This document shows, one piece after another, positions 1 to 64,000 of a DNA stretch of 64,000 nucleotides (positions are counted from its first letter, which is position 1; the number at the start of each line of letters is the position of its first letter). A program made the translations under genes and the position numbers. The DNA is taken from NCBI GenBank assembly GCA_035758845.1, contig DASTVZ010000224.1, positions 151-64,150 on the forward strand, written 5' to 3'. Under the pieces are notes generated by a model. The model did no database searches, had not been told where the DNA came from, and saw nothing but the letters and a program-made list of their open reading frames with translations. Source of the DNA: Vicinamibacterales bacterium. Its GTDB lineage: Bacteria; Acidobacteriota; Vicinamibacteria; Vicinamibacterales; 2-12-FULL-66-21.

Positions 1-1588
1 TGACGCCGCCGGCGATGGTTCGGACGCGATCGGCGCGCCCGGCGATCGATGGACTGCCGGTTTCAGTCGCGGTCCCTTTTTTCAGATACCGATAGCCCTC
101 GGGCGTGTCGCGAAGCATTACCGATGCGGTGCGGTAGGCGTGCTGCCGGCGAGCCGAGAAGTCGTCGACGTTCACTTCATGGCGATCGATCGCCAGGACA
201 CGATGGATCGGCGTCCGATGCGCGGCGCCCTCATACATTTGCCGCACATCCGAATGCGCGAGCAACCAGACGCCAGGCCGAACCTCGCGAAAACCATCGA
301 CCTGCTCCGAGGCCACGATCGGTCCGCGAAGAGCGGTTTGCGTTGCGCTCACTTTGAGCATGCCGAACGAGTCGGCGGCAATCCATGCCTTCCCTCGAAA
401 AAGCGTCGCCGACTTGTCCCCTCTTGCCGAGTCCGGTTCGAACGAGACGACATAGCACAGCGTCGAGCCGATCGTGTCGCGGCCGTCGAGGCGGTAGCGG
501 TACACGTCGGTGAGCGCGATCGCCAGCGGCGGCGACGCCACTCGCTCCGGCTCGATGATGGGCAGTCGCGGGATGGAGCTCCCTTGAAACTCGATCCCGT
601 TGATGCGCAGGTCGCGCTGTTCGATTTCGGTGACGCCGTCCGATGTGTAGAGCGACACTGCAGAACTCACGGTGATCGGCGCAGGGAATCCCGGCGCTTC
701 GAAAGAAAGCGTCAACGTGCCGCTGGCGATGACTGACTGCACGAAAGAGGACTGCCGCGCGACAATCGCTTGATGGCGCGCGATGATCTCTTCAACGGTC
801 AGGGAACGCGAGCCGACGACTTGCACCTGCTGCGCGAACCGGTCGGCCGCCGGTGCTTGCGGTGCATCATTTGATGGCGGCGTGGCGATCGCACGCACGA
901 GTTCCGCCGTCAGCGACCCCGACGCAGCCGGATCGCCGGGGAGACTCCAGATCACGTGCGACGCGCCGGGCACAGCCGTTGCCGCGAGCGCCGCAGTCAC
1001 GGTGGCTGCATCGGATGCCTGCCGCCACACTTCGATGCCAGTCGAATCCAGCGGCATCGAATCACTGAGGACAACGAAGTCGACGTAGGACGCAAGATCC
1101 CGCGACAGCAGCGAACGCCATACGGCCGTGTCGGCGAGCATTCCAATGGTCGTCGTCGGACGAACCGCCGCCCGCAAAGCGGTCAGACTGGTCTTCAACG
1201 AGAACGCAAAGGAATCATCAGTCTGCCCGGTCGGCCGCGACGGCGCGGTCACAACGATTCTGCGGGCGTGCCCGATGACATCTTCGGACCACGACGGAGG
1301 GATGCCGGTCATCAGCAGGGACGGCCGCCCGTTGCGTTGCTCGACATCGATCAGCGCCGACAGCCCCGCATTCTCGCTGCCGGCGGTCACGCGGACGAAG
1401 ACTTCCAACCCATCAAGTGCGGCAGGCAGCGATGCCGAAGCGGACGGATCGATGGCAATCGACAAACATTGAGCGCAAATGCCGGACTGCGGCGCCGCTG
1501 CCGTCCGCGCCGAAGCGGGCAAAACTGTGAGCAGCGCCGCGAGTGAAGCAGCAGCCTGAGCAGCGGCGTATAATGGTCGTTTCGTCAT
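1..1588 (-). CDS. secreted hypothetical protein; its 3' end runs off the left edge (C-terminal region looks LolA-like / lipoprotein-sorting-like)
   Basis: Missing from the ORF track because no stop lies in the window. Manual reverse translation from ATG 1588-1586 gives MTKRPLYAAAQAAASLAALLTVLPASA (signal-like). The frame stays open and protein-like down to base 2; I checked it codon by codon at 721-778 and 2-58. Confidence 0.6.
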   Translation of the reverse strand, partial: MTKRPLYAAAQAAASLAALLTVLPASARTAAAPQSGICAQCLSIAIDPSASASLPAALDGLEVFVRVTAGSENAGLSALIDVEQRNGRPSLLMTGIPPSWSEDVIGHARRIVVTAPSRPTGQTDDSFAFSLKTSLTALRAAVRPTTTIGMLADTAVWRSLLSRDLASYVDFVVLSDSMPLDSTGIEVWRQASDAATVTAALAATAVPGASHVIWSLPGDPAASGSLTAELVRAIATPPSNDAPQAPAADRFAQQVQVVGSRSLTVEEIIARHQAIVARQSSFVQSVIASGTLTLSFEAPGFPAPITVSSAVSLYTSDGVTEIEQRDLRINGIEFQGSSIPRLPIIEPERVASPPLAIALTDVYRYRLDGRDTIGSTLCYVVSFEPDSARGDKSATLFRGKAWIAADSFGMLKVSATQTALRGPIVASEQVDGFREVRPGVWLLAHSDVRQMYEGAAHRTPIHRVLAIDRHEVNVDDFSARRQHAYRTASVMLRDTPEGYRYLKKGTATETGSPSIAGRADRVRTIAGGV

Positions 1589-1608
1589 GTTCCGGAAGCG
1601 CCCCTGAC

Positions 1609-3021
1609 ATGCGCGTCTTTGCGATCTGCCAGGACGAGCTCGTCATCCGTTCGCTCGATACGGTGCTGCTGCCAAGCTTCGAGGTCGACTTTCTGGTCGA
1701 AAGCCGGCCGCTCGCGCGGCGTCTACACGACGCCGGGATTGCAGCGAGCGCCGGCGACCCCCGGCGCATCGATACCTACCTCAAAGCCGACATCTCCCCC
1801 AGCACCTGTTTCATCGTCGAAGACAACGGCCGCCGAAGCGTGAAGAAAGTGTTGTCGACGATTCGCGACGCCGGCGGAACACTCGTCTACGTCTTACATA
1901 CCACGCCCTCCAAGGCGTCGGAGGCGGCGCGCGCAGAATTTCCGGATGTCACGCATCTCGAGCTGCCGGAGCTCATCCGTCCAACGCTGATCACCGAGCT
2001 CAGCCGGTCGATGACGCGCGCCCGCGTGCAGCAGTATCAGCGATACTTCGCTGACGCGGACAAGGTCCTCATCCTCCTGCACAACGATCCGGATCCCGAC
2101 GCCCTGGCCAGCGGATTGGCGCTCAGAAACCTGCTGCGGCGGACGAAGACGACGGCGATCATCGGTGCGGTTCAGGGGGTGACGCGGCCGGAAAATCTGC
2201 GCATGGCCAACATGCTCGACATTCACGTCGAGAAGATCACGCCGGCGTCGTTCAAGGAATTCGATCGCATTGCCACCGTCGACGTGCAGCCGCACTATTT
2301 CGGAGGAATGCTCGATCGCGTCGACCTCGTCGTCGATCATCACCCTGAGCAGACCGGGTACATCGCCGCGTACAAGGACATCAGGGCAGATTACGGATCG
2401 ACCTCGACGATACTTACCGAGCACCTGCGCGCGGTCGACGTGAACATCTCCGAGCGCACCGCCACTGCGATGCTTTACGCCATCAAGTCCGACACACTCT
2501 TTTTCGCCCGGCACACGAACCGTGTCGATCTCGAGGCGTTCACATTTCTGTATCCGCTCGCCGACGCGGCGTTGATCAGAAAGATGGAAGGCGCAGAAAT
2601 CACGCTCGAGCGGCTCGACTACGTCACCCGTGCGATCCAGGCCGGGATCATGCGCGACCAGGTCTTCAGCTCATTTATCGGCGACGCGCCGCGGGAAGAC
2701 TTCGTCCCATATACGGCCGACTTCTTCCTGCAGCTTGAAGATGTGAAGTGGACAATCATCGCCGGCGTCGTCAATGGAACAATGATCGTCAGCGTGCGGA
2801 ACCTCGGGTACTCGCGGAACGCCGGCGAATTCGTGAAGCGCTGGTTTGCCGACATCGGCAGCGCCGGCGGCCATCGCGCGATGGCCAAGGCGGTCGTACC
2901 AATGGATAAGTTCCGGGGAAAGTTCGGCGACCTGAGCGGCCCCGCGATCACCGCTCTGATCGCGGAGATGGCCGAACAGTTTCTGCACGAACCCAAGAAA
3001 GAGCCGGTCGGGACTAGGTAA
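1609..3021 (+). CDS. DHH/DHHA1 family phosphoesterase (NrnA-like) with an extra N-terminal domain of about 165 aa
   Basis: ORF 1543..3021. Motifs LLHNDPDPDALAS, VVDHHP and GSAGGHRAMA. Start moved to ATG 1609 (MRVFAICQ) because the divergent neighbour starts at 1588. Confidence 0.8.
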   Translation: MRVFAICQDELVIRSLDTVLLPSFEVDFLVESRPLARRLHDAGIAASAGDPRRIDTYLKADISPSTCFIVEDNGRRSVKKVLSTIRDAGGTLVYVLHTTPSKASEAARAEFPDVTHLELPELIRPTLITELSRSMTRARVQQYQRYFADADKVLILLHNDPDPDALASGLALRNLLRRTKTTAIIGAVQGVTRPENLRMANMLDIHVEKITPASFKEFDRIATVDVQPHYFGGMLDRVDLVVDHHPEQTGYIAAYKDIRADYGSTSTILTEHLRAVDVNISERTATAMLYAIKSDTLFFARHTNRVDLEAFTFLYPLADAALIRKMEGAEITLERLDYVTRAIQAGIMRDQVFSSFIGDAPREDFVPYTADFFLQLEDVKWTIIAGVVNGTMIVSVRNLGYSRNAGEFVKRWFADIGSAGGHRAMAKAVVPMDKFRGKFGDLSGPAITALIAEMAEQFLHEPKKEPVGTR

Positions 3022-4174
3022 GCGCCTGGTCGAGATCTGCGATCAGATCTTCGGCATCCTCTAATCCGACCGACAAGCGCGCCATGCTGTGGGTGACGCC
3101 GGCGCGTTCGAGCTCCTCTTCAGTGTGGCCCCACTGCGAGGTCAAGACCGGCAGGCTGCACAGGCTTTCCACTCCGCCGAGGCTGGCGGCGCGCTTGAAC
3201 ACTTTCAGTCGATCGAAGAATCGCGCGGCGCGATCGTAACCGCCGCCGACGTCAACGCAGACCATTCCACCGAATCCGCGCATCTGCTTCGCCGCGATTG
3301 CGTGATCGGGATGCCGCTCGAGACCGGGATAGTACACCGTCTTCACGCGACGATCGGTCGACAGCCATCGCGCCACTGCCATCGCGTTCGCGTTATGGCG
3401 CTCCATGCGAACCGCCAGCGTCTTGAGGCCGCGTCCCAGCGCATAGGCGGCGTAGGGATCCAGGATCGTCCCCAGTTTCTTGCGCGCGTCGAGAATAGGC
3501 TCCATTAGCCGCGTCGGACCCGCCAGCGCGCCCGCCGTGACGTCGCTGTGGCCGTTGAGATACTTCGTCGCGCTGTGCATCACGAGATCGATGCCGAGCG
3601 CGATCGGCTGCTGATTGATCGGGCTGGCAAACGTATTATCCACCGCCGAGATCACGCCCCGTGCTTTGCATGCACTGGCCACAGCCGCGATGTCGACGCA
3701 TCGCAGCGTCGGGTTGATCGGGGACTCGAACCACACCACCTTCGTGTTCGCCGAGAAGATCGTTTCGGCGCGGGCGAGTTCTTCAAGCGAAACGAAGCGA
3801 GGTTTGATACCGAACTTCGGCAGTAAATCCGCCAGCAGATGGAGCGTCCCGCCGTAAATCGCGGAACTGCACACGACTTCGTCACCCGACGCCGTCAGCG
3901 CCATCAGAGCTGTCGTCGTCGCCGCTTGTCCACTCGACAAGACGAGCGCAGTCTCGGCGCCTTCAAGCGTCGCGATCTTCTGCTCGATCGGGGTTACCGT
4001 CGGATTCGCGTAGCGCGAATATAAGTACTTCGACGAACGCCCCTCGTTATACGCGACCACCTCGGCCGCGTCCTGAAACAGGAACGTTGTCGTTTCATAA
4101 ATCGGCGTCGTCAGCGGCGCCGCATCGCGACTCGCACCGTCGGAATGGTGAATCAATTCAGTTGCCGGTTTCAT
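3014..4174 (-). CDS. PLP-dependent Cys/Met metabolism enzyme (cystathionine gamma-synthase / methionine gamma-lyase family)
   Basis: ORF 3014..4237. SATKYLNGHSD PLP-lysine motif and PIYETTTFLF. Start set to ATG 4174 (MKPATELIHH) because the upstream codons only translate a heptad repeat. Confidence 0.85.
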   Translation of the reverse strand: MKPATELIHHSDGASRDAAPLTTPIYETTTFLFQDAAEVVAYNEGRSSKYLYSRYANPTVTPIEQKIATLEGAETALVLSSGQAATTTALMALTASGDEVVCSSAIYGGTLHLLADLLPKFGIKPRFVSLEELARAETIFSANTKVVWFESPINPTLRCVDIAAVASACKARGVISAVDNTFASPINQQPIALGIDLVMHSATKYLNGHSDVTAGALAGPTRLMEPILDARKKLGTILDPYAAYALGRGLKTLAVRMERHNANAMAVARWLSTDRRVKTVYYPGLERHPDHAIAAKQMRGFGGMVCVDVGGGYDRAARFFDRLKVFKRAASLGGVESLCSLPVLTSQWGHTEEELERAGVTHSMARLSVGLEDAEDLIADLDQALT

Positions 4175-4189
4175 AGGTGTCTCACTGAA

Positions 4190-4267
4190 ATTGTTGATTG
4201 CTGATTTCTGATGGCTGATTGGTTTCTCGCTCTTCAATCAGCGATCAGCAATCGAAAATCAGCAATT
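4190..4267. repeat. inverted heptad array: about 4 GCTGATT-type units, a 13-nt loop, then about 4 AATCAGC-type units
   Basis: Read directly: attgttgattgctgatttctgatggctgattgg / tttctcgctcttc / aatcagcgatcagcaatcgaaaatcagcaatt. It fills the spacer between the patatin-like stop (4274) and the PLP-enzyme start (4174). Confidence 0.85.
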
Positions 4268-4273
4268 CCATTG

Positions 4274-5734
4274 TCACGCTTTCCCTCTCTTCCCCGCGGC
4301 GCCATTCCCCTGATGGACTTCCATCCGCTCGCCGCCGGCGCCAACGATCGGCTCGATGAACTGCCGATACGCGTCCTCATATCCGCGATCGACGAGTTCC
4401 GAGAGCGCCTGGGTGCGATCCGACCGCTCGTCATAAACACCGGCGAAATCCAGCGGACCGAGCGGATTGTGGACAGGCCGAATCACGAACATTCCGGCAA
4501 ACCGGCCATCGAAATGTTCCAGGGCATCGCGCAGGCTCGCCGCCTCGAACGAGGCGAGATATTCGCCGGCCCGGCCGCGAATCTCCTCGCGACCCGTGCC
4601 GAGTTGATGAGCAATGGCTTCGGGCGATGATGCACTGACGACGATCACTTGTTCTGCGCCGGCCGTCGCCACTTCACGAAGCAGCCTTGCCAGAGCCGCA
4701 GGACGATCGCAGAGTCGATGTGTCTCGCCGCGCCAGGGTCCCTCGGGCGGGAACGCCGTCAGGTGAGGCGTCGTCGCGACCGGCAACGCGAGCGCGGCGG
4801 CCAGTGCGTCGAACGCATAATCGCGCGAGATTCCCGACAGGTCGAACGCCTCCAGGTATCGCGACGCACTCTCTGGTGCTCCCGGCCGCCCGAAAAAGCG
4901 CGAACGATGGGCGTGGCCCAGGAGCGCAAAGACCACGTCGCGCCGCGCATCGATGTCGTGAACCGCGACCAGCAATTCTCTGAAACCAGGCTGTCCAAGA
5001 TTGTCGGTGAGCAGTTCGACATACCGCCGCGCGAGATCGTTCGCCTCCGGCCGCGCGAGCGGCGCCGCTCCGCGGATCAGATTCCACAGTTCGGTCAACG
5101 ACCCGGTCAAGAGAGTCGAGGATGTGAGTGGTGATCCAAGCAAGCGCCAGAGAATTGATTGCCTCGCCCGCCGGCGCAGATGGGCACCGATCGTGGACCA
5201 GCCGAGATTGATCGCCAGCGCCGCGACGCCGACCACGAGGACGAACAGCACCAGCCTGGGGATCGTGGTTGGAAGCGCCGTCGGCGCAAAAAGCGCGTCG
5301 ATCCATCCGCTGAACGTCGAGCGGAGCGTCGCCGCCGGAGCGTCGAGACCGACAAGCGTCAGGAGGAGTCCGGCGAGCCCGACGAGGACGGCGATCCCCA
5401 GCAGCGTCATCGGCACAGCAAACACCACCGCGGCGGCGGCGAGCGTCCACCCTGCGATACGAAGCGGCAGTCGCCATCGATAGAACTGCGTCGCCGCCGT
5501 TGAGCGCCACAGGCCGTTGGCTTCCCAGAGCCGAACACCGCCGTCGACGGCAGTGAAGACGGCACTGATGGCGCCGACCCCACGGCCGGCGACCAGGTCG
5601 ATTTTGACGCCAGCTTCGTGGAGGGCCCGAAGCACGCCGGCATGATACGCGCCCGCCGTGCCTGATCCGGTCAGCACGAGCGCGGTTCTCAGTCGCGTCG
5701 AATACTGCCGGTCCGGGGCCTCGGGTGTAATCAC
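4274..5734 (-). CDS. patatin-like phospholipase family protein with an internal transmembrane insertion and a degenerate nucleophile motif
   Basis: LVLTGSGTAGAYHAGVLRAL matches the oxyanion-hole region. GRGVG sits where GxSxG is expected. Two hydrophobic stretches lie around aa 95-190. GTG start at 5734. Confidence 0.7.
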   Translation of the reverse strand: MITPEAPDRQYSTRLRTALVLTGSGTAGAYHAGVLRALHEAGVKIDLVAGRGVGAISAVFTAVDGGVRLWEANGLWRSTAATQFYRWRLPLRIAGWTLAAAAVVFAVPMTLLGIAVLVGLAGLLLTLVGLDAPAATLRSTFSGWIDALFAPTALPTTIPRLVLFVLVVGVAALAINLGWSTIGAHLRRRARQSILWRLLGSPLTSSTLLTGSLTELWNLIRGAAPLARPEANDLARRYVELLTDNLGQPGFRELLVAVHDIDARRDVVFALLGHAHRSRFFGRPGAPESASRYLEAFDLSGISRDYAFDALAAALALPVATTPHLTAFPPEGPWRGETHRLCDRPAALARLLREVATAGAEQVIVVSASSPEAIAHQLGTGREEIRGRAGEYLASFEAASLRDALEHFDGRFAGMFVIRPVHNPLGPLDFAGVYDERSDRTQALSELVDRGYEDAYRQFIEPIVGAGGERMEVHQGNGAAGKRGKA

Positions 5735-5747
5735 AACCGGTGTGTGC

Positions 5748-6215
5748 TCAGGCTTCGTCGTGAATGGTAATGAGCTTCACGAGCTCGAATCGACGCATCC
5801 CGTTCGGCGTCGCGATCGTGACCTCGTCCCCCTCCTCTTTGTTGAGGAGGCCGCGCCCGATCGGCGACGCGGTCGAAATCAATCCTTGTTCGACGTCGGC
5901 GTCTTCCGGCATGACCAGTTGATAGACCGTCGTCTGGCCGTTGGGATCCTTCAGATGAACCGTCGATCCGAATCCGACTTTATCGTGCGGGATCTTGTCG
6001 AGGTTCATCAACGAGATTTCGCTGACTCGCTTCTGGAGCATGCTGATGCGCGATTCGACCAGCCGCTGCCGCTCTTTGGCCGCCTGGTACTCGGCGTTCT
6101 CCCGCAGATCGCCCAACTCACGCGCCCGCTTGATTTCCTTTGGCAGCTCCGTTTTCAGCTCACGATCGAGCGCCTGGATCTCATCTTCGAATTTCTTGAG
6201 GAGACGATCCTTCAT
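5748..6215 (-). CDS. greA: transcription elongation factor GreA
   Basis: 155 aa with LRENAEYQAAKERQ and a GreA C-terminal domain pattern. Confidence 0.95.
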   Translation of the reverse strand: MKDRLLKKFEDEIQALDRELKTELPKEIKRARELGDLRENAEYQAAKERQRLVESRISMLQKRVSEISLMNLDKIPHDKVGFGSTVHLKDPNGQTTVYQLVMPEDADVEQGLISTASPIGRGLLNKEEGDEVTIATPNGMRRFELVKLITIHDEA

Positions 6216-6238
6216 TCCCCGGATGGTAGCAGAAAACC

Positions 6239-6271
6239 ATTGCTGAATGCTGATTGCTGAAGGCGGATTGC
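6239..6271. repeat. direct heptad array, TGCTGAW/GCGGATT units (about 4.5 copies)
   Basis: attgctgaatgctgattgctgaaggcggattgc lies between the divergent greA and trmH-like starts. Confidence 0.7.
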
Positions 6272-7111
6272 ATGCCGTCCGCTTCCTGCAGACGAACTAC
6301 AATTTGGGCAGTGGTGCAACGGATTTCGAGTCGGCAGAATCCGATCGTTCGTTACTTTCGCAATGTCAGCTCGGGAAGGATCCCTGAGCGCGTCCTCCTC
6401 GACGGGGATCATCTGATCGAAGAGGCGCTCACGTCCGGCGTCGACATCGAGGTCGCCGCATTCACAGACGACGTATCAGCGGACAGGTTCGCAAGTCGAG
6501 TGGGGAACGGCACCCGCACACTGATTGTTTCCAGCGCCGTGCTCAAGGCCCTGAGCCCGGTGCAATCACCGTCCGGAAGTGTCGCCCTTGCGGCGCGACC
6601 GCATGCAGATCTCGAGCGCGTATTTGCGCGAGCGCCGCAGCTGATCCTTCTCCTTCACGAAGTGCAGGATCCGGGCAACATCGGCGCGATCGTGCGCGCC
6701 GCCGAGGGGTGCAGTGCGACCGGCATTGTCTGCAGCGAACGCACGGCAGATCCGTTCGGGTGGAAGGCGTTGCGCGGTTCGATGGGCAGCTCGTTCAGAG
6801 TGCCGGTGGCGACAAGACAGCCCGCCGCCGAGACGATCGCGAGCGCACGCGGAAAAGGTTTGCGGATATTCGCCACGAGCGCGCACGGCGGCACACCACT
6901 CCCACAGTCCAACCTGCGGATGCCTGCGGTCATCGTCCTGGGCGGCGAAGGCGGCGGCCTGCCGGCAGCAATCATGGACCTTGCAGATGAGCGCCTGACG
7001 ATTCCGATGCAGCCGCCGGTCGAATCATTAAACGTCGCCATCGCCGCCGCGCTGGTGACCTACGAGGCGGCCAGGCAACGTCATACGGACCGCGTTCATG
7101 TCGCTGTTTGA
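6272..7111 (+). CDS. TrmH/SpoU family RNA 2'-O-methyltransferase
   Basis: ORF 6254..7111. [11 protein letters not shown] and [18 protein letters not shown] motifs. ATG 6272 chosen; GTG at 6311 or 6314 is also possible. Confidence 0.8.
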
Positions 7112-8444
7112 CGATCCGCCGACCGCTGAGCCGGCCAAGGCGGCACCTTCACCACTTGCTGAGCGGATGCGGCCGCGCACGCTTGACGAGTTCGTCGGCC
7201 AGGACGCGCTGATCGGACCGGGCCGGCCGCTGCGGCTCGCGATCGAACGCGATCAATTGCAATCGATCATTTTGTGGGGACCGCCGGGCACGGGGAAGAC
7301 GACCCTCGCGCGGTTGGTTGCGAACGTGACGCGCGCCCATTTCATTTCGTTCAGTGCCGTGCTCTCCGGCATCAAGGAGATCCGCGCCGTCATGGCCGAA
7401 GCGGAAGAGGCGAGGCGTCGTCTCGGCCGGAGAACCATCCTCTTCATTGACGAGATTCATCGCTTCAATAAAGCGCAGCAAGATGCCTTTCTCCCGCGCG
7501 TCGAAGCGGGCGATATCGTTCTCATCGGCGCGACGACGGAAAACCCGTCGTTCGAAGTGAACTCGGCATTGCTGTCGCGCTCGAAAGTTTATGTACTGAA
7601 GGGGCTCGGACAGGAAGAGATCGTGATGATTTTGCGGCGCGCGCTCGAGGATCGCGAACGCGGGCTTGGCAGTTTCGAAGTCACGGCCGACGACGACGCG
7701 CTCGCCGGAGTCGCGCGATATGCCAATGGCGACGCGCGCGTGGCATTGAATACGCTGGAGACCACTGTTAGCGCCGCCGGCGCAAATCGCCGAATCGACG
7801 CGAAACTCGTCGCAGAAGTCGCACAGAGCCGGGCGCTCCTGTACGACAAGAGCGGCGAAGAGCACTACAACCTGATTTCCGCGCTCCACAAGTCGATGCG
7901 CAACAGCGACCCGGATGCGACGGTCTATTGGCTCGCACGAATGATTGAAGCTGGAGAGGATCCGCTGTACATCGCACGCCGACTCGTGCGATTCGCGTCC
8001 GAAGACATCGGCAACGCCGACCCTCGAGCCCTGACGCTGGCCGTCGCGGCCAAAGATGCCGTGCATTTCATCGGAATGCCGGAGGGCAACACCGCACTCG
8101 CGCAAGCTGCGATCTACATGGCCGTAGCCGCGAAGAGCAATGCGGTCTATCGAGCGTATCTTGCGGCGGCGGATGCGGCGTCGAAGGAAATCGCCGAGCC
8201 GGTTCCGCTACATCTGCGAAATGCGCCAACGCGTCTGATGAAAGAGCTCGAATATGGGAAAGGCTACCGCTACGCCCACGACGAAGCGGAGGGCGTCGCT
8301 GCCGACATGGTGTGCTTACCGCCGGCACATGAAGGCCGGCAATTCTACGAGCCGACGGATCGGGGGCTGGAATCGGAAATTCGAAAAAAGCTCGAGGAGC
8401 TCCGCCGGAAACGTGGAAAGAGGCCGCCGGAGCCCGAGGAGTAG
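7098..8444 (+). CDS. rarA: replication-associated recombination protein A (AAA+ ATPase)
   Basis: [16 protein letters not shown] Walker A and a MgsA C-terminal region. Overlaps the upstream gene by 14 nt. Confidence 0.95.
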
Positions 8445-8448
8445 ACGC

Positions 8449-9318
8449 CTACTTGACTTTGCGGAACATCTCCGCGCGAAGCGGGAGGATGAACGAGAAG
8501 CGAAAATCACCCTGCATCCGGCCGATCGGGATGCCGACGAGATCGCCATCGCGGTTGAGGATGCCCCCACCCGATACCCCCGGATGTCCGTCGGTCAGGC
8601 AGGTCACGAGATTGCCAATATGCTGCCCGACGTAGCCGGTGGACAGAATGATGCCCTTCGAATAGTCGTTCCCGAGCCTGAAGATCGGGTCGGCGAAATC
8701 AAACGAGTACTGCAGATTCACATTGAGCGGAGGAAGATCGATCGGCTCGTTGACACGAACGATCGCCCAGTCGCCCGGATCCACTTCGGCCTTCGCCTCA
8801 CCAGCATCGACCATGCGCGCGAGAATCGAGCGTCCTTTGTAGCTGATCTTGATCGATTCGATGCGCCGCGGATCCGACTGTCCTTCCTGTCCGAGCGCCA
8901 CGACCGCATGTTTAACCGTGATGAAGTAACCCTTGCCGAGATACCCGGCCGTTCCGTAGTTGCTCGAGCCGCGATCGTCGTAGGTGTTCAGCTCGACGAA
9001 ACTGTTACGGCGTTCGCGGAGCACATTGAGCGGCAAGAGGCCCATCTCTGCGGATAGCTCGCGCTTCACGTCCGCAATAATGGCTGCCCGGCTGTCGTCG
9101 TCCATCATCGATGTCGCCGCTGCGGGATGGCGTCCAGCGGTTCCCGTTGGCCTCTGCAGTTCACGCTGTTTTAGAAGCTGCAGTTCGGCATGAAGCGCAG
9201 CAATCCGTTCTTCGCTGGTTGCGTTCTGCCGGGCGGCGAGATAGTTGACGAGCCCGAAGAAAATGAAGGCAAAAACGATGACGACGAATACGGGGATCGC
9301 TCGAATACGCGTAGACAT
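8449..9318 (-). CDS. membrane-anchored trypsin-like serine protease
   Basis: N-terminal TM helix IPVFVVIVFAFIFFGLV, a TVKHAV His region and a GHPGVSGGGIL serine motif. Confidence 0.75.
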   Translation of the reverse strand: MSTRIRAIPVFVVIVFAFIFFGLVNYLAARQNATSEERIAALHAELQLLKQRELQRPTGTAGRHPAAATSMMDDDSRAAIIADVKRELSAEMGLLPLNVLRERRNSFVELNTYDDRGSSNYGTAGYLGKGYFITVKHAVVALGQEGQSDPRRIESIKISYKGRSILARMVDAGEAKAEVDPGDWAIVRVNEPIDLPPLNVNLQYSFDFADPIFRLGNDYSKGIILSTGYVGQHIGNLVTCLTDGHPGVSGGGILNRDGDLVGIPIGRMQGDFRFSFILPLRAEMFRKVK

Positions 9319-9582
9319 ACGGACTCCAAGTTCGGCAGCTAAATCACCCCGTGGTGACGGAGCTTACAGCTTTGCCGCGCCCGCGCAAGGGCTGGCCTTT
9401 TTCGCTTGGACTAGAAACGAATTGCCGGGATGCAAAAACTTTAAGGCTGAATCTAATTCGAGTCAAGCGCAAATCTTACATAGTTAAGGGCTTATTGATG
9501 AGCACTTCATGTAGCGAAAGACATCTGAACAGCCTGTCTACCTCTGCAGTATTCGGAAGTGTCGTGCAACTGTGAATACTTT

Positions 9583-9654
9583 GGCTGGTGAGCCGCTGAC
9601 TGTTGGCTGTCGATGATGGAGTTCAGAACCCAGAAGCCAAGAGCCGGAAGTCAG
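9583..9654. repeat. inverted short-unit array, GGCTG-type units facing CAGAASC heptads
   Basis: ggctggtgagccgctgactgttggctgtc ... cagaacccagaagccaagagccggaagtcag. It ends at the DUF488 stop codon (9655). Confidence 0.55.
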
Positions 9655-10047
9655 TCACCGAAGCACCGTCCCTCCTGCTTCAATGAGCAATTCACGCAGG
9701 ATCGATCGATGACATCGCGATTCATCAGCGCAGTAGCAGCCGACCGAAAGATTCGTTTGCGATGACAGTCGGGCGAGAAGGGCAATCAGATGGGCGGCCG
9801 ATGGCGCGCGCATCTCTTGGCGATACTCGCGCGCAAAACGCTTCCATCTCGCATCGGTGAACGGTTGCGACGTGGCCCGCGAGAATAGCTCGGGACTCGG
9901 AGCGAGTTCAGGAACCCAGACATCGTAGAAATCACGGGTCGCAAATTCCGCCCGTGGCACACCGCGCGGCGGACGGCGCACGGTTCCGAGACGAAGGCCT
10001 TCGTCAGGATGACGTGGCGTTCCCAGGCGAACCACCCGCAGCGACAT
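9655..10047 (-). CDS. DUF488 family protein
   Basis: 130 aa. WVPELAPSPELF ... LSVGCYCADESRCHRSIL is typical of DUF488. Confidence 0.8.
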   Translation of the reverse strand: MSLRVVRLGTPRHPDEGLRLGTVRRPPRGVPRAEFATRDFYDVWVPELAPSPELFSRATSQPFTDARWKRFAREYRQEMRAPSAAHLIALLARLSSQTNLSVGCYCADESRCHRSILRELLIEAGGTVLR

Positions 10048-10050
10048 TGC

Positions 10051-10815
10051 TCAGCGGCCCGCCGCCCACTGAATTGCGCCGACGAGTTGACGCTGGAATC
10101 GCGGGTCCCGCCAGGTCTCAGCGAAATGACCGAGCGCGTTGTAGTAGCTGCGCCCCGATCCAAACGACTGCGTCCATGCGAGCGGATAATCGCCGGTGGC
10201 TCCGACCGACGGCGCGTCAAGACGCAGGAGCACGTGCACGCGCGGACGCGGGTTGTCGCGAAACGTGTAGAACTCTTCGTTGATCGAAAACCGATCGCCG
10301 AGACCCGCGGTTGGCGGGCTCGACGTATCTTCGACGACGACCACCGCCGATTGCGTCCACGGGTGTTCCTTGAAGTAAGCACCCACGAGCCGGCCGTAAT
10401 CGGGCCATTCGTATAACGTGTCGGTCGCGCTGTGCACGCCGAGAAAGCCTTTGCCCTGCGACACGAAATTGAGGATCGCGCTCCTCTGAGTCGGAGTGAA
10501 CTCCAGCTCTCCCGTCGTCAGCGCAAAAAAGATGACGTCGTAGGCTGAAAGCGTTGTCGACGTGATCGATGAAACATCTTCCGTCGCCGAAACCGTAAAG
10601 GTTCCGCTCGAGGTTGCCAGGCCGTTCATCACGTCCTTGGCGACGGCGATCGAATCGTGACGAAATCCCCGGGTTGCAGTCAGCATCAACACGCGGACCG
10701 GCGATCCTGGATTGGTCGGCTGCGTGACACCACCTGAAGACGCCGAGGGTGAGCCGGAGGAACACCCGGCGATGAGCGAGACAGCGACGACGAGGAGACC
10801 GCCGCGGAAGATCAT
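10051..10815 (-). CDS. ThuA domain-containing lipoprotein
   Basis: Lipobox LIAGC. VLMLTATRGFRHDSI and a ThuA-like layout. Confidence 0.8.
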   Translation of the reverse strand: MIFRGGLLVVAVSLIAGCSSGSPSASSGGVTQPTNPGSPVRVLMLTATRGFRHDSIAVAKDVMNGLATSSGTFTVSATEDVSSITSTTLSAYDVIFFALTTGELEFTPTQRSAILNFVSQGKGFLGVHSATDTLYEWPDYGRLVGAYFKEHPWTQSAVVVVEDTSSPPTAGLGDRFSINEEFYTFRDNPRPRVHVLLRLDAPSVGATGDYPLAWTQSFGSGRSYYNALGHFAETWRDPRFQRQLVGAIQWAAGR

Positions 10816-10830
10816 GATCCCTGAGTAGCC

Positions 10831-12771
10831 TCAGCGCCGGTCTCGCGACGCGCTGGTCGACGTTGACTGACCCGTCAGTGCCTTCCAATGGTCTTCGGCA
10901 CGGCGGATGATGCCGGGAACGTCCTCGGTGAGCAGGTGCCGCGCTTTCACCAGCGCATCTGCCGCATCCCGAACCTGCTGCAGGTACTGGTCGCGCGATC
11001 GATAGCGCTCTTCAATCGACCGACGCGGATCGCCGGCAGTTTCTCGCGCCGCCTTCGTGGCGGAGAACGGAAGGTACGACCCAAGCAGCGGATACAACTG
11101 ATCCGGAGCCCCGACTTCCGGCTTGCGGAAGTTCCACCCGGTTACAGTCGCTAGCGGAACCGACACGTCGGGCAAACGTATTCCCGCGCGCTCGTTGCCA
11201 TCACGATCGACTTGCGGGACCAACAACGGCAGCGGCGTCCCCGGCGCACCGTCCTGCGGCACGAGCGGGTTGGGCGCGCGTCCACCCGCGGTCAATCCGT
11301 TCGGAGATCGAACGTTGGGAATCGAAGGAAAGGTCAGGTGAGCCGCGATCGTCAACGTTTTGTCCGCGAGCCGTGGATATCGGCTGTCGGGCGGCGGCGT
11401 GCCTTTGAGCACCCACTCTTCCATTCCGACGAGCAACGCACGCATTACCCACCAGTAGTCGGTCGGATTGTCTTTCTGTTGGCCATTCGACGCCGTCGGC
11501 GGGAACGACGCAGGTCCATGTTGCGAGCCAGCGAGAAAATATACGCGTTCGTTGGCAGGCAATTCGAGATCGCGTGAACCGTCGAGGCTCGTGTGCACAA
11601 GCGCGGCGACGCGGCCGCCGCCCCAGTACTCGACAGCTGTGTTGGTGTAGAAGATTTTCGGCTGATTGGTGCGAGCGCGTGGATTCTCGAGCGCACCTTC
11701 CACAGCACCAGTGACTGGATCCCGTTGTGATACATCGGCAAACGGAAACGATGTCGCGGTGTAAGTGGCAAGACTCGTCGGCGTCGCCCAGCGCCGATTC
11801 AGATCGATCCGTGCCGCCCCGGCGATGTGCGCCATCACGCCATCGAACGCTGGCCGCCCCTTCTCGTCGGTGTTGAATCCTTGGTATAGAAAGTTGCGCA
11901 GAAACCGACCACTCTGTGAAGAGCCGAACCCGACGGCAAACCGCACTCGCGGCGCGTCCGTTCCATACTTGATCCAGGCGGCCGTATCTCGAACGGATAT
12001 GAATCCGACTCCACCGACTGGCGGATCCGCAGCCGTGTAAGAGATCTCATACCATCGTCCCGGCTGGAATCCCTCGTCGACGGTCACAGTAGTTCCACCC
12101 AGGTGCCACGTGTTTTTTGCAAGCGCCACGGGCGGCGCGAGTGGCGCGTCGCGCACGGTTAGCGTATTCTGCGGTCCCTCGGGATCGACCGGAGGGTAAG
12201 GCGCCAGATCGTTGACAGTGAATTCGCGAGCGTTCGATGCCGGTGTGAACATCGCACGGACCATGCCGCGAATGCCGGCGGCCGACGGCGCGTCGATTCG
12301 AACGGCACTCTCGCGCTTCGGCACATCGAACTCCCATCCGACACAGACCACCGTGTAGCCACGACTGAACACAAATCCATCGCCGGCTTCGCGATCGACC
12401 GCGAGTCCGGGCCGATTGAAGCTACCGATCACTGTTTTATTGCCGCGATTGACGACATCGATGAGCGCGATCCCGTTTCCGCGCGCGGCGTCGCGTGGCC
12501 GGTAAATCACTACGTCGGCGGAGAACTCGACGCGCCCGTTGGCGTTCTTCGGCGCCTTGTCGAGATCGACGACAAGCTTGTTGGCCGGATCCGCGGGATC
12601 CACCGCGAAGACCAAGCGGCCGGAGACCTCTTCATAGGGACCGACAGACCCGAACGAACGCCCGCCGCTTACCTCGCGCGCCGAGCGGATCTCGAATCGA
12701 ATGACCTCGCCGTCCGCAAGCGAGGGGATGAACGTGAGTAACAGCGCAGTTGCGATTGAGAGCCTGGTCAT
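10831..12771 (-). CDS. secreted alpha/beta-hydrolase-domain-like hypothetical protein
   Basis: ORF 10831..12918. Start moved to ATG 12771 (MTRLSIATALLLTFIPSLA signal peptide). Family assignment is from memory of similar roughly 650-aa proteins and is not verified. Confidence 0.6.
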   Translation of the reverse strand: MTRLSIATALLLTFIPSLADGEVIRFEIRSAREVSGGRSFGSVGPYEEVSGRLVFAVDPADPANKLVVDLDKAPKNANGRVEFSADVVIYRPRDAARGNGIALIDVVNRGNKTVIGSFNRPGLAVDREAGDGFVFSRGYTVVCVGWEFDVPKRESAVRIDAPSAAGIRGMVRAMFTPASNAREFTVNDLAPYPPVDPEGPQNTLTVRDAPLAPPVALAKNTWHLGGTTVTVDEGFQPGRWYEISYTAADPPVGGVGFISVRDTAAWIKYGTDAPRVRFAVGFGSSQSGRFLRNFLYQGFNTDEKGRPAFDGVMAHIAGAARIDLNRRWATPTSLATYTATSFPFADVSQRDPVTGAVEGALENPRARTNQPKIFYTNTAVEYWGGGRVAALVHTSLDGSRDLELPANERVYFLAGSQHGPASFPPTASNGQQKDNPTDYWWVMRALLVGMEEWVLKGTPPPDSRYPRLADKTLTIAAHLTFPSIPNVRSPNGLTAGGRAPNPLVPQDGAPGTPLPLLVPQVDRDGNERAGIRLPDVSVPLATVTGWNFRKPEVGAPDQLYPLLGSYLPFSATKAARETAGDPRRSIEERYRSRDQYLQQVRDAADALVKARHLLTEDVPGIIRRAEDHWKALTGQSTSTSASRDRR

Positions 12772-12891
12772 ATCAGGCTCATTAAATACCCACCCAGAGG
12801 CTGCGTAAAGACACCTTTCATGGTCATGCTTGCCCGCCGGAGCCTCACGCAAAGGCGGGTTGAACGAGCCCGGTGGGTGGGCCTGAGCGCG

Positions 12892-12921
12892 GCCGTGAAC
12901 CATGCTGAATTGGTTCACGGC
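12892..12921 (-). other. perfect 10-bp stem hairpin overlapping the DUF218 stop codon
   Basis: gccgtgaacc / atgctgaatt / ggttcacggc. The loop carries the GCTGAAT unit. No U-tract follows. Confidence 0.7.
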
Positions 12922-13574
12922 GTCATCAGATGCCGATCGTAGCCCGCACGAACGAGCTCGTCATACGCATCCCACACCTCGTCGGGAATATCTTGCGGGA
13001 TTTGAAACCCTCGCGCCGGGTATTCGCGAATGCGCTGGAGATCGCCGACCATGATGCTGATCACATCGTCGACAGTGAGCGACTGGTGGGAATAGCGGGC
13101 GAAGTAATCGTCCATCGATAACTGCGGTGAGGTGACGCGGACGGACTTGCCGGGCCACACCTTCTGAAATGTCGCGAACGTCCGACGTTCCATGTACGGC
13201 TTCTGCACCAAGATGAAGGTCCCGGGGTCGAGCCCGCGTGACGCGAGAAGGTCGCGGGTGAATACAACGTTCTCTCCCGTATTGGTCGCGCGGTTTTCGA
13301 TGAGGATGCGATCGGCAGGCACTCCCATCCCCACCGCAATGCGCGCAAACCGTTCCGCCTCGGGATCGCTCCATAGGTGCCGGGTGATCGCACCGAGGCC
13401 GCCGGTGAACACGAGAAGCGGCGCCCACCCATCCAGGAACAGCCGCGCACCCCGCTCGGCGACGATCGTGTCGTGACTGCAGAGGACGACAATCACGTCG
13501 GATTTCTGCAGCTCATGGTTCATATGGTGGTAGCGCCAGACGCGTTCCACCAGTGGTCGCACTCGGTCGTCCAT
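12915..13574 (-). CDS. YdcF/ElyC (DUF218) family protein
   Basis: VIVVLCSHD ... LLVFTGGLG ... IENRATNTGENV pattern. Confidence 0.8.
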   Translation of the reverse strand: MDDRVRPLVERVWRYHHMNHELQKSDVIVVLCSHDTIVAERGARLFLDGWAPLLVFTGGLGAITRHLWSDPEAERFARIAVGMGVPADRILIENRATNTGENVVFTRDLLASRGLDPGTFILVQKPYMERRTFATFQKVWPGKSVRVTSPQLSMDDYFARYSHQSLTVDDVISIMVGDLQRIREYPARGFQIPQDIPDEVWDAYDELVRAGYDRHLMTP

Positions 13575-13673
13575 CTCGCTCTCGAGTTACGTGGTTCCTT
13601 GACAGCCCACTCGGCAACGGTGAAAAATTCCAGTGTTTTGCGCTTTTTCCATATTCACAAAACAGGTCACACC

Positions 13674-14510
13674 ATGCGAACGATATTTTCTCTCACACTG
13701 GTTCTCGCCACAGCCACGTCGCTGACCTTGCCCGCACACGCTCAACAGGCGCCCGCTGCGCCGGCGGCTCAGACACCTCCCGCCGGGGCCAGCCAGACAC
13801 CGCCGCGGGGAAACCCCAAGGACACAGAAGTCTGGGAACCGGTGCCTGCGGTCGTGACGCCGGGTCAGGCCAATAGCGATCCGCCGTCGGACGCGATCAT
13901 CTTGTTCGACGGCAAGAATCTGGATCAATGGGTCTCGGTGAAAGACAAGTCGCCGGCGGGATGGAAGGTTGCCGATGGCGTGATGACGGTCGTGAAGTCC
14001 GCCGGCAATATCGAGACGAAGCGCAGCTTCAAAAGCTATCAACTGCACCTCGAATGGCGCATCCCGACCGAGATTACTGGTTCCGATCAGGCGCGCGGCA
14101 ATAGCGGACTATTTCTTGCCTCGACGGGCGCCGGCGATGGTGGATACGAGCTGCAGATTCTCGATTCGTATAACAACAAGACCTACGTCAATGGCCAGGC
14201 GGGCAGCATCTACAAGCAGGCCATCCCGCTCGCCAACGCAATGCGCAAGCCCGGCGAGTGGCAAACGTATGACGTTCTCTGGACGGCCCCCACGTTCAAT
14301 GCCGACGGAACGGTAAAGACGCCGGCCTACGTCACCGCATTTCACAACGGTGTACTGATCCAGAATCACTTCGAGTTGAAAGGCGAGACGCTGTATATCG
14401 GCAAACCGGAATATAAGAAGTACGACACGGCGCCGATCAAGCTGCAGGCCCACGGCGATCCAAGCCCGCCGATCAGCTTCCGGAATATCTGGCTCAGAGA
14501 ATTGAAATAA
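13674..14510 (+). CDS. secreted DUF1080 (3-keto-disaccharide hydrolase-like) protein
   Basis: ORF 13377..14510. Start at ATG 13674 (MRTIFSLTLVLATATSLTLPAHA). DGKNLDQWVS, NSGLFL, YELQILDSYNN and ISFRNIWLREL. Confidence 0.85.
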   Translation: MRTIFSLTLVLATATSLTLPAHAQQAPAAPAAQTPPAGASQTPPRGNPKDTEVWEPVPAVVTPGQANSDPPSDAIILFDGKNLDQWVSVKDKSPAGWKVADGVMTVVKSAGNIETKRSFKSYQLHLEWRIPTEITGSDQARGNSGLFLASTGAGDGGYELQILDSYNNKTYVNGQAGSIYKQAIPLANAMRKPGEWQTYDVLWTAPTFNADGTVKTPAYVTAFHNGVLIQNHFELKGETLYIGKPEYKKYDTAPIKLQAHGDPSPPISFRNIWLRELK

Positions 14511-14540
14511 GAAATGCTGAATGCTGAATGCTGAATGAAA
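14511..14540. repeat. tandem GCTGAAT heptads (3 perfect copies)
   Basis: gaaatgctgaatgctgaatgctgaatgaaa starts 1 nt after the DUF1080 stop. Confidence 0.85.
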
Positions 14541-14558
14541 CGCGGCGGGCTCATTCGT

Positions 14559-14638
14559 GGTTCTGCAGGGTTCTGACGCGTTCTCGAGCGAACCTCGTAG
14601 AACCCGGTAGAACCTTGCAGAACCTCGCAGAACCCGGA
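14559..14638. repeat. eight exactly 10-nt-phased units: 3 x GGTTCTNNNN facing 5 x AGAACCNNNN around a CTCGAG centre
   Basis: ggttctgcag ggttctgacg cgttctcgag cgaacctcgt agaacccggt agaaccttgc agaacctcgc agaacccgga. It abuts the ferritin stop at 14639. Confidence 0.9.
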
Positions 14639-15133
14639 CTACCCCGCTTTCTCGATGTGAATAAGGTAGGCCTCGACCATGATCAGATTGCGCTCCCCTG
14701 ACTGGCGAATGATGCTGAGGAGGTTGTCCATCTTGACCACTTCCTCCAGCTGCTCGTCGATGAACCACTGGAGGAAATTGCTGGCGAGGTAATCGGTCTC
14801 TTTGACCGCGAGATCCATCAGGCTGGTGATCTGGCGCGTGACTTCCTGCTCCCATTTCAGCGCCGCTTCAACCGCTGCTTCGGCCGACGCAAAGGTCGGC
14901 ACCGGCGCGGCAATCGAGGGGATGCGCAGATCCCCTTTGGTGTCGAGCACGTATTTCACGAACTTCATCGCGTGCTCTTTTTCCTCTTCGGCTTGATCGA
15001 AAAACAGCTTGGCTAGCAGCTTCAGCTGGCGCTGCTGGAAGTGTCCGGCGATGCTGAGATACTGCATGCTCGCGCCGAACTCGTGGCCGATCTGCTCGTT
15101 GAACGCTTTCGCGAGACTTGAACTAATCAACAA
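14639..15133 (-). CDS. ferritin
   Basis: LAKAFNEQIGHEFGASMQYLSIA and EEEKEHAMKF. TTG 15133 is preceded by GGAGGAGGAG. The alternative ATG start is at 15157. Confidence 0.85.
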   Translation of the reverse strand: MLISSSLAKAFNEQIGHEFGASMQYLSIAGHFQQRQLKLLAKLFFDQAEEEKEHAMKFVKYVLDTKGDLRIPSIAAPVPTFASAEAAVEAALKWEQEVTRQITSLMDLAVKETDYLASNFLQWFIDEQLEEVVKMDNLLSIIRQSGERNLIMVEAYLIHIEKAG

Positions 15134-15170
15134 AATTGCACTCCTCCTCCAAATCATATACTCGCGGCGC

Positions 15171-15461
15171 TCAACGCGTGAGATGGGTCGGCGGCGAATA
15201 CGGATCCTTCTCTTCATCGTCGCCGTGGAGTTGCAGGATGTAATCGAACACGCTGGCGGCGAAAACAACCACGGCAGAAAACCCTGCCAACCACGCACCT
15301 CGTGAACCTGTGTGCAGCCAGTGCGCGAGGAAGTACACGGCAAGAGCGAACGCCAACCGGCCCAATCGGCGACGGAGCCGACCGTGGGATCGTGAATCAC
15401 CCGGTAGCGGTGGCGGTCCGAACTTGTCCGCGGAAGGGTTCTCGTAAACGGGGGAGCTCAT
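15171..15461 (-). CDS. small two-TM membrane protein, hypothetical
   Basis: Start ATG 15461 lies 5 nt after the upstream stop. Two hydrophobic helices. No recognisable family. Confidence 0.45.
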   Translation of the reverse strand: MSSPVYENPSADKFGPPPLPGDSRSHGRLRRRLGRLAFALAVYFLAHWLHTGSRGAWLAGFSAVVVFAASVFDYILQLHGDDEEKDPYSPPTHLTR

Positions 15462-15466
15462 CCCGA

Positions 15467-16432
15467 TTACGTCCCCTGAAAGAGCGGCAGGCACGCTTTG
15501 GCGATGCACGTAATGTGACGATGATCGGTGCCGCAGCAGCCGCCCATCACGTTGAGCCGGGGCAAGTGACTCATCAATCGCGCGTAATCACCGCCCAGTT
15601 CGGCTGGACTACCGATATCGAGTTCCGGTGAGTCGTTCAGCTCTGCGTGGCTCCGCCGCGACGCGTTCGCTCGCACCGCGCGAATGCGTTCGATCCAGTC
15701 GCCCGTCTCCGCAACGGCATCTTCGAAATGCGTCGGGTGTGCACAGTTGATGGCGTAGTACGCCGCATAGCGGCCGGTTTTCGCGTCAACTTCCTCAATC
15801 GCCGATCGCAGCGACTCGCCGGTTGGCAGACGACCGTCGGTTTCGACGGTAAATGAGATCGCAACCGGCATGTCGGCAGCGCGAGCGGCTCGAACGATTC
15901 CGACCGCCTCCGCCACGTAGTTCATCGTGATTGCTGAAATCATATCCGCCGCGGTCCCCGCAAACGCCTGGACCTGGTCACGGTGATATCTTTCCGCGTC
16001 GGTCTCCGACATCGCGGAATTGGGAACGTATCCGTCGCCACGCGGCCCGATACATCCGCTGATCACGATCGGACTCTCGCCGGTCTCGTACTCATCACGA
16101 ATCTCCTCGAGCAAGCGAATCGCTTGCCGGTTCGAGTCGGCCAACGCTTGCGCCGAGTAACCGAGGCGAGTCCCCCAATCGCCACTGGCCCTCCATGTCG
16201 CGCTCTCGAGGATCAGACCGGTTCCGAATCGCTTCGCGATCTCGGCATAAGTACGGAAGTATTTGCGGAGAGCAGCGGTGCCATCGGCGGTCTTCAGGAG
16301 ATCGAAGGCCGCAAAGTCCGGGAGCGACAGACCTTCATGGAAGATCAGTGAGGTTTCGATACCACCGTCGGTCAGGAACAGCCGTTCGCTCAACTGCGGA
16401 AGGTGACTTCGATATTTCGTTACCATGACCAC
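15467..16432 (-). CDS. homocysteine S-methyltransferase
   Basis: LTDGGIETSLIF and the C-terminal GGCCGTDHRHI zinc-binding motif. Confidence 0.9.
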   Translation of the reverse strand: MVMVTKYRSHLPQLSERLFLTDGGIETSLIFHEGLSLPDFAAFDLLKTADGTAALRKYFRTYAEIAKRFGTGLILESATWRASGDWGTRLGYSAQALADSNRQAIRLLEEIRDEYETGESPIVISGCIGPRGDGYVPNSAMSETDAERYHRDQVQAFAGTAADMISAITMNYVAEAVGIVRAARAADMPVAISFTVETDGRLPTGESLRSAIEEVDAKTGRYAAYYAINCAHPTHFEDAVAETGDWIERIRAVRANASRRSHAELNDSPELDIGSPAELGGDYARLMSHLPRLNVMGGCCGTDHRHITCIAKACLPLFQGT

Positions 16433-16471
16433 AGAGAGAATAGACGTGAGCAGAGGGCCAATAAGTTCGGT

Positions 16472-17002
16472 CTAGCGGAAGACAATGCCGGCTCGGACAC
16501 CCAGCATAATCGGAAACTGTCCCCGTACTTCGACCCGAATGCCGGCACGGCGACTGGTCCACCAGTCGACTCCCCCCGAGAGGAGGATCATGCCGAATTC
16601 ACCCTCTGGGCCCTGGAACAAAAGCGACAACCCTCCAGCCATGAATGGACGCGCGCCTGACCGGGTCCCGTCCTGTCCGAAATGATAGGTGGCTTTCAGC
16701 GTCGCCGCCGCCATGTTCAATGAGGGCTCCGAGCCCGTTCCGTGTCCGCCGCCGAGTGCGTAGGTGTCAGACGGGAAATAGACGTAATCGATGTCCGCTC
16801 CAAATCCCACCGGCCCCTTCAATCGTTCCGCGCCAAATCCGACCTGCCAGGCGGAATCTCGATGACTCAAGGTTTTCACCAGCGCAGGCCCGCCGGTCGC
16901 GGCAGCGAGAGCCGACTGCGCACTCGTCGTCGGCGCATGGATGGCCATAACTATCAAGACAGCGAGCGATTGCCGTCCGACTCGAACATTCTCGCTGCGC
17001 AT
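16472..17002 (-). CDS. putative outer-membrane beta-barrel protein
   Basis: Start at ATG 17002 (MRSENVRVGRQSLAVLIVMAIHAPTTSAQS). Alternating Gly/aromatic strands. Family not verified. Confidence 0.55.
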   Translation of the reverse strand: MRSENVRVGRQSLAVLIVMAIHAPTTSAQSALAAATGGPALVKTLSHRDSAWQVGFGAERLKGPVGFGADIDYVYFPSDTYALGGGHGTGSEPSLNMAAATLKATYHFGQDGTRSGARPFMAGGLSLLFQGPEGEFGMILLSGGVDWWTSRRAGIRVEVRGQFPIMLGVRAGIVFR

Positions 17003-17057
17003 CGTGGCCCTCCGGCTATCAATGTGAGAAGGGCCAGCAAGGAGGCTCACGGCAGTG

Positions 17058-17228
17058 TCATTTGGGCCAGCCTGTCGCTGTTGGATGCCGAGGCTTCGGC
17101 GGTGCCGCGAAGATCAACCAGCCTCGTCCAGCATCGACAGAGCGGAACCCGAGAACGTCGCTGAAGAATCTCCGCGTCTCGTCCGCCTTGGTTGAGTAGA
17201 TGAGCGCGTGCATGCCGATAATGGACAT
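17058..17228 (-). pseudogene. truncated VOC/glyoxalase-family fragment
   Basis: MSIIGMHALIYSTKADETRRFFSDVLGFRSVDAGRGWLIFAAPP matches only the N-terminal half-domain of VOC proteins. The frame then ends, and no continuation appears in any frame. Confidence 0.3.
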
Positions 17229-17285
17229 TGGTTTTGCCTCTGTGAAACGTGCGGCTTGGCGAACGCGAACGCGCCGGTTCAACAA

Positions 17286-17930
17286 TCAACCGGTAATGAC
17301 CCGCGACGCGCGCGCGCCTGGTGTGGCGCCGACGGCACGAGCGATCGCCGAGGCGATCTTCCATCCACCCGTTCCCGACGGCTCAATGGGGTTGGCGTAA
17401 TCCGAACGTTCGACACAGATGCCGCGAAGATCGATCACGCTGGCGCAATACCCGAACGCGACGCGCAGGATGACGTCATTGAAGGTCATCAGCGCCACTC
17501 GTGCCGGCCGCGCCAGTTCGGGATCGAGCGCGCCGTTGTAGATCGTGCAGATCGTCACGTCGCGCTTCAGGCTCATCAGACGATCGATCAGACACCGGTA
17601 CGCTTTCTCGAACGCATCGATACGGCTGGCAAACATCAGCAAGACCTCCGCCGAAGACCGCGCGGGCGCTTCGAGCAGATCGCTGTTGAGAAGCGCATCG
17701 TTGCCGCCGACCGACAGGACAAGATGAGTCGCATCCCTGGGAACACGGTCCAGCTGCGAACCCACCTCTGGTGTGCTGGCGCCGTCAACCGCGAGTAGCG
17801 TCGCACGCCACGTCCACGGAATCAGCGACGCCAGGTGGCCGACCACGTCCGGTTCGCCGCGCGTGTACGACCCGTTATCGAAGATGGAGTCGCCAAGGAG
17901 AACGATGTGTCCCGTCGATGGAGGGTTCAT
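17286..17930 (-). CDS. SGNH/GDSL hydrolase
   Basis: IVLLGDSIFDNGSY block I and LSVGGNDA block. Confidence 0.8.
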   Translation of the reverse strand: MNPPSTGHIVLLGDSIFDNGSYTRGEPDVVGHLASLIPWTWRATLLAVDGASTPEVGSQLDRVPRDATHLVLSVGGNDALLNSDLLEAPARSSAEVLLMFASRIDAFEKAYRCLIDRLMSLKRDVTICTIYNGALDPELARPARVALMTFNDVILRVAFGYCASVIDLRGICVERSDYANPIEPSGTGGWKIASAIARAVGATPGARASRVITG

Positions 17931-18002
17931 GCCAACGAAACACAGGAAGGGAACACCTGGATGGTCGACCTCACGGGTGCATTGTATGCTGGAGCGGCCC
18001 GA

Positions 18003-18467
18003 TCACTTCTTCGTCGCCGACCAGATACCGAGCGAATTCCCGCACCCCGAATACTCGCCGAAGATCATCGTCCCAGTCGCGGCGGTACCCGAGCTGAACG
18101 AGCCGTAGACCTGCGTGTAATTAGGACGGTCTGGTGCTCCTGATCCGTACCCGAAGCCCGGTCCCATGTACGGCGAGGCGGGATTCGGCGGATATCCGAT
18201 CGGCAGACTCAAGTTGGGATACGTATTCGTGCCGGAGCAGCCATTGAAGTTGTACCCGATATCGAGGGACGTCACCTTCTGGTCTGCCACGCTGAAGGTG
18301 ATCCGCATGCCCTGCGAGGTCATCCCGCTCCATTGTCCTTCGTAGCTGGCCATCACACCCGGAGGACTCGTCGGAGGCGTCGAATTGCTGCTGCACGCGC
18401 TGACGCCAACCGCGAGGAGCAGCACGAAACGAAGCTCGATACGATTCAGCCAGGAGCGCGGTCCCAT
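18003..18467 (-). CDS. lipoprotein, hypothetical
   Basis: Lipobox VSAC followed by a Ser/Pro linker. No family recognised. Confidence 0.6.
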   Translation of the reverse strand: MGPRSWLNRIELRFVLLLAVGVSACSSNSTPPTSPPGVMASYEGQWSGMTSQGMRITFSVADQKVTSLDIGYNFNGCSGTNTYPNLSLPIGYPPNPASPYMGPGFGYGSGAPDRPNYTQVYGSFSSGTAATGTMIFGEYSGCGNSLGIWSATKK

Positions 18468-18482
18468 GCCAGATCCCTTCGA

Positions 18483-20063
18483 TCAGCGACCCTTTGCGCG
18501 GCGCTCGTCGCGGCGGTCGGTGTCGCGACAGACAAAATTCGACGCGTCGTTGATGCTGCCCGTGCCGGCGTATACCGCAACTTCCGGGTACGGGCACAAC
18601 GGCCGTGTCCGATCGACGATCCTGTTGGCAGCATGGCTGGCAACGATCTGAGCCGGCGCCTGACCGCGTTCAACCCATTGCTCCAGCGCGGCCAGCATGT
18701 CGAATGTATTCGGTCCTTCCCCGCCGCCGCAGTGTCCCATGCCCGGCGCCATGAAGAGACGATAGGCGTGGTGAACTCTCGATCGACCGCCGAGTGCGTC
18801 CAGCACGCGCGAATAATACTGCGTGCTGTTGCCTGGAGAAATCTGCGGATCGCTCCACCCGTGGTACTGAATGAGCTTTCCTCCGCGATCCAGGAATGGC
18901 TTCAGATTCGGATCGAGCGCGTTGATCGTGCCGGCGTCGGCGTCTTCGGCGCGCGCGACGTCGCGATCGCCGCTGAACCGTGAGATCTCCCACGTCGGTT
19001 CGCGAAAGACGAGAAACCGAAAATGATCGAGCCCGGTGGCGCGAGCAGATGCGGTCCACCCGAGATCCGTCCACCCCAGCTCGCTTCCACGCTGCAGGGC
19101 CGTTATCTCGCGGGCCGTCGACGCATTCGTCATGGGCGAGTAGATCAGCCGCGCGGTCTCCACCTGTGCAGCCGTCAAACAACTCCTGTCGTCGGAACCC
19201 TGGCAACCAAGCGTGGCCGGATCGAACGTGCACCGACTGGGATTCTCGAGAAGTCCATCTTTCACGCCGTCGTCGGCGTCGCAGGCATCGAGGACGGCCT
19301 TGTGCAGTCGTTCACGATCTACGGCAAGCAGACGTGCGGCGTCGTGCTTCTCCACGTGCTGCGCAATGCGAACCGCTTGCGACGCACGCGAGGTCCAGTC
19401 GAGGGCCGGCGCGCCGGCGACAATCCCGTCGAAGTCATCGGGAAATCGCTGCGCCTCTTTCATGGCCTGACGGCCGCCTGCCGAGCAACCGTTCCAGTAC
19501 GAGTACTTCGGGCCGGCGTTGTAATACGTCGCAACGATTTTCTTCGCCGTCGTCGTCATCTCGTGGACGGCGCGCCACCCGAAATCAATGACCTTTTCAG
19601 GATGCCCCAACGCGAAGCTTGCGCTGCCACCGGTGTGTCCGGTGTCGGTAGAACTGGCGGCATAGCCCCGCCTGATCGCCGCCATCAACGCCGTATAGCC
19701 AATCGAGCCGTTGAAGGCGCCATTCCCGACCGCCTGAAATCTGCCGTTCCAGTCGGACGCTGGCAACCAGACTTCGATCTTGATATCGGAATCGCTCGTC
19801 GGTTTGAGTGTTGCGGCGACACGACAGAACGCGGGCAACGCCCGGACCGCGTCGCCGTTGAGCTGCACCGGCGCATTGAACGCTCCCGCTTGAACGCTTT
19901 CAGCCAGATTGATGGTGACACCGGGCAGCGTGATTCCCGAGAGCGCTTCGCACGATCCCGCGGCGTCGAGAGACTGACGCGCAATTGCGGTCGCAACGGC
20001 CAGCGACGCGAGCGCGGCGATGACCATCCTGACCAGCGATGTCCGCAGATCCGGAGCGTTCAT
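18483..20063 (-). CDS. tannase/feruloyl esterase family alpha/beta hydrolase
   Basis: GCSAGGRQAMKEAQRFPDDFDGIVAGAPA, conserved Cys pairs and a signal peptide. Confidence 0.85.
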   Translation of the reverse strand: MNAPDLRTSLVRMVIAALASLAVATAIARQSLDAAGSCEALSGITLPGVTINLAESVQAGAFNAPVQLNGDAVRALPAFCRVAATLKPTSDSDIKIEVWLPASDWNGRFQAVGNGAFNGSIGYTALMAAIRRGYAASSTDTGHTGGSASFALGHPEKVIDFGWRAVHEMTTTAKKIVATYYNAGPKYSYWNGCSAGGRQAMKEAQRFPDDFDGIVAGAPALDWTSRASQAVRIAQHVEKHDAARLLAVDRERLHKAVLDACDADDGVKDGLLENPSRCTFDPATLGCQGSDDRSCLTAAQVETARLIYSPMTNASTAREITALQRGSELGWTDLGWTASARATGLDHFRFLVFREPTWEISRFSGDRDVARAEDADAGTINALDPNLKPFLDRGGKLIQYHGWSDPQISPGNSTQYYSRVLDALGGRSRVHHAYRLFMAPGMGHCGGGEGPNTFDMLAALEQWVERGQAPAQIVASHAANRIVDRTRPLCPYPEVAVYAGTGSINDASNFVCRDTDRRDERRAKGR

Positions 20064-20549
20064 TTACCGAACAACGACTGCCGCAGGCGCGTCGCCGCGT
20101 TTTCTAGGCATGTTGTCGATTCGCACGATCCATTTGAACGCGCGCTCGGCAGCATCCTTGGCCGCACGGCTCCAGTACCCGGATGCCACGCCCTTGACGT
20201 CCGTTTCATGCTCGCCGAATTTCAGATGCACGCGGATGAGCACATCGCCCAGGGGCGTTACTGACGCGCCGCCGAATCCTCCTCCCGCCTGGGTTCTCTC
20301 GCGCTCAATCACTTCGACGAGGACGGTCGCCTCCGCTGCGCTGGTCACCATGACGAGGCCGGCTTTGCGGCCGAGCGCCTCGCGCACATCCTTCACGGAA
20401 TCGAGTCGTCCCTGCTCTTCTTCGGTCGGGGTCTTATCCTTGGGGTCGGCGGTGAAGACGAACACGCGAGGAGCGGGTGACGAGGATTGATTGGCGACGA
20501 GGCCGGCGCTCAGTGCGAGAGCGGCGGCGATGATGAATGAGGTTCGCAT
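20064..20549 (-). CDS. secreted hypothetical protein
   Basis: Start ATG 20549 (MRTSFIIAAALALSAGLVA). Its stop abuts the start of the tannase gene. Confidence 0.55.
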   Translation of the reverse strand: MRTSFIIAAALALSAGLVANQSSSPAPRVFVFTADPKDKTPTEEEQGRLDSVKDVREALGRKAGLVMVTSAAEATVLVEVIERERTQAGGGFGGASVTPLGDVLIRVHLKFGEHETDVKGVASGYWSRAAKDAAERAFKWIVRIDNMPRKRGDAPAAVVVR

Positions 20550-20553
20550 GACT

Positions 20554-21039
20554 TCAGCCCTGGAGCGACGGGGACCCATTCGTCCGTCCAGAATGGGCCG
20601 GCGGGCGTGGCACTAAGTAATTTACCCGATCAGGAGATGCGCTGAAATCGGAAATGCCATCCGCTTCTCTGCCGTCTCGTACGTCGCCAGAGCGCCGCAG
20701 CAGATCGGAATCGTGGCTCGTCATCTCGTGTTCGTCGCGAGGGTTGAACATCACGATCTCCCTCGTGCCAAAGCGAAACGTGAAAGGTTCGAAGAGCACC
20801 TTATACGACTCGCCGTTCTTTTCGTACTGATATCCTCGGATACCGATGACCGCCGGTCGATAGTCCCCCCAGAGAGCCACAAGCGACATGGGGTACTCGC
20901 CGTGTGCTTGACGGTACCGTTCGATGTCGCCGATCAACGAAGCGGATCGTACCCGCCGGGCAGGAACGGCAGGAGCGTAGAGAAGATGATGACAGCGACC
21001 GTCACGATTAGGCCGACGGCGTGAGCGCTCATTTCCCAC
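20554..21039 (-). CDS. hypothetical protein; 5' end uncertain and possibly frameshifted
   Basis: The protein-like part starts near SLIGDIERYRQAHGEYPMSL. The first 30 or so codons of the listed ORF are Arg-rich noise. A TM helix is encoded in another frame just upstream (see findings). Confidence 0.4.
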   Translation of the reverse strand: MGNERSRRRPNRDGRCHHLLYAPAVPARRVRSASLIGDIERYRQAHGEYPMSLVALWGDYRPAVIGIRGYQYEKNGESYKVLFEPFTFRFGTREIVMFNPRDEHEMTSHDSDLLRRSGDVRDGREADGISDFSASPDRVNYLVPRPPAHSGRTNGSPSLQG

Positions 21040-21224
21040 CGCCTGCTAACCTCGCATCCGTCACAACCATTCGGCCACTGCAACGATCCATACTGCGGCG
21101 GGGACGAGAATCGCCTGCGCGAGCACCGTGCCCACCAGCCGCGTTCCCGTGAGCACCACAACCGATCGACGGAAGAAAAACGAAGGTCAGTGCGCAAATG
21201 ATCAACAGGCCTGAATCCATACCG

Positions 21225-21548
21225 TTACTCTTCAGCGTCACGACCTCTCCACCTCGGGCCATCCCACGCACCGGGCGGCCGGTAATGAAACCGGATCAGG
21301 TAGACGTTGTCGCCGGGGCCGTGCTTTGCTACCTGCAGCAGGTCGTCGACGCTCGCGAAGCCTGACTCGCGCGCGAGGTCGCAGGTAATGTCGTCCATTG
21401 AGATTGGCGTAATGGAGTCAACGACGATGTGACCATCGTCCATCTGATATCGATTTCCAGCCTTCACGTGCGGGCGCGTCCACACGCGCACGCTACATCG
21501 GATCCGGCCGCGTCGGATTCCTTCACGAAGGCGTTTGGTGAAGACCAT
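21225..21548 (-). CDS. ASCH-domain-like protein
   Basis: Start ATG 21548 (MVFTKRLREGIRRGRIRCSVRVW). Family call from motif memory only. Confidence 0.6.
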   Translation of the reverse strand: MVFTKRLREGIRRGRIRCSVRVWTRPHVKAGNRYQMDDGHIVVDSITPISMDDITCDLARESGFASVDDLLQVAKHGPGDNVYLIRFHYRPPGAWDGPRWRGRDAEE

Positions 21549-21607
21549 CTCACTCCAGGCGTCTGCTGGCCGAAATCGGCGCCCGCGCAAGCGAGGAAGA
21601 ATTGGCG

Positions 21608-23107
21608 CTACTGTCCACTCCCTCGCCCGCCGCGCCCTTGACCCTGGGTCGGAAACTCCAGATCGACAGGCCAGCCGGCGACGAACACGTGACGAATGCG
21701 CGGGCTGTCGAGCAGATTGCCGTCCGTGACGATCACATTCGCAATCTTCCCTTTCTCGATCGTGCCGAGCCGATCGCCGGCACCCGCGAGCCTGGCGGCG
21801 TTGACGCTGAGCGCCTTGAGCGCCGAGTCTTCGGATAATCCCCCTTCCTTCACCGTGCGCCCGACGCTGCGCACGAAGTCGACGGGATTCTGCAGTCCGC
21901 CGGTGGTGAACGCGAATGGGATCCCGGCCTTCTCGAGCGCAGCCGCGACTCTGACGGCGCTCTGACGCATGTGAGTCACGCGAATCGGCGTATCAACTTC
22001 TCCGCCGCCGCGGCCACCGCCGAACCCACCGCGTCCGCTTCCCCCGATCGCCTGGAAGTTCGTCGACACGATCACTCGCGCCTTCGCCGCCTTGAGTTCG
22101 TCGAGGACGTTGGCCGCTTCGGCACCGCCCACGATGATCGGATCGAGATTGAATTCCTTGGCGAACTCGAGGGCGCGCACGATCTCGCGTTCCTCGATTG
22201 CCTCGAACGCGACCGGCATCTTGCGATCGAGCGCCGGCGCAAGGGCATCGAGCCCGGGCTCGAACCCACCCACTGCCGCATCCTTGTGACGCTCCATGAA
22301 CGCGCGCGCATCCTTCTGCCACTGCGCATCGAGAAACGCCTGCCGGGAGAACGCGATGACTCCGAGAAGCGCGCCCGGATACCCTCCGCCTCCGCCGCCG
22401 CCGCCTTCACCTCCGCCACCGCCGCGGCCGGTCGCAAACACAACGTGCTGTGCGACACCCGATCGCAGGACGACGCTGCCGCGCCGATAGGTCGCGAGCG
22501 CGCTGATCTCGTTGGGATCCGGCGGCGCGGTGATGTTGACGAGCGCGCTCTGCCCTCGAATGATTCCCTGAGCGGGAACAGCAAGCGCCGAGGTGATCCC
22601 CGCCGCCGCCAGCCGCCGCACCATATCGCCGTCGTAGACGACGATGCGCGATGCATCGACATCCGGATGTAGGAACCGGGTGCGCGCCTCGCGTTCCTGA
22701 TCGGCCCAGGTGATGCTGTCCGGGGTCGCGACCGTCGTACCGCGTCCGCGGCCAGTCGGAACGGGAGCCACATCATTGGCGGCAGCCGCGACGATGCCAC
22801 CTTCCACGATCGTGCTATTGGACATGTCGATGACGCCGGGATACACGGCGAGCCCGCTGCCATCAATCACCACAGCATCGGCTGGAGTCGCCACGGAAGG
22901 ACCGACGTCTTCGATCACACCATCGCGCAGTACGAGGGTGCCTTTTTCAATCGGCGCACCCGCAAGCGTGACGATGCGCGCATTGGTGATGGCGAAACGG
23001 GGAGCGCGAACCGGCATCTGGCCGCGCACCGTGAAGCCGGGCAGCGCCGTCGCGACAGCGGCGATGGCGATGACCACGAGTAATCGCGCAATACGGCGTG
23101 TCATCAT
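21608..23107 (-). CDS. secreted amidohydrolase family protein
   Basis: Signal peptide. ITNARIVT ... DGVIEDVG N-terminal amidohydrolase sandwich pattern. GAGGAGA Shine-Dalgarno 4 nt before the ATG. Confidence 0.8.
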   Translation of the reverse strand: MMTRRIARLLVVIAIAAVATALPGFTVRGQMPVRAPRFAITNARIVTLAGAPIEKGTLVLRDGVIEDVGPSVATPADAVVIDGSGLAVYPGVIDMSNSTIVEGGIVAAAANDVAPVPTGRGRGTTVATPDSITWADQEREARTRFLHPDVDASRIVVYDGDMVRRLAAAGITSALAVPAQGIIRGQSALVNITAPPDPNEISALATYRRGSVVLRSGVAQHVVFATGRGGGGGEGGGGGGGGYPGALLGVIAFSRQAFLDAQWQKDARAFMERHKDAAVGGFEPGLDALAPALDRKMPVAFEAIEEREIVRALEFAKEFNLDPIIVGGAEAANVLDELKAAKARVIVSTNFQAIGGSGRGGFGGGRGGGEVDTPIRVTHMRQSAVRVAAALEKAGIPFAFTTGGLQNPVDFVRSVGRTVKEGGLSEDSALKALSVNAARLAGAGDRLGTIEKGKIANVIVTDGNLLDSPRIRHVFVAGWPVDLEFPTQGQGRGGRGSGQ

Positions 23108-23115
23108 TGGTCTCC

Positions 23116-25803
23116 TCAGCGCGACATGTACTTCTTGAACAACTCGACTTGCGAGTTGTCGAGCGGCACGTCGCGCCCGGCGACGATCACGTGCCGTACC
23201 TGCGATCGGACTTCTAGTGGATCACCGGTGAGCACGACGAGATTGGCCACCTTGCCGGCGTCGATGCTGCCGACCTGACCGTCGACGCCGAGAATGCGCG
23301 CCGCGTCGAGCGTCAGCGCTTTGATCGCGTCATCGTGCGAGAGACCCCACGCGACGGCTCGCCCGGCCTGGAACGGAACGTCGCGCGAGAACTGGAAGCC
23401 GCCGCTCGAAAATGCAAACGTCACACCCGCCTTCGCCAGCGCCGCGGGCGTCTGATACGGGTAGGCGTGGAATTCATCTTCGCGCGGGGGCAGTGAAAGA
23501 ATGCTCGACAAGATCACCGGCACGTCGCGCTGCTTCAAGAGTGGCGCAATCTTTTGTGCGTCGGCGCCGGCCTGCAGCACGATGCGGATGTTCTGTCGAT
23601 CGGCAAGGGCGATCGCATCGCGCATCGTCTGCTCGGTGTTCGCAGCGACGTAGAGTGCCTGACGACGATCGAGCACCGGCAGAAATGGCTCGAGCGTCCA
23701 GTCGACTTGCCGAGTCGCCGGCTGTTTCGCGTAGACGCGCGCACGCTCGAGCAGCTGATTGAACGTCTTGATCGGATCGGGTCCTTGTGGCGGCGCGGCG
23801 GCGCCTCGTCCACCGCCTCCACCACCGCGGCCTCCGGTTCCGCCCGGATAGTTGAACGCCAGGCCGGCTGACGGCCGCAGCGTCGCCTCCTCCCACGTCC
23901 ATCCGTCGAGATTCATGACCGGAATCTCTCCACTGATCGTGCCGCCGCCTGGCCGCACGCCGATCGTCGTGATGCCTTCACTGCGCGTCACCGGAATGGC
24001 GATGCTGTCGGCCTTGTACGCCACGCGCGTGCGCAGCATCTGGTCGAAGGGCAGAATCTCGGTCACGTCGTCGTAGTTGCGGACACCGGGTTCGTTCAGT
24101 CCGATATCGGTACTCGCGTCGATCATCCCGGGAATCACGGTCGCGCCCTGCACATCCAGGGGTTTCGCGCCAGCTGGCACCGCCACGTTCGCGCCCACGG
24201 CTTCGATGCGATTGCCCTTGATGACAATCGATCCCTTCGGGATGACGGGACCAGAGACCGTCACGATGCGAGCGTTGGTGATCGCCCAGGTCGGGCCGTC
24301 GGCGTTGCCCTTGACGTCGAATCGTTCGGCCGCCGGCGCCGGGCGCGGTGACGCCTGTGAGCCGTTCGTCGAACCATCCGTCGTCTGCGGTCCATTGGAA
24401 GTCGACTGCGTTCCATTTGTAGATGCCGGCGATGAATCCGTCGTCGAACGTCCACTCTTCTCCCGTTGGATTTCGGTAATCCGCTGCAGGTCCTTCTCCC
24501 GGTCGTAATACGGGACGCCGTCGATGTAGCTGCGCTCGACAATGGCAGCTGTCGAGAGCGGGTGATGGTTCCAGATGACGACGTCGGCATCCTTGCCGAC
24601 CTCGATTGAGCCGACACGATTCTCGACCTTGAGTTGCTTCGCCGGATTGATCGTGACCATCGCGAACGCCTGTTCGTCGGTGACGTCTCCGTATCGCACC
24701 GCCTTGGCCGCCTCCATGTTCAGCCGCCGCGCCTGCTCCGCATCGTCCGAATTGATTGAGACGACCACCCCTTTGTGCGTCATCAACGAGGCGTTGTGAG
24801 GAATGGCGTCGGCCGCCTCCATCTTGTAGCCCCACCAGTCGGAGAACGTCGATGCGCCGGCATTGTGCGCGGCGATCTCCTTGGCCACCTTGTAGCCTTC
24901 GAGCACATGCTGAAAGGTCGTAATCTTGAAGCCCATCTCGTCGGCCAGGCGGATGAGCATCAGGATTTCGTCGGCACGGTAGCTGTGCGCGTGAACGAGG
25001 CGCTTGCTCTCGAGCACTTCAACGAGCGCGTCCAACTGCAGATCGCGGCGAGGCGCAAGGGCGTCCTGACCGCCCTTCTTTTTGGCATCGTAGTCCTGCC
25101 ACTCCTTGCGATACGCCTTCGCGCGCGTGAAGGCATCACGGATCACGTACTCCACACCCTGGCGAGTCGTGGGAAAACGCTGCGGGTTGCTCGGTGCCTG
25201 ACCGCGCTTGCGGGTCACGTTTTCGCCGAGAGCGAACTTGATGCCTGGGAGCGCTCCCTGAAAAACCAGATCGTTCGCGCGTCGCTTGCCATAGCGCAAT
25301 TTGATGACGACTGTTTTTCCACCGATCGCATTCGCGCTGCCATGCAGAATGTTGGCGGTCGTCGTGCCGCCAGCGAGATCGCGATAGATATTGATGTCGG
25401 TGGGATCGAGGACGTCCTCCATGCCGGTCATCGAGCTGACCGACACGGTCCCTTCATTGATGGCGTCGTTGGCGATGTGAGAGTGCGCATCGATAAGGCC
25501 AGGCGAGACGAACTTGCCGGTGGCGTCGTATACGTCCGCGCCGGACGGGATCGGCACGTTCGTGCCAACCGCGGCGATTTTGCCGTCGCGGATGAGGACG
25601 GTGCCGTTGTTGATCGTGCCGCGCGTGGCGGTGAGGATCGTTCCGTTACGAATGGCGACGACTGCCGGCGTCGCGCCCTGAGCCAACACCGGTGATGTCG
25701 CTTTCGTCGGCCCCTCCAGCACCAGAACAGCGACTGCACCGAGTGCGAGACAAGCGCATAACCAACGGCCAATCACGTAGACCTCCGACGAAAGAACGCC
25801 CAC
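23116..25803 (-). CDS. secreted two-module amidohydrolase family protein
   Basis: PGLIDAHSHIA metal motif. A second ITNARIVTVSG ... PGMIDAS module. Confidence 0.85.
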   Translation of the reverse strand: MGVLSSEVYVIGRWLCACLALGAVAVLVLEGPTKATSPVLAQGATPAVVAIRNGTILTATRGTINNGTVLIRDGKIAAVGTNVPIPSGADVYDATGKFVSPGLIDAHSHIANDAINEGTVSVSSMTGMEDVLDPTDINIYRDLAGGTTTANILHGSANAIGGKTVVIKLRYGKRRANDLVFQGALPGIKFALGENVTRKRGQAPSNPQRFPTTRQGVEYVIRDAFTRAKAYRKEWQDYDAKKKGGQDALAPRRDLQLDALVEVLESKRLVHAHSYRADEILMLIRLADEMGFKITTFQHVLEGYKVAKEIAAHNAGASTFSDWWGYKMEAADAIPHNASLMTHKGVVVSINSDDAEQARRLNMEAAKAVRYGDVTDEQAFAMVTINPAKQLKVENRVGSIEVGKDADVVIWNHHPLSTAAIVERSYIDGVPYYDREKDLQRITEIQREKSGRSTTDSSPASTNGTQSTSNGPQTTDGSTNGSQASPRPAPAAERFDVKGNADGPTWAITNARIVTVSGPVIPKGSIVIKGNRIEAVGANVAVPAGAKPLDVQGATVIPGMIDASTDIGLNEPGVRNYDDVTEILPFDQMLRTRVAYKADSIAIPVTRSEGITTIGVRPGGGTISGEIPVMNLDGWTWEEATLRPSAGLAFNYPGGTGGRGGGGGGRGAAAPPQGPDPIKTFNQLLERARVYAKQPATRQVDWTLEPFLPVLDRRQALYVAANTEQTMRDAIALADRQNIRIVLQAGADAQKIAPLLKQRDVPVILSSILSLPPREDEFHAYPYQTPAALAKAGVTFAFSSGGFQFSRDVPFQAGRAVAWGLSHDDAIKALTLDAARILGVDGQVGSIDAGKVANLVVLTGDPLEVRSQVRHVIVAGRDVPLDNSQVELFKKYMSR

Positions 25804-25900
25804 ACGGCGGGCGTGGCGGTAACTCTACCGTACAAGACAAGTGGATCGGCGCCGAGCCAACGCCCTGGCGCGCGTGCTTAAGAACGCATCAAGCCCGGAG

Positions 25901-26281
25901 CTACTGTCGTTCACCGAACCAGTAACACAATCCATCCGGCGCCACGACGTAGAACACCTTCCATGAGCTGCCGCCGTGCTCTTCGATCGAAAAGTCGGAG
26001 AGCTCCTTCTGTAGACCGTTGGTTTTGAATTCTGCGAATAACGACGACAGGTCCTTGACATGGAACGCACACCCATCCTGCGAGGAGTCGCCGCCGTTCT
26101 CTGCCAATCGCATCTGAATCTGGTCGCGAGCAAGCACGGCCGACTTATGCGGGACCGTGTCTCGACCCACAACTCGGAACCCGAGCACAGTTTCATAGAA
26201 AGGCAAAGCGGCGTCGACATCAGGAACCGGGAGGTTCATGTTGTCGCCTTGATAGCCAAACGCATTTTCGAGTGTTCCCAT
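25901..26281 (-). CDS. VOC (glyoxalase/bleomycin resistance) family protein
   Basis: DVDAALPFYETVLGFRVV. Confidence 0.8.
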   Translation of the reverse strand: MGTLENAFGYQGDNMNLPVPDVDAALPFYETVLGFRVVGRDTVPHKSAVLARDQIQMRLAENGGDSSQDGCAFHVKDLSSLFAEFKTNGLQKELSDFSIEEHGGSSWKVFYVVAPDGLCYWFGERQ

Positions 26282-26305
26282 CGGACGACCCGCCTTCCTT
26301 GACGA

Positions 26306-26788
26306 TCAACGTCCCGCCGATCCACCCACCCAATCGATGCCTCGACCTGTCGCCTGACGAATCCGCTCTGCGAGCTGTCCTGTGTGGTGCTGGAGGTGAC
26401 GCAGATTCACGAACTGATGCTCGAGCTTCGACATCTTGTACCAGGAGAAACCGCTTTCCGCCGCAGTCAGATCGAGACGATCGACGGCCGAATCAATCTT
26501 CTCGTCACACCGTTTGCAGTACGCACGGATTTCGTCAACCGAATAAGGAATGATCGACCCAGATTTGAAGGAATTGTACCCGGGGCGGTGATGCTCCCAC
26601 GGCACGAAAACCGATTCGGACGGCTGAAGATAGAGGTCGGTATAGAAGAGCGTATGGTAAGCCACGTGCCAGAACTGGTTGACGTACGATGCGTCGGTCC
26701 AAAGATCCGGCGGGCACGCATCAATCGCGTCGCGCAACATGGCGAGCGACGCGTGATACTGACTCTTGAGTACAGCCTGGACGGTCAT
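26306..26788 (-). CDS. DinB family protein
   Basis: 160 aa four-helix pattern with conserved His residues (HVAYHTLFY, LQHHTGQL). Confidence 0.8.
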   Translation of the reverse strand: MTVQAVLKSQYHASLAMLRDAIDACPPDLWTDASYVNQFWHVAYHTLFYTDLYLQPSESVFVPWEHHRPGYNSFKSGSIIPYSVDEIRAYCKRCDEKIDSAVDRLDLTAAESGFSWYKMSKLEHQFVNLRHLQHHTGQLAERIRQATGRGIDWVGGSAGR

Positions 26789-26818
26789 GCGGTCACTCCG
26801 TCATCGAACAAGCCGCGA

Positions 26819-27274
26819 TTACTTCACGAGATAAAACACATCCGTGCGAATCTGTGACGGATCCGCATCCCATTCGTTTTTCCAGTGACCGTAGATCTCC
26901 CATTTCGGACCGGCCAGTCGATGGTTCGCGCCCTGTGCCCACTCGTGAATGGCCTGGTGCGCGGCGCCGAGTCGGTGGTAGGGCCCGAGATGCGTCACCC
27001 ACGCGACGGTGCCGGCGGGCGTCGCCGAGCGAACGACCTCACCATCCTCCCTGAACGGTCCTTCCAGCTCGACACCGACTTCGAGCCGGATCGAATCGTC
27101 CCAGTAAACGGCGACATGCCGGCCTGCTTTCGTCCTCTGTGCACGGACTGCGTTCCACACGAGGCCGCAGCACTCAGGGACGACGCGCGATAACTCTGAC
27201 GAATGCGCCTGGCGGCGACGAACTGCGAGCGGAATGCTCTCGAGCTGTTGAAGGTGGACATGGTAGGTCGACAT
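26819..27274 (-). CDS. GyrI-like small-molecule-binding domain protein
   Basis: 151 aa with GPYHRLGAAHQAIHEWA ... EIYGHW. Confidence 0.75.
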   Translation of the reverse strand: MSTYHVHLQQLESIPLAVRRRQAHSSELSRVVPECCGLVWNAVRAQRTKAGRHVAVYWDDSIRLEVGVELEGPFREDGEVVRSATPAGTVAWVTHLGPYHRLGAAHQAIHEWAQGANHRLAGPKWEIYGHWKNEWDADPSQIRTDVFYLVK

Positions 27275-27388
27275 AAATCGGTGCCCCGTCCTCGGGCCGT
27301 GCTTCAGGGTTGCGTCGCCGTGCGGCTCCTTTTTGTCTCGTAAAGGACGATCGCGGCGTGACTGTGAACAGCGTTGATTAAAGATCGA

Positions 27389-27898
27389 TCACCCGGTGCT
27401 CAACCGCATTTCATTTGTCGCCACGAACCCCAGCCGCTCGTAAAGTCGCCGCCCATCGTCCGACGCGTGCAGCACGATGCGACGGATGCCGCGGGCTGCG
27501 AGGTCCTGCAGGAGCGCACGCATCAACGCGTCGGCCACGCCGCGTCTTCGCCACGTCGATTCGACGTAGACGTTGAGCACGATGGCCTCGGGTCCGAGTT
27601 CCAGATTGTCACTCCCGGGACGGGGCCGCGGCAGAATCGATCGCAGTTGAACGCCGGCTCCGCCAACGATCGCAGGATCTGCAGCGGATTGCTCGGCGAC
27701 CCACGCCAGGTACTCGCCACGCGGTAGCGCCTCGCGCAGGTAGGATGCCGTCGCGCGCTCCAAGGCATCCATCTGGTGCGCCGGGAGGGTTCCCATGTCG
27801 TGAAACATTGCCGCGCGATGGTACGCGAGAACAGCGATATCGTCGACTCTGGCCGGGCGCAGGTTGAACAACTGCGTGCGATCCGACAGCAGTGGCAT
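27389..27898 (-). CDS. GNAT family N-acetyltransferase
   Basis: Start ATG 27898 (MPLLSDRTQ). WRRRGVADALMRALL acetyl-CoA motif. Confidence 0.8.
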   Translation of the reverse strand: MPLLSDRTQLFNLRPARVDDIAVLAYHRAAMFHDMGTLPAHQMDALERATASYLREALPRGEYLAWVAEQSAADPAIVGGAGVQLRSILPRPRPGSDNLELGPEAIVLNVYVESTWRRRGVADALMRALLQDLAARGIRRIVLHASDDGRRLYERLGFVATNEMRLSTG

Positions 27899-27912
27899 CG
27901 TGTAAGGGATTT

Positions 27913-28329
27913 CTAAACGATCGGACTGCGCTCGCTGCGGTGCTGACGCCATCCAAGCCACAGCAGCGCGATGGCAACTGCCCAAAACCACACGTAGGCC
28001 GCCGGCAAGACGACGTACTCCAGCCGCAACCCTGCCGCCATATCCCGGCCAATGGCACGCTGCGCCCACACGCCGGCGATAAGCGCCAACGCCGAGACGC
28101 TACCCAGAATGCGGTGATGAGTTCGCCACAGACGCACGCTAACGAACGCCAACCAGGCGGCGCAGATCGCGAGGGCGGAGTACTCGACCGAGAACGTCGT
28201 TGCATTGTCGGTCGTGATGTCATCGAACGCCGCAAACACCAGCAGCAGTGCGATGATCGTAATCACGGCGTCCCGGACGACGCCGATTCCACCCGTTGGC
28301 CCGTCGGAACGATGATTTGTCATCAACAT
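27913..28329 (-). CDS. multi-pass membrane protein, hypothetical
   Basis: Four hydrophobic helices. The start ATG at 28329 or 28323 overlaps the upstream stop. Confidence 0.5.
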   Translation of the reverse strand: MLMTNHRSDGPTGGIGVVRDAVITIIALLLVFAAFDDITTDNATTFSVEYSALAICAAWLAFVSVRLWRTHHRILGSVSALALIAGVWAQRAIGRDMAAGLRLEYVVLPAAYVWFWAVAIALLWLGWRQHRSERSPIV

Positions 28330-28829
28330 ACGGTCAGCCTCTTTCGCATGAACACGCATGGCATGGATCGTCCTGACATCAGGATCGCCTCTCCTGTCGA
28401 AAGTTCTTCGAAGCCATTCGCCTTATAAAAGTCGACGCCGGCCAGCGATGCCTGGATCTCGATGCGCGTCGCTCCATGTTCACGGGCGTGCTCTTCCGCG
28501 AGGCGCAGGAGCCTCGAACCGATCCCGTGTCGCGCGGCAACACCTCGAACGTAGACCGAGACGCCGTCCTGCGCGTCATCGACCCGATGCGTTGCAAACC
28601 CCAGCACCGCGTTCTCGCCATGGAGGCGGCCGACGGCGATGAAAAATACTTCACCATCCCGCATCGCCTGCACGTACACGTCGGGCTTCAACCCCGCCTT
28701 CCAGACGTCGACGAGTTCCGGTGGATAGAAGCGTGGACCGATTGACTCGATCGAGTCAATGTGCGCCAGCGTGATCGCTTCGGCGTCGTCGGGATGGGCG
28801 CGACGAGTCTCAATCTCTACAACTTCCAT
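28323..28829 (-). CDS. GNAT family N-acetyltransferase
   Basis: VRGVAARHGIGSRLLRLAEEHA motif. Confidence 0.85.
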   Translation of the reverse strand: MEVVEIETRRAHPDDAEAITLAHIDSIESIGPRFYPPELVDVWKAGLKPDVYVQAMRDGEVFFIAVGRLHGENAVLGFATHRVDDAQDGVSVYVRGVAARHGIGSRLLRLAEEHAREHGATRIEIQASLAGVDFYKANGFEELSTGEAILMSGRSMPCVFMRKRLTVC

Positions 28830-28863
28830 GAGCGCTAATTGATTGCCTTTCCGTCATGCGCTC

Positions 28864-29331
28864 TCACTGGCCCGCTGTCGCGCAGACCTCGTCGATCCCC
28901 TTGCACCGCGATACGCCGCTCCAGAACGTGCACCAGGCTGCAAAGCTTTTGTCGGACTTCGCGTCGATCGGATGGTCACGATCGCGCGGCAGCCGCACGC
29001 GATCCCCGCCGATCGCGCCGGCGATGTCGTCGCGCCGCAGCGTGCCGGTGAATTTCACGTCGAGCGCGGAGAAACTCAGACGGCCGCTCCTGGCATCATA
29101 GGAAACGTTGCGCAGCGCCTCGCACGGCGGATCGCCGCACAAGCCTTGATGATGATCGAGCAGACCGATCAACTTCCCGTTGTGTCGCCACAGCTCCAGC
29201 GAGTAGCCGTAGCAGTGCTCTCCGTCCTGGCCCTGGCGAACGTTGCCGAACGAACCGACAGGGACGAGCGCATCGGAGGTTCCTTGGACGATCGATAAGA
29301 CAACGGCGATCACGAGGACCTGGATACGCAT
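28864..29331 (-). CDS. secreted Cys-rich hypothetical protein
   Basis: Start ATG 29331 (MRIQVLVIAVVLSIVQG). Several Cys residues. No family recognised. Confidence 0.5.
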   Translation of the reverse strand: MRIQVLVIAVVLSIVQGTSDALVPVGSFGNVRQGQDGEHCYGYSLELWRHNGKLIGLLDHHQGLCGDPPCEALRNVSYDARSGRLSFSALDVKFTGTLRRDDIAGAIGGDRVRLPRDRDHPIDAKSDKSFAAWCTFWSGVSRCKGIDEVCATAGQ

Positions 29332-29378
29332 CGACCCTTCCTGACTTCCGCCTAAGGCGGATGTCACAAGTGCAATAT

Positions 29379-30119
29379 TTACGACTTCCCAACCATCGGC
29401 ACGAACCTGACTGGCAGCGTGGCGAGCGTCTCCATTCCCGTCGCCGTCCGGCGCATGATCCGCAATTCCTGATCGCTGACGCCGACCGGGATCGCCATCA
29501 GTCCGCCGACTTTCAACTGCTGCACCAGCGCGGGCGGCACCGCGGGAGGCGCCGCGGTAACGATAATGCGATCGTACGGGGCATGCTCGGGCCACCCCAA
29601 ATATCCATTGCCGGTGCGGACCTCGACATTGCGATACCCGAGGTCGGCGAGTGTCGCGCGCGCGCGTTTCGCCAGTGGTTCGACGATTTCGATCGTGAAG
29701 ACTTCCTTCGCCAGCACACTGAGGACCGCCGCCTGATATCCCGATCCAGTTCCGATCTCGAGGAGGCGATGCTCCGCCGCAACCTTCAACGCTTCGGTCA
29801 TGAAGGCAACGATGTAAGGCTGGGAGATTGTCTGTCCGTGGCCGATTGGCACCGGGAAGTCGCCGTAGGCGCCGCCCCGCGCCGATTCAGGAATGAAGAG
29901 GTGCCGTGGCACGCTCAGCATGGCGGAGAGCACGCGCTCGTCGCGGATATCGCGTTTCTTGAGCTGTTCCTCGACCATTCGCGCGCGCTCGCTCTGCCAG
30001 TCGCGCATGTCTGGCTGAAGCTCGCACGTCGCGGACATGCAGAAGAGGACGGCGATGAAAAGAACAGCGACAGGCAGCACCGTGCCTCCGATGATAAGAG
30101 GAACGGAGGTCCTCACCAC
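29379..30119 (-). CDS. pcm: protein-L-isoaspartate O-methyltransferase
   Basis: GHGQTISQPYIVAFMTE and LEIGTGSGYQAAVL. The GTG 30119 start gives a hydrophobic N-terminus. An internal ATG (MSATC) is an alternative start. Confidence 0.85.
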   Translation of the reverse strand: MVRTSVPLIIGGTVLPVAVLFIAVLFCMSATCELQPDMRDWQSERARMVEEQLKKRDIRDERVLSAMLSVPRHLFIPESARGGAYGDFPVPIGHGQTISQPYIVAFMTEALKVAAEHRLLEIGTGSGYQAAVLSVLAKEVFTIEIVEPLAKRARATLADLGYRNVEVRTGNGYLGWPEHAPYDRIIVTAAPPAVPPALVQQLKVGGLMAIPVGVSDQELRIMRRTATGMETLATLPVRFVPMVGKS

Positions 30120-30208
30120 AGAGGAAACAGAGAAGGTAAATTTAGTGATCTCTGTTATCTCTGCTAATTCTGTGGTCGGGACCTCTGCTCCCTCTTGTAT
30201 CCTCTGTG
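30117..30208. repeat. CAGAG / CTCTG short-unit inverted array (period about 9)
   Basis: cagaggaaacagag (30119-30132) pairs 12/14 with ctctgttatctctg (30150-30163). Further CTCTG units run to 30206. It lies between the pcm start and the FG-GAP gene stop. Confidence 0.6.
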
Positions 30209-30220
30209 TACGTCAGGACG

Positions 30221-32245
30221 TCAGCTCCCGCGCTTCTTCCGCAAATTCTGAAAAACAAATGTCCCGAGATTCGTGGAAGTGACGATGTCCGGCATGCCGT
30301 CGGCGTTCATATCGGTAATGACGAAATGAGACCCGACACCGGATCGGTTGTGCACCAGCTCGGGGACGAACTCGGCGCCGCCGGGCGCCTGCTTGTTGCG
30401 CACCAGACGATAGAGGTACAGCACGGGCTCGCCCCACGGATCGGGATCTGTATATCCGAAGTGCGACATGTAGCGTTTCCCGGTAACCATGTCGACGAGC
30501 CCGTCGCCGTCGACGTCGGCGAACGCGGTCGCGTGCGGTTCGGTGAAGATCACATCTCCTGCGTTCTTGGTTGTGAAGTCTCCCATGATCGTGTGCTCGA
30601 CGAAGGTGATCTTTCCGGCCTCACGCTTCTGCTCGTACCACGCGAGCCCGAACCCGTGGCCCTCCATCGCCGTGACGATATCGTTCAACCCGTCAGCGTT
30701 GACGTCGTAGACGGCGATCTCCGCGCCGCCGGCTCCTCCTTGCGACGCACCCCACCGGCCGAAGGCCTGCGGATGCATCGTCCAGAGGCCAGTGTTGCCT
30801 ACTGACGGCTGCTCCCACCACCCGTAGCAGTTGATGTAGTCCATCCGTCCGTCGCCGTTGATGTCGCCGACTCCCAGGCCATGACCGATGTTCACGCCCC
30901 ACGGACCGGGCTCCGAAATGGTTTTCGTGATCCACGTGCCGGTGGGATTCGCAGGGTCGGGATGTGAGTAACGGAGCGTGTTGTTGCCGGCGTGAATGAT
31001 GTCCGGCTTGCCATCGCCATCGATGTCCTTCATCACGGTTTCTTCGTTGCCGACTGGTTGCAGCACAACGTGCTTCGGCCACAGACGCGAGGCGTTCTTC
31101 GGGTTCACATACAGCGTTCCCGTCCCGTTCCCTGCATTGCCGCTCATGACGAGAAGATCGATCCATCCATCACCCGTGAAGTCGTACGCGAGGCTCACCA
31201 TCGACGGGATGGGATATTCGGCTGTTGGATTGAAAGAGTGTGGCGTGTAGATCTGCCTCGCGACCTTGTAATCAGGTCCGAGATAGAGGTATGGGCCCGC
31301 CGTCACGTCCATGATCCCGTCATGATTGAAATCACCCGCAGCCGCCGTCCACGAGTAATAGTGGGGATCGACCGCGATCGTTTTGAAGTTCCTGCCCGTT
31401 TCGATCGGTCCCCACGTTCGCGCGAGGAGGTCTTTGTACATGAGATCCCTCACGCGGATCTCGCCGCTGCCGCCGACGAACAATCCGATCTGGCCGTAAC
31501 CATCGGCATCGGACTCTGGAATGGCGCCTTGGCCTGGGCCGCCGCCTCTGCCGAGCGAACCGCCGTTGAATTTCGGCCGCACGCTGTTTTCAGTCAGGAG
31601 GATCTCAACCTCGTTGTAACCACCAGGAACGTAGGCACCCGCGGGACGCTCGGCGAGATTCTTTGGAAGTTGCGCGGCGATCTCGGGAGGCAACGGCGGC
31701 GCCGGCCCACCGCCACGGGTCGCACCCGGTTGAGGAACTCCGCCAGGTCCGCCTGCTCCGCGTCCTGCGCCTGCTCCGCCACCTGCTCCGCGCCCTCCAC
31801 CGCCCGCCGCGGCGGCAGCTGCGGCATGCGGTTCGCGCTTCGTTTCCTTTCCCTGCGCATCAATGGTGACGCTGTAGGACGCGAGGTCGCCTTCAGTCAG
31901 CGACATCAGCATGCCTTTCATGCCGCCGTCCGGCGTCTTCTCCACGCGCATGAGAATCCCGCCCTTGCAGCCCGAGGCGCACTTGACGTTCGCGTAGAGG
32001 CCAACGTCCTGGAAGGCCTTCCCGTCGAGGATCAGCCAGCCGCCGCCGGCGTCTTTCGGCGTGCCGACGATCTCGCCGTTCTGTACTTTCCAGTCGGCTT
32101 GACCGAACGATTTGAATGCCGTGAGGTTGGAGCCAGAAAAGCGATAGTCGGCCCTGAAGGTCGGTCCGGCGCCGGACACGGGCAAGATCAACACCGCGAA
32201 CAGTGCCGATGCGATTGCCGTCACGTGTGCACTTCGCTGGCCCAT
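30221..32245 (-). CDS. secreted DUF1080-like plus FG-GAP/VCBS repeat protein
   Basis: Start ATG 32245 (MGQRSAHVTAIASALFAVLILPVSG). DWKVQNGEIVG jelly-roll motifs, then repeated DxDGDG-type FG-GAP blades. Confidence 0.75.
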   Translation of the reverse strand: MGQRSAHVTAIASALFAVLILPVSGAGPTFRADYRFSGSNLTAFKSFGQADWKVQNGEIVGTPKDAGGGWLILDGKAFQDVGLYANVKCASGCKGGILMRVEKTPDGGMKGMLMSLTEGDLASYSVTIDAQGKETKREPHAAAAAAAGGGGRGAGGGAGAGRGAGGPGGVPQPGATRGGGPAPPLPPEIAAQLPKNLAERPAGAYVPGGYNEVEILLTENSVRPKFNGGSLGRGGGPGQGAIPESDADGYGQIGLFVGGSGEIRVRDLMYKDLLARTWGPIETGRNFKTIAVDPHYYSWTAAAGDFNHDGIMDVTAGPYLYLGPDYKVARQIYTPHSFNPTAEYPIPSMVSLAYDFTGDGWIDLLVMSGNAGNGTGTLYVNPKNASRLWPKHVVLQPVGNEETVMKDIDGDGKPDIIHAGNNTLRYSHPDPANPTGTWITKTISEPGPWGVNIGHGLGVGDINGDGRMDYINCYGWWEQPSVGNTGLWTMHPQAFGRWGASQGGAGGAEIAVYDVNADGLNDIVTAMEGHGFGLAWYEQKREAGKITFVEHTIMGDFTTKNAGDVIFTEPHATAFADVDGDGLVDMVTGKRYMSHFGYTDPDPWGEPVLYLYRLVRNKQAPGGAEFVPELVHNRSGVGSHFVITDMNADGMPDIVTSTNLGTFVFQNLRKKRGS

Positions 32246-32395
32246 CGTCTCCTCCCTTGTTGCCACACGACGAGTTTTCCGCCGCGAACTCCACGATCCG
32301 TGTCGGTCGGGTAGGCCTGATAGTAAACCGCTTTGATGCGCTCGAGAGAAACACAAGCAACTGTTGAGTGTCCACGCCGATGATGATCCTCGAGG

Positions 32396-32782
32396 CTAAT
32401 CCTCAACTACTTCGCTCGCGACTTCACCCTCGACCCATGAGGAAAGCCCGGCAACGACGACATCGTGGAGCTCCCTGAGCTCCGGAGTGTCAACGACCGT
32501 GTCGAGGAGGAGCATCCGTTTGACACGCGATGTGAGACGGATTCGAAACTCGCCTCGATCGGGATCATCCGTGAAAACGTCGATCGCGAGTTTGACGCCG
32601 CCCTTGTGGAACCACAGAAACCAGCCCCAGTCCTCCTCAGTGGGTTCGACATCGCCGTATCGGGCACGCACCGCGGGCAGAAGCTGTTCGAGGACGATGT
32701 CGCCACCAACACAACACTCGTTGATGTACTGCTCACGATCCGCAATCGGAACGCGCTTGGTGAAGCTCAGTTCGTACGGCAT
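32396..32782 (-). CDS. hypothetical cytoplasmic protein
   Basis: 128 aa with balanced composition. No family recognised. Confidence 0.55.
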   Translation of the reverse strand: MPYELSFTKRVPIADREQYINECCVGGDIVLEQLLPAVRARYGDVEPTEEDWGWFLWFHKGGVKLAIDVFTDDPDRGEFRIRLTSRVKRMLLLDTVVDTPELRELHDVVVAGLSSWVEGEVASEVVED

Positions 32783-32800
32783 GGTGTCCCGGTTCGGCGA

Positions 32801-33430
32801 TCACGATCGAGCCTTCCGTCCGACAAGGAGCGCGAGTTCGCGCCACTTCCAGTAGCAGTCGACATCCGCAAACCCGATTTCACGCAGCCACACCAATTGC
32901 GTGTGGACATCCAGAAGCTTGTTCGAAGGATCCTCGTCGTCGGCCGTCCGACCCATTGCCTCGAGAAATCTCACATGGCCGTAGTCGGATGCGGAGGCAA
33001 CATGCTCCAGGTTGCAGAACACGCCGCCCGGCGACAGCGCATTCCAGATCTCAACGTAGAGCCGACGCTTTCGCTCATGCTCGACATGGTGGATCGCAAA
33101 ACTCGACACGATGACGTCGAAGACCCCGAGTGATGGAAGTGGATCTTCCAGATTGTGCGCGATGACCTGCACGCGTTCACTCCCGTCGAACCGCTGACGC
33201 AGCCGCTCGAGCATGGGCGGTGAGAAGTCCACCGCCACCCCGAGCGCCGACGGGCGAGCGCGAAGGACCAGATCGAGGAGTCGTCCGTCGCCGGAACCAA
33301 GTTCGAGAATCCGTTGAACGGTCTCGGGCAACTCGTCGAGCAAGGTGGCCTCCCCCTCGCCTCGATGCGGAACGCGGTCGGCTTTTTCAAGGTACCCGAG
33401 CGCGTGCTTCGCCGTTTGCCATTCACTCAT
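32801..33430 (-). CDS. class I SAM-dependent methyltransferase
   Basis: ILELGSGDGRL motif I and DVIVSSFAIHH. Confidence 0.85.
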   Translation of the reverse strand: MSEWQTAKHALGYLEKADRVPHRGEGEATLLDELPETVQRILELGSGDGRLLDLVLRARPSALGVAVDFSPPMLERLRQRFDGSERVQVIAHNLEDPLPSLGVFDVIVSSFAIHHVEHERKRRLYVEIWNALSPGGVFCNLEHVASASDYGHVRFLEAMGRTADDEDPSNKLLDVHTQLVWLREIGFADVDCYWKWRELALLVGRKARS

Positions 33431-33548
33431 CGTGACCGTCCAACGCGGCTCAGTATCACATCATCCGGCGTTGGGTCCAACGGTTACTTCGACCTTACCG
33501 TAGGTACGTCTCAGCGTGGCACTGAATGCTCATGACTGAGCGGTGCCC

Positions 33549-34040
33549 CTAATCGAGCAACCGCAGCCCGGGTACTGATGCAAGCAGCTGGCGCACGTCG
33601 ACGGCATCCGGATCAATAAATGCCGCGCGTTCGTGGGCTATCGACGCGAGCCAGTAACGTCCGCTGGCCGTGTAGAATGCGAGATCCTCTGGGCGATTTG
33701 GTGCGAGCCACGCGAAGAGTCGTCCCGCATCTTCGAGCAGGGCTTGCGCGGCGGCCGAAAGTTCATAAAACCGTACGATTGCCGCATGTCCAATGAGCTG
33801 CGTTCCCGGCCACGTCTCAGTCGTCTCCAGACGGATGAGTGATGAACGAAGGGCATCCTCAACCTGCTTTGTGTTTGCATCAAACTTCAATTGATGCCGC
33901 CACGTTAACGAAAATGTGCTTCGCTCCGCGGCCGCAAAGCGGATGAGTGCGACGTAGGTCGTACCGCGGGGTTCCCTGTCGATGGCACGTAACGCGTTCA
34001 TTGTTTGAGTCGACTTGTCGAGCCACCTCACGTCGCGCAT
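33549..34040 (-). CDS. hypothetical protein
   Basis: 163 aa with protein-like composition. No family recognised. Confidence 0.55.
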   Translation of the reverse strand: MRDVRWLDKSTQTMNALRAIDREPRGTTYVALIRFAAAERSTFSLTWRHQLKFDANTKQVEDALRSSLIRLETTETWPGTQLIGHAAIVRFYELSAAAQALLEDAGRLFAWLAPNRPEDLAFYTASGRYWLASIAHERAAFIDPDAVDVRQLLASVPGLRLLD

Positions 34041-34185
34041 CTCGGTGGCCGACTGCTCACACGGCCGGGTGGATTGGCTACCGCATGACGAGTGAAGCCA
34101 CCAGTCCGCCGATCGCGCCGAGCGCCCAGGTTATCGGTCGAATCCGGCAAGAGACTAAGGACGGCCGCGGGTGCGAGGCGGAACG

Positions 34186-35976
34186 TCAGATTCGCTGAAA
34201 GTTCTTCTCAATCTCCCGTCGCGTGATCCGCAATACGACAGGACGTCCGTGCGGACAGACGCTTGAATACGCCGTGCGACGCAGCTCCTCAAGGATGTAA
34301 CGCATCTTCTCCATCGTCAGCGGATAATTCGCCTTGACGGCAGCATGACACGCCATGGTTGCTGCGATCCGGCGCAGCGCTTCCTCGACGCGAGATCCGC
34401 GGTCGAGCCCCTCGAGATCGCTGGCCAACGCGCGGATGGCGGCCTCGCATTCACCCGGATCGAGCGCGGCGGGAAGCGCGGAGAGACGAACGCTGTCGCC
34501 GCCGAACTCCTCGATCTCGACGCCGAACTTCTCGAGCGTCGCCGCATGTGGAAGGAGCGCCTGCCGCTCAGCGGGTGAGAGCTCGATGAGAACAGGCGTC
34601 AACAGGCGCTGGCTTTCGAGCTGGCCGGACGTCAACCTCTCCATCACCTGTTCGAACAGCACGCGTTCGTGCGCCACATGTTGATCGACAATTGCAATCC
34701 CTTCATCGTCAATCGCGATGATGAACGTGTCGCGAAACTGGCCCAGGGGGATCATTGGGCGGAGGTCACCCGGTTCTACTGGGTTCTGCGTGGTCCTACC
34801 GGGTTCAGCAGGGTTCGACAGGGCGCTGCCGACAGCGTTCTCAGTTGCTGGCTCCATAAGATTGCGCCATGGCCCGAGCGGTTCGGGCGCCCACCGGTTT
34901 CCAACCGTCGCGCCGGCAAGGACACCAGGAATCGCCATCGGACGCGGCTCCAGCTGGCGCGGCGAGAACGGCGTGAATTGCAACTCAGGGGCGCGGCCTT
35001 GCCCGAGCGCTTCCGCGAGCGCGCGGCGAAGCACTTCGTGCACGAGTGACTGCTCGAGAAACCGCACTTCCGCCTTGGTCGGGTGAACGTTGACGTCGAC
35101 GCGATCGGCGGGCATGCGGATGAAGAGATGCACTTCGGGACTGCGTTCTTTGATCGTCGCCACGCTATACGCTTCCGAAATCGCGTGCGCGATCGTGCGG
35201 TCCTTGACGATGCGGCGGTTGACGAATACGTTTTGCGCGCCGCGCACCGGCCCCTGATCGCCGAGCGCCGCGACGTACCCGTGAATCTGCAGCCCGGCGG
35301 CCTCTTTGCGGACTTCGATCAAGTCGAGGCGCTCGCCAAACAGCTGATAGAAGCGGTCGCCCAGACCGTTGGCTGGCGGGCACTCGAGCAGCTTTCGTCC
35401 GCCGCTGGTGAGCGAGAAGCCAACCTCGGGATACCCGAGGGCCATCTGCGTCACGAGGCGGGAGATCTGCGCGGATTCGGCGCTATCCGACTTCAGGAAC
35501 TTGCGCCGCGCCGGCAGGTTGTAGAACAGATCCGCGACCTCGATCGAGGTGCCTTCGGGGACGCCGACTTCGCGCTGCGAGGCAACCGTGCCGCCATTGA
35601 CGCGTATCTCGGTGCCTGACGCGCTGCCGCGCGCGCGTGTGCGCAACTGGAAATGCGACACCGACGCGATACTCGGCAGGGCTTCGCCTCTGAATCCCAA
35701 CGTGAGAATGGCGCCGAGATCTTCCGGCGTCGCAATTTTGCTCGTCGCGTGACGCTCGATCGCGAGCCGCGCGTCCTCCGGATCCATCCCCTCTCCATCG
35801 TCCTCGACGCGAAGCAGCTTCTTGCCGCCGAGCTCGATGGTGATCACGATGCGCGTCGCCTGCGCATCGAGCGAGTTCTCGATCAGTTCCTTGACCACCG
35901 AAGCCGGACGCTCGACGACTTCGCCGGCGGCGATTTGATTGGCGAGGCGGAGGGGAAGACGATGAATGCGAGGCAT
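34186..35976 (-). CDS. mutL: DNA mismatch repair protein MutL
   Basis: IAAGEVVERPASVVKELIENSLDA ATPase motif and a C-terminal endonuclease/dimerisation region. Confidence 0.95.
   Translation of the reverse strand: MPRIHRLPLRLANQIAAGEVVERPASVVKELIENSLDAQATRIVITIELGGKKLLRVEDDGEGMDPEDARLAIERHATSKIATPEDLGAILTLGFRGEALPSIASVSHFQLRTRARGSASGTEIRVNGGTVASQREVGVPEGTSIEVADLFYNLPARRKFLKSDSAESAQISRLVTQMALGYPEVGFSLTSGGRKLLECPPANGLGDRFYQLFGERLDLIEVRKEAAGLQIHGYVAALGDQGPVRGAQNVFVNRRIVKDRTIAHAISEAYSVATIKERSPEVHLFIRMPADRVDVNVHPTKAEVRFLEQSLVHEVLRRALAEALGQGRAPELQFTPFSPRQLEPRPMAIPGVLAGATVGNRWAPEPLGPWRNLMEPATENAVGSALSNPAEPGRTTQNPVEPGDLRPMIPLGQFRDTFIIAIDDEGIAIVDQHVAHERVLFEQVMERLTSGQLESQRLLTPVLIELSPAERQALLPHAATLEKFGVEIEEFGGDSVRLSALPAALDPGECEAAIRALASDLEGLDRGSRVEEALRRIAATMACHAAVKANYPLTMEKMRYILEELRRTAYSSVCPHGRPVVLRITRREIEKNFQRI
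34771..34830. repeat. five to six GGTTCTNNNN decamer units inside the mutL CDS
   Basis: cggttctact gggttctgcg tggtcctacc gggttcagca gggttcgaca gggcgctgcc. Same unit, phase and orientation as the left arm at 14559. Confidence 0.8.
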
Positions 35977-35978
35977 CT

Positions 35979-36183
35979 CGATTGCCGATTGTTGATTGGT
36001 GAATGCCGATTTGTCGATTGCTGATTGTCAATTGGTCATTGACGATCGCTGACTGGCGATTGGTGATTGGCGATTGGTGATTGCCGACGGGTGTTCGAGT
36101 ATGACCAGGAGGTAAACACAATCGTCACTCCACAATCGTCAATCCAAACTCCGCAATCTACAATCCGCAATCCGCAATCGTCA
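35979..36183. repeat. large inverted heptad array: about 16 GATTGNN units, a 28-nt loop, then about 9.5 CAATCNN units
   Basis: Left arm 35979-36088, loop 36089-36116, right arm 36117-36183. It occupies the whole corA-mutL spacer and touches both the corA stop and the mutL ATG. Confidence 0.9.
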
Positions 36184-37146
36184 TATCCAGCCTTTCTTCC
36201 GAAAGAACCCGAGCATCGCCGCCGACAGGGCGAGCATGATGCCGCAGACCCACCAGAACTGCGCGTGTTCGCCGCCGGGCAAATGCGGCAACGGCACGTT
36301 CATGCCGTACATGCCGGTCAGGACGGTCAGCGGCATGAACAGCGTTGCGATGATCGTGAGCACCTTCATCACCTGATTGAGCTGGTTCGATACCGCAGAC
36401 AGGTGGGCGTCGAGGATACTCGTGATGCGATCCTGAAAAAACATCGCCTCGTCCGACAGCCTCACCAGGTGGTCATGCACATCGCGAAAACCGTACGCGA
36501 GCTGTTCGGTGATCAACGGGAATTCGCGGCGCGCCAGCCGGCCGACGACGTCGCGTTGCGGCAGCACGGTTTGGCGCAACGACGAAATGTCTTTCTTGAA
36601 ATTCAGAATCCGGCGTGCCAGCTGCGTGTTCGGGTGCTCGAACACTTCCTTTTCGAGTTTGTCGAGCTTCTCAGACAACTTGTCGACTTCGGGCCGGTAG
36701 TTGTCCACCATCGTGTCGACGATCCGGTAGAGCAACATGCCGGGCCCTTCGCCAAGCATGCGGGAGTCACGGCTGCACACCACGCCCACTTTGCCGATTG
36801 ACCGTGAGACACCGGGATGCACGGTCACCAGGAATTGTGAACCGAGAAAAAAATCGACGTCCTTGGTGGTGAAGCGATGTTCGGACGCATGAAAATCGAT
36901 TCCGTGCAGAATTACGTACAGGTAGTCGCCGTAGGACTCGATTTTCGGGTGATGCAGCTCGCTGAGAGCGTCTTCAATCGCAAGCTGATGAAAATGAAAG
37001 GTGTCGCTGAGGACTTTTGTTTCGTCAGGAGTCGGTCGATCGAGATCGACCCAGACACATATGCCGCTGCCAGGCTTGATCCAGGCGGGGTCCACGCGAT
37101 CGACGAGCTGAGTGGACCCGCCCTCGTGCTTGTAGATCCTGATCAA
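36181..37146 (-). CDS. corA: magnesium/cobalt transporter CorA
   Basis: YGMNV (GMN) motif plus two C-terminal TM helices. TTG 37146 overlaps the ppdK stop (TTGA). Confidence 0.85.
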
Positions 37147-39974
37147 TCCCCGACCTTGGAGGTGAGCGCCGCCTGTGCCGCCGCGAGCCGGGCAACCGGC
37201 ACGCGGTACGGCGAACAGCTCACGTAATCGAGACCAACCTTCTCGAAGAACTGAATCGACGACGGGTCGCCGCCGTGCTCGCCGCAAATCCCGAGCTTCA
37301 GGTTTGCGCGCGCGCCACGCCCCTTCTTCACCGCGATGTCGACGAGCTGTCCGACCCCGGTCGCATCGATCGTCGCGAACGGGTTCTTCTTGACGATCTC
37401 GAGCTCCTGATACTGCGGCAGGAACGAGCCCGAGTCGTCGCGCGACATGCCGAGCCCAGTCTGCGTCAGGTCGTTGGTGCCGAAGCTGAAAAACTCGGCC
37501 GACTGCGCGATCTCGTCCGCGGTGAGCGCGCCACGCGGGATCTCAATCATCGTGCCCACCATGTAGGAGAGCTTCCTCTTCTGCTCCGCCTCGACCTCGC
37601 GTGCCGCCTGGTGGACGACTTCGATTTGGAGATCGAGTTCCTTCTTGAACCCGACGAGCGGGATCATGATCTCCGGGCGCGCTTTGATCCCTTTTTTCTC
37701 GACGATCGCCGCAGCCTCGAAGACGGCGCGCGCCTGCATCGCCGAAATCTCGGGGTAGCCGATACCAAGACGGCAGCCGCGGAATCCGAGCATCGGGTTG
37801 AACTCGTGCAACTGCTCGACGCGCTGGTGAATGCGCGCGGCCGGCACCCCGATTTTTCTGGCCAGCTCCTCCTGCTGTTCCTTCGTGTGCGGCAGGAACT
37901 CGTGGAGCGGTGGGTCGAGGAAACGAATGGTCGCCGGGTATCCGTTCAGCGCCTTGAAGATGCCGACGAAGTCCTCGCGCTGGTAGGGCAGAAGCTTGGC
38001 CAGCGCAGCCTTTCGCTCCTCGACCGTTTCCGCCAGGATCATCTCGCGCATCGCGTCGATGCGGTCCCCTTCGAAGAACATGTGCTCGGTGCGGGTCAGG
38101 CCGATACCAACCGCGCCGAACGCAACGGCGTTGGCCGTCTGTTCCGGCGTGTCGGCGTTGGTGCGGACGACCATGCGTGTCGCATCCGAGCACCACTTCA
38201 TCAGCTGCTGGAAGTTCTTGAACTTCTCCGTCTTCCTGGCCGCCTCGTCGCCGTCGATCAGCCCGGCGACGATTTCCGACGGCGCCGTTTTCACCTGGCC
38301 GGCGTAGACCTTGCCGACCGTACCGTCGATCGACATCCAGTCCCCTTCCTTGAACGTCTTCCTCTCGACTGTGACGGTGCGCGCCTGATAGTCGACCTCG
38401 AGCGCGGATGCGCCACACACACAAACCTTGCCCATCTGCCTCGCGACGAGCGCGGCGTGCGACGACACGCCGCCCCGCGCGGTGAGGATGCCTTCAGCCG
38501 CGATCATCCCGCGCAGATCTTCAGGGGACGTCTCAACCCGTACGAGCAGCACCTTTTCATTCTTGTCGGCGGCGGCAACGGCGCGCTCGGCGTTGAGATA
38601 GATCTTGCCGGATGCCGCGCCAGGCCCCGCGGGCAATCCCGTCGCGATCGCCTTGGCTTTCGCCACTTCGCCAACATCGAAGACTGGAGCGAGCAGTTGC
38701 TCGAGCTGGTCGGCCGGGTTGCGCAGGATCGCGGTCTTCCAGTCGATCAATTTTTCCTTATACATGTCGATCGAGAATTTCAGCGCCGCCATCGCGGTTC
38801 GTTTGCCGTTGCGCGTCTGCAGCATGTAGACGACGCCGTCCTCGATGGTGAATTCGAAGTCCTGCACGTCCTTGAAATGCTTCTCGAGCGTCTGACGAAT
38901 GCGCTCGAGCTCGGCATACGCCTTGGGCAGTTCCTTCTTCAGTTGCGCCACCGGCTCCGGTGTCCGCACGCCCGCGACGACATCCTCTCCCTGCGCGTTG
39001 ATGAGGAACTCGCCGTAGAACTCCTTCTCGCCGTTGGCCGGGTTGCGGGTGAACGCAACGCCCGATCCCGATTGATCGCCGGTGTTGCCGTAGACCATGG
39101 CCTGGACGTTGACGGCGGTGCCCCACTCAGTCGGGATGTTGTACTTGCGGCGATAGACGATCGCTCGATCGTTCATCCATGACCCGAATACCGCACCGAC
39201 CGCACCCATCAGTTGATCCCAGGGTGAATCGGGGAACTGTTTGCCGACGCGCTCCTTCACCAGCCCCTTGAAACGGACAACGAGCTCCTTCAGGTCGTCG
39301 ACCGTGAGCTTCGTGTCTTCGATGTGCTGGTGGTGACGCTCGCTCTTGAGCGCTTCGATCACCGTCTCGAACGGTTCGTGGTCCTCGTCGGCGCGCTTCT
39401 GCACGCCGAGGACGACGTCGCCGTACATCTGGACGAAGCGACGATAGCAGTCCCAGGCGAACCGCGGGTTGTTGGTCTTCCTCGATAGCGCCTCGACGGT
39501 CTGATCGTTGAGACCGAGATTGAGGATCGTGTCCATCATCCCAGGCATCGAGTCGCGCGCGCCCGAGCGCACCGACACGAGCAAAGGATTTTTCAAATCA
39601 CCGAACGTCTTGCCTGTCTGCTGCTCGATCGAGGCAATGCCCGTTTCCATTTGCTTGCGCAACGCCGGCGGGTAGCTTCGTTTGTTCGCGTAATAGTAGG
39701 TGCAGACTTCGGTAGTAATCGTGAACCCTGGCGGCACCGGTAGACCGATGCGGCACATCTCGGCCAGATTCGCCCCCTTGCCCCCGAGCAGCGGCTTCAT
39801 CGAGCCGTTTCCGTCGGTCTTGCGGCCGAACAAGTACACGTACTTCGCGCTCGTGGCACCCTTGGCACCCGTACCAGCCTTCGCCGTTCGTGACTTGGTC
39901 GCGGTGCGCAGTGCCACTGCGCTCTTCGCGCCCTTGGTGTTCGCCGTCTTCGTCCGTCCAAGCGTCTTCGCCAT
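37143..39974 (-). CDS. ppdK: pyruvate, phosphate dikinase
   Basis: KYVYLFG ... [10 protein letters not shown], catalytic-His region [15 protein letters not shown], and a C-terminal PEP-utilising domain. Confidence 0.95.
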
Positions 39975-39982
39975 TCCAGTGC

Positions 39983-42184
39983 CTACTCCGTTTGCGGAAT
40001 GATTTCCGAGATGTCCGCGAGATCGAGAATGAGGTCGCGCAGATCCGCCATGAGCGTCAGGCGCGCGTCTCTCGTCCGCACGTCGTCTGCCATCACGAAC
40101 ACCTCGGTAAAGAACCTGTCGACGGCCGCGCGAAGGCCGGCGATTTCAATGAATGCGGCGCGATAGTCGCTGCGCGCGGCGGCAGTTTCGATTCGCGGGC
40201 GACGCGCGTCCAGCTCCTCGAGCAGGGCACGTTCTGCCGCCTCGGTAATGGCCCTGCGATCGAGCGCACCGGACGATCGACGTTCGCGAGCGATATTCTT
40301 GACCCGCTTGAACAACACGGCCAGCGCCTGAAAATCCTCCGAGCCGCGCATGCCCTGGATCGCTTCGGCGATCCGCCTGGCGCGGAGCGGACTGACATCT
40401 CCAGCCGATGTTGCGGCACGCACGACCTCAATCCCGAACCCACGTTGTTCCAACGCAAACCGTACTCGCTCGGCCGCGAACGCGAGGGCGGCCTCGGACA
40501 GTTCCGGCGTCCATGGACCGGTCGTGCCGATCGTTCCTTCCGCGGCGCGCGCGAGAATCGGTCCAAGCCAGACTTCCCTGTCGATCCCGGTTAGCTGCGG
40601 AAGATCCATCAGGATCCTGACGGCCCCCTGCATCTGCCGCCGCAAGCCAAATGGATCGCGAGACCCGGTGGCACGTTCGCCCGCCTTCGCCAGCGAGACG
40701 AACGTGTCGATCTTGTCGGCAAGCGAAACAGCCGCCCACGTCGTCGCGGCCGACCCCAACTGCTCGCGTGACGGCGGCGCATCCGCTTCGACTCCCACGG
40801 GAAGGTACTGGTAATAGATAGCCTTCCACACCTGCTCGGGCTGCCCCTGCTGGCGCGCGTAGATCCCACCGATCGTACCCTGAAGTTCGGTGAACTCGAA
40901 AACCAACTCCGTCGTGAGGTCGGTTTTGGCGAGCCTCGCCGCCTCGGCGGCATGCTGGGCGTCTTGCGGGTTGCCCAGGACATCACGCGCGATCCATTGC
41001 GCAAGCGACGAAATTCGCTCGGCCTTGTCTCGATAGCTGCCGAGCTTCTTGTGAAACAGCAGCGTGTGCAGGCGATCCAGTCGCGACGCGAGCGGCGTCT
41101 TTTGATCGGATTCCCAGAAGAATTTCGCGTCCCTGAGCCGCCCGGTGACGACGCGCTCGGCATTTTTGGCGATCAGACGCTCATCAGATGGCTGCGTATT
41201 GACGACTGCAAGGAACGCTTCCTTCAACTCTCCAGTCGCCGTGACGACCGGGAAGAAGTGCTGATGGTGCACGAGCGTCGTCGTCAATACCTCGTGCGGA
41301 AGGGAAAGAAAGCCGCGGTCGTAAAAGCCGGCAACGACGCCCGGATATTCGACCAGGTCTGCCACCTCGTCGATGAGCGTGCTGTGCTCCTTCAGATGGA
41401 CCCGTCCACTCAGCCGCCGCGCGTGTGATTCGAGTTCGCGCGCAATGCGATCGCGGCGATCCTCATGCCTGAGCACGACGAAATGCTCGGACAGCCGCGC
41501 CTGGTACTCCTCGAAGCTTCGAACCTTGATCGATCGGCCGGCGCGGCCACTCGTGGCAAGAAACCTGTGGCCGTAGGTGAGCGCACCCGATTCAATGTCC
41601 AACACCTGCGGTCCGGCCGCATTCGCGGCACGGCTGATCGTGAAAGGGACCACGCGTCCGCCGTAAAGGAACAGCAGCCATCGAATCGGTCTTCCAAACA
41701 GCAGCTCACCGCGTCCATCGTCCAGCTTCGCGTCCCAGTGCATCTGCTTCGGGAACGCGAGATCGCGCAGCACCGCGCCGAAAATCTCCGGCAGCGCGTC
41801 GACGGCGCTCTTCCCGCGCTGACGCTTGTGATACGCGAGGTATTCGCCTTTCGGCGTCGACAGCCGCGAGAGTTCCTCGAACGCGACACCTTGTTTGCGG
41901 GCAAAGCCGAGCGCGGCGGGCGTGGGTTTGCCGTCGGCATCGACCGCGGCCGAGACCGGTGGGCCGCTCAATGTTTCTTCGAGATCCTCCTGGCGCTCCG
42001 CGATCTTCGCGATGCGTGCCGTCAGCCGTCGAGGCGTGCAATAGCTTTCGACCGCTGCCATCGGAGCAATACGGAATTCGGTGAGCCGATCCTTCAACCG
42101 ATCCGCGAGCTGCCGCGTCAACCCGGGCATCCACGCTGCCGGCAGTTCCTCGACGCCAATTTCGATCAGCAGTTCTCGATCCAT
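39983..42184 (-). CDS. glyS: glycine--tRNA ligase beta subunit
   Basis: [17 protein letters not shown]-terminus and overall GlyS pattern. Confidence 0.95.
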
Positions 42185-42264
42185 TCCAAATCAACAATCC
42201 ACAATCACAATCGCCCAATCGACATTCAAAAAAATCAGCAATCAGCAATCCGCAATCAACAATT

Positions 42265-42267
<3 letters not shown>
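42185..42267. repeat. single-orientation heptad array, AATCNNC units (about 11 copies) with a central A7 run
   Basis: tccaaatcaacaatccacaatcacaatcgcccaatcgacattcaaaaaaatcagcaatcagcaatccgcaatcaacaatttca fills the glyQ-glyS spacer. Confidence 0.85.
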
Positions 42268-43139
<872 letters not shown>

Positions 43140-43143
<4 letters not shown>

Positions 43144-43886
43144 CGGGTGTGGCGCAGTTCGCGCAACACTCGGGCTGATTTCAATTCCTTCTCGAGGTGA
43201 AGGTGTAGAAGGCGCCGATGGACCGTCTCCAGCTCACGGGACGCGCGCGGCTCGAGCGGCAGCGTCTCGAGGCGATCTGGAGACGTGGCTCCAGCGGCCT
43301 TGAGGAACTTCAGCGCCTCGACGCTCACACGAGTGCCGCTCGTCGGGGCGCACGTGGGACAGACGAACACATCCTCTCTTGGCGGCATCACCGCCCCACC
43401 CACCAGCGGCGCTGCACATCCTGCGCACGAGACCAGGGACGGATAGACACCCTGGAGTCGCAGCAGCCAGTACTCGAAATATCGCGCCAGCGGATCGGCC
43501 ATCGCTCCTGTTGCGATGGCTTCGGTGATCGATGCGCCAAGGCGGAACAGCCGTTCATCGGCATGGGCTTCCGGGGCCCATTCATCGATCAATTCCGCAA
43601 AGTAGCCGACATATCCCAGCGCGTCAGTGCCAGGTCCCGATAACGGCGATCGTGTGGGTTCCACGTAGTTGATCCGGACGAGATCCCGCTGTTCGCGTTC
43701 GTAATAGGCCACGCCGGCCCGCGTCATCGGCTCGAGCGCGCCCATGAAGCGCGAGCGCACCCGCCGCGCTCCCTTTGCCACGCCCCGCTTCTTGCCACGG
43801 TCGCGTGTCAGGAACACGACAATCCGATCGACTTCACCCAGCTTGTAAGTGCGCAGGATTAGCGCTTCGGACGTGTAGACGGGCAT
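43140..43886 (-). CDS. recO: DNA repair protein RecO
   Basis: [23 protein letters not shown]-fold N-terminus and a Cys4 zinc motif. Confidence 0.9.
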
Positions 43887-43900
43887 GCAAAATCAGTATT

Positions 43901-45274
43901 CTACCCCGACTGATGCAGATACCTGAGGAACACCTTTGCAAGCCCGAGGAATGAAAAAAAGCCAAAAACGTCGGTCAAGGTCGTAATGAATACGGAAGAT
44001 GCGAGGGCGGGATCCACCTTGAGCGCGCGCAGCATCAGCGGAATGAGCGTGCCCGCCGTCGCCGCGACGAACATGTTGATGATCATCGCCATGGCGAGGA
44101 TCCCGCCCAGCCACGGATCGCTGCTGAAGAGCCATGCCACCACCGCGCCGATTGTGCCGCACGCGACTCCGTTCCCGATCCCGACCGCCGCTTCCTTGAA
44201 CAGCGCCTTTCGTGTGTTGCTCCACGTCAATTCGCCGAGCGCGATGCCCCGAACGATCACCGTCAACGTCTGCGTCGCGGCATTACCTCCCATTCCTGCG
44301 ACCACCGGCATATAGATCGCCAGCGCCACGACCTTGTCGATTGTGCTCTTGAAGAGGCCGACGACTGAGGCCGCCAGAAACGCCGTTGCGAGATTGATCA
44401 GCAGCCACGGGAGACGCTTGCGAAGCGATTCCGACGCGGGTGTGAACACCCGGTCGTCGCCGGCCACGCCGGCGAGACGATAGACGTCCTCCGTTGCCTC
44501 ATCCTTGATAACGTCGATGACGTCATCGACGGTAATCACCCCAACGAGCTTGTTCTCTTCGTCGACAACGGGGATGGCGAGGAGGTTGTACGACGCGACC
44601 AGCCGCGCGACTTCTTCCTGATCCATGTCGGCGCGGACGCTGATCAGGTCGGTGGTCATGATCCGCTTCAGCGGCGTATCGGGCGCGACGAGCAGCAACC
44701 GACGAAGCGAGACGACACCGACCAGATGTCTTCGGACGTCGATCACATACAGATAAAACACGACTTCCACATCGCGCGAACCCTGCAGCGCGGTGATCGC
44801 CTCGCCCGCGGTGATGTCCTCCGCCAGCGCGAAGACCTTCGGGTTCATGATGCGCCCGGCGGTCTTCTCCGCGTATTCGAGCAAGTCCCCGACGTCGCCG
44901 CCGGCAGGACGCTTCTGCAGAAGTTCCAGGACCGCCGACGAGAGTTCTTCCGGCAGGTAATCGATCAGCGCCGCCGCGTCGTCGGACGGCAGCTCCTGGG
45001 TCAATTTGACGATTTCCTCGGCGGTGCGATCGCGCAGCAGCGCGGCGGCCGCTTCGGGCCCTAACTCGCTCAACGCCTCCATCGCGAGCTTGCTGTTACG
45101 CTCGGCGAGCAACGTAAACGCCGTCTGGCGTTCCTTGTCTGGAAGCTCTGAAAACAGCTGCGCGAGGTCGGCGGGGTATTGCTTCTGCAGCAGATTGACC
45201 AGATTGGCCGTCGCCCCCATGCGCATGAGTCGCTTCACGGAGTCGAGCACGACATCAAGTTTTCGCTGGGGCAT
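43901..45274 (-). CDS. mgtE: magnesium transporter MgtE
   Basis: Start ATG 45274 (MPQRKLDVVL). MgtE N domain, a CBS pair and a C-terminal TM domain. Confidence 0.9.
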   Translation of the reverse strand: MPQRKLDVVLDSVKRLMRMGATANLVNLLQKQYPADLAQLFSELPDKERQTAFTLLAERNSKLAMEALSELGPEAAAALLRDRTAEEIVKLTQELPSDDAAALIDYLPEELSSAVLELLQKRPAGGDVGDLLEYAEKTAGRIMNPKVFALAEDITAGEAITALQGSRDVEVVFYLYVIDVRRHLVGVVSLRRLLLVAPDTPLKRIMTTDLISVRADMDQEEVARLVASYNLLAIPVVDEENKLVGVITVDDVIDVIKDEATEDVYRLAGVAGDDRVFTPASESLRKRLPWLLINLATAFLAASVVGLFKSTIDKVVALAIYMPVVAGMGGNAATQTLTVIVRGIALGELTWSNTRKALFKEAAVGIGNGVACGTIGAVVAWLFSSDPWLGGILAMAMIINMFVAATAGTLIPLMLRALKVDPALASSVFITTLTDVFGFFSFLGLAKVFLRYLHQSG

Positions 45275-45338
45275 AGGCAACGTCCAGATCGACGAGACAG
45301 AACCACTCAATCTATCAGTTTCTCGGCTGCCGCCGTAC

Positions 45339-45376
45339 AAAAAAACAGCCACGATGATGCACGCACCATCGTGGCT
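45339..45376 (-). terminator. canonical rho-independent terminator
   Basis: The minus strand reads agccacgatg-gtgcgtgcat-catcgtggct followed by GTTTTTTTG. That is a 10-bp perfect stem and a T7 tract, downstream of the 45404..46312 gene. Confidence 0.8.
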
Positions 45377-45400
45377 ACTGGCTGCCAGCTTCTGGCTGCT
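45377..45400. repeat. short CTGGCTG heptad run (about 3-4 units)
   Basis: actggctgccagcttctggctgctgg lies between the stop at 45404 and the canonical terminator. Confidence 0.5.
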
Positions 45401-45403
45401 GGT

Positions 45404-46312
45404 TTATTTCAATGGTTCTCGAATGCCGGACTCCTTCAGCGTGTAGTCGGACGGAAGGGTAAAGAGTGATCGGTCGGGTTCAGCGCGCACGATTGACTGC
45501 AGCCGATAGATCGTCTCGCCGCTGCGTGGGTCGCTGTGCTTCGTCATCACCAGCACCTGCAGATCGGGCGAGAGCCACTGTTCGGAGACAATCTTGATCG
45601 GTTGCAGATTGCCAATGGCGCCAGCTGGAATCGTTGTCGTCGCCCGCGAGCCAGTCGCGGAGACTCCTTCGATCGTTTGACGGCCGAGGTCCTCGCGCGC
45701 GGTCGCACTGGCGGCGGTGCGCTCGATAGCCATCTTGTCTTCCGGGAGCGGAGCCGGCGGCGGGGGCGGTGGGATGGGTGACACCGCTTTCGTTCGCACG
45801 AATTCTTCAGCCGTGGCTTTCACGCGTCCTTCCACTTCGGCTGGCGGTGCATCGGCAGAGCGTCGCATCGCGCCGCCTCGTCCACGCGCGCCCTCTTCCG
45901 GCATCGCGAGCCGTACGTCATTGCGAAATGCCGTCCGCGAGGCCGGCTGCAACACATAACTCACGTGCGCCACGGGGTCGACGATCGAGACGCTGACGAC
46001 CGTGCCCGTATCGTCGACTTCTTCGCGCCTGGTCCGCCCTTCACCGTCTCGATAGACGCGTGTGACCGACTTGCGGTTGATGCGGTTTCCATCGGCAAGG
46101 ACCTGCGTCGATTCGGTGATTGCTTCAGCCGAGTACGGCGCACCGGTTGTGATCTTCGCTTCGACGGCCATTCGCGCGCGTAGCTCGCCCGCGAGTTTCT
46201 GGAGAAGGATCTCTTTGCCCGCCGGATCCTGGGCAGATCCGACCGTACTACGCTGGGCCGCCAGCGGGGCGGACAAGCCCAAAACAACAAACGCCAACCA
46301 TACCTTCTTCAT
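45404..46312 (-). CDS. secreted hypothetical protein (two LolA-like half-repeats and a poly-Pro linker)
   Basis: MKKVWLAFVVLGLSAPLAA signal peptide. 4-nt overlap with the upstream anti-sigma gene. Confidence 0.6.
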   Translation of the reverse strand: MKKVWLAFVVLGLSAPLAAQRSTVGSAQDPAGKEILLQKLAGELRARMAVEAKITTGAPYSAEAITESTQVLADGNRINRKSVTRVYRDGEGRTRREEVDDTGTVVSVSIVDPVAHVSYVLQPASRTAFRNDVRLAMPEEGARGRGGAMRRSADAPPAEVEGRVKATAEEFVRTKAVSPIPPPPPPAPLPEDKMAIERTAASATAREDLGRQTIEGVSATGSRATTTIPAGAIGNLQPIKIVSEQWLSPDLQVLVMTKHSDPRSGETIYRLQSIVRAEPDRSLFTLPSDYTLKESGIREPLK

Positions 46313-46926
46313 TGCGTGCTCCTTATAGTGCTCGTCACGAGCCGGATCGCGCGCGCAAGCCCGTCCTGACCAATGAGAACGTCCGCTGCCACCGGTCCAT
46401 TTCCCGCACCCGACGAAATGTCGATTCCGTAGGTCGGCAGCGAAGCGACCGGCACTTCCACTCGCACGATCTCGCCGCTCTCAAACGCCGGCAGACCCGC
46501 GGTTCCCGGCAATTCGACAAAGCCGCTCGGATTGACGACGCGTGCCGTGTGAGCTCGCTGGACCGGGCGAGTCGCGCGTGGTGACAGTGGAGCCTTCGCC
46601 GTCGTGACCACTGCTGGGGTCGGGAGTCCGTGCGGAGTACTCTCGCTCGCAACTGACGGCGCCCCTGCCGCTACCTGATTCGTTACCGCCGCCGGGTTTA
46701 CCGGCGTGCGGGTCACCATCCAGAGCGAGAGGGTCCCGGCGATCAGCACGAGCGCCGCAGCGGCGGCCAGCCAAGGCGGAAGCCACGGCGATCGCTGTGA
46801 CGCTGCGCCATCGCGCCGATCGATCGCGCTCAGGATCGCTTCTTCGATTCGCGCGGCGCTGCCATCAGGCATCCTGGTCTCGCGAGCCAGCGCTGTCGCC
46901 GTTCGCCGATATTCCTCGCCGGTCAT
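46309..46926 (-). CDS. putative membrane-anchored anti-sigma factor
   Basis: Start ATG 46926 overlaps the sigma-factor stop (ATGA). Single TM helix WLAAAAALVLIAGTLSLWMV. The call rests on genomic context. Confidence 0.55.
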   Translation of the reverse strand: MTGEEYRRTATALARETRMPDGSAARIEEAILSAIDRRDGAASQRSPWLPPWLAAAAALVLIAGTLSLWMVTRTPVNPAAVTNQVAAGAPSVASESTPHGLPTPAVVTTAKAPLSPRATRPVQRAHTARVVNPSGFVELPGTAGLPAFESGEIVRVEVPVASLPTYGIDISSGAGNGPVAADVLIGQDGLARAIRLVTSTIRSTQ

Positions 46927-47543
46927 GCGAGACACCTCGAAATCCTTTTTGCTGCGGTAACTGCCTGCGCCTCGTCGTGCGCGTGCATTTTCGCCGTCAA
47001 CAACTGTCGGCCGCGATGCAGACGAGACCGCACGGTCCCGATTGAACACTCGAGCGCCGTCGCCGCGTCCGCGTAGCTCAGTTCCTGAAGATCACAGAGC
47101 ACCACCGCCTCGCGATAGCGCACCGGAAGCGTGAGAACCGCACGGCGCAGCCTTTCGATCTGCTCTGCATTCGACATCTCGCGCAGTGGATCGGCCTCTA
47201 TCGCTGCCTCGCCAGGGAGCGGCTCCGACTGATCGGGCAACGGCCGCATCCTCCGATCGCAATCCAGCCGTCGCCGCGCATGATTGCGCGCGATTCCGCA
47301 CAGCCACGCGGTCACCGATGCACGCCCCGACTCGAACCGCGACGCATCGTGCATCACCGCGAGAAAGACATCCTGTGTCACGTCCTCGGCTGCCGCTGCT
47401 GAACCGGTCATGAGCATCGCGACGCGATAGACGTCAGGCTGACGGCGACGAAACAGCACGCTCAATGCCGTCGCGTCGCGCGCTGCTATCCGAGCGAGCA
47501 ATTGCTCGTCGGTTGCGCCGTCCGCTAAAAGTTCGTCGCTCAT
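46923..47543 (-). CDS. ECF-type RNA polymerase sigma factor
   Basis: Start ATG 47543 (MSDELLADG). Region 2 DVTQDVFLAV ... WLCGIARNHARRRL. Region 4 LSYADAATALECSIGTVRSRLHRGR. Confidence 0.85.
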   Translation of the reverse strand: MSDELLADGATDEQLLARIAARDATALSVLFRRRQPDVYRVAMLMTGSAAAAEDVTQDVFLAVMHDASRFESGRASVTAWLCGIARNHARRRLDCDRRMRPLPDQSEPLPGEAAIEADPLREMSNAEQIERLRRAVLTLPVRYREAVVLCDLQELSYADAATALECSIGTVRSRLHRGRQLLTAKMHAHDEAQAVTAAKRISRCLA

Positions 47544-47572
47544 GCGCTCATCGATTCGACGTGCACATGATC

Positions 47573-47600
47573 TATTCAGTTGGGAGGATGGGAAAGTTCC
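47573..47600 (-). promoter_or_regulatory. candidate ECF-type promoter (GGAAC -35, GAATA-like -10) upstream of the sigma gene
   Basis: The minus strand reads tGGAACtttcccatcctcccaactGAATA about 30 nt before ATG 47543. Motif match only. Confidence 0.3.
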
Positions 47601-47619
47601 AGAATCCCGCTGCTCGCTG

Positions 47620-50019
47620 CTAACGCGTCGGGATCGCTCCGAATGTGACCGAATACGTACTTCCGCCGCGGAGCGCCACACGCGCGCTGCCGTCCGGCGC
47701 GCCGCGAAATATCGTTCCACCCCCCGTCACGAAGACCACGACGAACCCCTTAGGGGGACGGATCACCTGCTCACCGTCCGTATCGGGTTTTAGGCGCACC
47801 AGCCGCGGCCGTCCCGCTTGCCACGTGATGTCCACGCTGACCGCGCCGCGGGCGCGGAGGCCGGTGACCGATCCGGATGGCCAGGCAGACGGCAACGCGG
47901 GAAGAATCGCAATCTCGCCGGCGTGCGACTGGAGGAGCATTTCGGCGATGCCGGCCGTGCCGCCGAAGTTGCCATCAATCTGAAATGGCGGATGGCTGTC
48001 GAGCATGTTCGGCTGCGTCGAGTGCGCGAGCAGCGCGACGAAGTTCTCGTGCGCGCGATCCCCTTCCTCGAGTCGAGCCCAGAAATTGACGATCCATGCA
48101 CGGCTCCATCCGGTGCCACCGCCGCCGGCGGTGAGGCGACGTTCGAGCGTGACGCGCGCCGCGCGCGCGAGATCCGGTGTGCCGCGAAGCGTGATCTGGT
48201 TGCCGGGGTGGAGCGCGAACAAATGCGAAATGTGGCGGTGACCGGGATCGCGCTCGTCATAGTCCTCCAGCCATTCTTGCAGTTGTCCGTACTTCCCAAT
48301 CTTCAACGGCGGAAGCGTCCGCCGCGCCGTGGCGAGTTGATTCCTGAAGTCTGCGTCAACCCCGAGGATCTCGCTCGCCTGCATTGCCCGGCCAAACAGC
48401 GCATACGCAATCTCGGTATCCATGTAAGGGCCCATGGTGAGCGACGCTGATGTGCCATCAGGGAGCTTGTACTGATTCTCGGGAGAGATTGACGGCCCGG
48501 TGACGAGCCTCCCCTGCTGATCGGTGACCATGTAGTCGAGCAGGAACTCGCTCGCTTCTTTCAGCACGGGATACGCGCGCGTGCGCAGGAACTCGCGATC
48601 GTGGGTGAAGTCGTAGTGATCCCAGAAGTGCAAGGCGAGCCAGGCACCCCCGGCCGGCCAGATACCGGATCGCACGCCATCAATCGGACCGGCGTGCCCC
48701 CACGCGTCCGTGTTGTGATGAATCACGAAACCGCGGGCGCCATACATCGTCTTGGCGACGTGACGGCCGTCCTCGCGCGACTTGTCGACCAGGTCAAAGA
48801 GCGGGGCGTGCAGTTCGGAAAGGCTGGTGACCTCGGCCGGCCAGTAATTCATCTCAGTGTTGATGTTGACCGTGTATTTGCTGTCCCACGATGGCGCGAG
48901 CGAGTCATTCCAGATGCCCTGCAGGTTCGCGGGCAGCGTCCCGGGCCGGCTGCTTGAAATAAGCAGATATCTGCCGAAAACGAAGTAAAGGGCTTCGAGT
49001 GCCAGATCGGTGGCGCCCCCCCTCACGCGAGCGAGCCGTTCGTCGGTCGGCAATTCTGGTGCCGGCGCATCGAGACTCAGCCGCGTCCGTTTCGCGAAAC
49101 GCTGATAATCCGCGATGTGCGCGGGCCGCATTTCCTCGTAATAGTCTCGGCCGCTCGCCGCGTTCAGCGCTGCGCGCGCGGCCTGGGCCGGATCGCGCTC
49201 CTTCATCGTCGTCGCGGCCGCAATCAGCACCGTCGCCTTGTTCGCCCCCGTCACGGTCACCGATGCCCCGTCCACCCGTAGGTGCCCCGCCTCGGTCAGG
49301 ACACGTGCGATGCCGGCGAAGCGTACCCCCGCCTTCGGCTCGTCGGCGTGCCGCGCCGACGCGGGCAGCGCCTGGCCTTCGAGCACAATCGAGTTGTTTC
49401 CCTCGACGCGCGAGGTCGCGTCACGTTCGCGCGACATCGAAGCGGTGAACGAAATGGCGTTCGGTCGATCGGAGGTGAGCCGCACCGCGATGACTTGATC
49501 GACAGCCGTCGCCAACATTTCGCGTCGAAACGTCGTTGCACCGACGCGGAATCGGACACGTGCCACGGCTTCGTCGAGATCCAGTTCGCGCTGGTAGTCG
49601 GACGCTTCCCCGTCGAGCCGAAAACGGAGTCGCAAATCGCCGAGCGTCTCGTACGGCGGCATACGCCGCGGAACCGAGATGATCGTCTTGTCAGCAATGG
49701 CTTCCGCTTCCGCAGGCTTGCCCGCAAAAAGTAATCGCCGGATCTCGGGAAGCGATCCGGCCGCCTTCGGGTTGACGCGATCGAGCTTCTGGCCGGCCCA
49801 CACGGTCTCTTCATTCAACTGCAGTTGCTCGTCGGCAACGCCGCCAAACACCATCGCGCCGAGCCGACCATTTCCGATCGGCAAGGCTTCGTTCCAATTG
49901 GTTGCCGGAGCGCGGTACCACAGCACGTTGCGCGACGGTACCGGTACCTGCCCGAGCGTCGACGCACGAAAGCCGAAGGACAGTCCGATCACCAGCAACG
50001 CGGCCAGCGTCTTTTTCAT
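47620..50019 (-). CDS. glycoside hydrolase family 95 (alpha-L-fucosidase-like)
   Basis: Start ATG 50019 (MKKTLAALLVIGLSF). LWYRAPATNWNEALPIGNGRLGAMVFGG and QLNEETVWAG. Confidence 0.85.
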   Translation of the reverse strand: MKKTLAALLVIGLSFGFRASTLGQVPVPSRNVLWYRAPATNWNEALPIGNGRLGAMVFGGVADEQLQLNEETVWAGQKLDRVNPKAAGSLPEIRRLLFAGKPAEAEAIADKTIISVPRRMPPYETLGDLRLRFRLDGEASDYQRELDLDEAVARVRFRVGATTFRREMLATAVDQVIAVRLTSDRPNAISFTASMSRERDATSRVEGNNSIVLEGQALPASARHADEPKAGVRFAGIARVLTEAGHLRVDGASVTVTGANKATVLIAAATTMKERDPAQAARAALNAASGRDYYEEMRPAHIADYQRFAKRTRLSLDAPAPELPTDERLARVRGGATDLALEALYFVFGRYLLISSSRPGTLPANLQGIWNDSLAPSWDSKYTVNINTEMNYWPAEVTSLSELHAPLFDLVDKSREDGRHVAKTMYGARGFVIHHNTDAWGHAGPIDGVRSGIWPAGGAWLALHFWDHYDFTHDREFLRTRAYPVLKEASEFLLDYMVTDQQGRLVTGPSISPENQYKLPDGTSASLTMGPYMDTEIAYALFGRAMQASEILGVDADFRNQLATARRTLPPLKIGKYGQLQEWLEDYDERDPGHRHISHLFALHPGNQITLRGTPDLARAARVTLERRLTAGGGGTGWSRAWIVNFWARLEEGDRAHENFVALLAHSTQPNMLDSHPPFQIDGNFGGTAGIAEMLLQSHAGEIAILPALPSAWPSGSVTGLRARGAVSVDITWQAGRPRLVRLKPDTDGEQVIRPPKGFVVVFVTGGGTIFRGAPDGSARVALRGGSTYSVTFGAIPTR

Positions 50020-50023
50020 GAGC

Positions 50024-50965
50024 TCACCGTTTTCGGCGATCGTTTCGTGCCTTGGCACTCTTAGCACTCCTGGCACTCGGAGTCGGCACCCCAATTTCGT
50101 CGAGTACGCGGTCGTTGTCACGCCAGTTGGAATTGACCTTGACACGCAGATCGAGAAACACCTTCGTGTCAAAGAACGCTTCAAGATCACGGCGCGCCTC
50201 GGTTCCAATCTGCTTGATCATGTCACCGCCGCGCCCGATGACGATTCTCTTTTGTGATTCAGTTTCAACGAAGATCGTGCAGTACAACCGCAGCAGGCGA
50301 TCGCGCTCTTCCTCGTCGAACTCGTCGACCACGACCGCGGTTGAAAACGGAAGCTCTTCGCGCGTGTGCTGAAGCACTTTCTCGCGAACGGTTTCCGCCA
50401 CCAACACGCGTTCCGGTTGATCCGTCAGGTAGTCATCAGGATAGCCGGGCTCCCCTTCCGGCAACTGATCGAGAAGCACGCGCTCGAGGCGATCGACGCC
50501 GTCGCCGGTCGTCGCCGAAACCGGAACGATGGCGGCAAAGTCATGCCACTGCCGGGCCTGGTCGATCAGTGGAAGCAGACGCGCTTTCGCCACCCGATCG
50601 ATCTTGTTGAGGACGAGCACGGCGGGTGTTCGAAGGTCTTTCAGCAATGCGGACACGTATTCGTCCCCATGACCCGGCCTCGTCGAGGCGTCGAACACGA
50701 GCGCGATCACGTCAACCTCGCGCAGAGTGTCCACCGCCGAATCCACCATCCTGACATTCAAGCGGTGGAGCGGCCGATGAATCCCTGGGGTATCGACGAA
50801 GGCAATCTGCCCCTCGGGATAGTTCTTCACGCCGAGGATACGCGTTCGCGTGGTTTGAGGCTTGTCGGAAACGATCGCAATCTTCTCGCCGATGATCCGG
50901 TTGAGGAGGGTGGACTTTCCGGCGTTGGGACGGCCGACGAGCGATGCGTATCCCGCTTTCGGCAT
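50024..50965 (-). CDS. era: GTPase Era
   Basis: GRPNAGKSTLLN G1 motif, DTPG and NKID, plus a KH domain. Basic C-terminal tail. Confidence 0.95.
   Translation of the reverse strand: MPKAGYASLVGRPNAGKSTLLNRIIGEKIAIVSDKPQTTRTRILGVKNYPEGQIAFVDTPGIHRPLHRLNVRMVDSAVDTLREVDVIALVFDASTRPGHGDEYVSALLKDLRTPAVLVLNKIDRVAKARLLPLIDQARQWHDFAAIVPVSATTGDGVDRLERVLLDQLPEGEPGYPDDYLTDQPERVLVAETVREKVLQHTREELPFSTAVVVDEFDEEERDRLLRLYCTIFVETESQKRIVIGRGGDMIKQIGTEARRDLEAFFDTKVFLDLRVKVNSNWRDNDRVLDEIGVPTPSARSAKSAKARNDRRKR
50046..50089. repeat. 9-nt GGCACTCNN units (3-4 copies) encoding the Era C-terminal tail
   Basis: gtgccttggcactcttagcactcctggcactcggagtcggcacc. In frame it encodes SAR-SAK-SAK-AR. Confidence 0.6.
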
Positions 50966-50978
50966 GGAAGAGGCGTTC

Positions 50979-52247
50979 CTAGACTTCCGGTTGCGGTTGC
51001 GGCGCTAGTCGCATGCGCACCTTGTGGATGCGGCGCCGCTCGGCTTCAAGCACTTCGATCTGCAGACCGTCGCTTTCGAACGTCTCCCCGACCGCCGGTA
51101 CGCGACCGGCTCGGGTCAGCACGTACCCGCCGACTGTCTCGAACCCTTCCGGTTCGATTTCGATGCCGAGTCGATCCCGCACTTCGGCGATATTGACTTT
51201 CGCGCTGAACACGTACGATCCGCTTGCTTCCTCGATGACCGGCTCGGTCTCGACGTCGTATTCGTCGCGAATCTCGCCAACGATCTCCTCCAGCAGATCC
51301 TCGATGGTCACCAGCCCGGCGGTGCCGCCGTATTCGTCGACGACAATGGCGATCTGAACCTGCTGACGCTGGAACTCTTTCAGCATTTCGGCGACGCGCT
51401 TCGTCTCGGGAACGAACGTTGCCGGCCGGATGAATCGCGTGAGATGCAGAAGCGACGTCTGTCCCGACTCCGGTGGATCGAGCCGGAGCAAGTCTTTGAT
51501 GAAGACGAACCCGACGATGTTGTCAAGATTCTCGGTGTAGATGGGGATACGCGAGTACTCCTGCTCGCGAAAGAGCGCGCGGAGCTCGTCGAAGGTGGCC
51601 TCCGCCTGAATCGCCACCATGTCCGGGCGCGGGGTCATGACCTCGCGCACCAGTGTGTCGCCGAAATCCACGATCGATTGCAGCAGACGACGTTCGTCCA
51701 CTTCGATGATGCCCTGTCTCTCAGCCGTCTCGTTCGGCGGCGCCTCTCCTGGCTGATTCTCGACCGGTTCGCCGTCGCCGTTGCTCGGCTCGGCGCGTTC
51801 ACGCTCACGCCGCGGGACCGCGGCTATGAGCCGCACGAGGCCACCGGTCAACGGGTGAAGAAACCTGGCGACGACGTCGAACGGCGGCAACAGCACTTCA
51901 AGCACTCGCTCGGGGTTTCGCCGCACGATTAACAGCGGCAGAACGTGCTCGAACACGAGAATGAAGATCGCAACGAACACGAGCAGCATCCCAATCGACT
52001 GGAACCCCGTGCGTCCCGTCAGGATCGCGATGAACATCGTCGCCAGCGAGAAGATCAGGCCGAGCAGAAGTCGCGCAGGAATGAAGAGCTGCGTGGGATC
52101 CTCGAGATAGAAGCCGAGACGGTCGTCCCGTCCTCCGCGTTCGGCCATCAGCCGCAGTGAGAGGCGCATCAACGCGGTGAACGCTGTTTCAATCGTGCCG
52201 ACGTACACCGCGGCAATCGCGAGCAGAAAGAGCAGCAGCGGAATCAT
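50979..52247 (-). CDS. hemolysin-family / CorC-like protein (DUF21-CBS-CorC_HlyC)
   Basis: N-terminal TM domain, a CBS pair and a C-terminal CorC/HlyC domain. Conserved position next to ybeY. Confidence 0.9.
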   Translation of the reverse strand: MIPLLLFLLAIAAVYVGTIETAFTALMRLSLRLMAERGGRDDRLGFYLEDPTQLFIPARLLLGLIFSLATMFIAILTGRTGFQSIGMLLVFVAIFILVFEHVLPLLIVRRNPERVLEVLLPPFDVVARFLHPLTGGLVRLIAAVPRRERERAEPSNGDGEPVENQPGEAPPNETAERQGIIEVDERRLLQSIVDFGDTLVREVMTPRPDMVAIQAEATFDELRALFREQEYSRIPIYTENLDNIVGFVFIKDLLRLDPPESGQTSLLHLTRFIRPATFVPETKRVAEMLKEFQRQQVQIAIVVDEYGGTAGLVTIEDLLEEIVGEIRDEYDVETEPVIEEASGSYVFSAKVNIAEVRDRLGIEIEPEGFETVGGYVLTRAGRVPAVGETFESDGLQIEVLEAERRRIHKVRMRLAPQPQPEV

Positions 52248-52771
52248 GATCGCTCGATCAATCCCGCACGAAGGCCGCCGCGGCGGCGGAGTCGTGTTTC
52301 GACGCGGCGCATGCGCCCGGCGTCCTCCTGATTGTGGTGATCGTACCCGAGCAGGTGCAGCAAGCCATGAAGCGCAAGCACGCGCAACTCGGCCTGGTAC
52401 GAGTGGCCGGCGTCCCTCGCCTGCTTCCTGGCAGTGCCGGTGGCAATGACGATATCGCCAAGGAAACCTGTCGGGATCCGTTGTCCGGGATCCGGGATCC
52501 GGGATCCGGGATCAACCGGAAACGATAAGACGTCGGTCGGCCGATTTTTCCGGCGGTACTGTGAATTGAGTGTCTGGCTGTGGGCATCGGTGACGAGCGC
52601 GATCGCTACCTCGCCGCGTGCGACAGATGGCGCGATCGAGGCGAGCCACTGCGAGAGCCCGCCGTCGCGGACCGATCGTCCGCGACCGTCAGTCACGCTG
52701 ACATGCAAGCGTCGACCGCGCCGGTTCTCGGCGCCACCCGGCTGGCGCCGGACTTTACTGTCGGGATCCAC
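52244..52771 (-). CDS. ybeY: rRNA maturation endoribonuclease YbeY
   Basis: [11 protein letters not shown] zinc motif and DVLSFP. GTG 52771 is the first start after the phoH region and overlaps phoH by 17 nt. Confidence 0.85.
52471..52512. repeat. CCGGGAT heptads inside the ybeY CDS: 4 perfect tandem copies (52485-52512) plus 2 degenerate units
   Basis: tcgggatccgttgtccgggatccgggatccgggatccgggat. Contains four GGATCC cores. 42 nt equals 14 codons. Confidence 0.9.
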
Positions 52772-53708
52772 CGTAGGCTTCGTACGCCTTGACGATCTGC
52801 TGCACGAGCGGGTGCCGCACCACGTCCTTTTCATCGAAATGAATGAACGCGATGCCCTCGACGTTGCCAACCACCTTCATGGCCTCGACGAGGCCCGACT
52901 GGCGTGCCGTCGGCAGATCGATCTGCGTGACGTCTCCAGTGATGACGGCTTTTGACCCGAACCCGAGGCGCGTCAGAAACATCTTCATCTGTTCCGAGGT
53001 GGTATTCTGCGCTTCGTCCAGAATCACGAACGCATCGTTCAGCGTGCGCCCGCGCATGAACGCGATCGGCGCCACTTCGATCGTTCCACGCTCCAGCAGC
53101 CGATCCGCGCGCTCGATTTCCATCATGTCGTACAACGCATCGTAGAGCGGACGCAGGTACGGATTCACTTTCTCCTGCAAATCGCCTGGCAGGAAGCCGA
53201 GCTTCTCGCCCGCTTCAACCGCCGGACGCGCCAGGATGATCCGGCTCACGCGCTTCGACAAGAGAAAGGAGACGGCCTGCGCCATCGCCAGGTATGTCTT
53301 CCCGGTGCCGGCCGGCCCGATGCCGAATACGATGTCCCGCTGCTCGATGGCCTCGAGGTAGCGTCGCTGATTGACGCTCTTGGCCATGACCTGCCGTTTA
53401 CCGGTCGCGCGGGGCGCACCGCGGAGGAAGTAGTCCGCAAGCTCGACGCGTTCGTCCTGCTCGACGAGCTGCGCGGCCGTCTTCACGTCGCCCTTGGCGA
53501 GCCGGTACCCCCCTCGGATCAACGACGACAGCTGTTCCAGCAGGTTTTCCGTTCGCGCGACGTCGGACGCCTCACCCTCGACGATCACTTCGTGGCCGTT
53601 CGTACGAATCTTCACATTGAACAGCGACTCAAGATGTTTGAGGTTCTCGTCGTAGGGGCCGTACAGGGACTCGGCCCCGTCATCAGGGACCGAAATTTTG
53701 CGCATCAC
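52755..53708 (-). CDS. phoH: PhoH family ATPase
   Basis: [13 protein letters not shown] Walker A and ILDEAQNTT. Confidence 0.95.
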
Positions 53709-53783
53709 CGTGGCAGGAGGGATGGGGTTCTCCTTCGAAACACGCAGTCAGTAACCAGGATCGTATCACGGGTGCCGGATGAG

Positions 53784-53815
53784 TTGGCTCGCGGCTCTGC
53801 CCAGCAGCCAGCAGC
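53784..53815. repeat. GGCTNNN / CCAGCAG heptad inverted pair
   Basis: ttggctcgcggctctgcccagcagccagcagc ends 4 nt before the aspS stop codon. Confidence 0.5.
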
Positions 53816-53819
53816 TTAC

Positions 53820-55589
53820 TCACTTTAGCCTCAGTTCTTTCAACTGCTTGTCACTGACGGGCGAAGGCGCTCCGGCCATCAGATCCACTGCCTGAGCGGT
53901 TTTTGGAAACGCGATCACATCGCGGATTGATGGCTCGCCACACAGGATCGCCACAATCCGGTCGAGGCCGAGCGCAATTCCGCCGTGCGGCGGCGTGCCG
54001 TACTCGAGCGCATCAAGAAAGAATCCAAAGCGAAGCTTCGCTTCCTCTTCCGAGATCCCGAGCAGTCTGAAAATGAGACGCTGCAGCGTCCGATCGTGGA
54101 TTCTGATACTGCCCCCGCCGATCTCGCTGCCGTTCAGCACGAGGTCATAGGCGCGTGCGCGCGCGCGTCCCTGATCCGTGTCGAGCAGCTGCCGGTCGCT
54201 CTCGAGCGGCGCCGTGAACGGATGGTGCATGAACTCGTAGCGCTTCTCGTCTTCGAGCCACTCGAACATCGGAAAGTCGACCACCCACAGGAATGCGAAT
54301 GCGTCCGGGTCGAGCAGACCTTCCTTCTTTGCCATCTGCAGTCGAAGCTGCCCAAGCATCCTCGACGTGGCTTCGTGTGGACCCGCCGCGATCAGCAGCA
54401 GATCGCCAGCGGCGGCGCCAGCAAGATCCAGCGCCTGGCGAATCGCATCTTCACCGGCGGCTTTCAACGCAGAGCTTTGCACTCCTGCGTCCGCACGCCG
54501 CGCCCACACGAGGCCGCTGGCACCGAGCTGCTTCGCCTGGTCGACCACCTCATCGAGCTCGCGACGGGAATATTTCCCCGCGGCCGGCATCGCAAAGCCA
54601 CGAACCTCGCCTCCGCTCGACATCGCACTGCGAGCAATGGCGAACTCGGAGGTCGCGAATGCGGCCGACAGATTCTTGATTTCCATCGCGCATCGAAGGT
54701 CCGGCTTATCCGACCCGTACTTCGCAATTGCCTCGGCATACGGCAAACGCAAGAAAGGTCGCGGCGCTCCTTTTCCAATCAGCGCCATCAGGTGCTCCAT
54801 CAACGGTTCGAGCGTGGCGAAGACGAGTTCTTCGGTCGCGAACGAGATCTCGAGATCGACTTGGGTGAACTCCGGCTGCCGATCGGCGCGGAGGTCCTCG
54901 TCGCGGAAACACTTGACGATCTGAAAATACCGATCGAGCCCGGAAATCATCAGGATTTGCTTGAAGATCTGCGGCGATTGCGGCAGGGCGTAGAACTCAC
55001 CGGGATGCACGCGGCTCGGCACCAGGTAGTCGCGCGCCCCCTCGGGCGTCGACTTGGTGAGCATTGGCGTCTCGATCTCGAGAAAGCCGAGTTCATCGAA
55101 ATATTTTCGGATCGCCATCGTCGCGCGGTGGCGCATGATCAGGTTGCGCTGCATCCGCGGCCGCCGCAGATCGATGTACCGGGATTTCAGCCGTGCCTCT
55201 TCCGTGATCTCGACGTCGTCGCTCACCATGAACGGCGGCGTTTTCGCTTCGTTGAGCAAGCGGATTTCGCTGGCTGCGACCTCGATCTGACCGGTCGCAA
55301 TCTTGGTGTTCACCGTCTCCGGGGCACGATCCTCGACCGTCCCCGTCACGGCGATCACAGACTCCGCGCGCAGGCGCTTCGCATCAGCCACCAGCGTGTC
55401 GTTGTCGCGGACGATCACCTGCGTGACCCCGTAGCGATCCCGGATGTCGATGAACACGAGCGATCCCAGGTCTCTGACGCGGTGGACCCAGCCAAGCAGG
55501 ACGACATCTGTGCCGACATCCTCGACGCGAAGGGCACCGCACGTGTGTGTTCTCGCCAACTTCCCTAACGGTTCAATTTGCATGGCCAA
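53820..55589 (-). CDS. aspS: aspartate--tRNA ligase
   Basis: GWVHRVRDLGSLVFIDIRD OB fold, FRDEDLRADRQPEFTQ motif 2 and GGIALGLDR motif 3. Confidence 0.95.
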   Translation of the reverse strand: MAMQIEPLGKLARTHTCGALRVEDVGTDVVLLGWVHRVRDLGSLVFIDIRDRYGVTQVIVRDNDTLVADAKRLRAESVIAVTGTVEDRAPETVNTKIATGQIEVAASEIRLLNEAKTPPFMVSDDVEITEEARLKSRYIDLRRPRMQRNLIMRHRATMAIRKYFDELGFLEIETPMLTKSTPEGARDYLVPSRVHPGEFYALPQSPQIFKQILMISGLDRYFQIVKCFRDEDLRADRQPEFTQVDLEISFATEELVFATLEPLMEHLMALIGKGAPRPFLRLPYAEAIAKYGSDKPDLRCAMEIKNLSAAFATSEFAIARSAMSSGGEVRGFAMPAAGKYSRRELDEVVDQAKQLGASGLVWARRADAGVQSSALKAAGEDAIRQALDLAGAAAGDLLLIAAGPHEATSRMLGQLRLQMAKKEGLLDPDAFAFLWVVDFPMFEWLEDEKRYEFMHHPFTAPLESDRQLLDTDQGRARARAYDLVLNGSEIGGGSIRIHDRTLQRLIFRLLGISEEEAKLRFGFFLDALEYGTPPHGGIALGLDRIVAILCGEPSIRDVIAFPKTAQAVDLMAGAPSPVSDKQLKELRLK

Positions 55590-55763
55590 GACAGTCTCTA
55601 CCTTAGAAGCGCTCTCGCATCGTGGTCAACATCAACCGCTTCACTGTCAAACTGCATTCATGTCTTAAGAGAACGACAGGAGAAAGGAGAAAAGAAAAAA
55701 GACTCTTGTGATCCGATCGCAGTGTGACCGTGGAGTGCGCTGATTGAACCGTCACGCTCAACA

Positions 55764-57065
55764 TTACTGTGATGCCTTCACCAGGTCAGCGACTGCTGCC
55801 CTCGGGACCGATTGCTGAACACCGGTTTCAAGATTCTTGATCGTCACTTCTCCGCGGCCGATTTCGTCGCCGCCGAGTATCGCCGCGAAGCGAATCTTTC
55901 TGGTCGCCGCGTACTTCATCTGCTTCCCTAGCTTGTCGGCCTCGGGATACATCTCGACGCGAATCCCGCTGGCCCGCAATTCCGCGGCCAGCTTCAACGC
56001 CTCAGGAATCGTCGACTGGTCGAACAGCGTCAGCAAAACATCGGCCGACGCCTGCTCCACCTGCAGCGGAAACATCTTGCGCTCGGTCATGACAACCAGG
56101 ATGCGTTCGAGCCCGAGCGAGAATCCGCATGCCGGCACATCTTCGCCGAGAAACATGCCGATCAATCCGTCGTACCGCCCTCCGCCACCGAGGCTGCCGG
56201 CCAGGTCCGGGACGGTGACTTCCATGATGGCGCCGGTGTAATACGAAAGTCCGCGGGCAAGAAATGGTGCCGGCTTCACATGAGGCGCGGCGGCAGTCCC
56301 CTGGCAAAGGTCGATGATCTCGCGCAGGTTTTGCACAGCAGCGGACCCCTGTTCATCCGAAAACGAACCGAACTCGCCCGAGTGTGCGTTATCGAGCACG
56401 GCCTTCGCCGCGTCGGGCGGGACGTGTCGCGAAACCATCTCCTTGAGCACGCCATCGACGCCAATCTTGTCCAGCTTGTCGAGCGCGACAAGTGCCGCGG
56501 TGTGGAGCGCGGGTTCAACCCCCGCCCGGTTCAGTGTGGCGGTGAGCAACTGGCGGTGGTTCAACTGGATCGCGAAGTCATCGAACCCAAGACGCGTGAG
56601 CACATCGCTGACCGCCGCAAGCATCTCGGTCTCGACCACGGGCGACCGGGATCCAATCGCATCGACGTCGCATTGAAAAAACTCGCGGAACCGTCCCCGG
56701 GCCGGACGATCCGCGCGCCACACTGGCTGAATCTGATATCGCTTGAAAAACTTCGGCAACTGGCCGCGGTACTCGGCCACGACGCGAGCCAAGGGCACGG
56801 TGAGGTCGTAGCGCAACGCCAGATCGGTTTCACCCGACGATTCATGCTCGCCGCGGCGCAGCACCTTGAAGATCAGCTTGTTGCCCTCTTCGCCGTACTT
56901 CCCCATCAACGTGTCGATGTTCTCGAGCGATGGAGTTTCGAGCGGCTCGAATCCGTAGCGCTGGTAGACGTCGGATACGATTCCGATGACGTAGGCGCGA
57001 CGGCGGACGTCTTCAGGCAGGAAATCGCGCATGCCGCGCGCCGGGCGGGTCTGCTGCGATGGCAT
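55764..57065 (-). CDS. hisS: histidine--tRNA ligase
   Basis: GMRDFLPED, FRYERPQ-like WRADRPARGRFREFFQCD, and GGGRYDGL. Confidence 0.95.
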   Translation of the reverse strand: MPSQQTRPARGMRDFLPEDVRRRAYVIGIVSDVYQRYGFEPLETPSLENIDTLMGKYGEEGNKLIFKVLRRGEHESSGETDLALRYDLTVPLARVVAEYRGQLPKFFKRYQIQPVWRADRPARGRFREFFQCDVDAIGSRSPVVETEMLAAVSDVLTRLGFDDFAIQLNHRQLLTATLNRAGVEPALHTAALVALDKLDKIGVDGVLKEMVSRHVPPDAAKAVLDNAHSGEFGSFSDEQGSAAVQNLREIIDLCQGTAAAPHVKPAPFLARGLSYYTGAIMEVTVPDLAGSLGGGGRYDGLIGMFLGEDVPACGFSLGLERILVVMTERKMFPLQVEQASADVLLTLFDQSTIPEALKLAAELRASGIRVEMYPEADKLGKQMKYAATRKIRFAAILGGDEIGRGEVTIKNLETGVQQSVPRAAVADLVKASQ

Positions 57066-57595
57066 CAGCGCACGGATCCCGCGCCGGCGGCATTCATATA
57101 ATCGAGTCGATATCCGACATAACGCTCGGCGTAGGTGCGAATGCTCGCAACGTCCTCGTCGGTCAACTCGCGCCGCACCTTCCCCGGCGACCCCATCACC
57201 AGCGACCGCGGCGGCACACGAGTCCCCTCCGCCAGCAACGCCCCGGCCGCGACGATGGAGTCCGCTCCAACGACAACGCCGTTCAAAAGAATCGCGCCCA
57301 TCCCGACCAGGATCCGATCCTGCAGCGTGCAGCCGTGCACGATTGCCCCGTGTCCAATCGTCACATCGTCGCCAATTGTGGTGGGATGCGTTCCGATCAT
57401 GACGTGCACGATCGTGCCGTCCTGGACGTTCGAGCGCGCGCCGATGCGAATCCAGTTCACGTCGCCGCGCACGACGGCATTCATCCAGATGCTGCTGGCC
57501 TCACCAATCTCGACATCACCGATCACTTGTGCGCTGCTGTCGACGTACGCCGTCGCGTGCACCCTCGGGGTGATGCCTTTGTAGGGGCGAAGCAT
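57065..57595 (-). CDS. gamma carbonic anhydrase family / hexapeptide-repeat protein
   Basis: Left-handed beta-helix hexapeptide repeats with a YrdA/PaaY-like layout. Confidence 0.85.
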   Translation of the reverse strand: MLRPYKGITPRVHATAYVDSSAQVIGDVEIGEASSIWMNAVVRGDVNWIRIGARSNVQDGTIVHVMIGTHPTTIGDDVTIGHGAIVHGCTLQDRILVGMGAILLNGVVVGADSIVAAGALLAEGTRVPPRSLVMGSPGKVRRELTDEDVASIRTYAERYVGYRLDYMNAAGAGSVR

Positions 57596-57610
57596 CTAAC
57601 AATGATACTT

Positions 57611-57660
57611 CGCGATTCGCGCGTTAGCGATTCGCGCGTTAGCGATTCGCGCGAATCGCG
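57611..57660. repeat. 15-nt unit cgattcgcgcgttag x2 running into an 18-bp perfect palindrome gcgattcgcgcgaatcgc
   Basis: Units at 57613-57627 and 57628-57642. Palindrome at 57642-57659. Confidence 0.85.
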
Positions 57661-57709
57661 TATCGGGATCCGGTGTGCGGGATCCGTAGTCCGGATCCCG
57701 GATCCCGAC
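57661..57709. repeat. GGATCC-core heptad array in inverted arrangement (cgggatccg ... cggatcccg)
   Basis: tatcgggatccggtgtgcgggatccgtagtccggatcccggatcccgac. Four GGATCC cores in 40 nt. Same family as the ybeY insert. Confidence 0.8.
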
Positions 57710-57736
57710 AAGCGACAGCCTCCGACCGCATCCCGA

Positions 57737-59386
57737 TCACTTCTTCACAGTCGGATACGCAATCCCCAACTGCTCGAGGTATGTCTTGTACTTCGCGGGA
57801 TCGTAGTAGAACTTTTTCATCTGCTCGCGATACTTATCCATCGTCGGCTTGTTCAGTTCGATGGCTGGACGGTCGTCCGGGCGGATAAGCGGTTCGTATT
57901 TCGTATCCTTCGTCTGCACGTTGCGGAAGTAGTCCCAGGCAGCCTGCACGACGGCTGGTTTCATCAGCAGGTCGATCATCGTCATCGCCTGCACTTTCGC
58001 ACCAGCAGTCACACCCTTGTGCGCGATCGGTGTCGCCATCGCGATGGCGTTCGCCCAGTTGTGCCCGGGCAGCCCTGGGATGTTGGCCGGATATCGCAGC
58101 GTAATCGTCGGGACATTCCACGAGACATCGCCGATGTCATCCGACCCTCCGCCGGTGTTTGTGGTTGCAGGGCCCTGAAGCGCAGCCGCGAGCTTGATCG
58201 TCAAGCCCGTTTCTCGCGATCCGAGTTCTTTCTGGAGCGCCTTCGCCAGCGTCTGATCGTCTTCAGTCCACTGCGGCAGTCCGACGCGCGTAATGTTCGC
58301 GAATGCCGCTTCCGCCACGGCCTTGTTGAAGTGCTGGGGCCAGGCCGACCCGAGCACGCGCGTGGGTAGAAGCTCGGTGCCGGTCATCAGCGCGGCGCCC
58401 TTGGCGATCGAATCGCCAATGGCCCACATCTCCTTGATCTTCTGATACGTCGTCTGCCGGAAGTAGTACCACACCGATGCCGTTCGCGGGACGACGTTGG
58501 GTTGATCGCCGCCGTCGGTGATCACGTAATGCGAACGCTGCTCGAGCGGCAAATGCTCGCGGCGGAAGTTCCAGCCGATGTCCATCAGCTCTACGGCATC
58601 CAACGCGCTGCGGCCGCGCCAGGGCGCTCCGGCGGCGTGCGCGGTCTCTCCGCGGAATGTGTAGAGCACTGAGACGAGACCTGTGCCCGATCCTCTATCT
58701 CCCCACGAGACGCCCATCTCGTCACCGACGTGGGTGAAGAGCGCGACGTCGACGTCCTTGAACAGCCCGGCGCGTACGAAGTACGCCTTGGTGCCGACGA
58801 GCTCCTCAGCGGTGCCGGACCAGATGCGCAGCGTTCCGGGAAGCTTTTCGCGCTCCATGATCTTCTTCACGGCCAGGGCCGCAGTGACGTTCAGTGGCTC
58901 GCCGGAGTTGTGTCCTTCACCGTGGCCAGGCGCACCTTCGATGATCGGATCGTGGTACGCGACGCCTGGCTTCTGCGACGCCTGCGGAATCCCGTCGATA
59001 TCAGAACCCAGAGCCAGAACCGGCTTGCCGGATCCCCAGGTCGCCATGAATGCCGTGGGAATGCCGGCCACGCCTTCCTCGACCGTGAAACCGTTCTTCT
59101 TGAGAATGTCGATCAGATAGCGGTTCGTCTCGAACTCCTGGAAGCCGAGTTCGCCAAAGCTGAAGACGGAATCGACCATCTGCTGCGTGAACACTTTCAT
59201 CGAGTCGATGTCCGCCACCGCTTCGCTCTTGAGCTTGGCGACGCGGGGTTCGTCAGCTGGCGGCGCCGGTGGACCCTGTGGCGCTGGCGACTGCGGCTGA
59301 TCGCCACGTCCCTGCGCCAGAACGGACGCGCCGGCGAGAGCGAAGATGACCGCAATCAATCTCACATATCTAGTCGTACCGCTCAC
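57737..59386 (-). CDS. secreted M20-family amidohydrolase (AbgB-like)
   Basis: GSDIDGIPQ ... GHGEGHNSG metal ligands. Start set to GTG 59386, preceded by AAGGAG at 5-nt spacing, giving MSGTTRYVRLIAVIFALAGASVLA. Confidence 0.8.
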   Translation of the reverse strand: MSGTTRYVRLIAVIFALAGASVLAQGRGDQPQSPAPQGPPAPPADEPRVAKLKSEAVADIDSMKVFTQQMVDSVFSFGELGFQEFETNRYLIDILKKNGFTVEEGVAGIPTAFMATWGSGKPVLALGSDIDGIPQASQKPGVAYHDPIIEGAPGHGEGHNSGEPLNVTAALAVKKIMEREKLPGTLRIWSGTAEELVGTKAYFVRAGLFKDVDVALFTHVGDEMGVSWGDRGSGTGLVSVLYTFRGETAHAAGAPWRGRSALDAVELMDIGWNFRREHLPLEQRSHYVITDGGDQPNVVPRTASVWYYFRQTTYQKIKEMWAIGDSIAKGAALMTGTELLPTRVLGSAWPQHFNKAVAEAAFANITRVGLPQWTEDDQTLAKALQKELGSRETGLTIKLAAALQGPATTNTGGGSDDIGDVSWNVPTITLRYPANIPGLPGHNWANAIAMATPIAHKGVTAGAKVQAMTMIDLLMKPAVVQAAWDYFRNVQTKDTKYEPLIRPDDRPAIELNKPTMDKYREQMKKFYYDPAKYKTYLEQLGIAYPTVKK

Positions 59387-59450
59387 GGTGACTCCTTTGG
59401 CTGCCGATGTGGCTGGAAGGATAGCAAACGATGTCATACTTAGGCGATCC

Positions 59451-60473
59451 ATGCCGCTTCTCGATCGTTTTAGCCGTCCGTTGCGGAGCCTCCGCATTTC
59501 GGTGACCGATCGCTGTAACCTGCGATGTCAGTACTGCATGCCGGAGCCGGACTATCTCTGGCTGCCCCGCGAAAGCCTGCTGACATTCGAAGAAACTGCC
59601 GCGATCGTTGACGCGTTCACGCCGCTTGGCGTCGATCGGGTGCGGATCACTGGCGGCGAACCGCTTCTCCGCCGCGATCTGCCGGTGCTTATCGAGTCAT
59701 TGGCGGCGAAGCCGGCAATCGCTGATCTTGCGATGACCACCAACGGGGTTCTGCTCGCGGCGAATGCATCGCGACTGCGCACCGCCGGACTGCACCGAGT
59801 GACCGTCAGTCTTGACACGCTCGACCGCGAGCGCTTCCGCGCGCTGACGCGGATGGATGATTTGCACGAGGTGCTCGACGGCATCGCTGCTGCCGCGGCC
59901 GCGGGATTTACGTCGCTCAAGCTCGACACCGTGGTGATCCGCGGCGTCAATGACGATGAACTGGTGGCGCTCGTCGAATATGCGAAGAGTGTGAATTCCG
60001 AACTCCGATTCATCGAGTACATGGATGTTGGCGGGGCAACGCGCTGGACACCTTCTGCGGTTGTGTCGAGGCGCGAGATCCTCGATCGATTGCGCGCACA
60101 CTACGGGGGTGTCATGCCGATTGCGGAACAGTCGTCAGCCCCCGCGGATCGATTCCTGCTGCCTGACGGGACGACGTTCGGAATCATTTCGTCGACGACC
60201 GAGCCGTTCTGTGCATCGTGCGATCGTAGCCGCCTCACCGCGGACGGTGTCTGGCTTCTTTGCCTCTATGCAGCCACCGGCACGGACCTTCGTCGCCCGC
60301 TACGCGCAGGGGCTAGCCGCGAGGATCTTCAGCGGTTGATCGAAGCTGTATGGTCGGTTCGTGCCGACCGCGGTGCCGAAGAGCGTCTCGGGATGGATCG
60401 CGAAACGACGCTTATCCCCGTCCGGACGCTTAAGAAAGACGCTCACCTCGAAATGCATACCCGCGGCGGCTGA
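59451..60473 (+). CDS. moaA: GTP 3',8-cyclase MoaA (radical SAM)
   Basis: Start ATG 59451 (MPLLDRFSRP). CNLRCQYC radical-SAM cluster and C-terminal CASCDRSRLTADG. Confidence 0.9.
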   Translation: MPLLDRFSRPLRSLRISVTDRCNLRCQYCMPEPDYLWLPRESLLTFEETAAIVDAFTPLGVDRVRITGGEPLLRRDLPVLIESLAAKPAIADLAMTTNGVLLAANASRLRTAGLHRVTVSLDTLDRERFRALTRMDDLHEVLDGIAAAAAAGFTSLKLDTVVIRGVNDDELVALVEYAKSVNSELRFIEYMDVGGATRWTPSAVVSRREILDRLRAHYGGVMPIAEQSSAPADRFLLPDGTTFGIISSTTEPFCASCDRSRLTADGVWLLCLYAATGTDLRRPLRAGASREDLQRLIEAVWSVRADRGAEERLGMDRETTLIPVRTLKKDAHLEMHTRGG

Positions 60474-60609
60474 TTGCGGATTGCGGAGTGGCGATTGCCG
60501 ATTTCTTGATTGGCGATTGCGGATTGAGATTGCCCATCTCAATCGACAATCTCAATCGACAATCGACAATCTGAAAATCCGCAATCTACAGTCCGAAATC
60601 GGCAATCAG
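60471..60609. repeat. inverted heptad array: about 8.5 GATTGCN units, a 5-nt loop, then about 10.5 CAATCNN units
   Basis: The array starts with the moaA TGA (tgattgcggattgcgg...). Its centre is a perfect 9-bp stem, gattgagat-tgccc-atctcaatc (60522-60544). It ends 2 nt before the sigma ORF. Confidence 0.9.
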
Positions 60610-60611
60610 CG

Positions 60612-61190
60612 GTGTCACAAACCCCCGCCCTGGAACGTTGTATAAGAGTGAGCGCATCAGGGCTGGTGGCGACGTATCCTTCGACCTACACGGCTCCAGA
60701 GGCGGTTGAGGCTCTCACCCCGACAGTCTCATCGCTGTTCGACCTGCACGCGAGTGGTTTGTATCGGCTGGCGCTTGCCATGCTGCACGATCCCGATGCG
60801 GCGCAGGATGTCGTTCAAGACACCTTCGCGCGTCTGATCGAACATCTTCGTCAGGGTGGACCGCTCACGAATGCCCGTGGATGGCTGTACACCGTCGCTG
60901 CACATGCCTGTCGGGATCGGCAACGAGGAAGAGGTCGGTGGTTGCCGTGGCTGATGGAGCGCGACACGCGCACCGCGGCTGAGACTCCCGATCGCTTCGA
61001 CGACAAGCAAGCCATGTTGCACGCCATTCGGGCGCTTTCGGCGCGCGACCGGATGCTCATCGCTCTTCGCGCGCAGGGGTTGTCCTATCACGAGATAGGC
61101 GACGCATCAGGCATCCGGTACACATCGGTCGGCCGGCTTTTGACGCGCGCGCTCAACCGTCTCGAGAAAGAGTTGCATCGCCGGAGCTGA
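60612..61190 (+). CDS. ECF-type RNA polymerase sigma factor
   Basis: Region 2 AQDVVQDTFARL ... WLYTVAAHACRD. Region 4 LSYHEIGDASGIRYTSVGRLLTRA. The start may be GTG 60648 or 60666 rather than 60612. Confidence 0.8.
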   Translation: MSQTPALERCIRVSASGLVATYPSTYTAPEAVEALTPTVSSLFDLHASGLYRLALAMLHDPDAAQDVVQDTFARLIEHLRQGGPLTNARGWLYTVAAHACRDRQRGRGRWLPWLMERDTRTAAETPDRFDDKQAMLHAIRALSARDRMLIALRAQGLSYHEIGDASGIRYTSVGRLLTRALNRLEKELHRRS

Positions 61191-61218
61191 TTGGGCCATC
61201 CGGCTGGGAGCATTTCAC

Positions 61219-62343
61219 ATGTCACGTTGTTTAACTGATGACCAACTCCAGGCCATCGCGGATCGCGAGGCCGCTTCGGAGGATGTGTCCCACGTCGAGC
61301 AGTGCCAGCGATGCGCGGAACGCCTTGCTGCGCGGGTCGGGCTGATGGCTCGCATTGAGGACACGACGGGGAGCGACGAACTTCCAGGCGCCGCCCGGAG
61401 TGCGATGCTTGCGCACCTTGCCCGTACGACAGCCGCTGGCGCAACCACACTACGGCCTGTCCGTCGTCTACGACGATGGGCATGGGCGATCCCGCTCGCA
61501 GCGGCGGCGGCGATCGCGCTCCTGGTCTATGTCATTCCCGGCATCGATCGGCAAACAACAGTGTCCGCGGCCGAAATCCTCGGACGCTCGCGATCCGCTC
61601 TTACCGCTCCGACTTCAGGTATCGAGGTTCTGACCTACGACCTCGAGCTGTCAGGCGTACTCGCGGATTTGATCCCCGAGGAACAATCAGGACGATTCAC
61701 GGTCCAGGAACTTGTGGATCACGATCACGACGGGCGGTATCGCATTGTCAAGCTGACCAGCAGCGGTCAGATTGTTGGTGGCGCGGCGGACGATCCGCTG
61801 CGCGGCACTCGCACGCGATACATGAGAGCCAACGGGCGTGGATATTTGTTGAGATTCGACGGAGCCGCACCCACCGCACTGTCGATTCCCGCGCTCAAGC
61901 GCACCGCTCTTCAAACCTTCATCGGTTTCATGCAAGCGAGCAGTACCCAGACGCTGCGGCAGGTTCAACGCGGCGCCGACGCGTGTTACCAAATCGACAT
62001 TCCGGGCGGTGCAATGGTCGGCGGTTCGCTGATTGCGCTCGACAGCGCGCGTGCCGTTGTCGCCGTCGCCGACTCGCGGCTCGTCGAATTCTCGGCGAGC
62101 GGTCGGATCGCGGACAAGCCGTTCATGATTGAATTCGCACTTCTCACCCAGGACATTCGCCCCGGTGATTCAGCCGAAGCGGCCGACTTCGATATCGCGG
62201 CCCAACCAGGCGACGTCGTCCTAGAGGGGGACGCCTCACAGAATCCTGTTTGGGATGTCGTGACGCGGGCGCTTCGTGCGATCCCGCCGGACACGGCCGG
62301 AGAACCGAAGCGCTCGGTCACCACGGACCATTCAAGGCACTGA
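61219..62343 (+). CDS. anti-sigma factor (zf-HC2-like N-terminus, one TM helix, large periplasmic domain)
   Basis: HVEQCQRCAERL motif and TM helix WAWAIPLAAAAAIALLVYVIPGI. Lies immediately downstream of the ECF sigma gene. Confidence 0.65.
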   Translation: MSRCLTDDQLQAIADREAASEDVSHVEQCQRCAERLAARVGLMARIEDTTGSDELPGAARSAMLAHLARTTAAGATTLRPVRRLRRWAWAIPLAAAAAIALLVYVIPGIDRQTTVSAAEILGRSRSALTAPTSGIEVLTYDLELSGVLADLIPEEQSGRFTVQELVDHDHDGRYRIVKLTSSGQIVGGAADDPLRGTRTRYMRANGRGYLLRFDGAAPTALSIPALKRTALQTFIGFMQASSTQTLRQVQRGADACYQIDIPGGAMVGGSLIALDSARAVVAVADSRLVEFSASGRIADKPFMIEFALLTQDIRPGDSAEAADFDIAAQPGDVVLEGDASQNPVWDVVTRALRAIPPDTAGEPKRSVTTDHSRH

Positions 62344-62345
62344 CG

Positions 62346-63257
62346 TTGGCCGACGCGGTTCGTACTGAGTCGCTGACGAAGTACTTCGGGGCGGTCGTCG
62401 CGCTCGAATCCCTGAATCTGTCGGTCGCGGCCGGAGAGGTCTACGGCTTTCTCGGGCCAAACGGCGCTGGCAAGACAACCACGATCCGAATCCTGCTCGA
62501 TCTGGTCAGAGCGACGAGTGGCCGCGCGCTCATCGACGGGCTCGACTGTCGCGCAGCCAGCGTCGAGATCCGGCGGCGGGTCGGGTACCTGCCGGCCGAA
62601 ATGCCGCTCTATCGCGAGATGACAGGTGTCGGCTACCTGGACTTCCTTGCCGCGCTGGAGTCGCGCCCGGCGGATCTGTCGTTTCGCCGGAAGCTGCTGA
62701 CACGGTTCGATGTCAGCGACATCGACTTGCGGCGGCGCCTCGACCGCCTGTCGCACGGTATGAAGCGCAAATTCGGAATTATCCAGGCGCTGATGGGCCG
62801 CCCGTCGCTGCTCATTCTGGATGAACCGACGTCGGGACTCGATCCCCTGATGATCGAGGCGTTCGCCGAAACGGTCCATGAACTCAAAAGCGAAGGGCGA
62901 ACGACAATTTTTCTCTCGTCACACGTCCTATCTGAAGTTGAGCGTCTCTGCGATCGCGTTGGAATCATTCGCCGCGGTCAGCTCGTGCGGGAGACGTCGA
63001 TTGCCGATCTGCGTCGTGACACGCCGCGGCGACTCCGAGTGTTCTTCGATCGGCCGGCACCGCCGCTGCCTGCTGCGCTCGCGGGAGCCGTGCGCCGGAG
63101 CGGTGGCCGGCACTGGGAGCTCGAATGGTCGGGCCCACTCGGGAGCGCCCTCGATGCGATGCAAGGCCTGGCGGTGGCGGACATCGAGATCGAGCCGTTC
63201 AAACTCGAGGATTACGTGTTGCAGATCTACTCGGGCACGGCGGGAGCTCGAGATTGA
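62346..63257 (+). CDS. ABC transporter ATP-binding protein
   Basis: GPNGAGKTTT Walker A, LSHGMKRKF signature and LLILDEPTSGLD Walker B. TTG 62346 is the first start after the upstream stop. Confidence 0.85.
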   Translation: MADAVRTESLTKYFGAVVALESLNLSVAAGEVYGFLGPNGAGKTTTIRILLDLVRATSGRALIDGLDCRAASVEIRRRVGYLPAEMPLYREMTGVGYLDFLAALESRPADLSFRRKLLTRFDVSDIDLRRRLDRLSHGMKRKFGIIQALMGRPSLLILDEPTSGLDPLMIEAFAETVHELKSEGRTTIFLSSHVLSEVERLCDRVGIIRRGQLVRETSIADLRRDTPRRLRVFFDRPAPPLPAALAGAVRRSGGRHWELEWSGPLGSALDAMQGLAVADIEIEPFKLEDYVLQIYSGTAGARD

Positions 63258-64000
63258 TGCTGTTTGCCCTCTTCCGGCGATCGTTGGCGCGGCATCGTGC
63301 GCTCATCGTCGCGGTGGCAGCCCTTCTCTCCGCGTTTCAGATCCTCGACATCGTCGTTGCCTACAACCTTCAAGCGAATGGGATTTACGCACAGTTCGCG
63401 ACGCTGGTGCCCGCATTTATCCAGGAAGCGATGGGCGGGGTGCTGGTTGGATCGTTTCCTGGCGCCATTGCACTCGGGTTTGCTCACCCACTTGTCATGT
63501 TGTCGCTGTCCTGCGTGGCGATCTACCTGGCGAGTGAACCGGCCGGAGAGGTCGAAGACGGTCTCGTCGACTTGGTCGTCGCGCGTCCCGTTCCGCGATT
63601 TCTGATCGTCGCCCGCTCCACACTCGTCTACCTCGTCGGCAGCGCTGCGGTGGTTGCAGCGATGTTCGTGACCAGCCGCATCACGGTGCGGGCGCTCTCG
63701 CCGGCGACCTTGACCGCTCTGCCCGCGGTCCGTCTGGCCTGGGTCGCGGCAAACCTGCTTGCGATCGTCTGGTGCTTCGGGGCGGCGGCGCTGGCAATGG
63801 CGGCGCATGTCCGTGAACGCATGCGCGCGGCCGGCACCGTCGGCCTCGTCGCCATCTTCCTCTATCTACTGCAATTCGGCGCCACCGCGTGGAATCCCTT
63901 ACGACCAAGCGCGCGGGTTTCACCTTTTCATTACTACGAACCGATGAGAACGTTGTTGGGAACGGTGTCGCCAGCGAAGGACGTCGTCGGACTGCTTGCC
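63257..64000 (+). CDS. ABC-2 type transporter permease; its 3' end runs off the right edge
   Basis: Missing from the ORF track because there is no stop in the window. ATG 63257 overlaps the TGA of the ATPase gene. Manual translation MLFALFRRSLARHRALIVAVAALL... gives several hydrophobic helices. Confidence 0.7.
   Translation, partial: MLFALFRRSLARHRALIVAVAALLSAFQILDIVVAYNLQANGIYAQFATLVPAFIQEAMGGVLVGSFPGAIALGFAHPLVMLSLSCVAIYLASEPAGEVEDGLVDLVVARPVPRFLIVARSTLVYLVGSAAVVAAMFVTSRITVRALSPATLTALPAVRLAWVAANLLAIVWCFGAAALAMAAHVRERMRAAGTVGLVAIFLYLLQFGATAWNPLRPSARVSPFHYYEPMRTLLGTVSPAKDVVGLLA

What the first reader, a model, noticed from the sequence alone, without database searches (positions are those of the whole stretch)
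35977..36183. The entire 204-bp corA-mutL spacer is one giant heptad hairpin
About 16 GATTGNN heptads (35979-36088) face about 9.5 CAATCNN heptads (36117-36183) across a 28-nt loop (gggtgttcgagtatgaccaggaggtaaa). The right arm overlaps the corA stop codon. The left arm ends 2 nt from the mutL ATG, so mutL has no room for a conventional promoter or Shine-Dalgarno sequence. Any register shifted by 7 nt still pairs the GATT/AATC cores, which makes this a slippery stem that can adopt several registers. This is the largest instance of the family. It sits inside what otherwise looks like a ppdK-corA-mutL co-directional unit.
Basis: seen in the sequence. Interest (0 to 1): 0.72.

Follow-up and report, generated by a model that had tools for sequence, protein, structure and literature searches.

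The report
Seven-base repeat hairpin between corA and mutL
The 204-base gap between two genes of a soil acidobacterium is filled by two opposed runs of a 7-base repeat that can fold into a long, loose hairpin. It is real, but it is one example of a class of 7-base simple repeats that are common between genes across this bacterial order, resemble repeats already described in Xanthomonas and Haemophilus, and have no demonstrated function.

Summary
Window 35979-36088 carries about 15.5 GATTGNN units and 36117-36183 about 10 CAATCNN units, separated by a 28-nt loop. Together they fill the corA-stop to mutL-ATG spacer. The arrays are far beyond chance: 38 pattern hits against 0.22 expected, and fold z-scores of -2.9 to -4.3. 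The arms pair in at least 13 registers, each 7 nt apart.

The window comes from a Vicinamibacterales (Acidobacteriota) genome. Across the window plus 160 related loci (1.44 Mb), period-7 arrays make up about 3.5% of intergenic DNA, use dozens of different units, and often occur as inverted pairs. The same corA-mutL junction is 0-14 nt long in about 40% of relatives. In others it carries heptad or octad hairpins with other cores (GACTG, CACGT, AATGC, GGAAC, GGAAAT). Relatives with 85-90% MutL identity have shorter GATTG|CAATC hairpins, and the closest relatives (93%) have none.

I found no terminator, no Rfam match, no strand bias and no excess of the motif outside arrays.

Best reading: this is a lineage-specific expansion of a heptanucleotide simple-sequence repeat, generated at the DNA level. 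Any effect on mutL expression is unproven. It is a new member of a known kind (Xanthomonas inverted heptamers, the H. influenzae hmw hairpin). The conserved 5-nt core next to 2 variable positions remains unexplained.

The parts
36117..36183 (.). Right arm: about 10 CAATCNN units on the + strand. On the corA/mutL sense (minus) strand this is the 5' arm, GAUUGNN, and it starts 1 nt after the corA stop codon.
36089..36116 (.). Non-repetitive 28-nt loop. It contains AGGAGG on + (CCUCCU on the sense RNA). This is not conserved in the loops of relatives.
35979..36088 (.). Left arm: about 15.5 GATTGNN units on the + strand. On the sense RNA this is the 3' arm, NNCAAUC, and it ends 3 nt before the mutL AUG. 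The roughly 6 surplus units form local hairpins in the predicted fold.
36181..37287 (-). corA (Mg2+ transporter); stop codon at 36181-36183. The longest ORF is listed. My codon-based call puts the start at 37146, abutting ppdK.
34186..35976 (-). mutL (596 aa). The N-terminus aligns from residue 1 with relatives.
37143..39974 (-). ppdK, the upstream member of the conserved glyS-ppdK-corA-mutL gene order.
4190..4266 (.). Smaller hairpin of the same kind (ATTGCTG x4.6 | CAATCAG x4.6), filling a spacer between co-directional minus-strand genes.
60472..60607 (.). Second-largest hairpin (GATTGCC x9 | CAATCGA x9.7), between co-directional plus-strand genes.
42185..42314 (.). Single-arm CAATCNN arrays. 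They start right at the glyS start codon (42184) and run across the spacer into the 3' end of the upstream ORF (42265-43143). There is no opposing arm.
6239..6271 (.). Short single-arm ATTGCTG/AATGCTG array in a divergent spacer.
14513..14537 (.). AATGCTG x3.6, 2 nt after a + strand stop codon. It is followed at about 14560-14634 by a GGTTCTG | GAACCTCGCA inverted array.

Best explanation
The spacer is a lineage-specific expansion of an intergenic heptanucleotide simple-sequence repeat, in inverted-pair form. The ancestral corA-mutL junction was a few nucleotides long, with mutL read without a Shine-Dalgarno sequence, probably by coupling to corA or by SD-independent initiation.

Inferred mechanism: in this clade a GATTGNN unit and its complement were seeded on either side of the junction, either from a small palindrome or by a strand-switch inverted duplication. 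Each arm then grew and was homogenised independently by slipped-strand mispairing during replication. Loops of 7 nt are poorly seen by MutS-type repair.

The result is a 204-nt imperfect palindrome. As DNA or as part of the corA-mutL transcript, it can fold into a long hairpin of 5-bp core helices separated by 2x2 mismatches, in many registers.

What is shown: the repeats, the pairing, the order-wide abundance of such arrays, and their fast gain, loss and resizing. What is inferred: the slippage origin, and that any effect on mutL (processing of the hairpin, or weakened coupling to corA) is a by-product rather than the reason the element exists.
For: Period 7 dominates intergenic tandem repeats in 1.44 Mb of Vicinamibacterales DNA. 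At TRF score >=45 there are 99 arrays (4959 nt, 3.5% of intergenic bases), against 20 for period 8 and 5 or fewer for any other period (first pass). Units differ between loci, and within one genome.

The same junction carries GACTG, CACGT, AATGC, GGAAC, GGAAAT and other arrays in other species, and is 0-14 nt long in about 40% of them. Size changes fast between near relatives. L008 and L009 are 92.6% identical in mutL DNA, with spacers of 235 and 38 nt. L012 and L017 are 94.9% identical, with spacers of 213 and 25 nt.

GATTG|CAATC hairpins of 81-84 nt (L087/88, L089, L091), and arrays showing only the CAATC arm (L083 truncated at a contig end, L085, L086), sit at the same junction in relatives with 85-90% MutL identity. 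L083 and L086 end in the same CAATCGAG-ATG as the window. The 93% relatives lack the arrays.

The NN positions differ between the two arms and no register is privileged, so each arm was homogenised on its own.

There is no sign of strand-specific function. Sense and antisense folds are equally stable in 29 co-directional hairpins (12 vs 17, p=0.92). Single arrays show no strand composition bias. The GATTG/CAATC motif is not over-represented outside arrays (157 observed vs 156+-12 expected). There is no intrinsic terminator and no Rfam family match.

Precedent from the literature: heptamers are the most over-represented long simple repeats in many bacteria, and polymerase slippage has been proposed as the cause (Mrazek 2007, as summarised in PMC4679880). 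Xanthomonas has 70-75 convergent inverted heptamer pairs between aligned ORFs, with length and sequence variation between species (PMC4692102).
Against: The arrays are degenerate (66-76% matches). Pairs of contigs that are at least 99.6% identical, or identical across the junction, show no copy-number change (L021/L105 measured; L087/L088 and L001/L081/L094 read). So they are not hypermutable on short time scales.

Variation is concentrated in 1-3 positions, usually adjacent, while a 4-5-nt core stays intact. This holds in 27 of 44 arrays at p<0.05; in the window's left arm, core mismatch is 0-19% against 44-50% at the two flanking positions. Uniform neutral decay does not predict this pattern.

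Both arms keep complementary cores in genomes whose flanking genes are only about 80% identical in DNA. This suggests a constraint on pairing or on the motif.

I have no RNA data and no same-species population data.
Confidence: 0.6

Rival explanations
1. Functional RNA hairpin in the corA-mutL transcript. The imperfect long stem would be a substrate for a double-strand RNase such as RNase III, or a 3'-end protector for corA. Its length would set how much mutL is translated, either by exposing the AUG when a ribosome terminates at the corA stop at the base of the stem, or by processing. Copy number would then tune MutL level.
For: The stem base places the corA stop (1 nt before the stem) and the mutL AUG (3 nt after it) side by side. 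Predicted RNA folds are stable. 39 of 60 array-bearing spacers fold with at least 15 long-range pairs. The cores of both arms stay complementary across deep divergence. An experimental precedent exists: the H. influenzae hmw 5'-UTR (ATCTTTC)n heptamer forms a 122-nt imperfect hairpin cut by RNase III, and expression depends on repeat number (PMC12721329). Most Xanthomonas heptamer arrays are transcribed.
Against: The plus (antisense) strand folds better than the sense strand here (-88.8 vs -80.6). Across 29 co-directional hairpins there is no sense-strand advantage. Many relatives have single-arm arrays or no spacer at all at the same junction. Hairpin form is no commoner in co-directional spacers than in convergent ones (29/44 vs 8/12). 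The NN positions are not complementary, which weakens the stem.
Confidence: 0.2
2. Phased binding array. A clade-specific DNA- or RNA-binding protein recognises the 5-nt core every 7 nt (comparable to TRAP or HutP on phased triplets). Selection for binding would then preserve the core while the 2 spacer bases drift.
For: The core-plus-variable-dinucleotide architecture is general (27/44 arrays; 11 of the 13 arrays with exactly two variable positions have them adjacent). Unit types are clade-specific. MacGregor proposed a similar idea for TAACTGA repeats (PMC4679880).
Against: Several unrelated units coexist in one genome. The window alone has GATTG, GAATG, GGATC, GAACC and TGGCTGC. The motif is not enriched outside arrays. 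There is no orientation rule relative to genes. No candidate protein was identified. The same architecture appears inside the mutL coding linker.
Confidence: 0.1
3. Intrinsic or bidirectional transcription terminator separating corA from mutL.
For: The array starts right after the stop codon. Arrays are most frequent in convergent spacers (14/106) and least frequent in divergent ones (4/88). Some relatives have a plain GC-rich hairpin at this junction (L001, L004, L082).
Against: No T/U tract follows the stem; GAG-AUG of mutL follows directly. The terminator scan finds nothing in the spacer. mutL would be left without an evident promoter; the only match is a weak 9/12 one inside the arm. The 0-14-nt junction in many relatives indicates co-transcription.
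Confidence: 0.04
4. Mobile element (MITE, REP/BIME-like) or an assembly artefact.
For: It is dispersed, intergenic and palindromic. Short-read contigs break inside such arrays (L083, L084, L075).
Against: Copies are not alignable as whole elements. They are arrays with variable unit number and no fixed ends, terminal inverted repeats or target duplications. The units are imperfect, so assembly is unambiguous, and the same structures occur in long-read MAGs (MFD contigs).
Confidence: 0.02

Closest known systems
Xanthomonas GGGAATC / (GGGANTN)n intergenic heptamer repeats (Rehm et al. 2015, PMC4692102)
   Same: Heterogeneous heptamers with conserved core positions. Strong intergenic bias. 70-75 cases of two arrays in convergent orientation that can form stem-loops. 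They are located between aligned ORFs close to stop and start codons and are under-represented between divergent ORFs. Length and sequence vary between related species. Function is unknown.
   Different: The Xanthomonas unit is G-tract-rich and forms G-quadruplexes, and four units are preferred. GATTGNN has no G tract, and the arms here have about 15.5 and 10 units. This genome and its relatives use many different units, whereas Xanthomonas has one dominant unit. The phylum is different.
H. influenzae hmw1A 5'-UTR (ATCTTTC)n repeat hairpin processed by RNase III (Rapun-Araiz et al. 2025, PMC12721329)
   Same: A heptamer repeat lies immediately upstream of a gene. It is transcribed and forms a long imperfect hairpin of about 120 nt with mismatches. 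Repeat number modulates downstream expression.
   Different: There, only the left arm is repetitive, and it pairs with a unique G-rich arm. The repeats are perfect and phase-variable, and the gene is a surface adhesin with its own promoter. Here both arms are degenerate repeats inside an operon junction. No RNA or RNase III data exist for this case.
Long simple sequence repeats of prokaryotes, heptanucleotide class (Mrazek, Guo & Shah 2007; read only through its summary in PMC4679880)
   Same: Tandem units of 5-11 nt, longer than chance allows. Heptamers are the most abundant class, and slippage tied to the polymerase footprint was proposed as the cause.
   Different: As summarised, that survey does not describe inverted pairs, a core-plus-variable-dinucleotide architecture, or Acidobacteria. 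The original paper was not available to me.
TAACTGA repeats of marine Beggiatoaceae, Cyanobacteria and Bacteroidetes (MacGregor 2015, PMC4679880)
   Same: Heptamer arrays that end within a few nt of start codons lacking a Shine-Dalgarno sequence. A role in translation was suggested but not shown.
   Different: Those are almost all direct repeats (169 direct sets against one inverted) of 2-6 copies of one exact unit, with a strong forward-orientation rule. Here the arrays are long, degenerate and often inverted, and follow no orientation rule.
Cyanobacterial STRR heptamers (from my own knowledge, Mazel et al. 1990; cited indirectly as the Calothrix PCC7601 heptanucleotides)
   Same: Several different tandem heptanucleotide families in the intergenic DNA of one genome.
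   Different: The sequences and the phylum differ. I did not test this comparison further.

Membership tests
Prokaryotic long simple sequence repeat (heptanucleotide class) | Head-to-tail tandem iterations of a 5-11-nt unit | tested here: met
   TRF period 7, 15.4 copies at 35979-36087, plus about 10 copies at 36117-36189.
Prokaryotic long simple sequence repeat (heptanucleotide class) | Longer than expected by chance in that genome | tested here: met
   38 pattern hits against 0.22 expected; 0 of 100 shuffles reach that count.
Prokaryotic long simple sequence repeat (heptanucleotide class) | Copy number differs between related genomes | tested here: met
   The spacer at the same junction ranges from 0 to 273 nt. 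Sister pairs have 235 vs 38 nt and 213 vs 25 nt. No same-species data were available.
Xanthomonas-type inverted heptamer pairs | Two arrays of the same unit in convergent orientation on opposite strands, close together, between aligned ORFs | tested here: met
   GATTGNN and CAATCNN arms are 28 nt apart, between co-directional corA and mutL.
Xanthomonas-type inverted heptamer pairs | Heterogeneous units with a conserved core | tested here: met
   Core positions are 83-97% conserved, although units were picked by a <=1-mismatch match to that core; positions 6-7 are near-random. The unbiased permutation test gives p=0.002 and 0.024 for the two arms.
Xanthomonas-type inverted heptamer pairs | G-tract unit able to form a G-quadruplex, with a preference for four units | tested here: not met
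   GATTGNN has no GGG tract, and the arms have about 15.5 and 10 units. Separate CGGGATC arrays in the window (52472-52513) do fit this feature.
hmw-type repeat hairpin regulated by RNase III | Heptamer repeat upstream of a gene that folds into a long imperfect RNA hairpin | tested here: met
   Prediction only: -80.6 kcal/mol on the sense strand, z -2.9.
hmw-type repeat hairpin regulated by RNase III | Transcribed, cleaved by RNase III, with expression dependent on repeat number | not testable with these tools
   No transcriptome or genetics are available for this uncultured lineage.
Intrinsic terminator | GC-rich stem followed by a U tract | tested here: not met
   The scan finds no terminator-like site within 35977-36183. 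The stem is followed by GAG-AUG.
REP/BIME or MITE | Dispersed copies alignable over a fixed-length element; for MITEs, terminal inverted repeats and target duplications | tested here: not met
   The window's copies differ in unit number, unit variants and length (77-204 nt) and have no fixed ends.
Any Rfam RNA family | Score at or above the gathering threshold | tested here: not met
   No hit in the window at gathering threshold. The only hit in the permissive scan is sR35 at 13.9 bits against a threshold of 60.

The most novel reading that the evidence does not exclude
The heptad arrays may be more than passive microsatellites around mutL. A copy-number-variable hairpin gates mutL translation from the corA transcript. 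In addition, non-triplet (7-, 8- and 10-nt) repeat arrays make up the MutL inter-domain linker, where a change of one unit would shift the reading frame. Together these could form a heritable, reversible mutation-rate switch in Vicinamibacterales: the repair gene would be controlled by the very class of repeats whose loops it cannot correct. A related variant is that the conserved 5-nt core at 7-nt phasing reflects an unknown factor that binds or generates the repeats.
Probability: 0.08. Interest if true: 0.8.

Novelty: new member of a known kind. Interest (0 to 1): 0.4.

Why it matters
Heptamers have been known since 2007 to be the favoured long simple repeat of many bacteria, but why this is so, and what the inverted pairs do, is still open. 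Vicinamibacterales are abundant soil bacteria that are almost never cultured. In them, one conserved gene junction (corA-mutL) has been filled again and again by 7-nt repeat hairpins with different sequences. That gives a natural replicate series for asking whether the 7-nt period, the conserved core and the inverted arrangement come from the replication machinery or from selection. The location next to, and inside, a mismatch-repair gene would matter if the repeats alter MutL supply. On a practical level, these arrays break short-read assemblies and can mislead gene callers.

Tried and rejected
- Rfam at gathering threshold on the whole window, and at permissive threshold on the spacer: nothing usable.
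- Intrinsic terminator and sigma-70 promoter scan: no terminator. The only promoter-like site is a 9/12 match (TCGACA-18-AACAAT, minus strand, 36017->35988) built from the repeat itself.
- Exact-protein look-up of MutL to find same-species contigs for length polymorphism: not on record. The metagenome scan gave nothing closer than 93%.
- Sense-versus-antisense folding test for RNA-level selection: no difference.
- Strand composition and orientation rule for single arrays: none.
- Chi-like or uptake-sequence-like genome-wide enrichment of GATTG: none.
- Hot-spot test for the corA-mutL junction: 26% of junctions carry arrays, against 16% (glyS-ppdK), 14% (mutL-next) and 5% (ppdK-corA). This is higher but not decisive, and the samples are phylogenetically non-independent.
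- Homology between the window's GATTG array and the GACTG arrays of the L008 clade: rejected, because the arms are in the opposite order.
- The AGGAGG / anti-SD-like sequence in the loop: not conserved in relatives' loops, so treated as chance.
- Mrazek 2007 could not be read directly.
- Four literature searches found nothing relevant; three of them targeted Acidobacteria or Vicinamibacter repeats and turned up no prior description.

Full report
**1. What is in the sequence**

Reading window 35700-36500 shows, on the + strand, c-GATTGCC-GATTGTT-GATTGGT-GAATGCC-GATTTGTC-GATTGCT-GATTGTC-AATTGGTC-ATTGAC-GATCGCT-GACTGGC-GATTGGT-GATTGGC-GATTGGT-GATTGCC-GAC at 35979-36088. A non-repetitive 28-nt stretch follows at 36089-36116. 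Then comes CA-CAATCGT-CACTCCA-CAATCGT-CAATCCA-AACTCCG-CAATCTA-CAATCCG-CAATCCG-CAATCGT-CA at 36117-36183.

Tandem Repeats Finder gives period 7 with 15.4 copies for the left arm. Its period-14 and period-21 readings score higher, which means blocks of two or three units were duplicated. The right arm has about 10 heptads.

The flanking ORFs on the minus strand are mutL (34186-35976) and corA (stop at 36181-36183), with ppdK and glyS further upstream (Pfam). The array begins 1 nt after the corA stop codon and ends 3 nt before the mutL ATG.

The pattern is far beyond chance. GATTGNNGATTGNNGATTG with up to 2 mismatches hits 38 times in the window against 0.22 expected.

Predicted folds are more stable than dinucleotide shuffles on both strands and with DNA parameters (z -2.9, -4.3 and -3.6). 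The minimum-energy structure accounts for well under 1% of the ensemble. Sliding one arm against the other gives 48-65% complementarity at every 7-nt offset, about 22% in between, and no privileged register.

**2. Where it comes from and what its relatives look like**

MutL recovers 80 genome loci and 80 metagenome loci. Nearly all genome records are titled Vicinamibacterales, Vicinamibacteria or Acidobacteriota MAGs from soil, and the best match is 93% amino-acid identity. The glyS-ppdK-corA-mutL order is conserved in most of them.

The corA-mutL junction varies widely in length and content.
- In about 40% of loci it is 0-14 nt long or overlapping.
- The nearest relatives (L001/L081/L094, 93%) have a 43-nt spacer with a plain GC hairpin.
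- L002 and L003 (91% and 90%) have 9-10 nt.
- Relatives at 85-90% carry the same GATTG|CAATC type in the same place. L087/88, L089 and L091 have hairpins of 81-84 nt with about 4+4 units in the same arm order. L083 (truncated at a contig end), L085 (127 nt) and L086 show mainly the CAATC arm. L083 and L086 end in the same CAATCGAG-ATG as the window.

Other lineages carry different repeats at the same junction:
- CAGTCGG|CGACTGA (L008, 235 nt; L012, 213 nt).
- GCACGTN (L006, L007).
- AATGCCA|TGGCATT (L021) and AATGCTG|CAGCATT (L096).
- GGTTCCN|GGAACCN (L109, 273 nt; L042).
- Period-8 GGAAATNT|ANATTTCC (L134, L139).
- GGGAGAA|TTCTCCC (L118), CAACTAC x9 (L123), and GCCYTGA x14 (L084).

A rough MutL tree places the GATTG-bearing genomes across one clade that also contains genomes without the array. 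Sister genomes differ greatly: L008 and L009 are 92.6% identical in mutL DNA with spacers of 235 and 38 nt, and L012 and L017 are 94.9% identical with 213 and 25 nt. Contig pairs that are at least 99.6% identical, or identical across the junction, show no change. Turnover is therefore fast between species, but not of the contingency-locus kind.

**3. It is one case of an order-wide habit**

The window plus 160 loci total 1.44 Mb, of which 142 kb is intergenic by my codon-usage gene calls. At TRF score >=45, period-7 arrays account for 99 intergenic arrays (4959 nt, 3.5% of intergenic DNA). Period 8 has 20 arrays, and every other period has 5 or fewer (first pass).

Arrays occur in 49 of 585 co-directional spacers, 14 of 106 convergent spacers and 4 of 88 divergent spacers. 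Of 60 array-bearing spacers, 39 fold with at least 15 long-range pairs. They typically start within a few nt of the upstream stop codon, and many spacers consist almost entirely of array.

Within the window the units include GATTGNN, GAATGCT, CGGGATC, TGGCTGC and a 10-nt GAACCNNGNA. In the window's clade GATTGCT/AATGCTG is the commonest unit, and it also appears in other spacers.

**4. Tests for function**

- No intrinsic terminator was found, and only a weak promoter-like match made of repeat units.
- There is no Rfam family match.
- If the sense-strand RNA hairpin were selected, G-U pairs should make the sense strand fold better. In 29 co-directional hairpins they do not (12 vs 17, p=0.92), and at this locus the antisense strand folds better.
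- Single arrays show no strand composition bias.
- GATTG/CAATC is not enriched outside arrays (157 vs 156+-12), which rules out a Chi-like or uptake-sequence-like explanation.
- The absence of a Shine-Dalgarno sequence before mutL is ancestral and unremarkable here. Only 9% of mutL genes have an SD-like 4-mer upstream, which equals background, and only 26% of all predicted genes do.
- The corA-mutL junction carries arrays somewhat more often (26%) than neighbouring junctions (5-16%). The samples are not independent, so I do not claim a hot spot.

**5. What does not fit plain neutrality**

Variation within arrays is not uniform. A 4-5-nt core is kept while 1-3 positions, usually adjacent, vary. 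This holds in 27 of 44 arrays at p<0.05 by within-unit permutation, and 11 of the 13 arrays with exactly two variable positions have them adjacent (window profile). The caveat is that my greedy segmentation may push indels to unit borders.

The two arms use different NN sets (left mostly CC/GT/GC/CT, right CG/TG/AC). So they were homogenised separately. Even so, their cores stay complementary in genomes whose flanking genes are only about 80% identical in DNA. Rehm et al. saw the same kind of core conservation in Xanthomonas. I cannot explain this with the data in hand. Candidate explanations are selection for pairing in any register, a factor that recognises the core, or a bias in how new units are made.

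**6. Most likely mechanism**

Shown: the element is a tandem heptanucleotide repeat in inverted-pair form, it belongs to a very abundant class in this order, and it is gained, lost and resized quickly at a junction that was ancestrally a few nt long.

Inferred: both arms were seeded from a small palindrome or by a strand-switch inverted duplication, and each arm then grew by slipped-strand mispairing. The 7-nt preference follows the polymerase-footprint idea of Mrazek et al. as summarised in PMC4679880. From general knowledge of MutS, 7-nt loops largely escape mismatch repair.

The hairpin probably forms in the corA-mutL transcript. It may affect how much mutL is made, either through processing, as shown for the H. 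influenzae hmw heptamer hairpin and RNase III (PMC12721329), or by changing coupling to corA. Nothing here shows that it does. I put 0.6 on the passive-repeat reading, 0.2 on a functional RNA hairpin, 0.1 on a phased binding array, and the remainder on the terminator, mobile-element and artefact readings.

**7. Comparison with what is known, and novelty**

The closest described system is the Xanthomonas GGGAATC-type heptamer. It is intergenic, has a heterogeneous unit with a conserved core, includes 70-75 convergent inverted pairs, lies between aligned ORFs near stop and start codons, is depleted between divergent ORFs, varies between species, and has unknown function (PMC4692102). The present element shares all of these features but lacks the G-tract and quadruplex feature and the four-unit preference. 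It works like that class but does not belong to that sequence family.

TAACTGA repeats (PMC4679880) share the position next to SD-less start codons but are short, exact and direct. Geobacter has four-unit GGGACCG elements (PMC2700814).

The three literature searches that targeted Acidobacteria or Vicinamibacter repeats found no description of such repeats there. I therefore rate this as a new member of a known kind. Interest is moderate: the individual hairpin is ordinary for its genome, but the repeated filling of one conserved junction with different units is a useful natural experiment.

**8. Side observation that may be worth more than the finding**

The inter-domain linker of MutL in these genomes is itself built from nucleotide-level repeats of period 7, 8 or 10, including inverted arrays inside the ORF. 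Details are in the noticed-in-passing list.

Noticed in passing
window 34768-34823 (mutL codons ~385-405); loci L021 7085-7165, L037 7092-7204, L018 7146-7211, L130 2270-2480, L138 1819-1955, L112 1597-1711, L117 1246-1363, L014 7090-7167 and many others: The disordered linker between the MutL ATPase and dimerisation domains is made of non-triplet DNA repeats. The window's clade uses period 10 (GAACCNNGNA), giving NPxEPGxTxQ-like peptides. Other lineages use period 7 (GGATCCG, GGATGCG, AGCACCC, ATCCCTG and others) or period 8. Some are inverted arrays inside the ORF (L130/131, L138). L145 differs from L130 by exactly 21 nt (three units, 7 aa). A change of one unit would frameshift mutL, so this is a potential on/off switch for mismatch repair. 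I found no frameshifted allele that I could trust.
   Followed up: partly
L084 3902-3995 and 5803-5847: In one 91% relative, mutL is flanked by inverted arrays of the same unit: GCCYTGA x14 upstream and GGCTCAA x6.5 downstream, about 1.8 kb apart. The downstream array runs into the contig end. Inverted repeats that bracket a whole repair gene could in principle mediate its inversion.
   Followed up: no
L001 5973-5992, L004 5952-5971, L081 1874-1893 and 3705-3724, L082 698-717, L094 3973-3992, L021 11028-11047, L120 3126-3145, L126 3435-3454: A small GC-rich palindrome, CTTCCGCC-N4-GGCGGAAG, with variable loops recurs in 8 loci. It occurs at the corA-mutL junction of the nearest relatives, after mutL, and even inside the mutL linker (L120/L126). 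It looks like a REP-like dispersed hairpin. It is absent from the window.
   Followed up: partly
window 52472-52513 and 57660-57707: The window holds CGGGATC / GGGATCC heptad arrays, five G3 tracts at 7-nt spacing in the first. This is the GGGNATC type reported to form G-quadruplexes in Xanthomonas and Nostoc. The same unit occurs in the mutL linker of L037 and L130.
   Followed up: no
window 57609-57653: A perfect 15-nt tandem repeat GCGATTCGCGCGTTA x2.8 (100% matches), next to TCGCGA palindromes, between minus-strand genes.
   Followed up: no
window 14560-14634: An inverted array with a 10-nt unit (GGTTCTGNNG | GAACCTCGCA x4.5) sits in a convergent spacer. The same GAACC unit builds the window's mutL linker repeats.
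   Followed up: partly
window 36103-36112: The hairpin loop contains CCAGGAGGTA on the + strand, i.e. UACCUCCUGG (anti-Shine-Dalgarno-like) on the corA/mutL sense RNA. No start codon follows on the + strand, and the loops of related hairpins (L087, L089, L091) lack it, so it is probably chance.
   Followed up: yes
L083 1-69, L075 1-97, L084 5803-5847: Short-read contigs begin or end inside heptad arrays. These repeats therefore fragment assemblies of this order, and their abundance is probably underestimated in MAGs.
   Followed up: no
L111 3874-4000, L134, L139 3460-3540, L138 677-740, L127, L114, L122 3886-4000: One sub-lineage uses period-8 units (GGAAATNT | ANATTTCC, GATTTGGT | AAATCACC, GGGNAATC | CGATTNCC) at the same corA-mutL junction. 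The preferred period is therefore not strictly 7 across the order.
   Followed up: partly
window and all loci, gene starts: Only about 26% of predicted genes have an SD-like 4-mer at -18..-4, against 9% in a within-gene control. Shine-Dalgarno-independent initiation seems common in Vicinamibacterales. My start-codon calls are approximate.
   Followed up: partly

Follow-up and report, generated by a model that had tools for sequence, protein, structure and literature searches.

The ybeY gene and its cluster

The minus-strand open reading frame (ORF) at 52244–52870 of the window, by which we mean the whole 64-kb stretch of DNA that was analysed and that comes from a Vicinamibacterales bacterium (Acidobacteriota), matches the Pfam family YbeY (PF02130; E 4.6e-33, 114.3 bits, cut-off 25). 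Its product carries the zinc motif H-x3-H-x5-H (HGxLHLxGYDH) at residues 114–124, and this motif is invariant in alignment A1. An AlphaFold2 model of the protein (mean pLDDT 80) gave 1oz9, 1xm5 and 7y7o as top Foldseek matches, each with a probability of 1.00 and with TM-scores of 0.71–0.79; sequence matches to PDB entries were found as well. The closest public protein (P0001; 99% identity), named as coming from a Vicinamibacterales metagenome-assembled genome, is called as a 175-aa form, which corresponds to an alternative GTG start at 52771 in the window gene.

The gene stands in the order phoH–ybeY–corC/CNNM–era on the minus strand (Table 1), as confirmed by Pfam; an earlier sequence-only reading of this DNA had named a corC-like gene and era downstream of ybeY. 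Mapping of genes by GC3 discriminated too weakly at 62% GC, and Pfam searches of the candidate ORFs were used instead. The ybeY stop codon overlaps the start of corC (ATGA), and the corC frame is open further upstream, as far as position 52511 (stop-to-stop ORF 50979–52511), that is, into the repeat that forms the subject of this study. No internal promoter was found in 52100–52900, and all four terminator-like matches lie away from the repeat. The last codons of the phoH-like gene hold one copy of GGATCCCG, at 52762–52770.

Table 1 Features of the ybeY region and the related intergenic array (window coordinates)
Feature	Position	Strand	Evidence or remark
era GTPase gene, last of the cluster	50024–50965	−	Pfam MMR_HSR1 and KH_2
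corC/CNNM-CBS-CorC_HlyC gene, downstream of ybeY	50979–52247	−	Pfam
ybeY coding sequence, 154 aa from TTG 52708	52244–52708	−	PF02130, Foldseek, PDB sequence matches, P0001
YbeY β3–β4 loop coding region, V65–F82, 18 aa	52463–52516	−	Alignment A1, AlphaFold2
Heptanucleotide array	52472–52513	−	Encodes D66–P79; sequence, TRF, shuffles
Perfect four-unit tract, 28 nt	52486–52513	−	Exact match; plus strand 52487–52510 reads G3-N4-G3-N4-G3-N4-G3
phoH-like gene, upstream of ybeY	52755–53708	−	Pfam PF02562, E 2.8e-98
Intergenic array, GATCCCG unit family	57664–57709	.	Two forward CGGGATC with spacers and two reverse GATCCCG; hairpin

A heptanucleotide array encodes the β3–β4 loop

Read directly from the plus strand, the array is CGGGATC CGTTGTC (CGGGATC)x4, a block of 42 nt inside ybeY; the sense (minus) strand accordingly reads (GATCCCG)x4 GACAACG GATCCCG. 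Tandem Repeats Finder (TRF) reports a period of 7, 6.0 copies and a score of 63. In the CGGGATC register the array comprises five perfect units and one degenerate unit, whereas in the CCGGGAT register there are four perfect units; GGATCC cores, likewise four in number, start at 52474, 52488, 52495 and 52502. The four perfect CCGGGAT copies and four GGATCC cores given in the sequence-only reading are therefore correct on recounting, and its placement of a heptad block in the YbeY coding sequence between the LSFP and LGDI segments agrees with both the sequence and the Pfam match to PF02130. The block occupies exactly codons D66–P79, counted from TTG 52708. With up to 3 mismatches allowed, the 28-mer (CGGGATC)x4 has a single site in the 64-kb window, the one in ybeY, and it was matched in 0/100 dinucleotide-preserving shuffles. 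The block thus consists of head-to-tail copies of a short unit in excess of chance, as in simple-sequence repeats (SSRs) and VNTR arrays.

At the protein level, the array encodes most of the loop between strands β3 and β4 (V65–F82). In the AlphaFold2 model, pLDDT falls below 50 at residues 67–70 and 72–80, with antiparallel strands on either side (residues 60–64 and 82–89). The crystal structure of Staphylococcus aureus YbeY similarly contains a long, disordered β3–β4 loop, and the active-site cleft of that protein lies among helices α2, α3 and α5 (PMC9895993). The low pLDDT and the disordered S. aureus loop bear out the earlier suggestion that the loop holding the repeat is permissive. A related suggestion, that the loop is longer than in characterised YbeY proteins, is valid for E. 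coli and Aquifex YbeY, in which it is ~7–8 residues shorter than in the window protein, but not for S. aureus YbeY (7y7o), in which a loop of ~19 aa has about the same length. This spread of lengths between S. aureus on the one hand and E. coli and Aquifex on the other indicates that the β3–β4 site is naturally variable and permissive, and the length of the window loop is not exceptional for the YbeY family. The S. aureus loop resembles that of the window in its position in the fold, its approximate length and its disorder in the crystal (PMC9895993); by contrast, it is acidic and non-repetitive (LEEDEPEIDFSGLDIPR), with no tandem repeat encoding it.

Loop length varies in seven-residue steps among relatives

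Close homologues were taken as the best 120 at ≥65% identity, of which 119 have a recognisable loop, with loop length measured from the residue, usually Pro, that follows LSF. Lengths range from 7 to 61 aa and are unevenly distributed: 47 of the 119 proteins fall on the series 12/19/26/33/40/47/61 aa and a further 32 on the series 17/24/31/38 aa, where an even spread would give ~17 proteins per residue class. These loops are mostly built from 7-aa units, such as DNGSRIP, and are rich in Pro (21%), Arg (13%) and Ser (12%); an 18-aa loop with two repeats is the most frequent form in the close clade. Proteins that are otherwise identical (100% over ~134 residues) can differ by 5–14 aa in the loop alone. 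Thus, P0003 and P0005 are separated by 14 aa (six versus four copies of AQRIPDP), P0056 and P0063 by 7 aa, and P0062 and P0088 by 9 aa, with identity elsewhere.

The same behaviour is seen in the DNA. Three loci originating from three separate samples (L081, L082 and L163) carry two, four and six copies, respectively, of the 21-nt unit GCACAACGGATCCCGGATCCC, in which two heptamers are perfect and one is degenerate, between flanks that are identical at 389–390 of 390 positions. Two further loci, L168 and L169, have four and two copies of GGATCCCGGATCCCGGACAAC, and share the degenerate heptamer GACAACG with the window. The 7-aa series, the L081/L082/L163 group and the protein pairs with identical backbones all indicate that loop length changes in 21-nt steps, as had been put forward for checking from the window alone. 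The accompanying idea of a lineage-specific insert also holds: GATCCCG-type loops are confined to the clade of close Vicinamibacterales relatives, 6 aa is the most frequent loop length at greater distance, and many relatives have only 3–6 aa at this site. Low pLDDT (<50) and variation between identical backgrounds together characterize a disordered, fast-evolving repeat region.

Differences in copy number between close relatives, as expected of a VNTR, are documented for these sister lineages, rather than for strains of the window's own species. In L161 and L162, the six-unit layout of the window is kept at a flank identity of only 80%, and the 42-nt core differs from that of the window at 3 positions. 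Because L161 has the same layout in spite of flanks that have diverged by 20%, this sub-lineage is not visibly unstable; the window array is in the common state of six units (2 x 7 aa) and appears fairly stable. Alternatively, homogenisation or a constraint of some kind could account for the layout shared by the window and L161.

The reading frame is intact in related loci

The N- and C-terminal halves of YbeY were compared by tblastn with 160 loci, namely 80 from GTDB species representatives and 80 from metagenome contigs. Both halves share one frame in 159/159 loci that hold both, with loops of 0–162 nt (mode 18 nt) that are without exception multiples of 3; no frameshifted ybeY allele was found among these 159 loci. 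In L131, the contig end is reached, and the loop is short and not a repeat.

Simulated slippage in the window gene has consequences that depend on the number of units. If one unit is lost, the product ends at 52258–52260 after 147 aa, with a nonsense tail and without the HGxLHLxGYDH motif; if one unit is added, translation reads on in the corC frame to give 578 aa. Adding or removing three units leaves the ybeY frame intact. The sequence-only reading had proposed that a one-unit slip would knock out ybeY and, through polarity, could affect the genes downstream. This is correct on paper, as far as the simulated slips go, but it finds no backing in the data: 159/159 loci are in frame, and the layout in L161 is unchanged.

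Heptamer arrays around and beyond ybeY

Among TRF arrays of ≥3.5 copies, period 7 is the commonest class in both sequence sets surveyed, with 54/110 arrays in 682 kb and 83/149 in 766 kb (the larger set, 173 loci), these being counts that are not phylogenetically independent. Eight genes (hisS, aspS, phoH, ybeY, corC, era and two further genes) were mapped onto these loci by tblastn. The 83 period-7 arrays divide into 31 within ybeY, one weak array in aspS, two that touch gene ends and 49 outside the mapped genes; none was found inside phoH, corC, era or hisS in the 766 kb. The ybeY loop is thus the coding site in the hisS–aspS–phoH–ybeY–corC–era region at which heptamer arrays persist. The corC linker and the era tail are variable regions too, yet it is the ybeY loop that collects heptamers.

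When arrays of ≥3 copies are considered, 34 occupy the YbeY loop, and they are made from 13 different units, including GATCCCG, GAATCCC, GAACCTC, CGAGTCC, CGCGCCT, CCGGTCC, CGCCCCT, CTAGCCC and AGTCCCC. This diversity argues against the import of a single element; it favours arrays that have been born and replaced repeatedly at the site itself. Where the loop holds an array, the flanks are also about three times as rich in heptamer arrays (1.9 per 10 kb, versus 0.5–0.7 for the other loci; p 0.03–0.07, again from counts that are not phylogenetically independent), and this difference fits a genome-wide mutational tendency.

The intergenic DNA of the window tells a similar story, with period 7 as the main class of tandem repeat and several arrays arranged as inverted pairs that fold into hairpins. 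Most of the intergenic units (ATTGCTG, GATTGCC and others) are without G tracts. One array, situated just downstream of an M20 peptidase gene, belongs to the same unit family as the ybeY block, and the segment that contains it folds stably (57655–57720; −41.5 kcal/mol, z −5.78). The sequence-only reading had listed this second array at 57661–57709; it is present, at 57664–57709, although in the form of inverted pairs. In another locus (L020), (CGGGATC)x4 occurs in the phoH–ybeY spacer. The picture of an intergenic-type repeat that has invaded the loop is therefore only partly sustained: the unit does occur between genes, both in the window and in L020, but 13 different heptamer units at one and the same loop do not match an invading element.

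Selection on the loop peptide is limited

Thirty unique 21-nt units were compared with their consensus, GATCCCGGATCCCGGATCCCG. They differ from it by 25 synonymous and 70 non-synonymous changes, a synonymous share of 26% as compared with 30% expected for random single changes, which indicates no overall purifying selection on the peptide. Selection on the peptide had first been suggested by the many synonymous changes; this interpretation was rejected, the ratio of 25:70 being as expected without selection.

Two observations nevertheless show that the loop is not wholly free of selection. The Arg codon of the unit has 10 synonymous versus 2 non-synonymous changes, and C exceeds G on the sense strand in 31/34 loop arrays, as compared with a ratio of 28:31 for arrays outside ybeY. 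Stop codons alone are insufficient to account for this strand bias, because CGGGATC is free of stops in both orientations. Selection seems to act either in favour of Pro/Arg/Ser-rich peptides or against G-rich mRNA.

Interpretation of the array

We consider it probable that the ybeY block is an in-frame, hypervariable simple-sequence repeat, derived from heptamers and located in a permissive, disordered loop, and that it is not a phase-variation switch. Vicinamibacterales genomes are rich in heptanucleotide tandem arrays, mostly intergenic, a pattern that the window follows. Slippage during replication, or unequal recombination, may create such arrays and alter their copy number; if ybeY function is required, only changes by three units or a multiple of three (steps of 21 nt or 7 aa) would survive within this gene. 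In several lineages, what varies seems to be a 21-nt super-unit, with two of its heptamers perfect and one degenerate. The expected outcome is a loop rich in Pro, Arg, Ser and Gly with a very variable length, in which similarity between peptides is likely to be kept mainly by repeat turnover at the DNA level and not by selection on the peptide. Some filter on the arrays that persist is at work, since nearly all of them are C-rich on the sense strand. It is a good deal less credible that the loop is targeted or selected for heptamers, be it by a lineage-specific process that generates 7-nt arrays here just as in intergenic spacers or through copy changes, rare out-of-frame ones giving YbeY–CorC fusions included, that vary the capacity for ribosome maturation within populations; we regard this as quite unlikely.

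The presence in a coding sequence of four to five perfect units whose length is not divisible by 3 invites comparison with contingency loci, in which case a slip by one 7-nt unit in either direction would reversibly silence ybeY, perturb corC and era, and produce subpopulations altered in ribosome maturation. The overlap of ybeY and corC by ATGA, and the fact that simulated one-unit slips either lose the zinc motif or read through corC, are in keeping with such a switch. However, out-of-frame alleles number 0/159 among related loci, L161 keeps the window layout at 20% flank divergence, the variation that is seen comes in 21- or 42-nt steps, and the gene, which has a housekeeping role as an RNase, is neither a surface gene nor a restriction-modification gene. 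Moreover, a tract of 4–5 units may be short for useful switching rates, judged by the repeats of Haemophilus and Neisseria, and a switch at this locus is very unlikely in our estimation. A different proposal is that the loop serves as a functional arm, a Pro/Arg-rich extension that binds RNA or protein (for example, rRNA, Era or S11) and whose length is tuned by copy number. The C-rich sense strand, which yields Pro, Ser and Arg (31/34 loop arrays, versus 28:31 outside), would fit this proposal, as would the 10 synonymous versus 2 non-synonymous changes in the Arg codon, the prevalence of the 18-aa two-repeat form in the clade and the overall composition of the loop (P 21%, R 13%, S 12%). We still judge it unlikely: the overall synonymous fraction is that expected without selection (26% versus 30%), otherwise identical proteins differ by 5–14 aa in the loop, many relatives hold 3–6 aa only, and the units, and hence the peptides, are completely different between lineages.

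A role for the DNA itself, with a G-quadruplex formed by (GGGATCC)x4 on the template strand, or a C-rich i-motif, modulating ybeY–corC–era transcription, would draw on the plus-strand sequence at 52487–52510, which fits the canonical quadruplex motif G3N4G3N4G3N4G3 (four G3 tracts with short loops). This is one of two such motifs in the 64-kb window, and the only one of them with its G-rich strand on the plus strand. GGGAATC repeats prefer four units and form quadruplexes in vitro (Rehm et al. 2015, PMC4692102), and an analogous structural role has been suggested for GGGNATC repeats in Xanthomonas and Nostoc (PMC4692102). Nonetheless, two motifs per 64 kb are in line with a first-order Markov expectation (mean 0.93), and ViennaRNA, run with RNA parameters and the quadruplex option, favours a GGAUCC-palindrome hairpin (−25.8 kcal/mol), its best structure containing no quadruplex. 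Furthermore, G or C triplets are absent from most other loop units, arrays of six units, not four, are the most frequent in the clade, and the mRNA fold of the tract is unremarkable (z −0.98), which makes a regulatory DNA structure highly improbable. As for an assembly or consensus artefact, repeats are prone to mis-assembly and the source is a metagenome-assembled genome; yet a typical short sequencing read exceeds the 42-nt tract in length, arrays homologous to it are present in many independent assemblies (ENA, JGI, Logan and NCBI), the loops of L161 and L162 are identical in spite of their different samples, and the frame is intact with the flanking protein conserved, so that an error of this kind has next to no likelihood.

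Structured RNA and palindromic elements were also considered as candidates for the ybeY tract. An RNA structure was rejected, the mRNA strand folding no better than its shuffles (−29.8 kcal/mol, z −0.98). A REP/MITE-type palindrome was rejected likewise: a hairpin that is stable relative to shuffles belongs to the intergenic copy only (57655–57720; z −5.78), and the REP-like palindrome found in the loop of some relatives is missing from the window. Across positions 50000–58000, Rfam gave no match at E values up to 1.

Relation to known repeat systems

Heptamer repeats are over-represented in some large, GC-rich bacterial genomes and have been little studied (PMC4692102). Known heptameric SSRs include GGGNATC in Xanthomonas and Nostoc (PMC4692102), the STRR sequences of heterocystous cyanobacteria and TAACTGA in Beggiatoaceae (PMC4679880). 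All of these are similar to the arrays described here in that a 7-nt unit forms many arrays across the genome with variable copy number, mostly between co-directional genes and sometimes in tandemly inverted form; in addition, the window unit GGGATCC resembles the GGGAATC of Xanthomonas. By contrast, the known heptamers are reported to be under-represented in coding regions, whereas the arrays described here recur in one coding loop. The GGGNATC repeats (Rehm et al. 2015) are intergenic and close to ORF ends; the ybeY tract lies in the middle of a coding sequence (codons 66–79 of 154). The Vicinamibacterales heptamers also differ in that their units are very diverse and that a preference for four units is not seen. 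Literature searches yielded no account of heptamers in Acidobacteria or Vicinamibacter and none of repeats within YbeY.

A second point of comparison is provided by the coding repeats of Borg elements (Schoelmerich et al. 2023, PMC9879509), which are likewise fast-evolving nucleotide repeats of independent origins that never break the frame, and which encode disordered, Pro/Ser-rich segments at the same place in homologous proteins. Two differences stand out. Repeats within Borg ORFs have a unit length divisible by three, whereas the ybeY unit has 7 nt and only its 21-nt super-unit is divisible; in ybeY, the frame is thus kept by copy number alone, through triplets of units. Moreover, the proteins that host Borg repeats are extracellular or membrane proteins, whereas YbeY is a cytoplasmic core RNase. 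Phase-variable contingency loci (Haemophilus, Neisseria and Campylobacter; PMC12721329) have in common with ybeY a non-triplet unit within an ORF, such that single-unit slips shift the frame; unlike them, the ybeY array has no OFF alleles in 159 loci, a short tract, a housekeeping gene as its host and frame-preserving 21-nt steps. The ybeY array therefore combines features of heptamer SSRs, Borg coding repeats and contingency loci.

The YbeY β3–β4 loop accommodates from 0 to >50 residues, and with 13 units in one conserved single-copy gene it is a natural reporter of the tendency of this lineage, an order of soil bacteria, to form heptamer repeats. The birth, turnover and copy-number dynamics of heptamers are measurable at this locus in metagenomes or single-locus amplicons, as are the strength of the frame filter and that of the strand or peptide filter. 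That a non-triplet repeat can persist in a core gene without switching also calls for caution in the automated prediction of phase-variable genes.

Outside YbeY, a search with six copies of DPGSRIP in a set of 5.8 billion proteins returned only ORFs of 51–74 aa without Pfam domains. Lys-rich flanks in most of the eight ORFs inspected suggest that they derive from AT-rich DNA, and they are probably unrelated to the YbeY loop.

Heptamer arrays of the window and their folding

The repeats of the window are mostly tandem arrays of period 7 which, outside ybeY, are placed between genes or at gene edges, with units differing from site to site (ATTGCTG, GATTGCC, CAATCGA, TCCGCAA and others). In two regions, heptamer arrays are paired in inverted orientation and form long imperfect hairpins: 60465-60612 (−79.1 kcal/mol, z −9.2) and 4180-4275 (z −4.6). 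The fold of 14505-14640 (z −5.6) contains a hairpin arising from a period-10 GAACCTCGCA repeat, not from the adjoining heptamer array; folding of the array region at 42175-42270 revealed nothing special. The spacer between the M20 peptidase and hexapeptide-repeat genes also harbors a GCGATTCGCGCGTTA repeat, itself of modest fold (z −2.2). GATC occurs 680 times in the 64-kb window, about three times the number predicted from base composition (~220, by our own arithmetic), and GGATCC 37 times versus ~21 expected; the latter is thus not avoided.

Coordinates of repeats in the window and in related loci (L-numbers)
Feature	Location	Remarks
Period-7 array regions	Window 4190-4266; 14513-14634; 35979-36189; 42185-42263; 60472-60607	
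CTTGGCACT, 9-nt repeat, 3.1 copies	Window 50051-50078	Era C-terminal tail; encodes SAKSAK
GGGATCC, single copy	Window 52762-52771	At phoH stop and alternative ybeY GTG start
GCGATTCGCGCGTTA, perfect 15-nt repeat, 2.8 copies	Window 57612-57653	Directly adjoins the intergenic CGGGATC hairpin
(CGGGATC)x4, perfect	L020 2926-2953	phoH-ybeY spacer; orientation opposite to the window's YbeY loop array
YbeY-loop palindrome, translated as ALRQAQGAPSLPRG	L081 1325-1420; L082 469-606; L083 1693-1788; L163 1009-1191	

Repeats in and around ybeY

In some relatives, the YbeY loop carries a palindrome of ~45 nt (GCCCTTCGACAAGCTCAGGGC, followed by GCCCCGAGCCTGCCGAGGGGC) that is translated as ALRQAQGAPSLPRG. 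When its arms were paired by hand, the antisense strand gave the best match, with A-C mismatches turning into G-U pairs there. The palindrome has the look of a frame-preserving insertion of a REP- or MITE-like element; the window lacks it. The N-terminal ‘VDPDS’ called in many YbeY homologues stems from the overlap of the phoH stop and the alternative ybeY GTG, which in the window carries a GGGATCC copy. The window's era gene likewise contains a coding repeat (CTTGGCACT), whose unit is divisible by three, whereas the ybeY heptamer is not.

Two long contigs of relatives contain genes that are broken into several gene calls: hisS in L170 (5565-6876), and aspS, phoH and a GH95 gene in L171 (8048-9939 and 12747-15037). 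These splits probably reflect frameshift errors of long-read assemblies. Despite these splits, the ybeY repeat is in frame in both contigs.

What the first reader, a model, noticed from the sequence alone, without database searches (positions are those of the whole stretch)
60471..60609. The moaA stop codon is the first unit of a 139-nt inverted GATTGCN array that reaches the next gene
The array begins tgattgcggattgcgg, where TGA is the moaA stop. About 8.5 units run to a perfect 9-bp stem with a 5-nt loop (gattgagat tgccc atctcaatc, 60522-60544). About 10.5 reverse-complement units then continue to 60609, 2 nt before the longest ECF sigma ORF. A GGAAC motif (60632-60636) follows the array, so the sigma gene's real start may be GTG 60648 or 60666. 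The element may separate moaA transcription from the ECF module.
Basis: seen in the sequence. Interest (0 to 1): 0.6.

Follow-up and report, generated by a model that had tools for sequence, protein, structure and literature searches.

The report
Gene-less heptamer-repeat hairpin after moaA
The gap between moaA and a sigma-factor gene is filled by a long hairpin made of two mirror-image runs of the 7-base word GATTGNN. It is one of about 48 such hairpins in this soil acidobacterium. In two sister species the same two arms at the same site enclose a small four-helix-bundle gene, so this copy looks like an emptied cassette rather than a switch built for this locus.

Summary
The moaA stop TGA (60471-73) overlaps the first GATTG word. 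About 9 GATTGNN units, a 9-bp stem with a 5-nt loop, and about 10 reverse-complement units run to 60610. The fold is -77 to -81 kcal/mol (z -8 to -9).

It is not locus-specific. The genome holds 48 GATTG-then-CAATC hairpins and none in the reverse order. None lies inside a gene and most abut a stop codon. Across all units there are 161 inverted period-7 pairs.

In congeners G006 and G014, orthologous arms at this same spacer enclose a TIGR02436/PF05635 four-helix-bundle gene. Four other congeners carry CGAAGAT-type arms instead. Across the genus, 23 of 25 such genes lie between complementary arrays, against 38 of 4640 ordinary genes.

The conserved promoter is TGTCACA(60613-19)-N16-CGTT(60636-39). 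This rules out the 60612 start and favours GTG 60648.

There is no U-tract, no Rfam match, no target-site duplication and no RAYT link.

Verdict: a solo-arm member of a known kind of element. Its effect is probably that of a generic 3'-end hairpin.

The parts
59451..60473 (+). moaA (GTP 3',8-cyclase; Radical_SAM + Mob_synth_C). The stop TGA at 60471-73 is shared with the first GATTG word.
   Evidence: ORF, translation, Pfam. Homologues align from residue ~36. The Logan gene call is 340 aa, so the start is probably ATG 59451 rather than 59346.
60472..60530 (.). 5' arm: about 8.5 GATTGNN heptads, G>C on the + strand
   Evidence: It aligns with the left arms of G006 and G014, sharing irregular landmarks (gatttNttgattg, gattgagattgc).
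60531..60535 (.). 5-nt loop (tgccc), at the position where congeners G006 and G014 carry about 480-620 nt including a four-helix-bundle gene
60536..60610 (.). 3' arm: about 10 NNCAATC heptads, the reverse complement of the 5' arm
   Evidence: CAATCTGAAAATCCGCAATCT is shared exactly with the right arm of G014.
60613..60619 (+). TGTCACA, the inferred -35 of an ECF-type promoter. GTCACA is invariant in 11 congeners.
   Evidence: Alignments; motif TGTCACA-n16-CGTC in PMC3426412
60632..60636 (+). It lies in the promoter spacer and is not conserved.
60636..60646 (+). CGTTGTATAAG, an invariant block. CGTT is the inferred -10, 16 nt after TGTCACA.
60648..61190 (+). ECF sigma factor gene, probable start GTG 60648 (leaderless or nearly so). 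GTG 60666 is the alternative.
   Evidence: Sigma70_r2/r4_2 and TIGR02937. The 60648 codon is ATG in G002, G004 and G012, and is always in frame (15, 18, 21 or 24 nt) with the conserved GTGGCG at 60666. One-nt indels upstream in G019 and G012 rule out coding from 60612.
61219..62343 (+). Putative anti-sigma factor (weak match, below the curated cut-off)
   Evidence: NF052375, E 1.4e-7, 31.8 bits against a 100-bit cut-off. No Pfam hit.

Best explanation
The element is a solo-arm (gene-less) copy of a heptamer-armed cassette. Two inverted GATTGNN arrays fill the whole dispensable spacer from the moaA stop codon to the -35 of the sigma gene's own ECF-type promoter.

Shown:
- It belongs to a genome-wide family of 48 GATTG-then-CAATC hairpins.
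- These sit between genes, typically starting 0-30 nt after a stop codon, with the G-rich arm always first.
- Its arms are orthologous to arms that enclose a TIGR02436/PF05635 four-helix-bundle gene at the same site in two congeners.

Inferred:
- This copy arose when the interior (gene plus about 500 nt) was lost in one step, for example by replication bypassing the base of the large stem-loop. That left the arms abutting around a 5-nt loop.
- Its present effect is generic rather than tailored. On any moaA read-through transcript it forms a stem of about 60 bp with mismatches. Such a stem can protect the moaA 3' end or be cut by a double-strand RNase such as RNase III, as in rRNA intervening sequences.
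- The sigma gene is transcribed on its own from TGTCACA-N16-CGTT and probably starts at GTG 60648.
For: Anatomy and stability.

Family:
- There are 130 GATTG elements, of which 48 are hairpins. All are GATTG-first, and no CAATC-first pair occurs within 670 nt.
- No hairpin lies in a predicted gene. Contexts are 15 convergent, 26 tandem and 5 divergent, against a background of 440/1542/549. The hairpin usually sits 0-30 nt from the upstream gene's stop.
- One-armed arrays carry GATTG on the mRNA strand next to the stop (26 vs 12 between co-directional genes).
- Across all units there are 1242 period-7 TRF rows, only 280 of them inside genes. There are 161 inverted pairs, 149 with G>C in the left arm.

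Orthology:
- The moaA-sigma spacers of G006 and G014 begin with the same arm at the stop codon and end with the same arm before GTCACA, sharing irregularities with G000.
- Between the arms lies an ORF matching TIGR02436 (49 and 63 bits, cut-off 24) and PF05635.
- On the tree of the flanks, G000 groups with G006 and G018 (95/98) and G014 lies outside. The filled form is therefore at least as old as the G000 lineage.

Other support:
- Gap sizes between paired arms in G000 are bimodal: 48 gaps of 86 nt or less, and one of 569 nt that holds a decayed four-helix-bundle gene.
- In the genus, 23 of 25 four-helix-bundle loci lie between complementary arrays, against 38 of 4640 G000 genes.
- The promoter is conserved next to variable spacers.
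Against: - No RNA or read data could be obtained, so no function is shown.
- The direction of change (loss or gain of the gene) is not proven. Spacer types do not follow the flank tree: G018, inside the G000 clade, has the CGAAGAT type that G007, G011 and G015 share. Allele replacement or old polymorphism therefore occurs, and G000 could carry an old empty allele.
- Solo GATTG hairpins outnumber filled ones 48 to 1 in this genome, so most may arise or spread without the gene.
- Own-arm complementarity barely exceeds that of arms from different loci (0.48 vs 0.44; the own arm is never the best partner). The stem is therefore not finely maintained.
- The stem has a mismatch about every heptad, and the longest perfect helix is 9-13 bp, so RNase III cleavage is a guess.
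- Only 2 of 11 congeners and 4 of 23 more distant moaA loci have a significantly stable fold in the first 160 nt after the stop. A hairpin here is not required.
Confidence: 0.6

Rival explanations
1. The arrays arise locally by slippage and template switching right after stop codons. They are kept because any strong hairpin there acts as a U-tract-independent terminator or 3'-end stabiliser. Under this reading the four-helix-bundle gene is a later invader of hairpin loops.
For: Nearly every congener has some short-period array starting 0-50 nt after the moaA stop, but with different units: GATTGNN, CGAAGAT, GGTCTCN, GGGATTG, CGGGACT, GGGTTCN. L001 and L007 have other heptad or octad hairpins there. 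Arrays are G-rich on the sense strand next to stops. Solo hairpins far outnumber filled ones.
Against: The arms of G000, G006 and G014 are orthologous, and the flank tree places the filled form on both sides of G000. There is no U-tract. Arm pairing is not specifically maintained. Many moaA loci have no stable fold after the stop.
Confidence: 0.22
2. One reading: a locus-specific insulator or regulator that separates moaA transcription from the ECF sigma / anti-sigma module.
For: The array spans exactly from the stop codon to 2-3 nt before the -35 element. The hairpin is very stable.
Against: The same promoter and gene order persist with unrelated spacers of 249-2019 nt in 10 congeners. The element is one of 48 near-identical hairpins at unrelated genes. 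No terminator signature was found.
Confidence: 0.08
3. A REP/REPIN-type or MITE-type non-autonomous transposon, mobilised by a RAYT or another transposase.
For: It is intergenic, palindromic and multi-copy. The genome has three PF01797 (Y1 transposase) genes.
Against: None of the three Y1 genes is flanked by GATTG or other heptad arrays; one is flanked by its own 34-35-nt repeats. There is no target-site duplication at this element or at the G006 and G014 copies. Copies differ in length and unit order rather than being copies of one master.
Confidence: 0.05

Closest known systems
Intergenic heptameric repeats of Xanthomonas (GGGAATC) and Nostoc (GGGGAYT), Rehm et al. 2015, PMC4692102
   Same: Both have 7-nt units, a genome-wide spread and over-representation outside genes. 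Both lie within about 50 bp of the stop codon or overlap it, and are scarce between divergent genes. In Xanthomonas 70-75 loci have two arrays in convergent orientation that can form stem-loops, and the number of units varies between species. All of these features are seen here.
   Different: The unit GATTGNN has no G-tract, so the G-quadruplex explanation and the preference for four units do not apply. The host is an acidobacterium (Vicinamibacterales). Here the arms can be tied to a four-helix-bundle gene at the orthologous site, a link that paper does not make.
ORF-bearing 23S rRNA intervening sequences (Coxiella burnetii IVS with S23p; Warrier et al. 2016, PMC4990558)
   Same: In both, a long stem from terminal inverted repeats encloses a PF05635/S23p four-helix-bundle ORF. 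Tandem heptamers lie at the stem, their number varies between strains, and the ORF decays or is deleted. RNase III cuts the stem of the Coxiella element. The filled forms in G006 and G014 have the same layout.
   Different: This element lies between protein genes, not in an rRNA helix. The window's copy has no ORF at all. The arms are about 60-70 nt of degenerate heptads rather than a 28-bp near-perfect stem. RNase III processing is untested here.
ECF41-type promoter TGTCACA-n16-CGTC (Wecke et al. 2012, PMC3426412)
   Same: The conserved TGTCACA, a 16-nt spacer and CGTT lie directly upstream of the sigma gene, as expected for an autoregulated ECF promoter.
   Different: The sigma factor here is short (about 180 aa), lacks the fused C-terminal domain that defines ECF41, and is followed by a putative anti-sigma gene. 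It is not filed as ECF41.

Membership tests
Intergenic heptameric SSR arrays (Rehm 2015 class) | Tandem 7-nt units, many loci per genome, enriched outside genes and next to stop codons | tested here: met
   TRF; 962 of 1242 period-7 rows lie outside predicted genes; positions relative to stops
Intergenic heptameric SSR arrays (Rehm 2015 class) | Paired arrays in convergent orientation that form inverted repeats | tested here: met
   48 GATTG pairs, all in the same polarity; 161 pairs across all units
Intergenic heptameric SSR arrays (Rehm 2015 class) | G-tracts able to form G-quadruplexes, with a preference for four units | tested here: not met
   The unit GATTGNN has no GGG run, and each arm has about 9-10 units
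Four-helix-bundle (PF05635/TIGR02436) cassette with inverted heptamer arms / ORF-bearing IVS | Inverted repeat arms that form a long stem | tested here: met
Four-helix-bundle (PF05635/TIGR02436) cassette with inverted heptamer arms / ORF-bearing IVS | PF05635/TIGR02436 ORF between the arms | tested here: not met
   The window copy has a 5-nt loop. The feature is met at the orthologous site in G006 and G014 and at G000 C42, which holds a decayed gene. The window copy is therefore filed as a solo-arm derivative, not a full member.
Four-helix-bundle (PF05635/TIGR02436) cassette with inverted heptamer arms / ORF-bearing IVS | Excision or cleavage of the stem by RNase III | not testable with these tools
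Cleavage is known only for the rRNA elements.
Rho-independent terminator | GC-rich stem-loop followed directly by a U-tract | tested here: not met
   No terminator-like sites in 60300-60800. The 3' flank reads CAGCGGTGTCACAAACC.
REP/REPIN with RAYT | Repeats flank and are mobilised by a Y1 (PF01797) transposase gene | tested here: not met
   Three PF01797 genes are present. None is flanked by GATTG or other heptad arrays.
MITE | Terminal inverted repeats plus a target-site duplication | tested here: not met
   No direct repeat flanks the element in G000, G006 or G014 beyond a chance GCGG
Rfam RNA families | Match at the gathering score | tested here: not met
   Only sub-threshold miRNA-hairpin look-alikes: 23 bits against a 53-bit cut-off
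ECF41 sigma/promoter system | TGTCACA-n16-CGTC promoter | tested here: met
   TGTCACA 60613-19, N16, CGTT 60636-39, conserved in 11 genomes (motif)
ECF41 sigma/promoter system | Sigma factor with a fused C-terminal regulatory domain and no anti-sigma factor | tested here: not met
   The ORF is at most 192 aa and contains only regions 2 and 4. A putative anti-sigma gene follows.

The most novel reading that the evidence does not exclude
GATTG hairpins would be the non-autonomous, gene-less form of a cassette made of a four-helix-bundle gene plus inverted heptad arms. The cassette would settle in the first bases after stop codons and be exchanged as whole spacer alleles between species: at this one site the genus shows GATTG+gene, GATTG solo and CGAAGAT forms that do not follow the flank tree. 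The four-helix-bundle pentamer would be the factor that reads the heptads. This would tie together the unexplained heptamer repeats of several phyla, the rRNA intervening sequences and the PF05635 family.
Probability: 0.25. Interest if true: 0.8.

Novelty: new variant of a known kind. Interest (0 to 1): 0.45.

Why it matters

Its value is as a clean comparison at a single orthologous site. The same arms occur with a four-helix-bundle gene in G006 and G014 and without it in this genome. An unrelated armed element sits in the same slot in four other congeners, all between an invariant stop codon and an invariant promoter.

That comparison helps to decide whether the heptamer repeats described in Xanthomonas, cyanobacteria and now Acidobacteriota are remnants or relatives of the cassettes known from 23S rRNA intervening sequences.

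The work also gives a better annotation of the sigma gene. The promoter is TGTCACA-N16-CGTT and the start is at 60648, probably leaderless.

Tried and rejected
- My first two home-made gene callers mis-called this region. The third is still imperfect and misses the sigma and anti-sigma genes, so context counts are approximate.
- phmmer and jackhmmer with the G014 four-helix-bundle protein found none of the 30 best genus members. The family is too divergent, so I relied on the TIGR02436 profile hits and their coordinates.
- The full-length MoaA (375 aa) is not on record as an exact protein. The anti-sigma protein gave two Logan contigs, and only one spans the array.
- Arm covariation: own arms are only slightly more complementary than arms from different loci. 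This rejects a finely maintained stem.
- Hairpin required after moaA: rejected. Most relatives show no significant fold in the first 160 nt after the stop.
- Also rejected:
  - Rfam families
  - sigma-70 promoter and intrinsic terminator signatures
  - RAYT/REPIN
  - MITE target-site duplication
  - GGAAC as the -35 element
  - the 60612 start codon
- The library search for papers on the four-helix-bundle family listed none whose title or abstract linked it to heptamer arms. The nearest papers are PMC4692102 and PMC4990558.

Full report
**1. Observation**

The sequence is as described.
- The moaA ORF ends with TGA at 60471-73, and GATTG begins at 60472.
- TRF finds a period-7 array of 9.0 copies at 60472-60534 (GATTGCC) and one of 9.7 copies at 60540-60607 (CAATCGA).
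- The apex is a perfect 9-bp stem (60522-30 / 60536-44) with the loop tgccc.
- The two 69-nt arms (60469-60537 / 60542-60610) are 80% complementary.
- As RNA the region folds to -77.5 kcal/mol on the + strand (z -7.8) and -81.3 on the - strand (z -9.3). No shuffle does as well.
- A separately assembled Logan contig from run SRR26663189, with 3 mismatches in 4148 nt, has the identical array.

**2. It is one of a family**

The window's genome (270 contigs, 6.08 Mb, 61.8% GC; moaA relatives are Vicinamibacterales / Acidobacteriota MAGs) is full of period-7 arrays.
- Period 7 is by far the commonest TRF period, with 1242 rows. Only 280 of these lie inside predicted genes, although genes cover about 89% of the DNA.
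- Clusters of at least 3 GATTG/CAATC words number 187, against 0-61 for the other 29 permutations of those letters.
- The clusters form 130 elements, and 48 of them are hairpins. Every hairpin has the GATTG arm first. No CAATC-first pair occurs within 670 nt.
- No hairpin lies in a predicted gene. They are enriched between convergent genes (15) and depleted between divergent genes (5), with 26 between co-directional genes. The background for spacers is 440 convergent, 549 divergent and 1542 co-directional.
- A hairpin usually begins 0-30 nt after the stop of the upstream gene.
- One-armed arrays follow the same rule: GATTG reads on the mRNA strand next to the stop (26 vs 12 between co-directional genes). 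In convergent pairs each array hugs the stop of 'its' gene.
- Across all units there are 161 inverted period-7 pairs, and 149 have G>C in the left arm.
- The moaA stop being the first unit is thus the extreme case of a general habit. MoaA's conserved C-terminus ...HTRGG is untouched in all relatives.

**3. The same site in relatives**

Ten congeners keep moaA followed by the same sigma gene. The spacer runs from 249 to 2019 nt and comes in distinct types.
- G006 and G014 start with the same GATTG arm at the stop codon and end with the same CAATC arm just before the promoter. Their arms lie 480-620 nt apart and enclose an opposite-strand ORF.
- That ORF matches TIGR02436 'four helix bundle protein' (49 and 63 bits, cut-off 24) and PF05635 '23S rRNA intervening sequence protein'.
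- The three left arms and three right arms align with shared irregular landmarks, for example gatttNttgattg and CAATCTGAAAATCCGCAATCT. They are therefore orthologous, and G000 simply lacks the interior.
- G018, G007, G015 and G011 carry a different element in the same slot, with CGAAGAT/ATCTTCG arms.
- G004 and G012 have GGTCTCN-type arms around an OsmC-like gene. G002 has one CAATCCC arm. G019 has a 2-kb insert.
- Further congeners without the sigma gene downstream still have arrays of other units after the moaA stop: G009, G010, G016, G020 and G023.
- So does the more distant L001, which has CTTCCAG/CTGGTAG arms.
- On a tree of the flanking coding DNA, G000 groups with G006 and G018 (support 95/98) and G014 lies outside.
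- The filled GATTG form is therefore found on both sides of G000. This favours loss of the interior in G000.
- The CGAAGAT type also crosses that clade boundary, so spacer alleles are replaced or are old polymorphisms. The direction of change is not proven.

**4. Link to four-helix-bundle genes**

- G000 has 4-5 TIGR02436 genes, each flanked by inverted short-period arrays of a different unit.
- One of them (contig C42) has GATTG/CAATC arms 569 nt apart around a decayed gene.
- Gaps between paired GATTG arms are bimodal: 48 are 86 nt or less and one is 569 nt. This fits one-step loss, or independent spread of solo hairpins, better than gradual decay.
- In 26 genomes of the genus, 25 have such genes.
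- Of 25 loci with full flanks, 23 lie between complementary arrays within 350 nt. The other two look inverted by eye. For all G000 genes the figure is 38 of 4640.
- Among ordinary genes that have arrays on both sides, inverted (38) and direct (27) unit matches are about equally common. The bracket is therefore specific to this gene family.
- Earlier notes of this scan pointed me to this link. I tested it here independently at the orthologous site and across the genus.

**5. What it is not**

- It is not a canonical intrinsic terminator. There is no U-tract and no terminator-like site was found.
- It matches no Rfam family.
- It is not a RAYT-associated REP. The three PF01797 genes have no heptad arrays beside them.
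- It is not a MITE, because there is no target-site duplication.
- It is not a quadruplex-forming repeat, because the unit has no G-tract.
- Its stem is not finely maintained. Own arms are only slightly more complementary than arms taken from different loci (0.48 vs 0.44), and the own arm is never the best partner, although it ranks above the median in 40 of 48 cases.
- A stable fold directly after moaA is not conserved. Only 2 of 11 congeners and 4 of 23 distant loci reach z < -3.

**6. The sigma gene**

- An alignment of 11 congeners shows two invariant blocks, GTCACA (60614-19) and CGTTGTAT(A/T)AG (60636-46). They are 16 nt apart when read as TGTCACA-N16-CGTT.
- That is the architecture of ECF promoters. 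It matches the -35 motif published for group ECF41 (PMC3426412). The sigma here lacks the ECF41 C-terminal domain and has a putative anti-sigma neighbour.
- One-nt indels in that spacer (G019, G012) show that the stretch from 60612 is not coding.
- GTG 60648 is replaced by ATG in G002, G004 and G012. It is always in frame (15, 18, 21 or 24 nt) with the conserved GTGGCG at 60666.
- The likely start is therefore 60648, only 8 nt after the -10. That implies a leaderless or near-leaderless mRNA. This is an inference, as no transcription start data exist.

**7. Mechanism**

Shown:
- membership of the GATTG hairpin family;
- the polarity and stop-codon rules;
- orthology of the arms to a four-helix-bundle cassette;
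- a self-contained promoter downstream.

Inferred:
- The interior was lost in one step, for example by replication bypass across the paired arms.
- The remaining hairpin acts only generically, as a 3'-end protective stem or a double-strand RNase target on moaA read-through RNA. This is by analogy with the RNase III-processed Coxiella IVS, which has the same gene family, a terminal stem and variable heptamers (PMC4990558).
- The hairpin has no role tailored to the ECF module.

**8. Comparison and novelty**

- The nearest described kind is the intergenic heptameric repeats of Xanthomonas and Nostoc. These include convergent pairs, stop-codon proximity and scarcity between divergent genes (PMC4692102).
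- This copy differs in three ways: the unit has no G-tract, the phylum is different, and there is a demonstrable tie to a four-helix-bundle cassette at the orthologous site.
- I rate it a new variant of a known kind, of moderate interest. The main worth is the filled / solo / other-armed comparison at one fixed site.

**9. Limits**

- Gene contexts rest on a rough home-made gene caller.
- The flank tree is short (720 nt) and unresolved inside the G000/G006/G018 clade.

Noticed in passing
window 35979-36189: A second, larger GATTG-then-CAATC heptad hairpin (about 200 nt) fills the gap beside the 34186-35976 (-) gene. It belongs to the same family as the finding.
   Followed up: partly
window 4190-4266, 6239-6271, 14513-14537, 42185-42314, 52472-52513: Further period-7 arrays are present (ATTGCTG/CAATCAG pair, ATTGCTG, AATGCTG, a one-armed AATCNNC array between two co-directional genes, CGGGATC x6). 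All lie at gene boundaries.
   Followed up: partly
window 57609-57660: A perfect 15-nt tandem repeat, GCGATTCGCGCGTTA x2.8 (100% matches), lies between the genes at 57065-57595 and 57737-59497. It is not a heptad array.
   Followed up: no
L094, L095, L097, L098 (G018, G011, G015, G007 moaA-sigma spacers): An unrelated armed element occupies the same slot. It has an outer stem, then CGAAGAT / ATCTTCG heptad arms around 150-300 nt with inner hairpins and no four-helix-bundle match. Its distribution cuts across the flank tree.
   Followed up: partly
L101, L102 (G012, G004 moaA-sigma spacers): An OsmC-like gene (PF02566) on the opposite strand sits between GGTCTCN arrays and GAGTCCC/GGATCCC/TAATCCC arrays. 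This is a non-four-helix-bundle gene between roughly complementary arrays.
   Followed up: partly
L100 (G019): A 2-kb insertion with at least one long ORF lies between moaA and the conserved sigma promoter, without heptad arms.
   Followed up: no
G000 C190:375-500 and 2179-2364: A PF01797 (Y1 transposase, RAYT-like) gene is flanked by 34-35-nt tandem repeats that contain GTAG. This is probably a separate REP/RAYT system in the same genome.
   Followed up: no
L104, L108, L110, L113, L120 (four-helix-bundle loci in congeners): Many four-helix-bundle cassettes in the genus use AGCTTCC / GGAAGCT arms with the C-rich arm first. This is the opposite GC-skew polarity to the G-first rule that holds for 149 of 161 inverted pairs in G000.
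   Followed up: no
L133:2011-2472: In the Logan contig the sigma gene was called only as an 82-aa fragment plus an opposite-strand 64-aa ORF, although the DNA is 99.93% identical to the window. Automatic callers evidently struggle with this gene's start.
   Followed up: no
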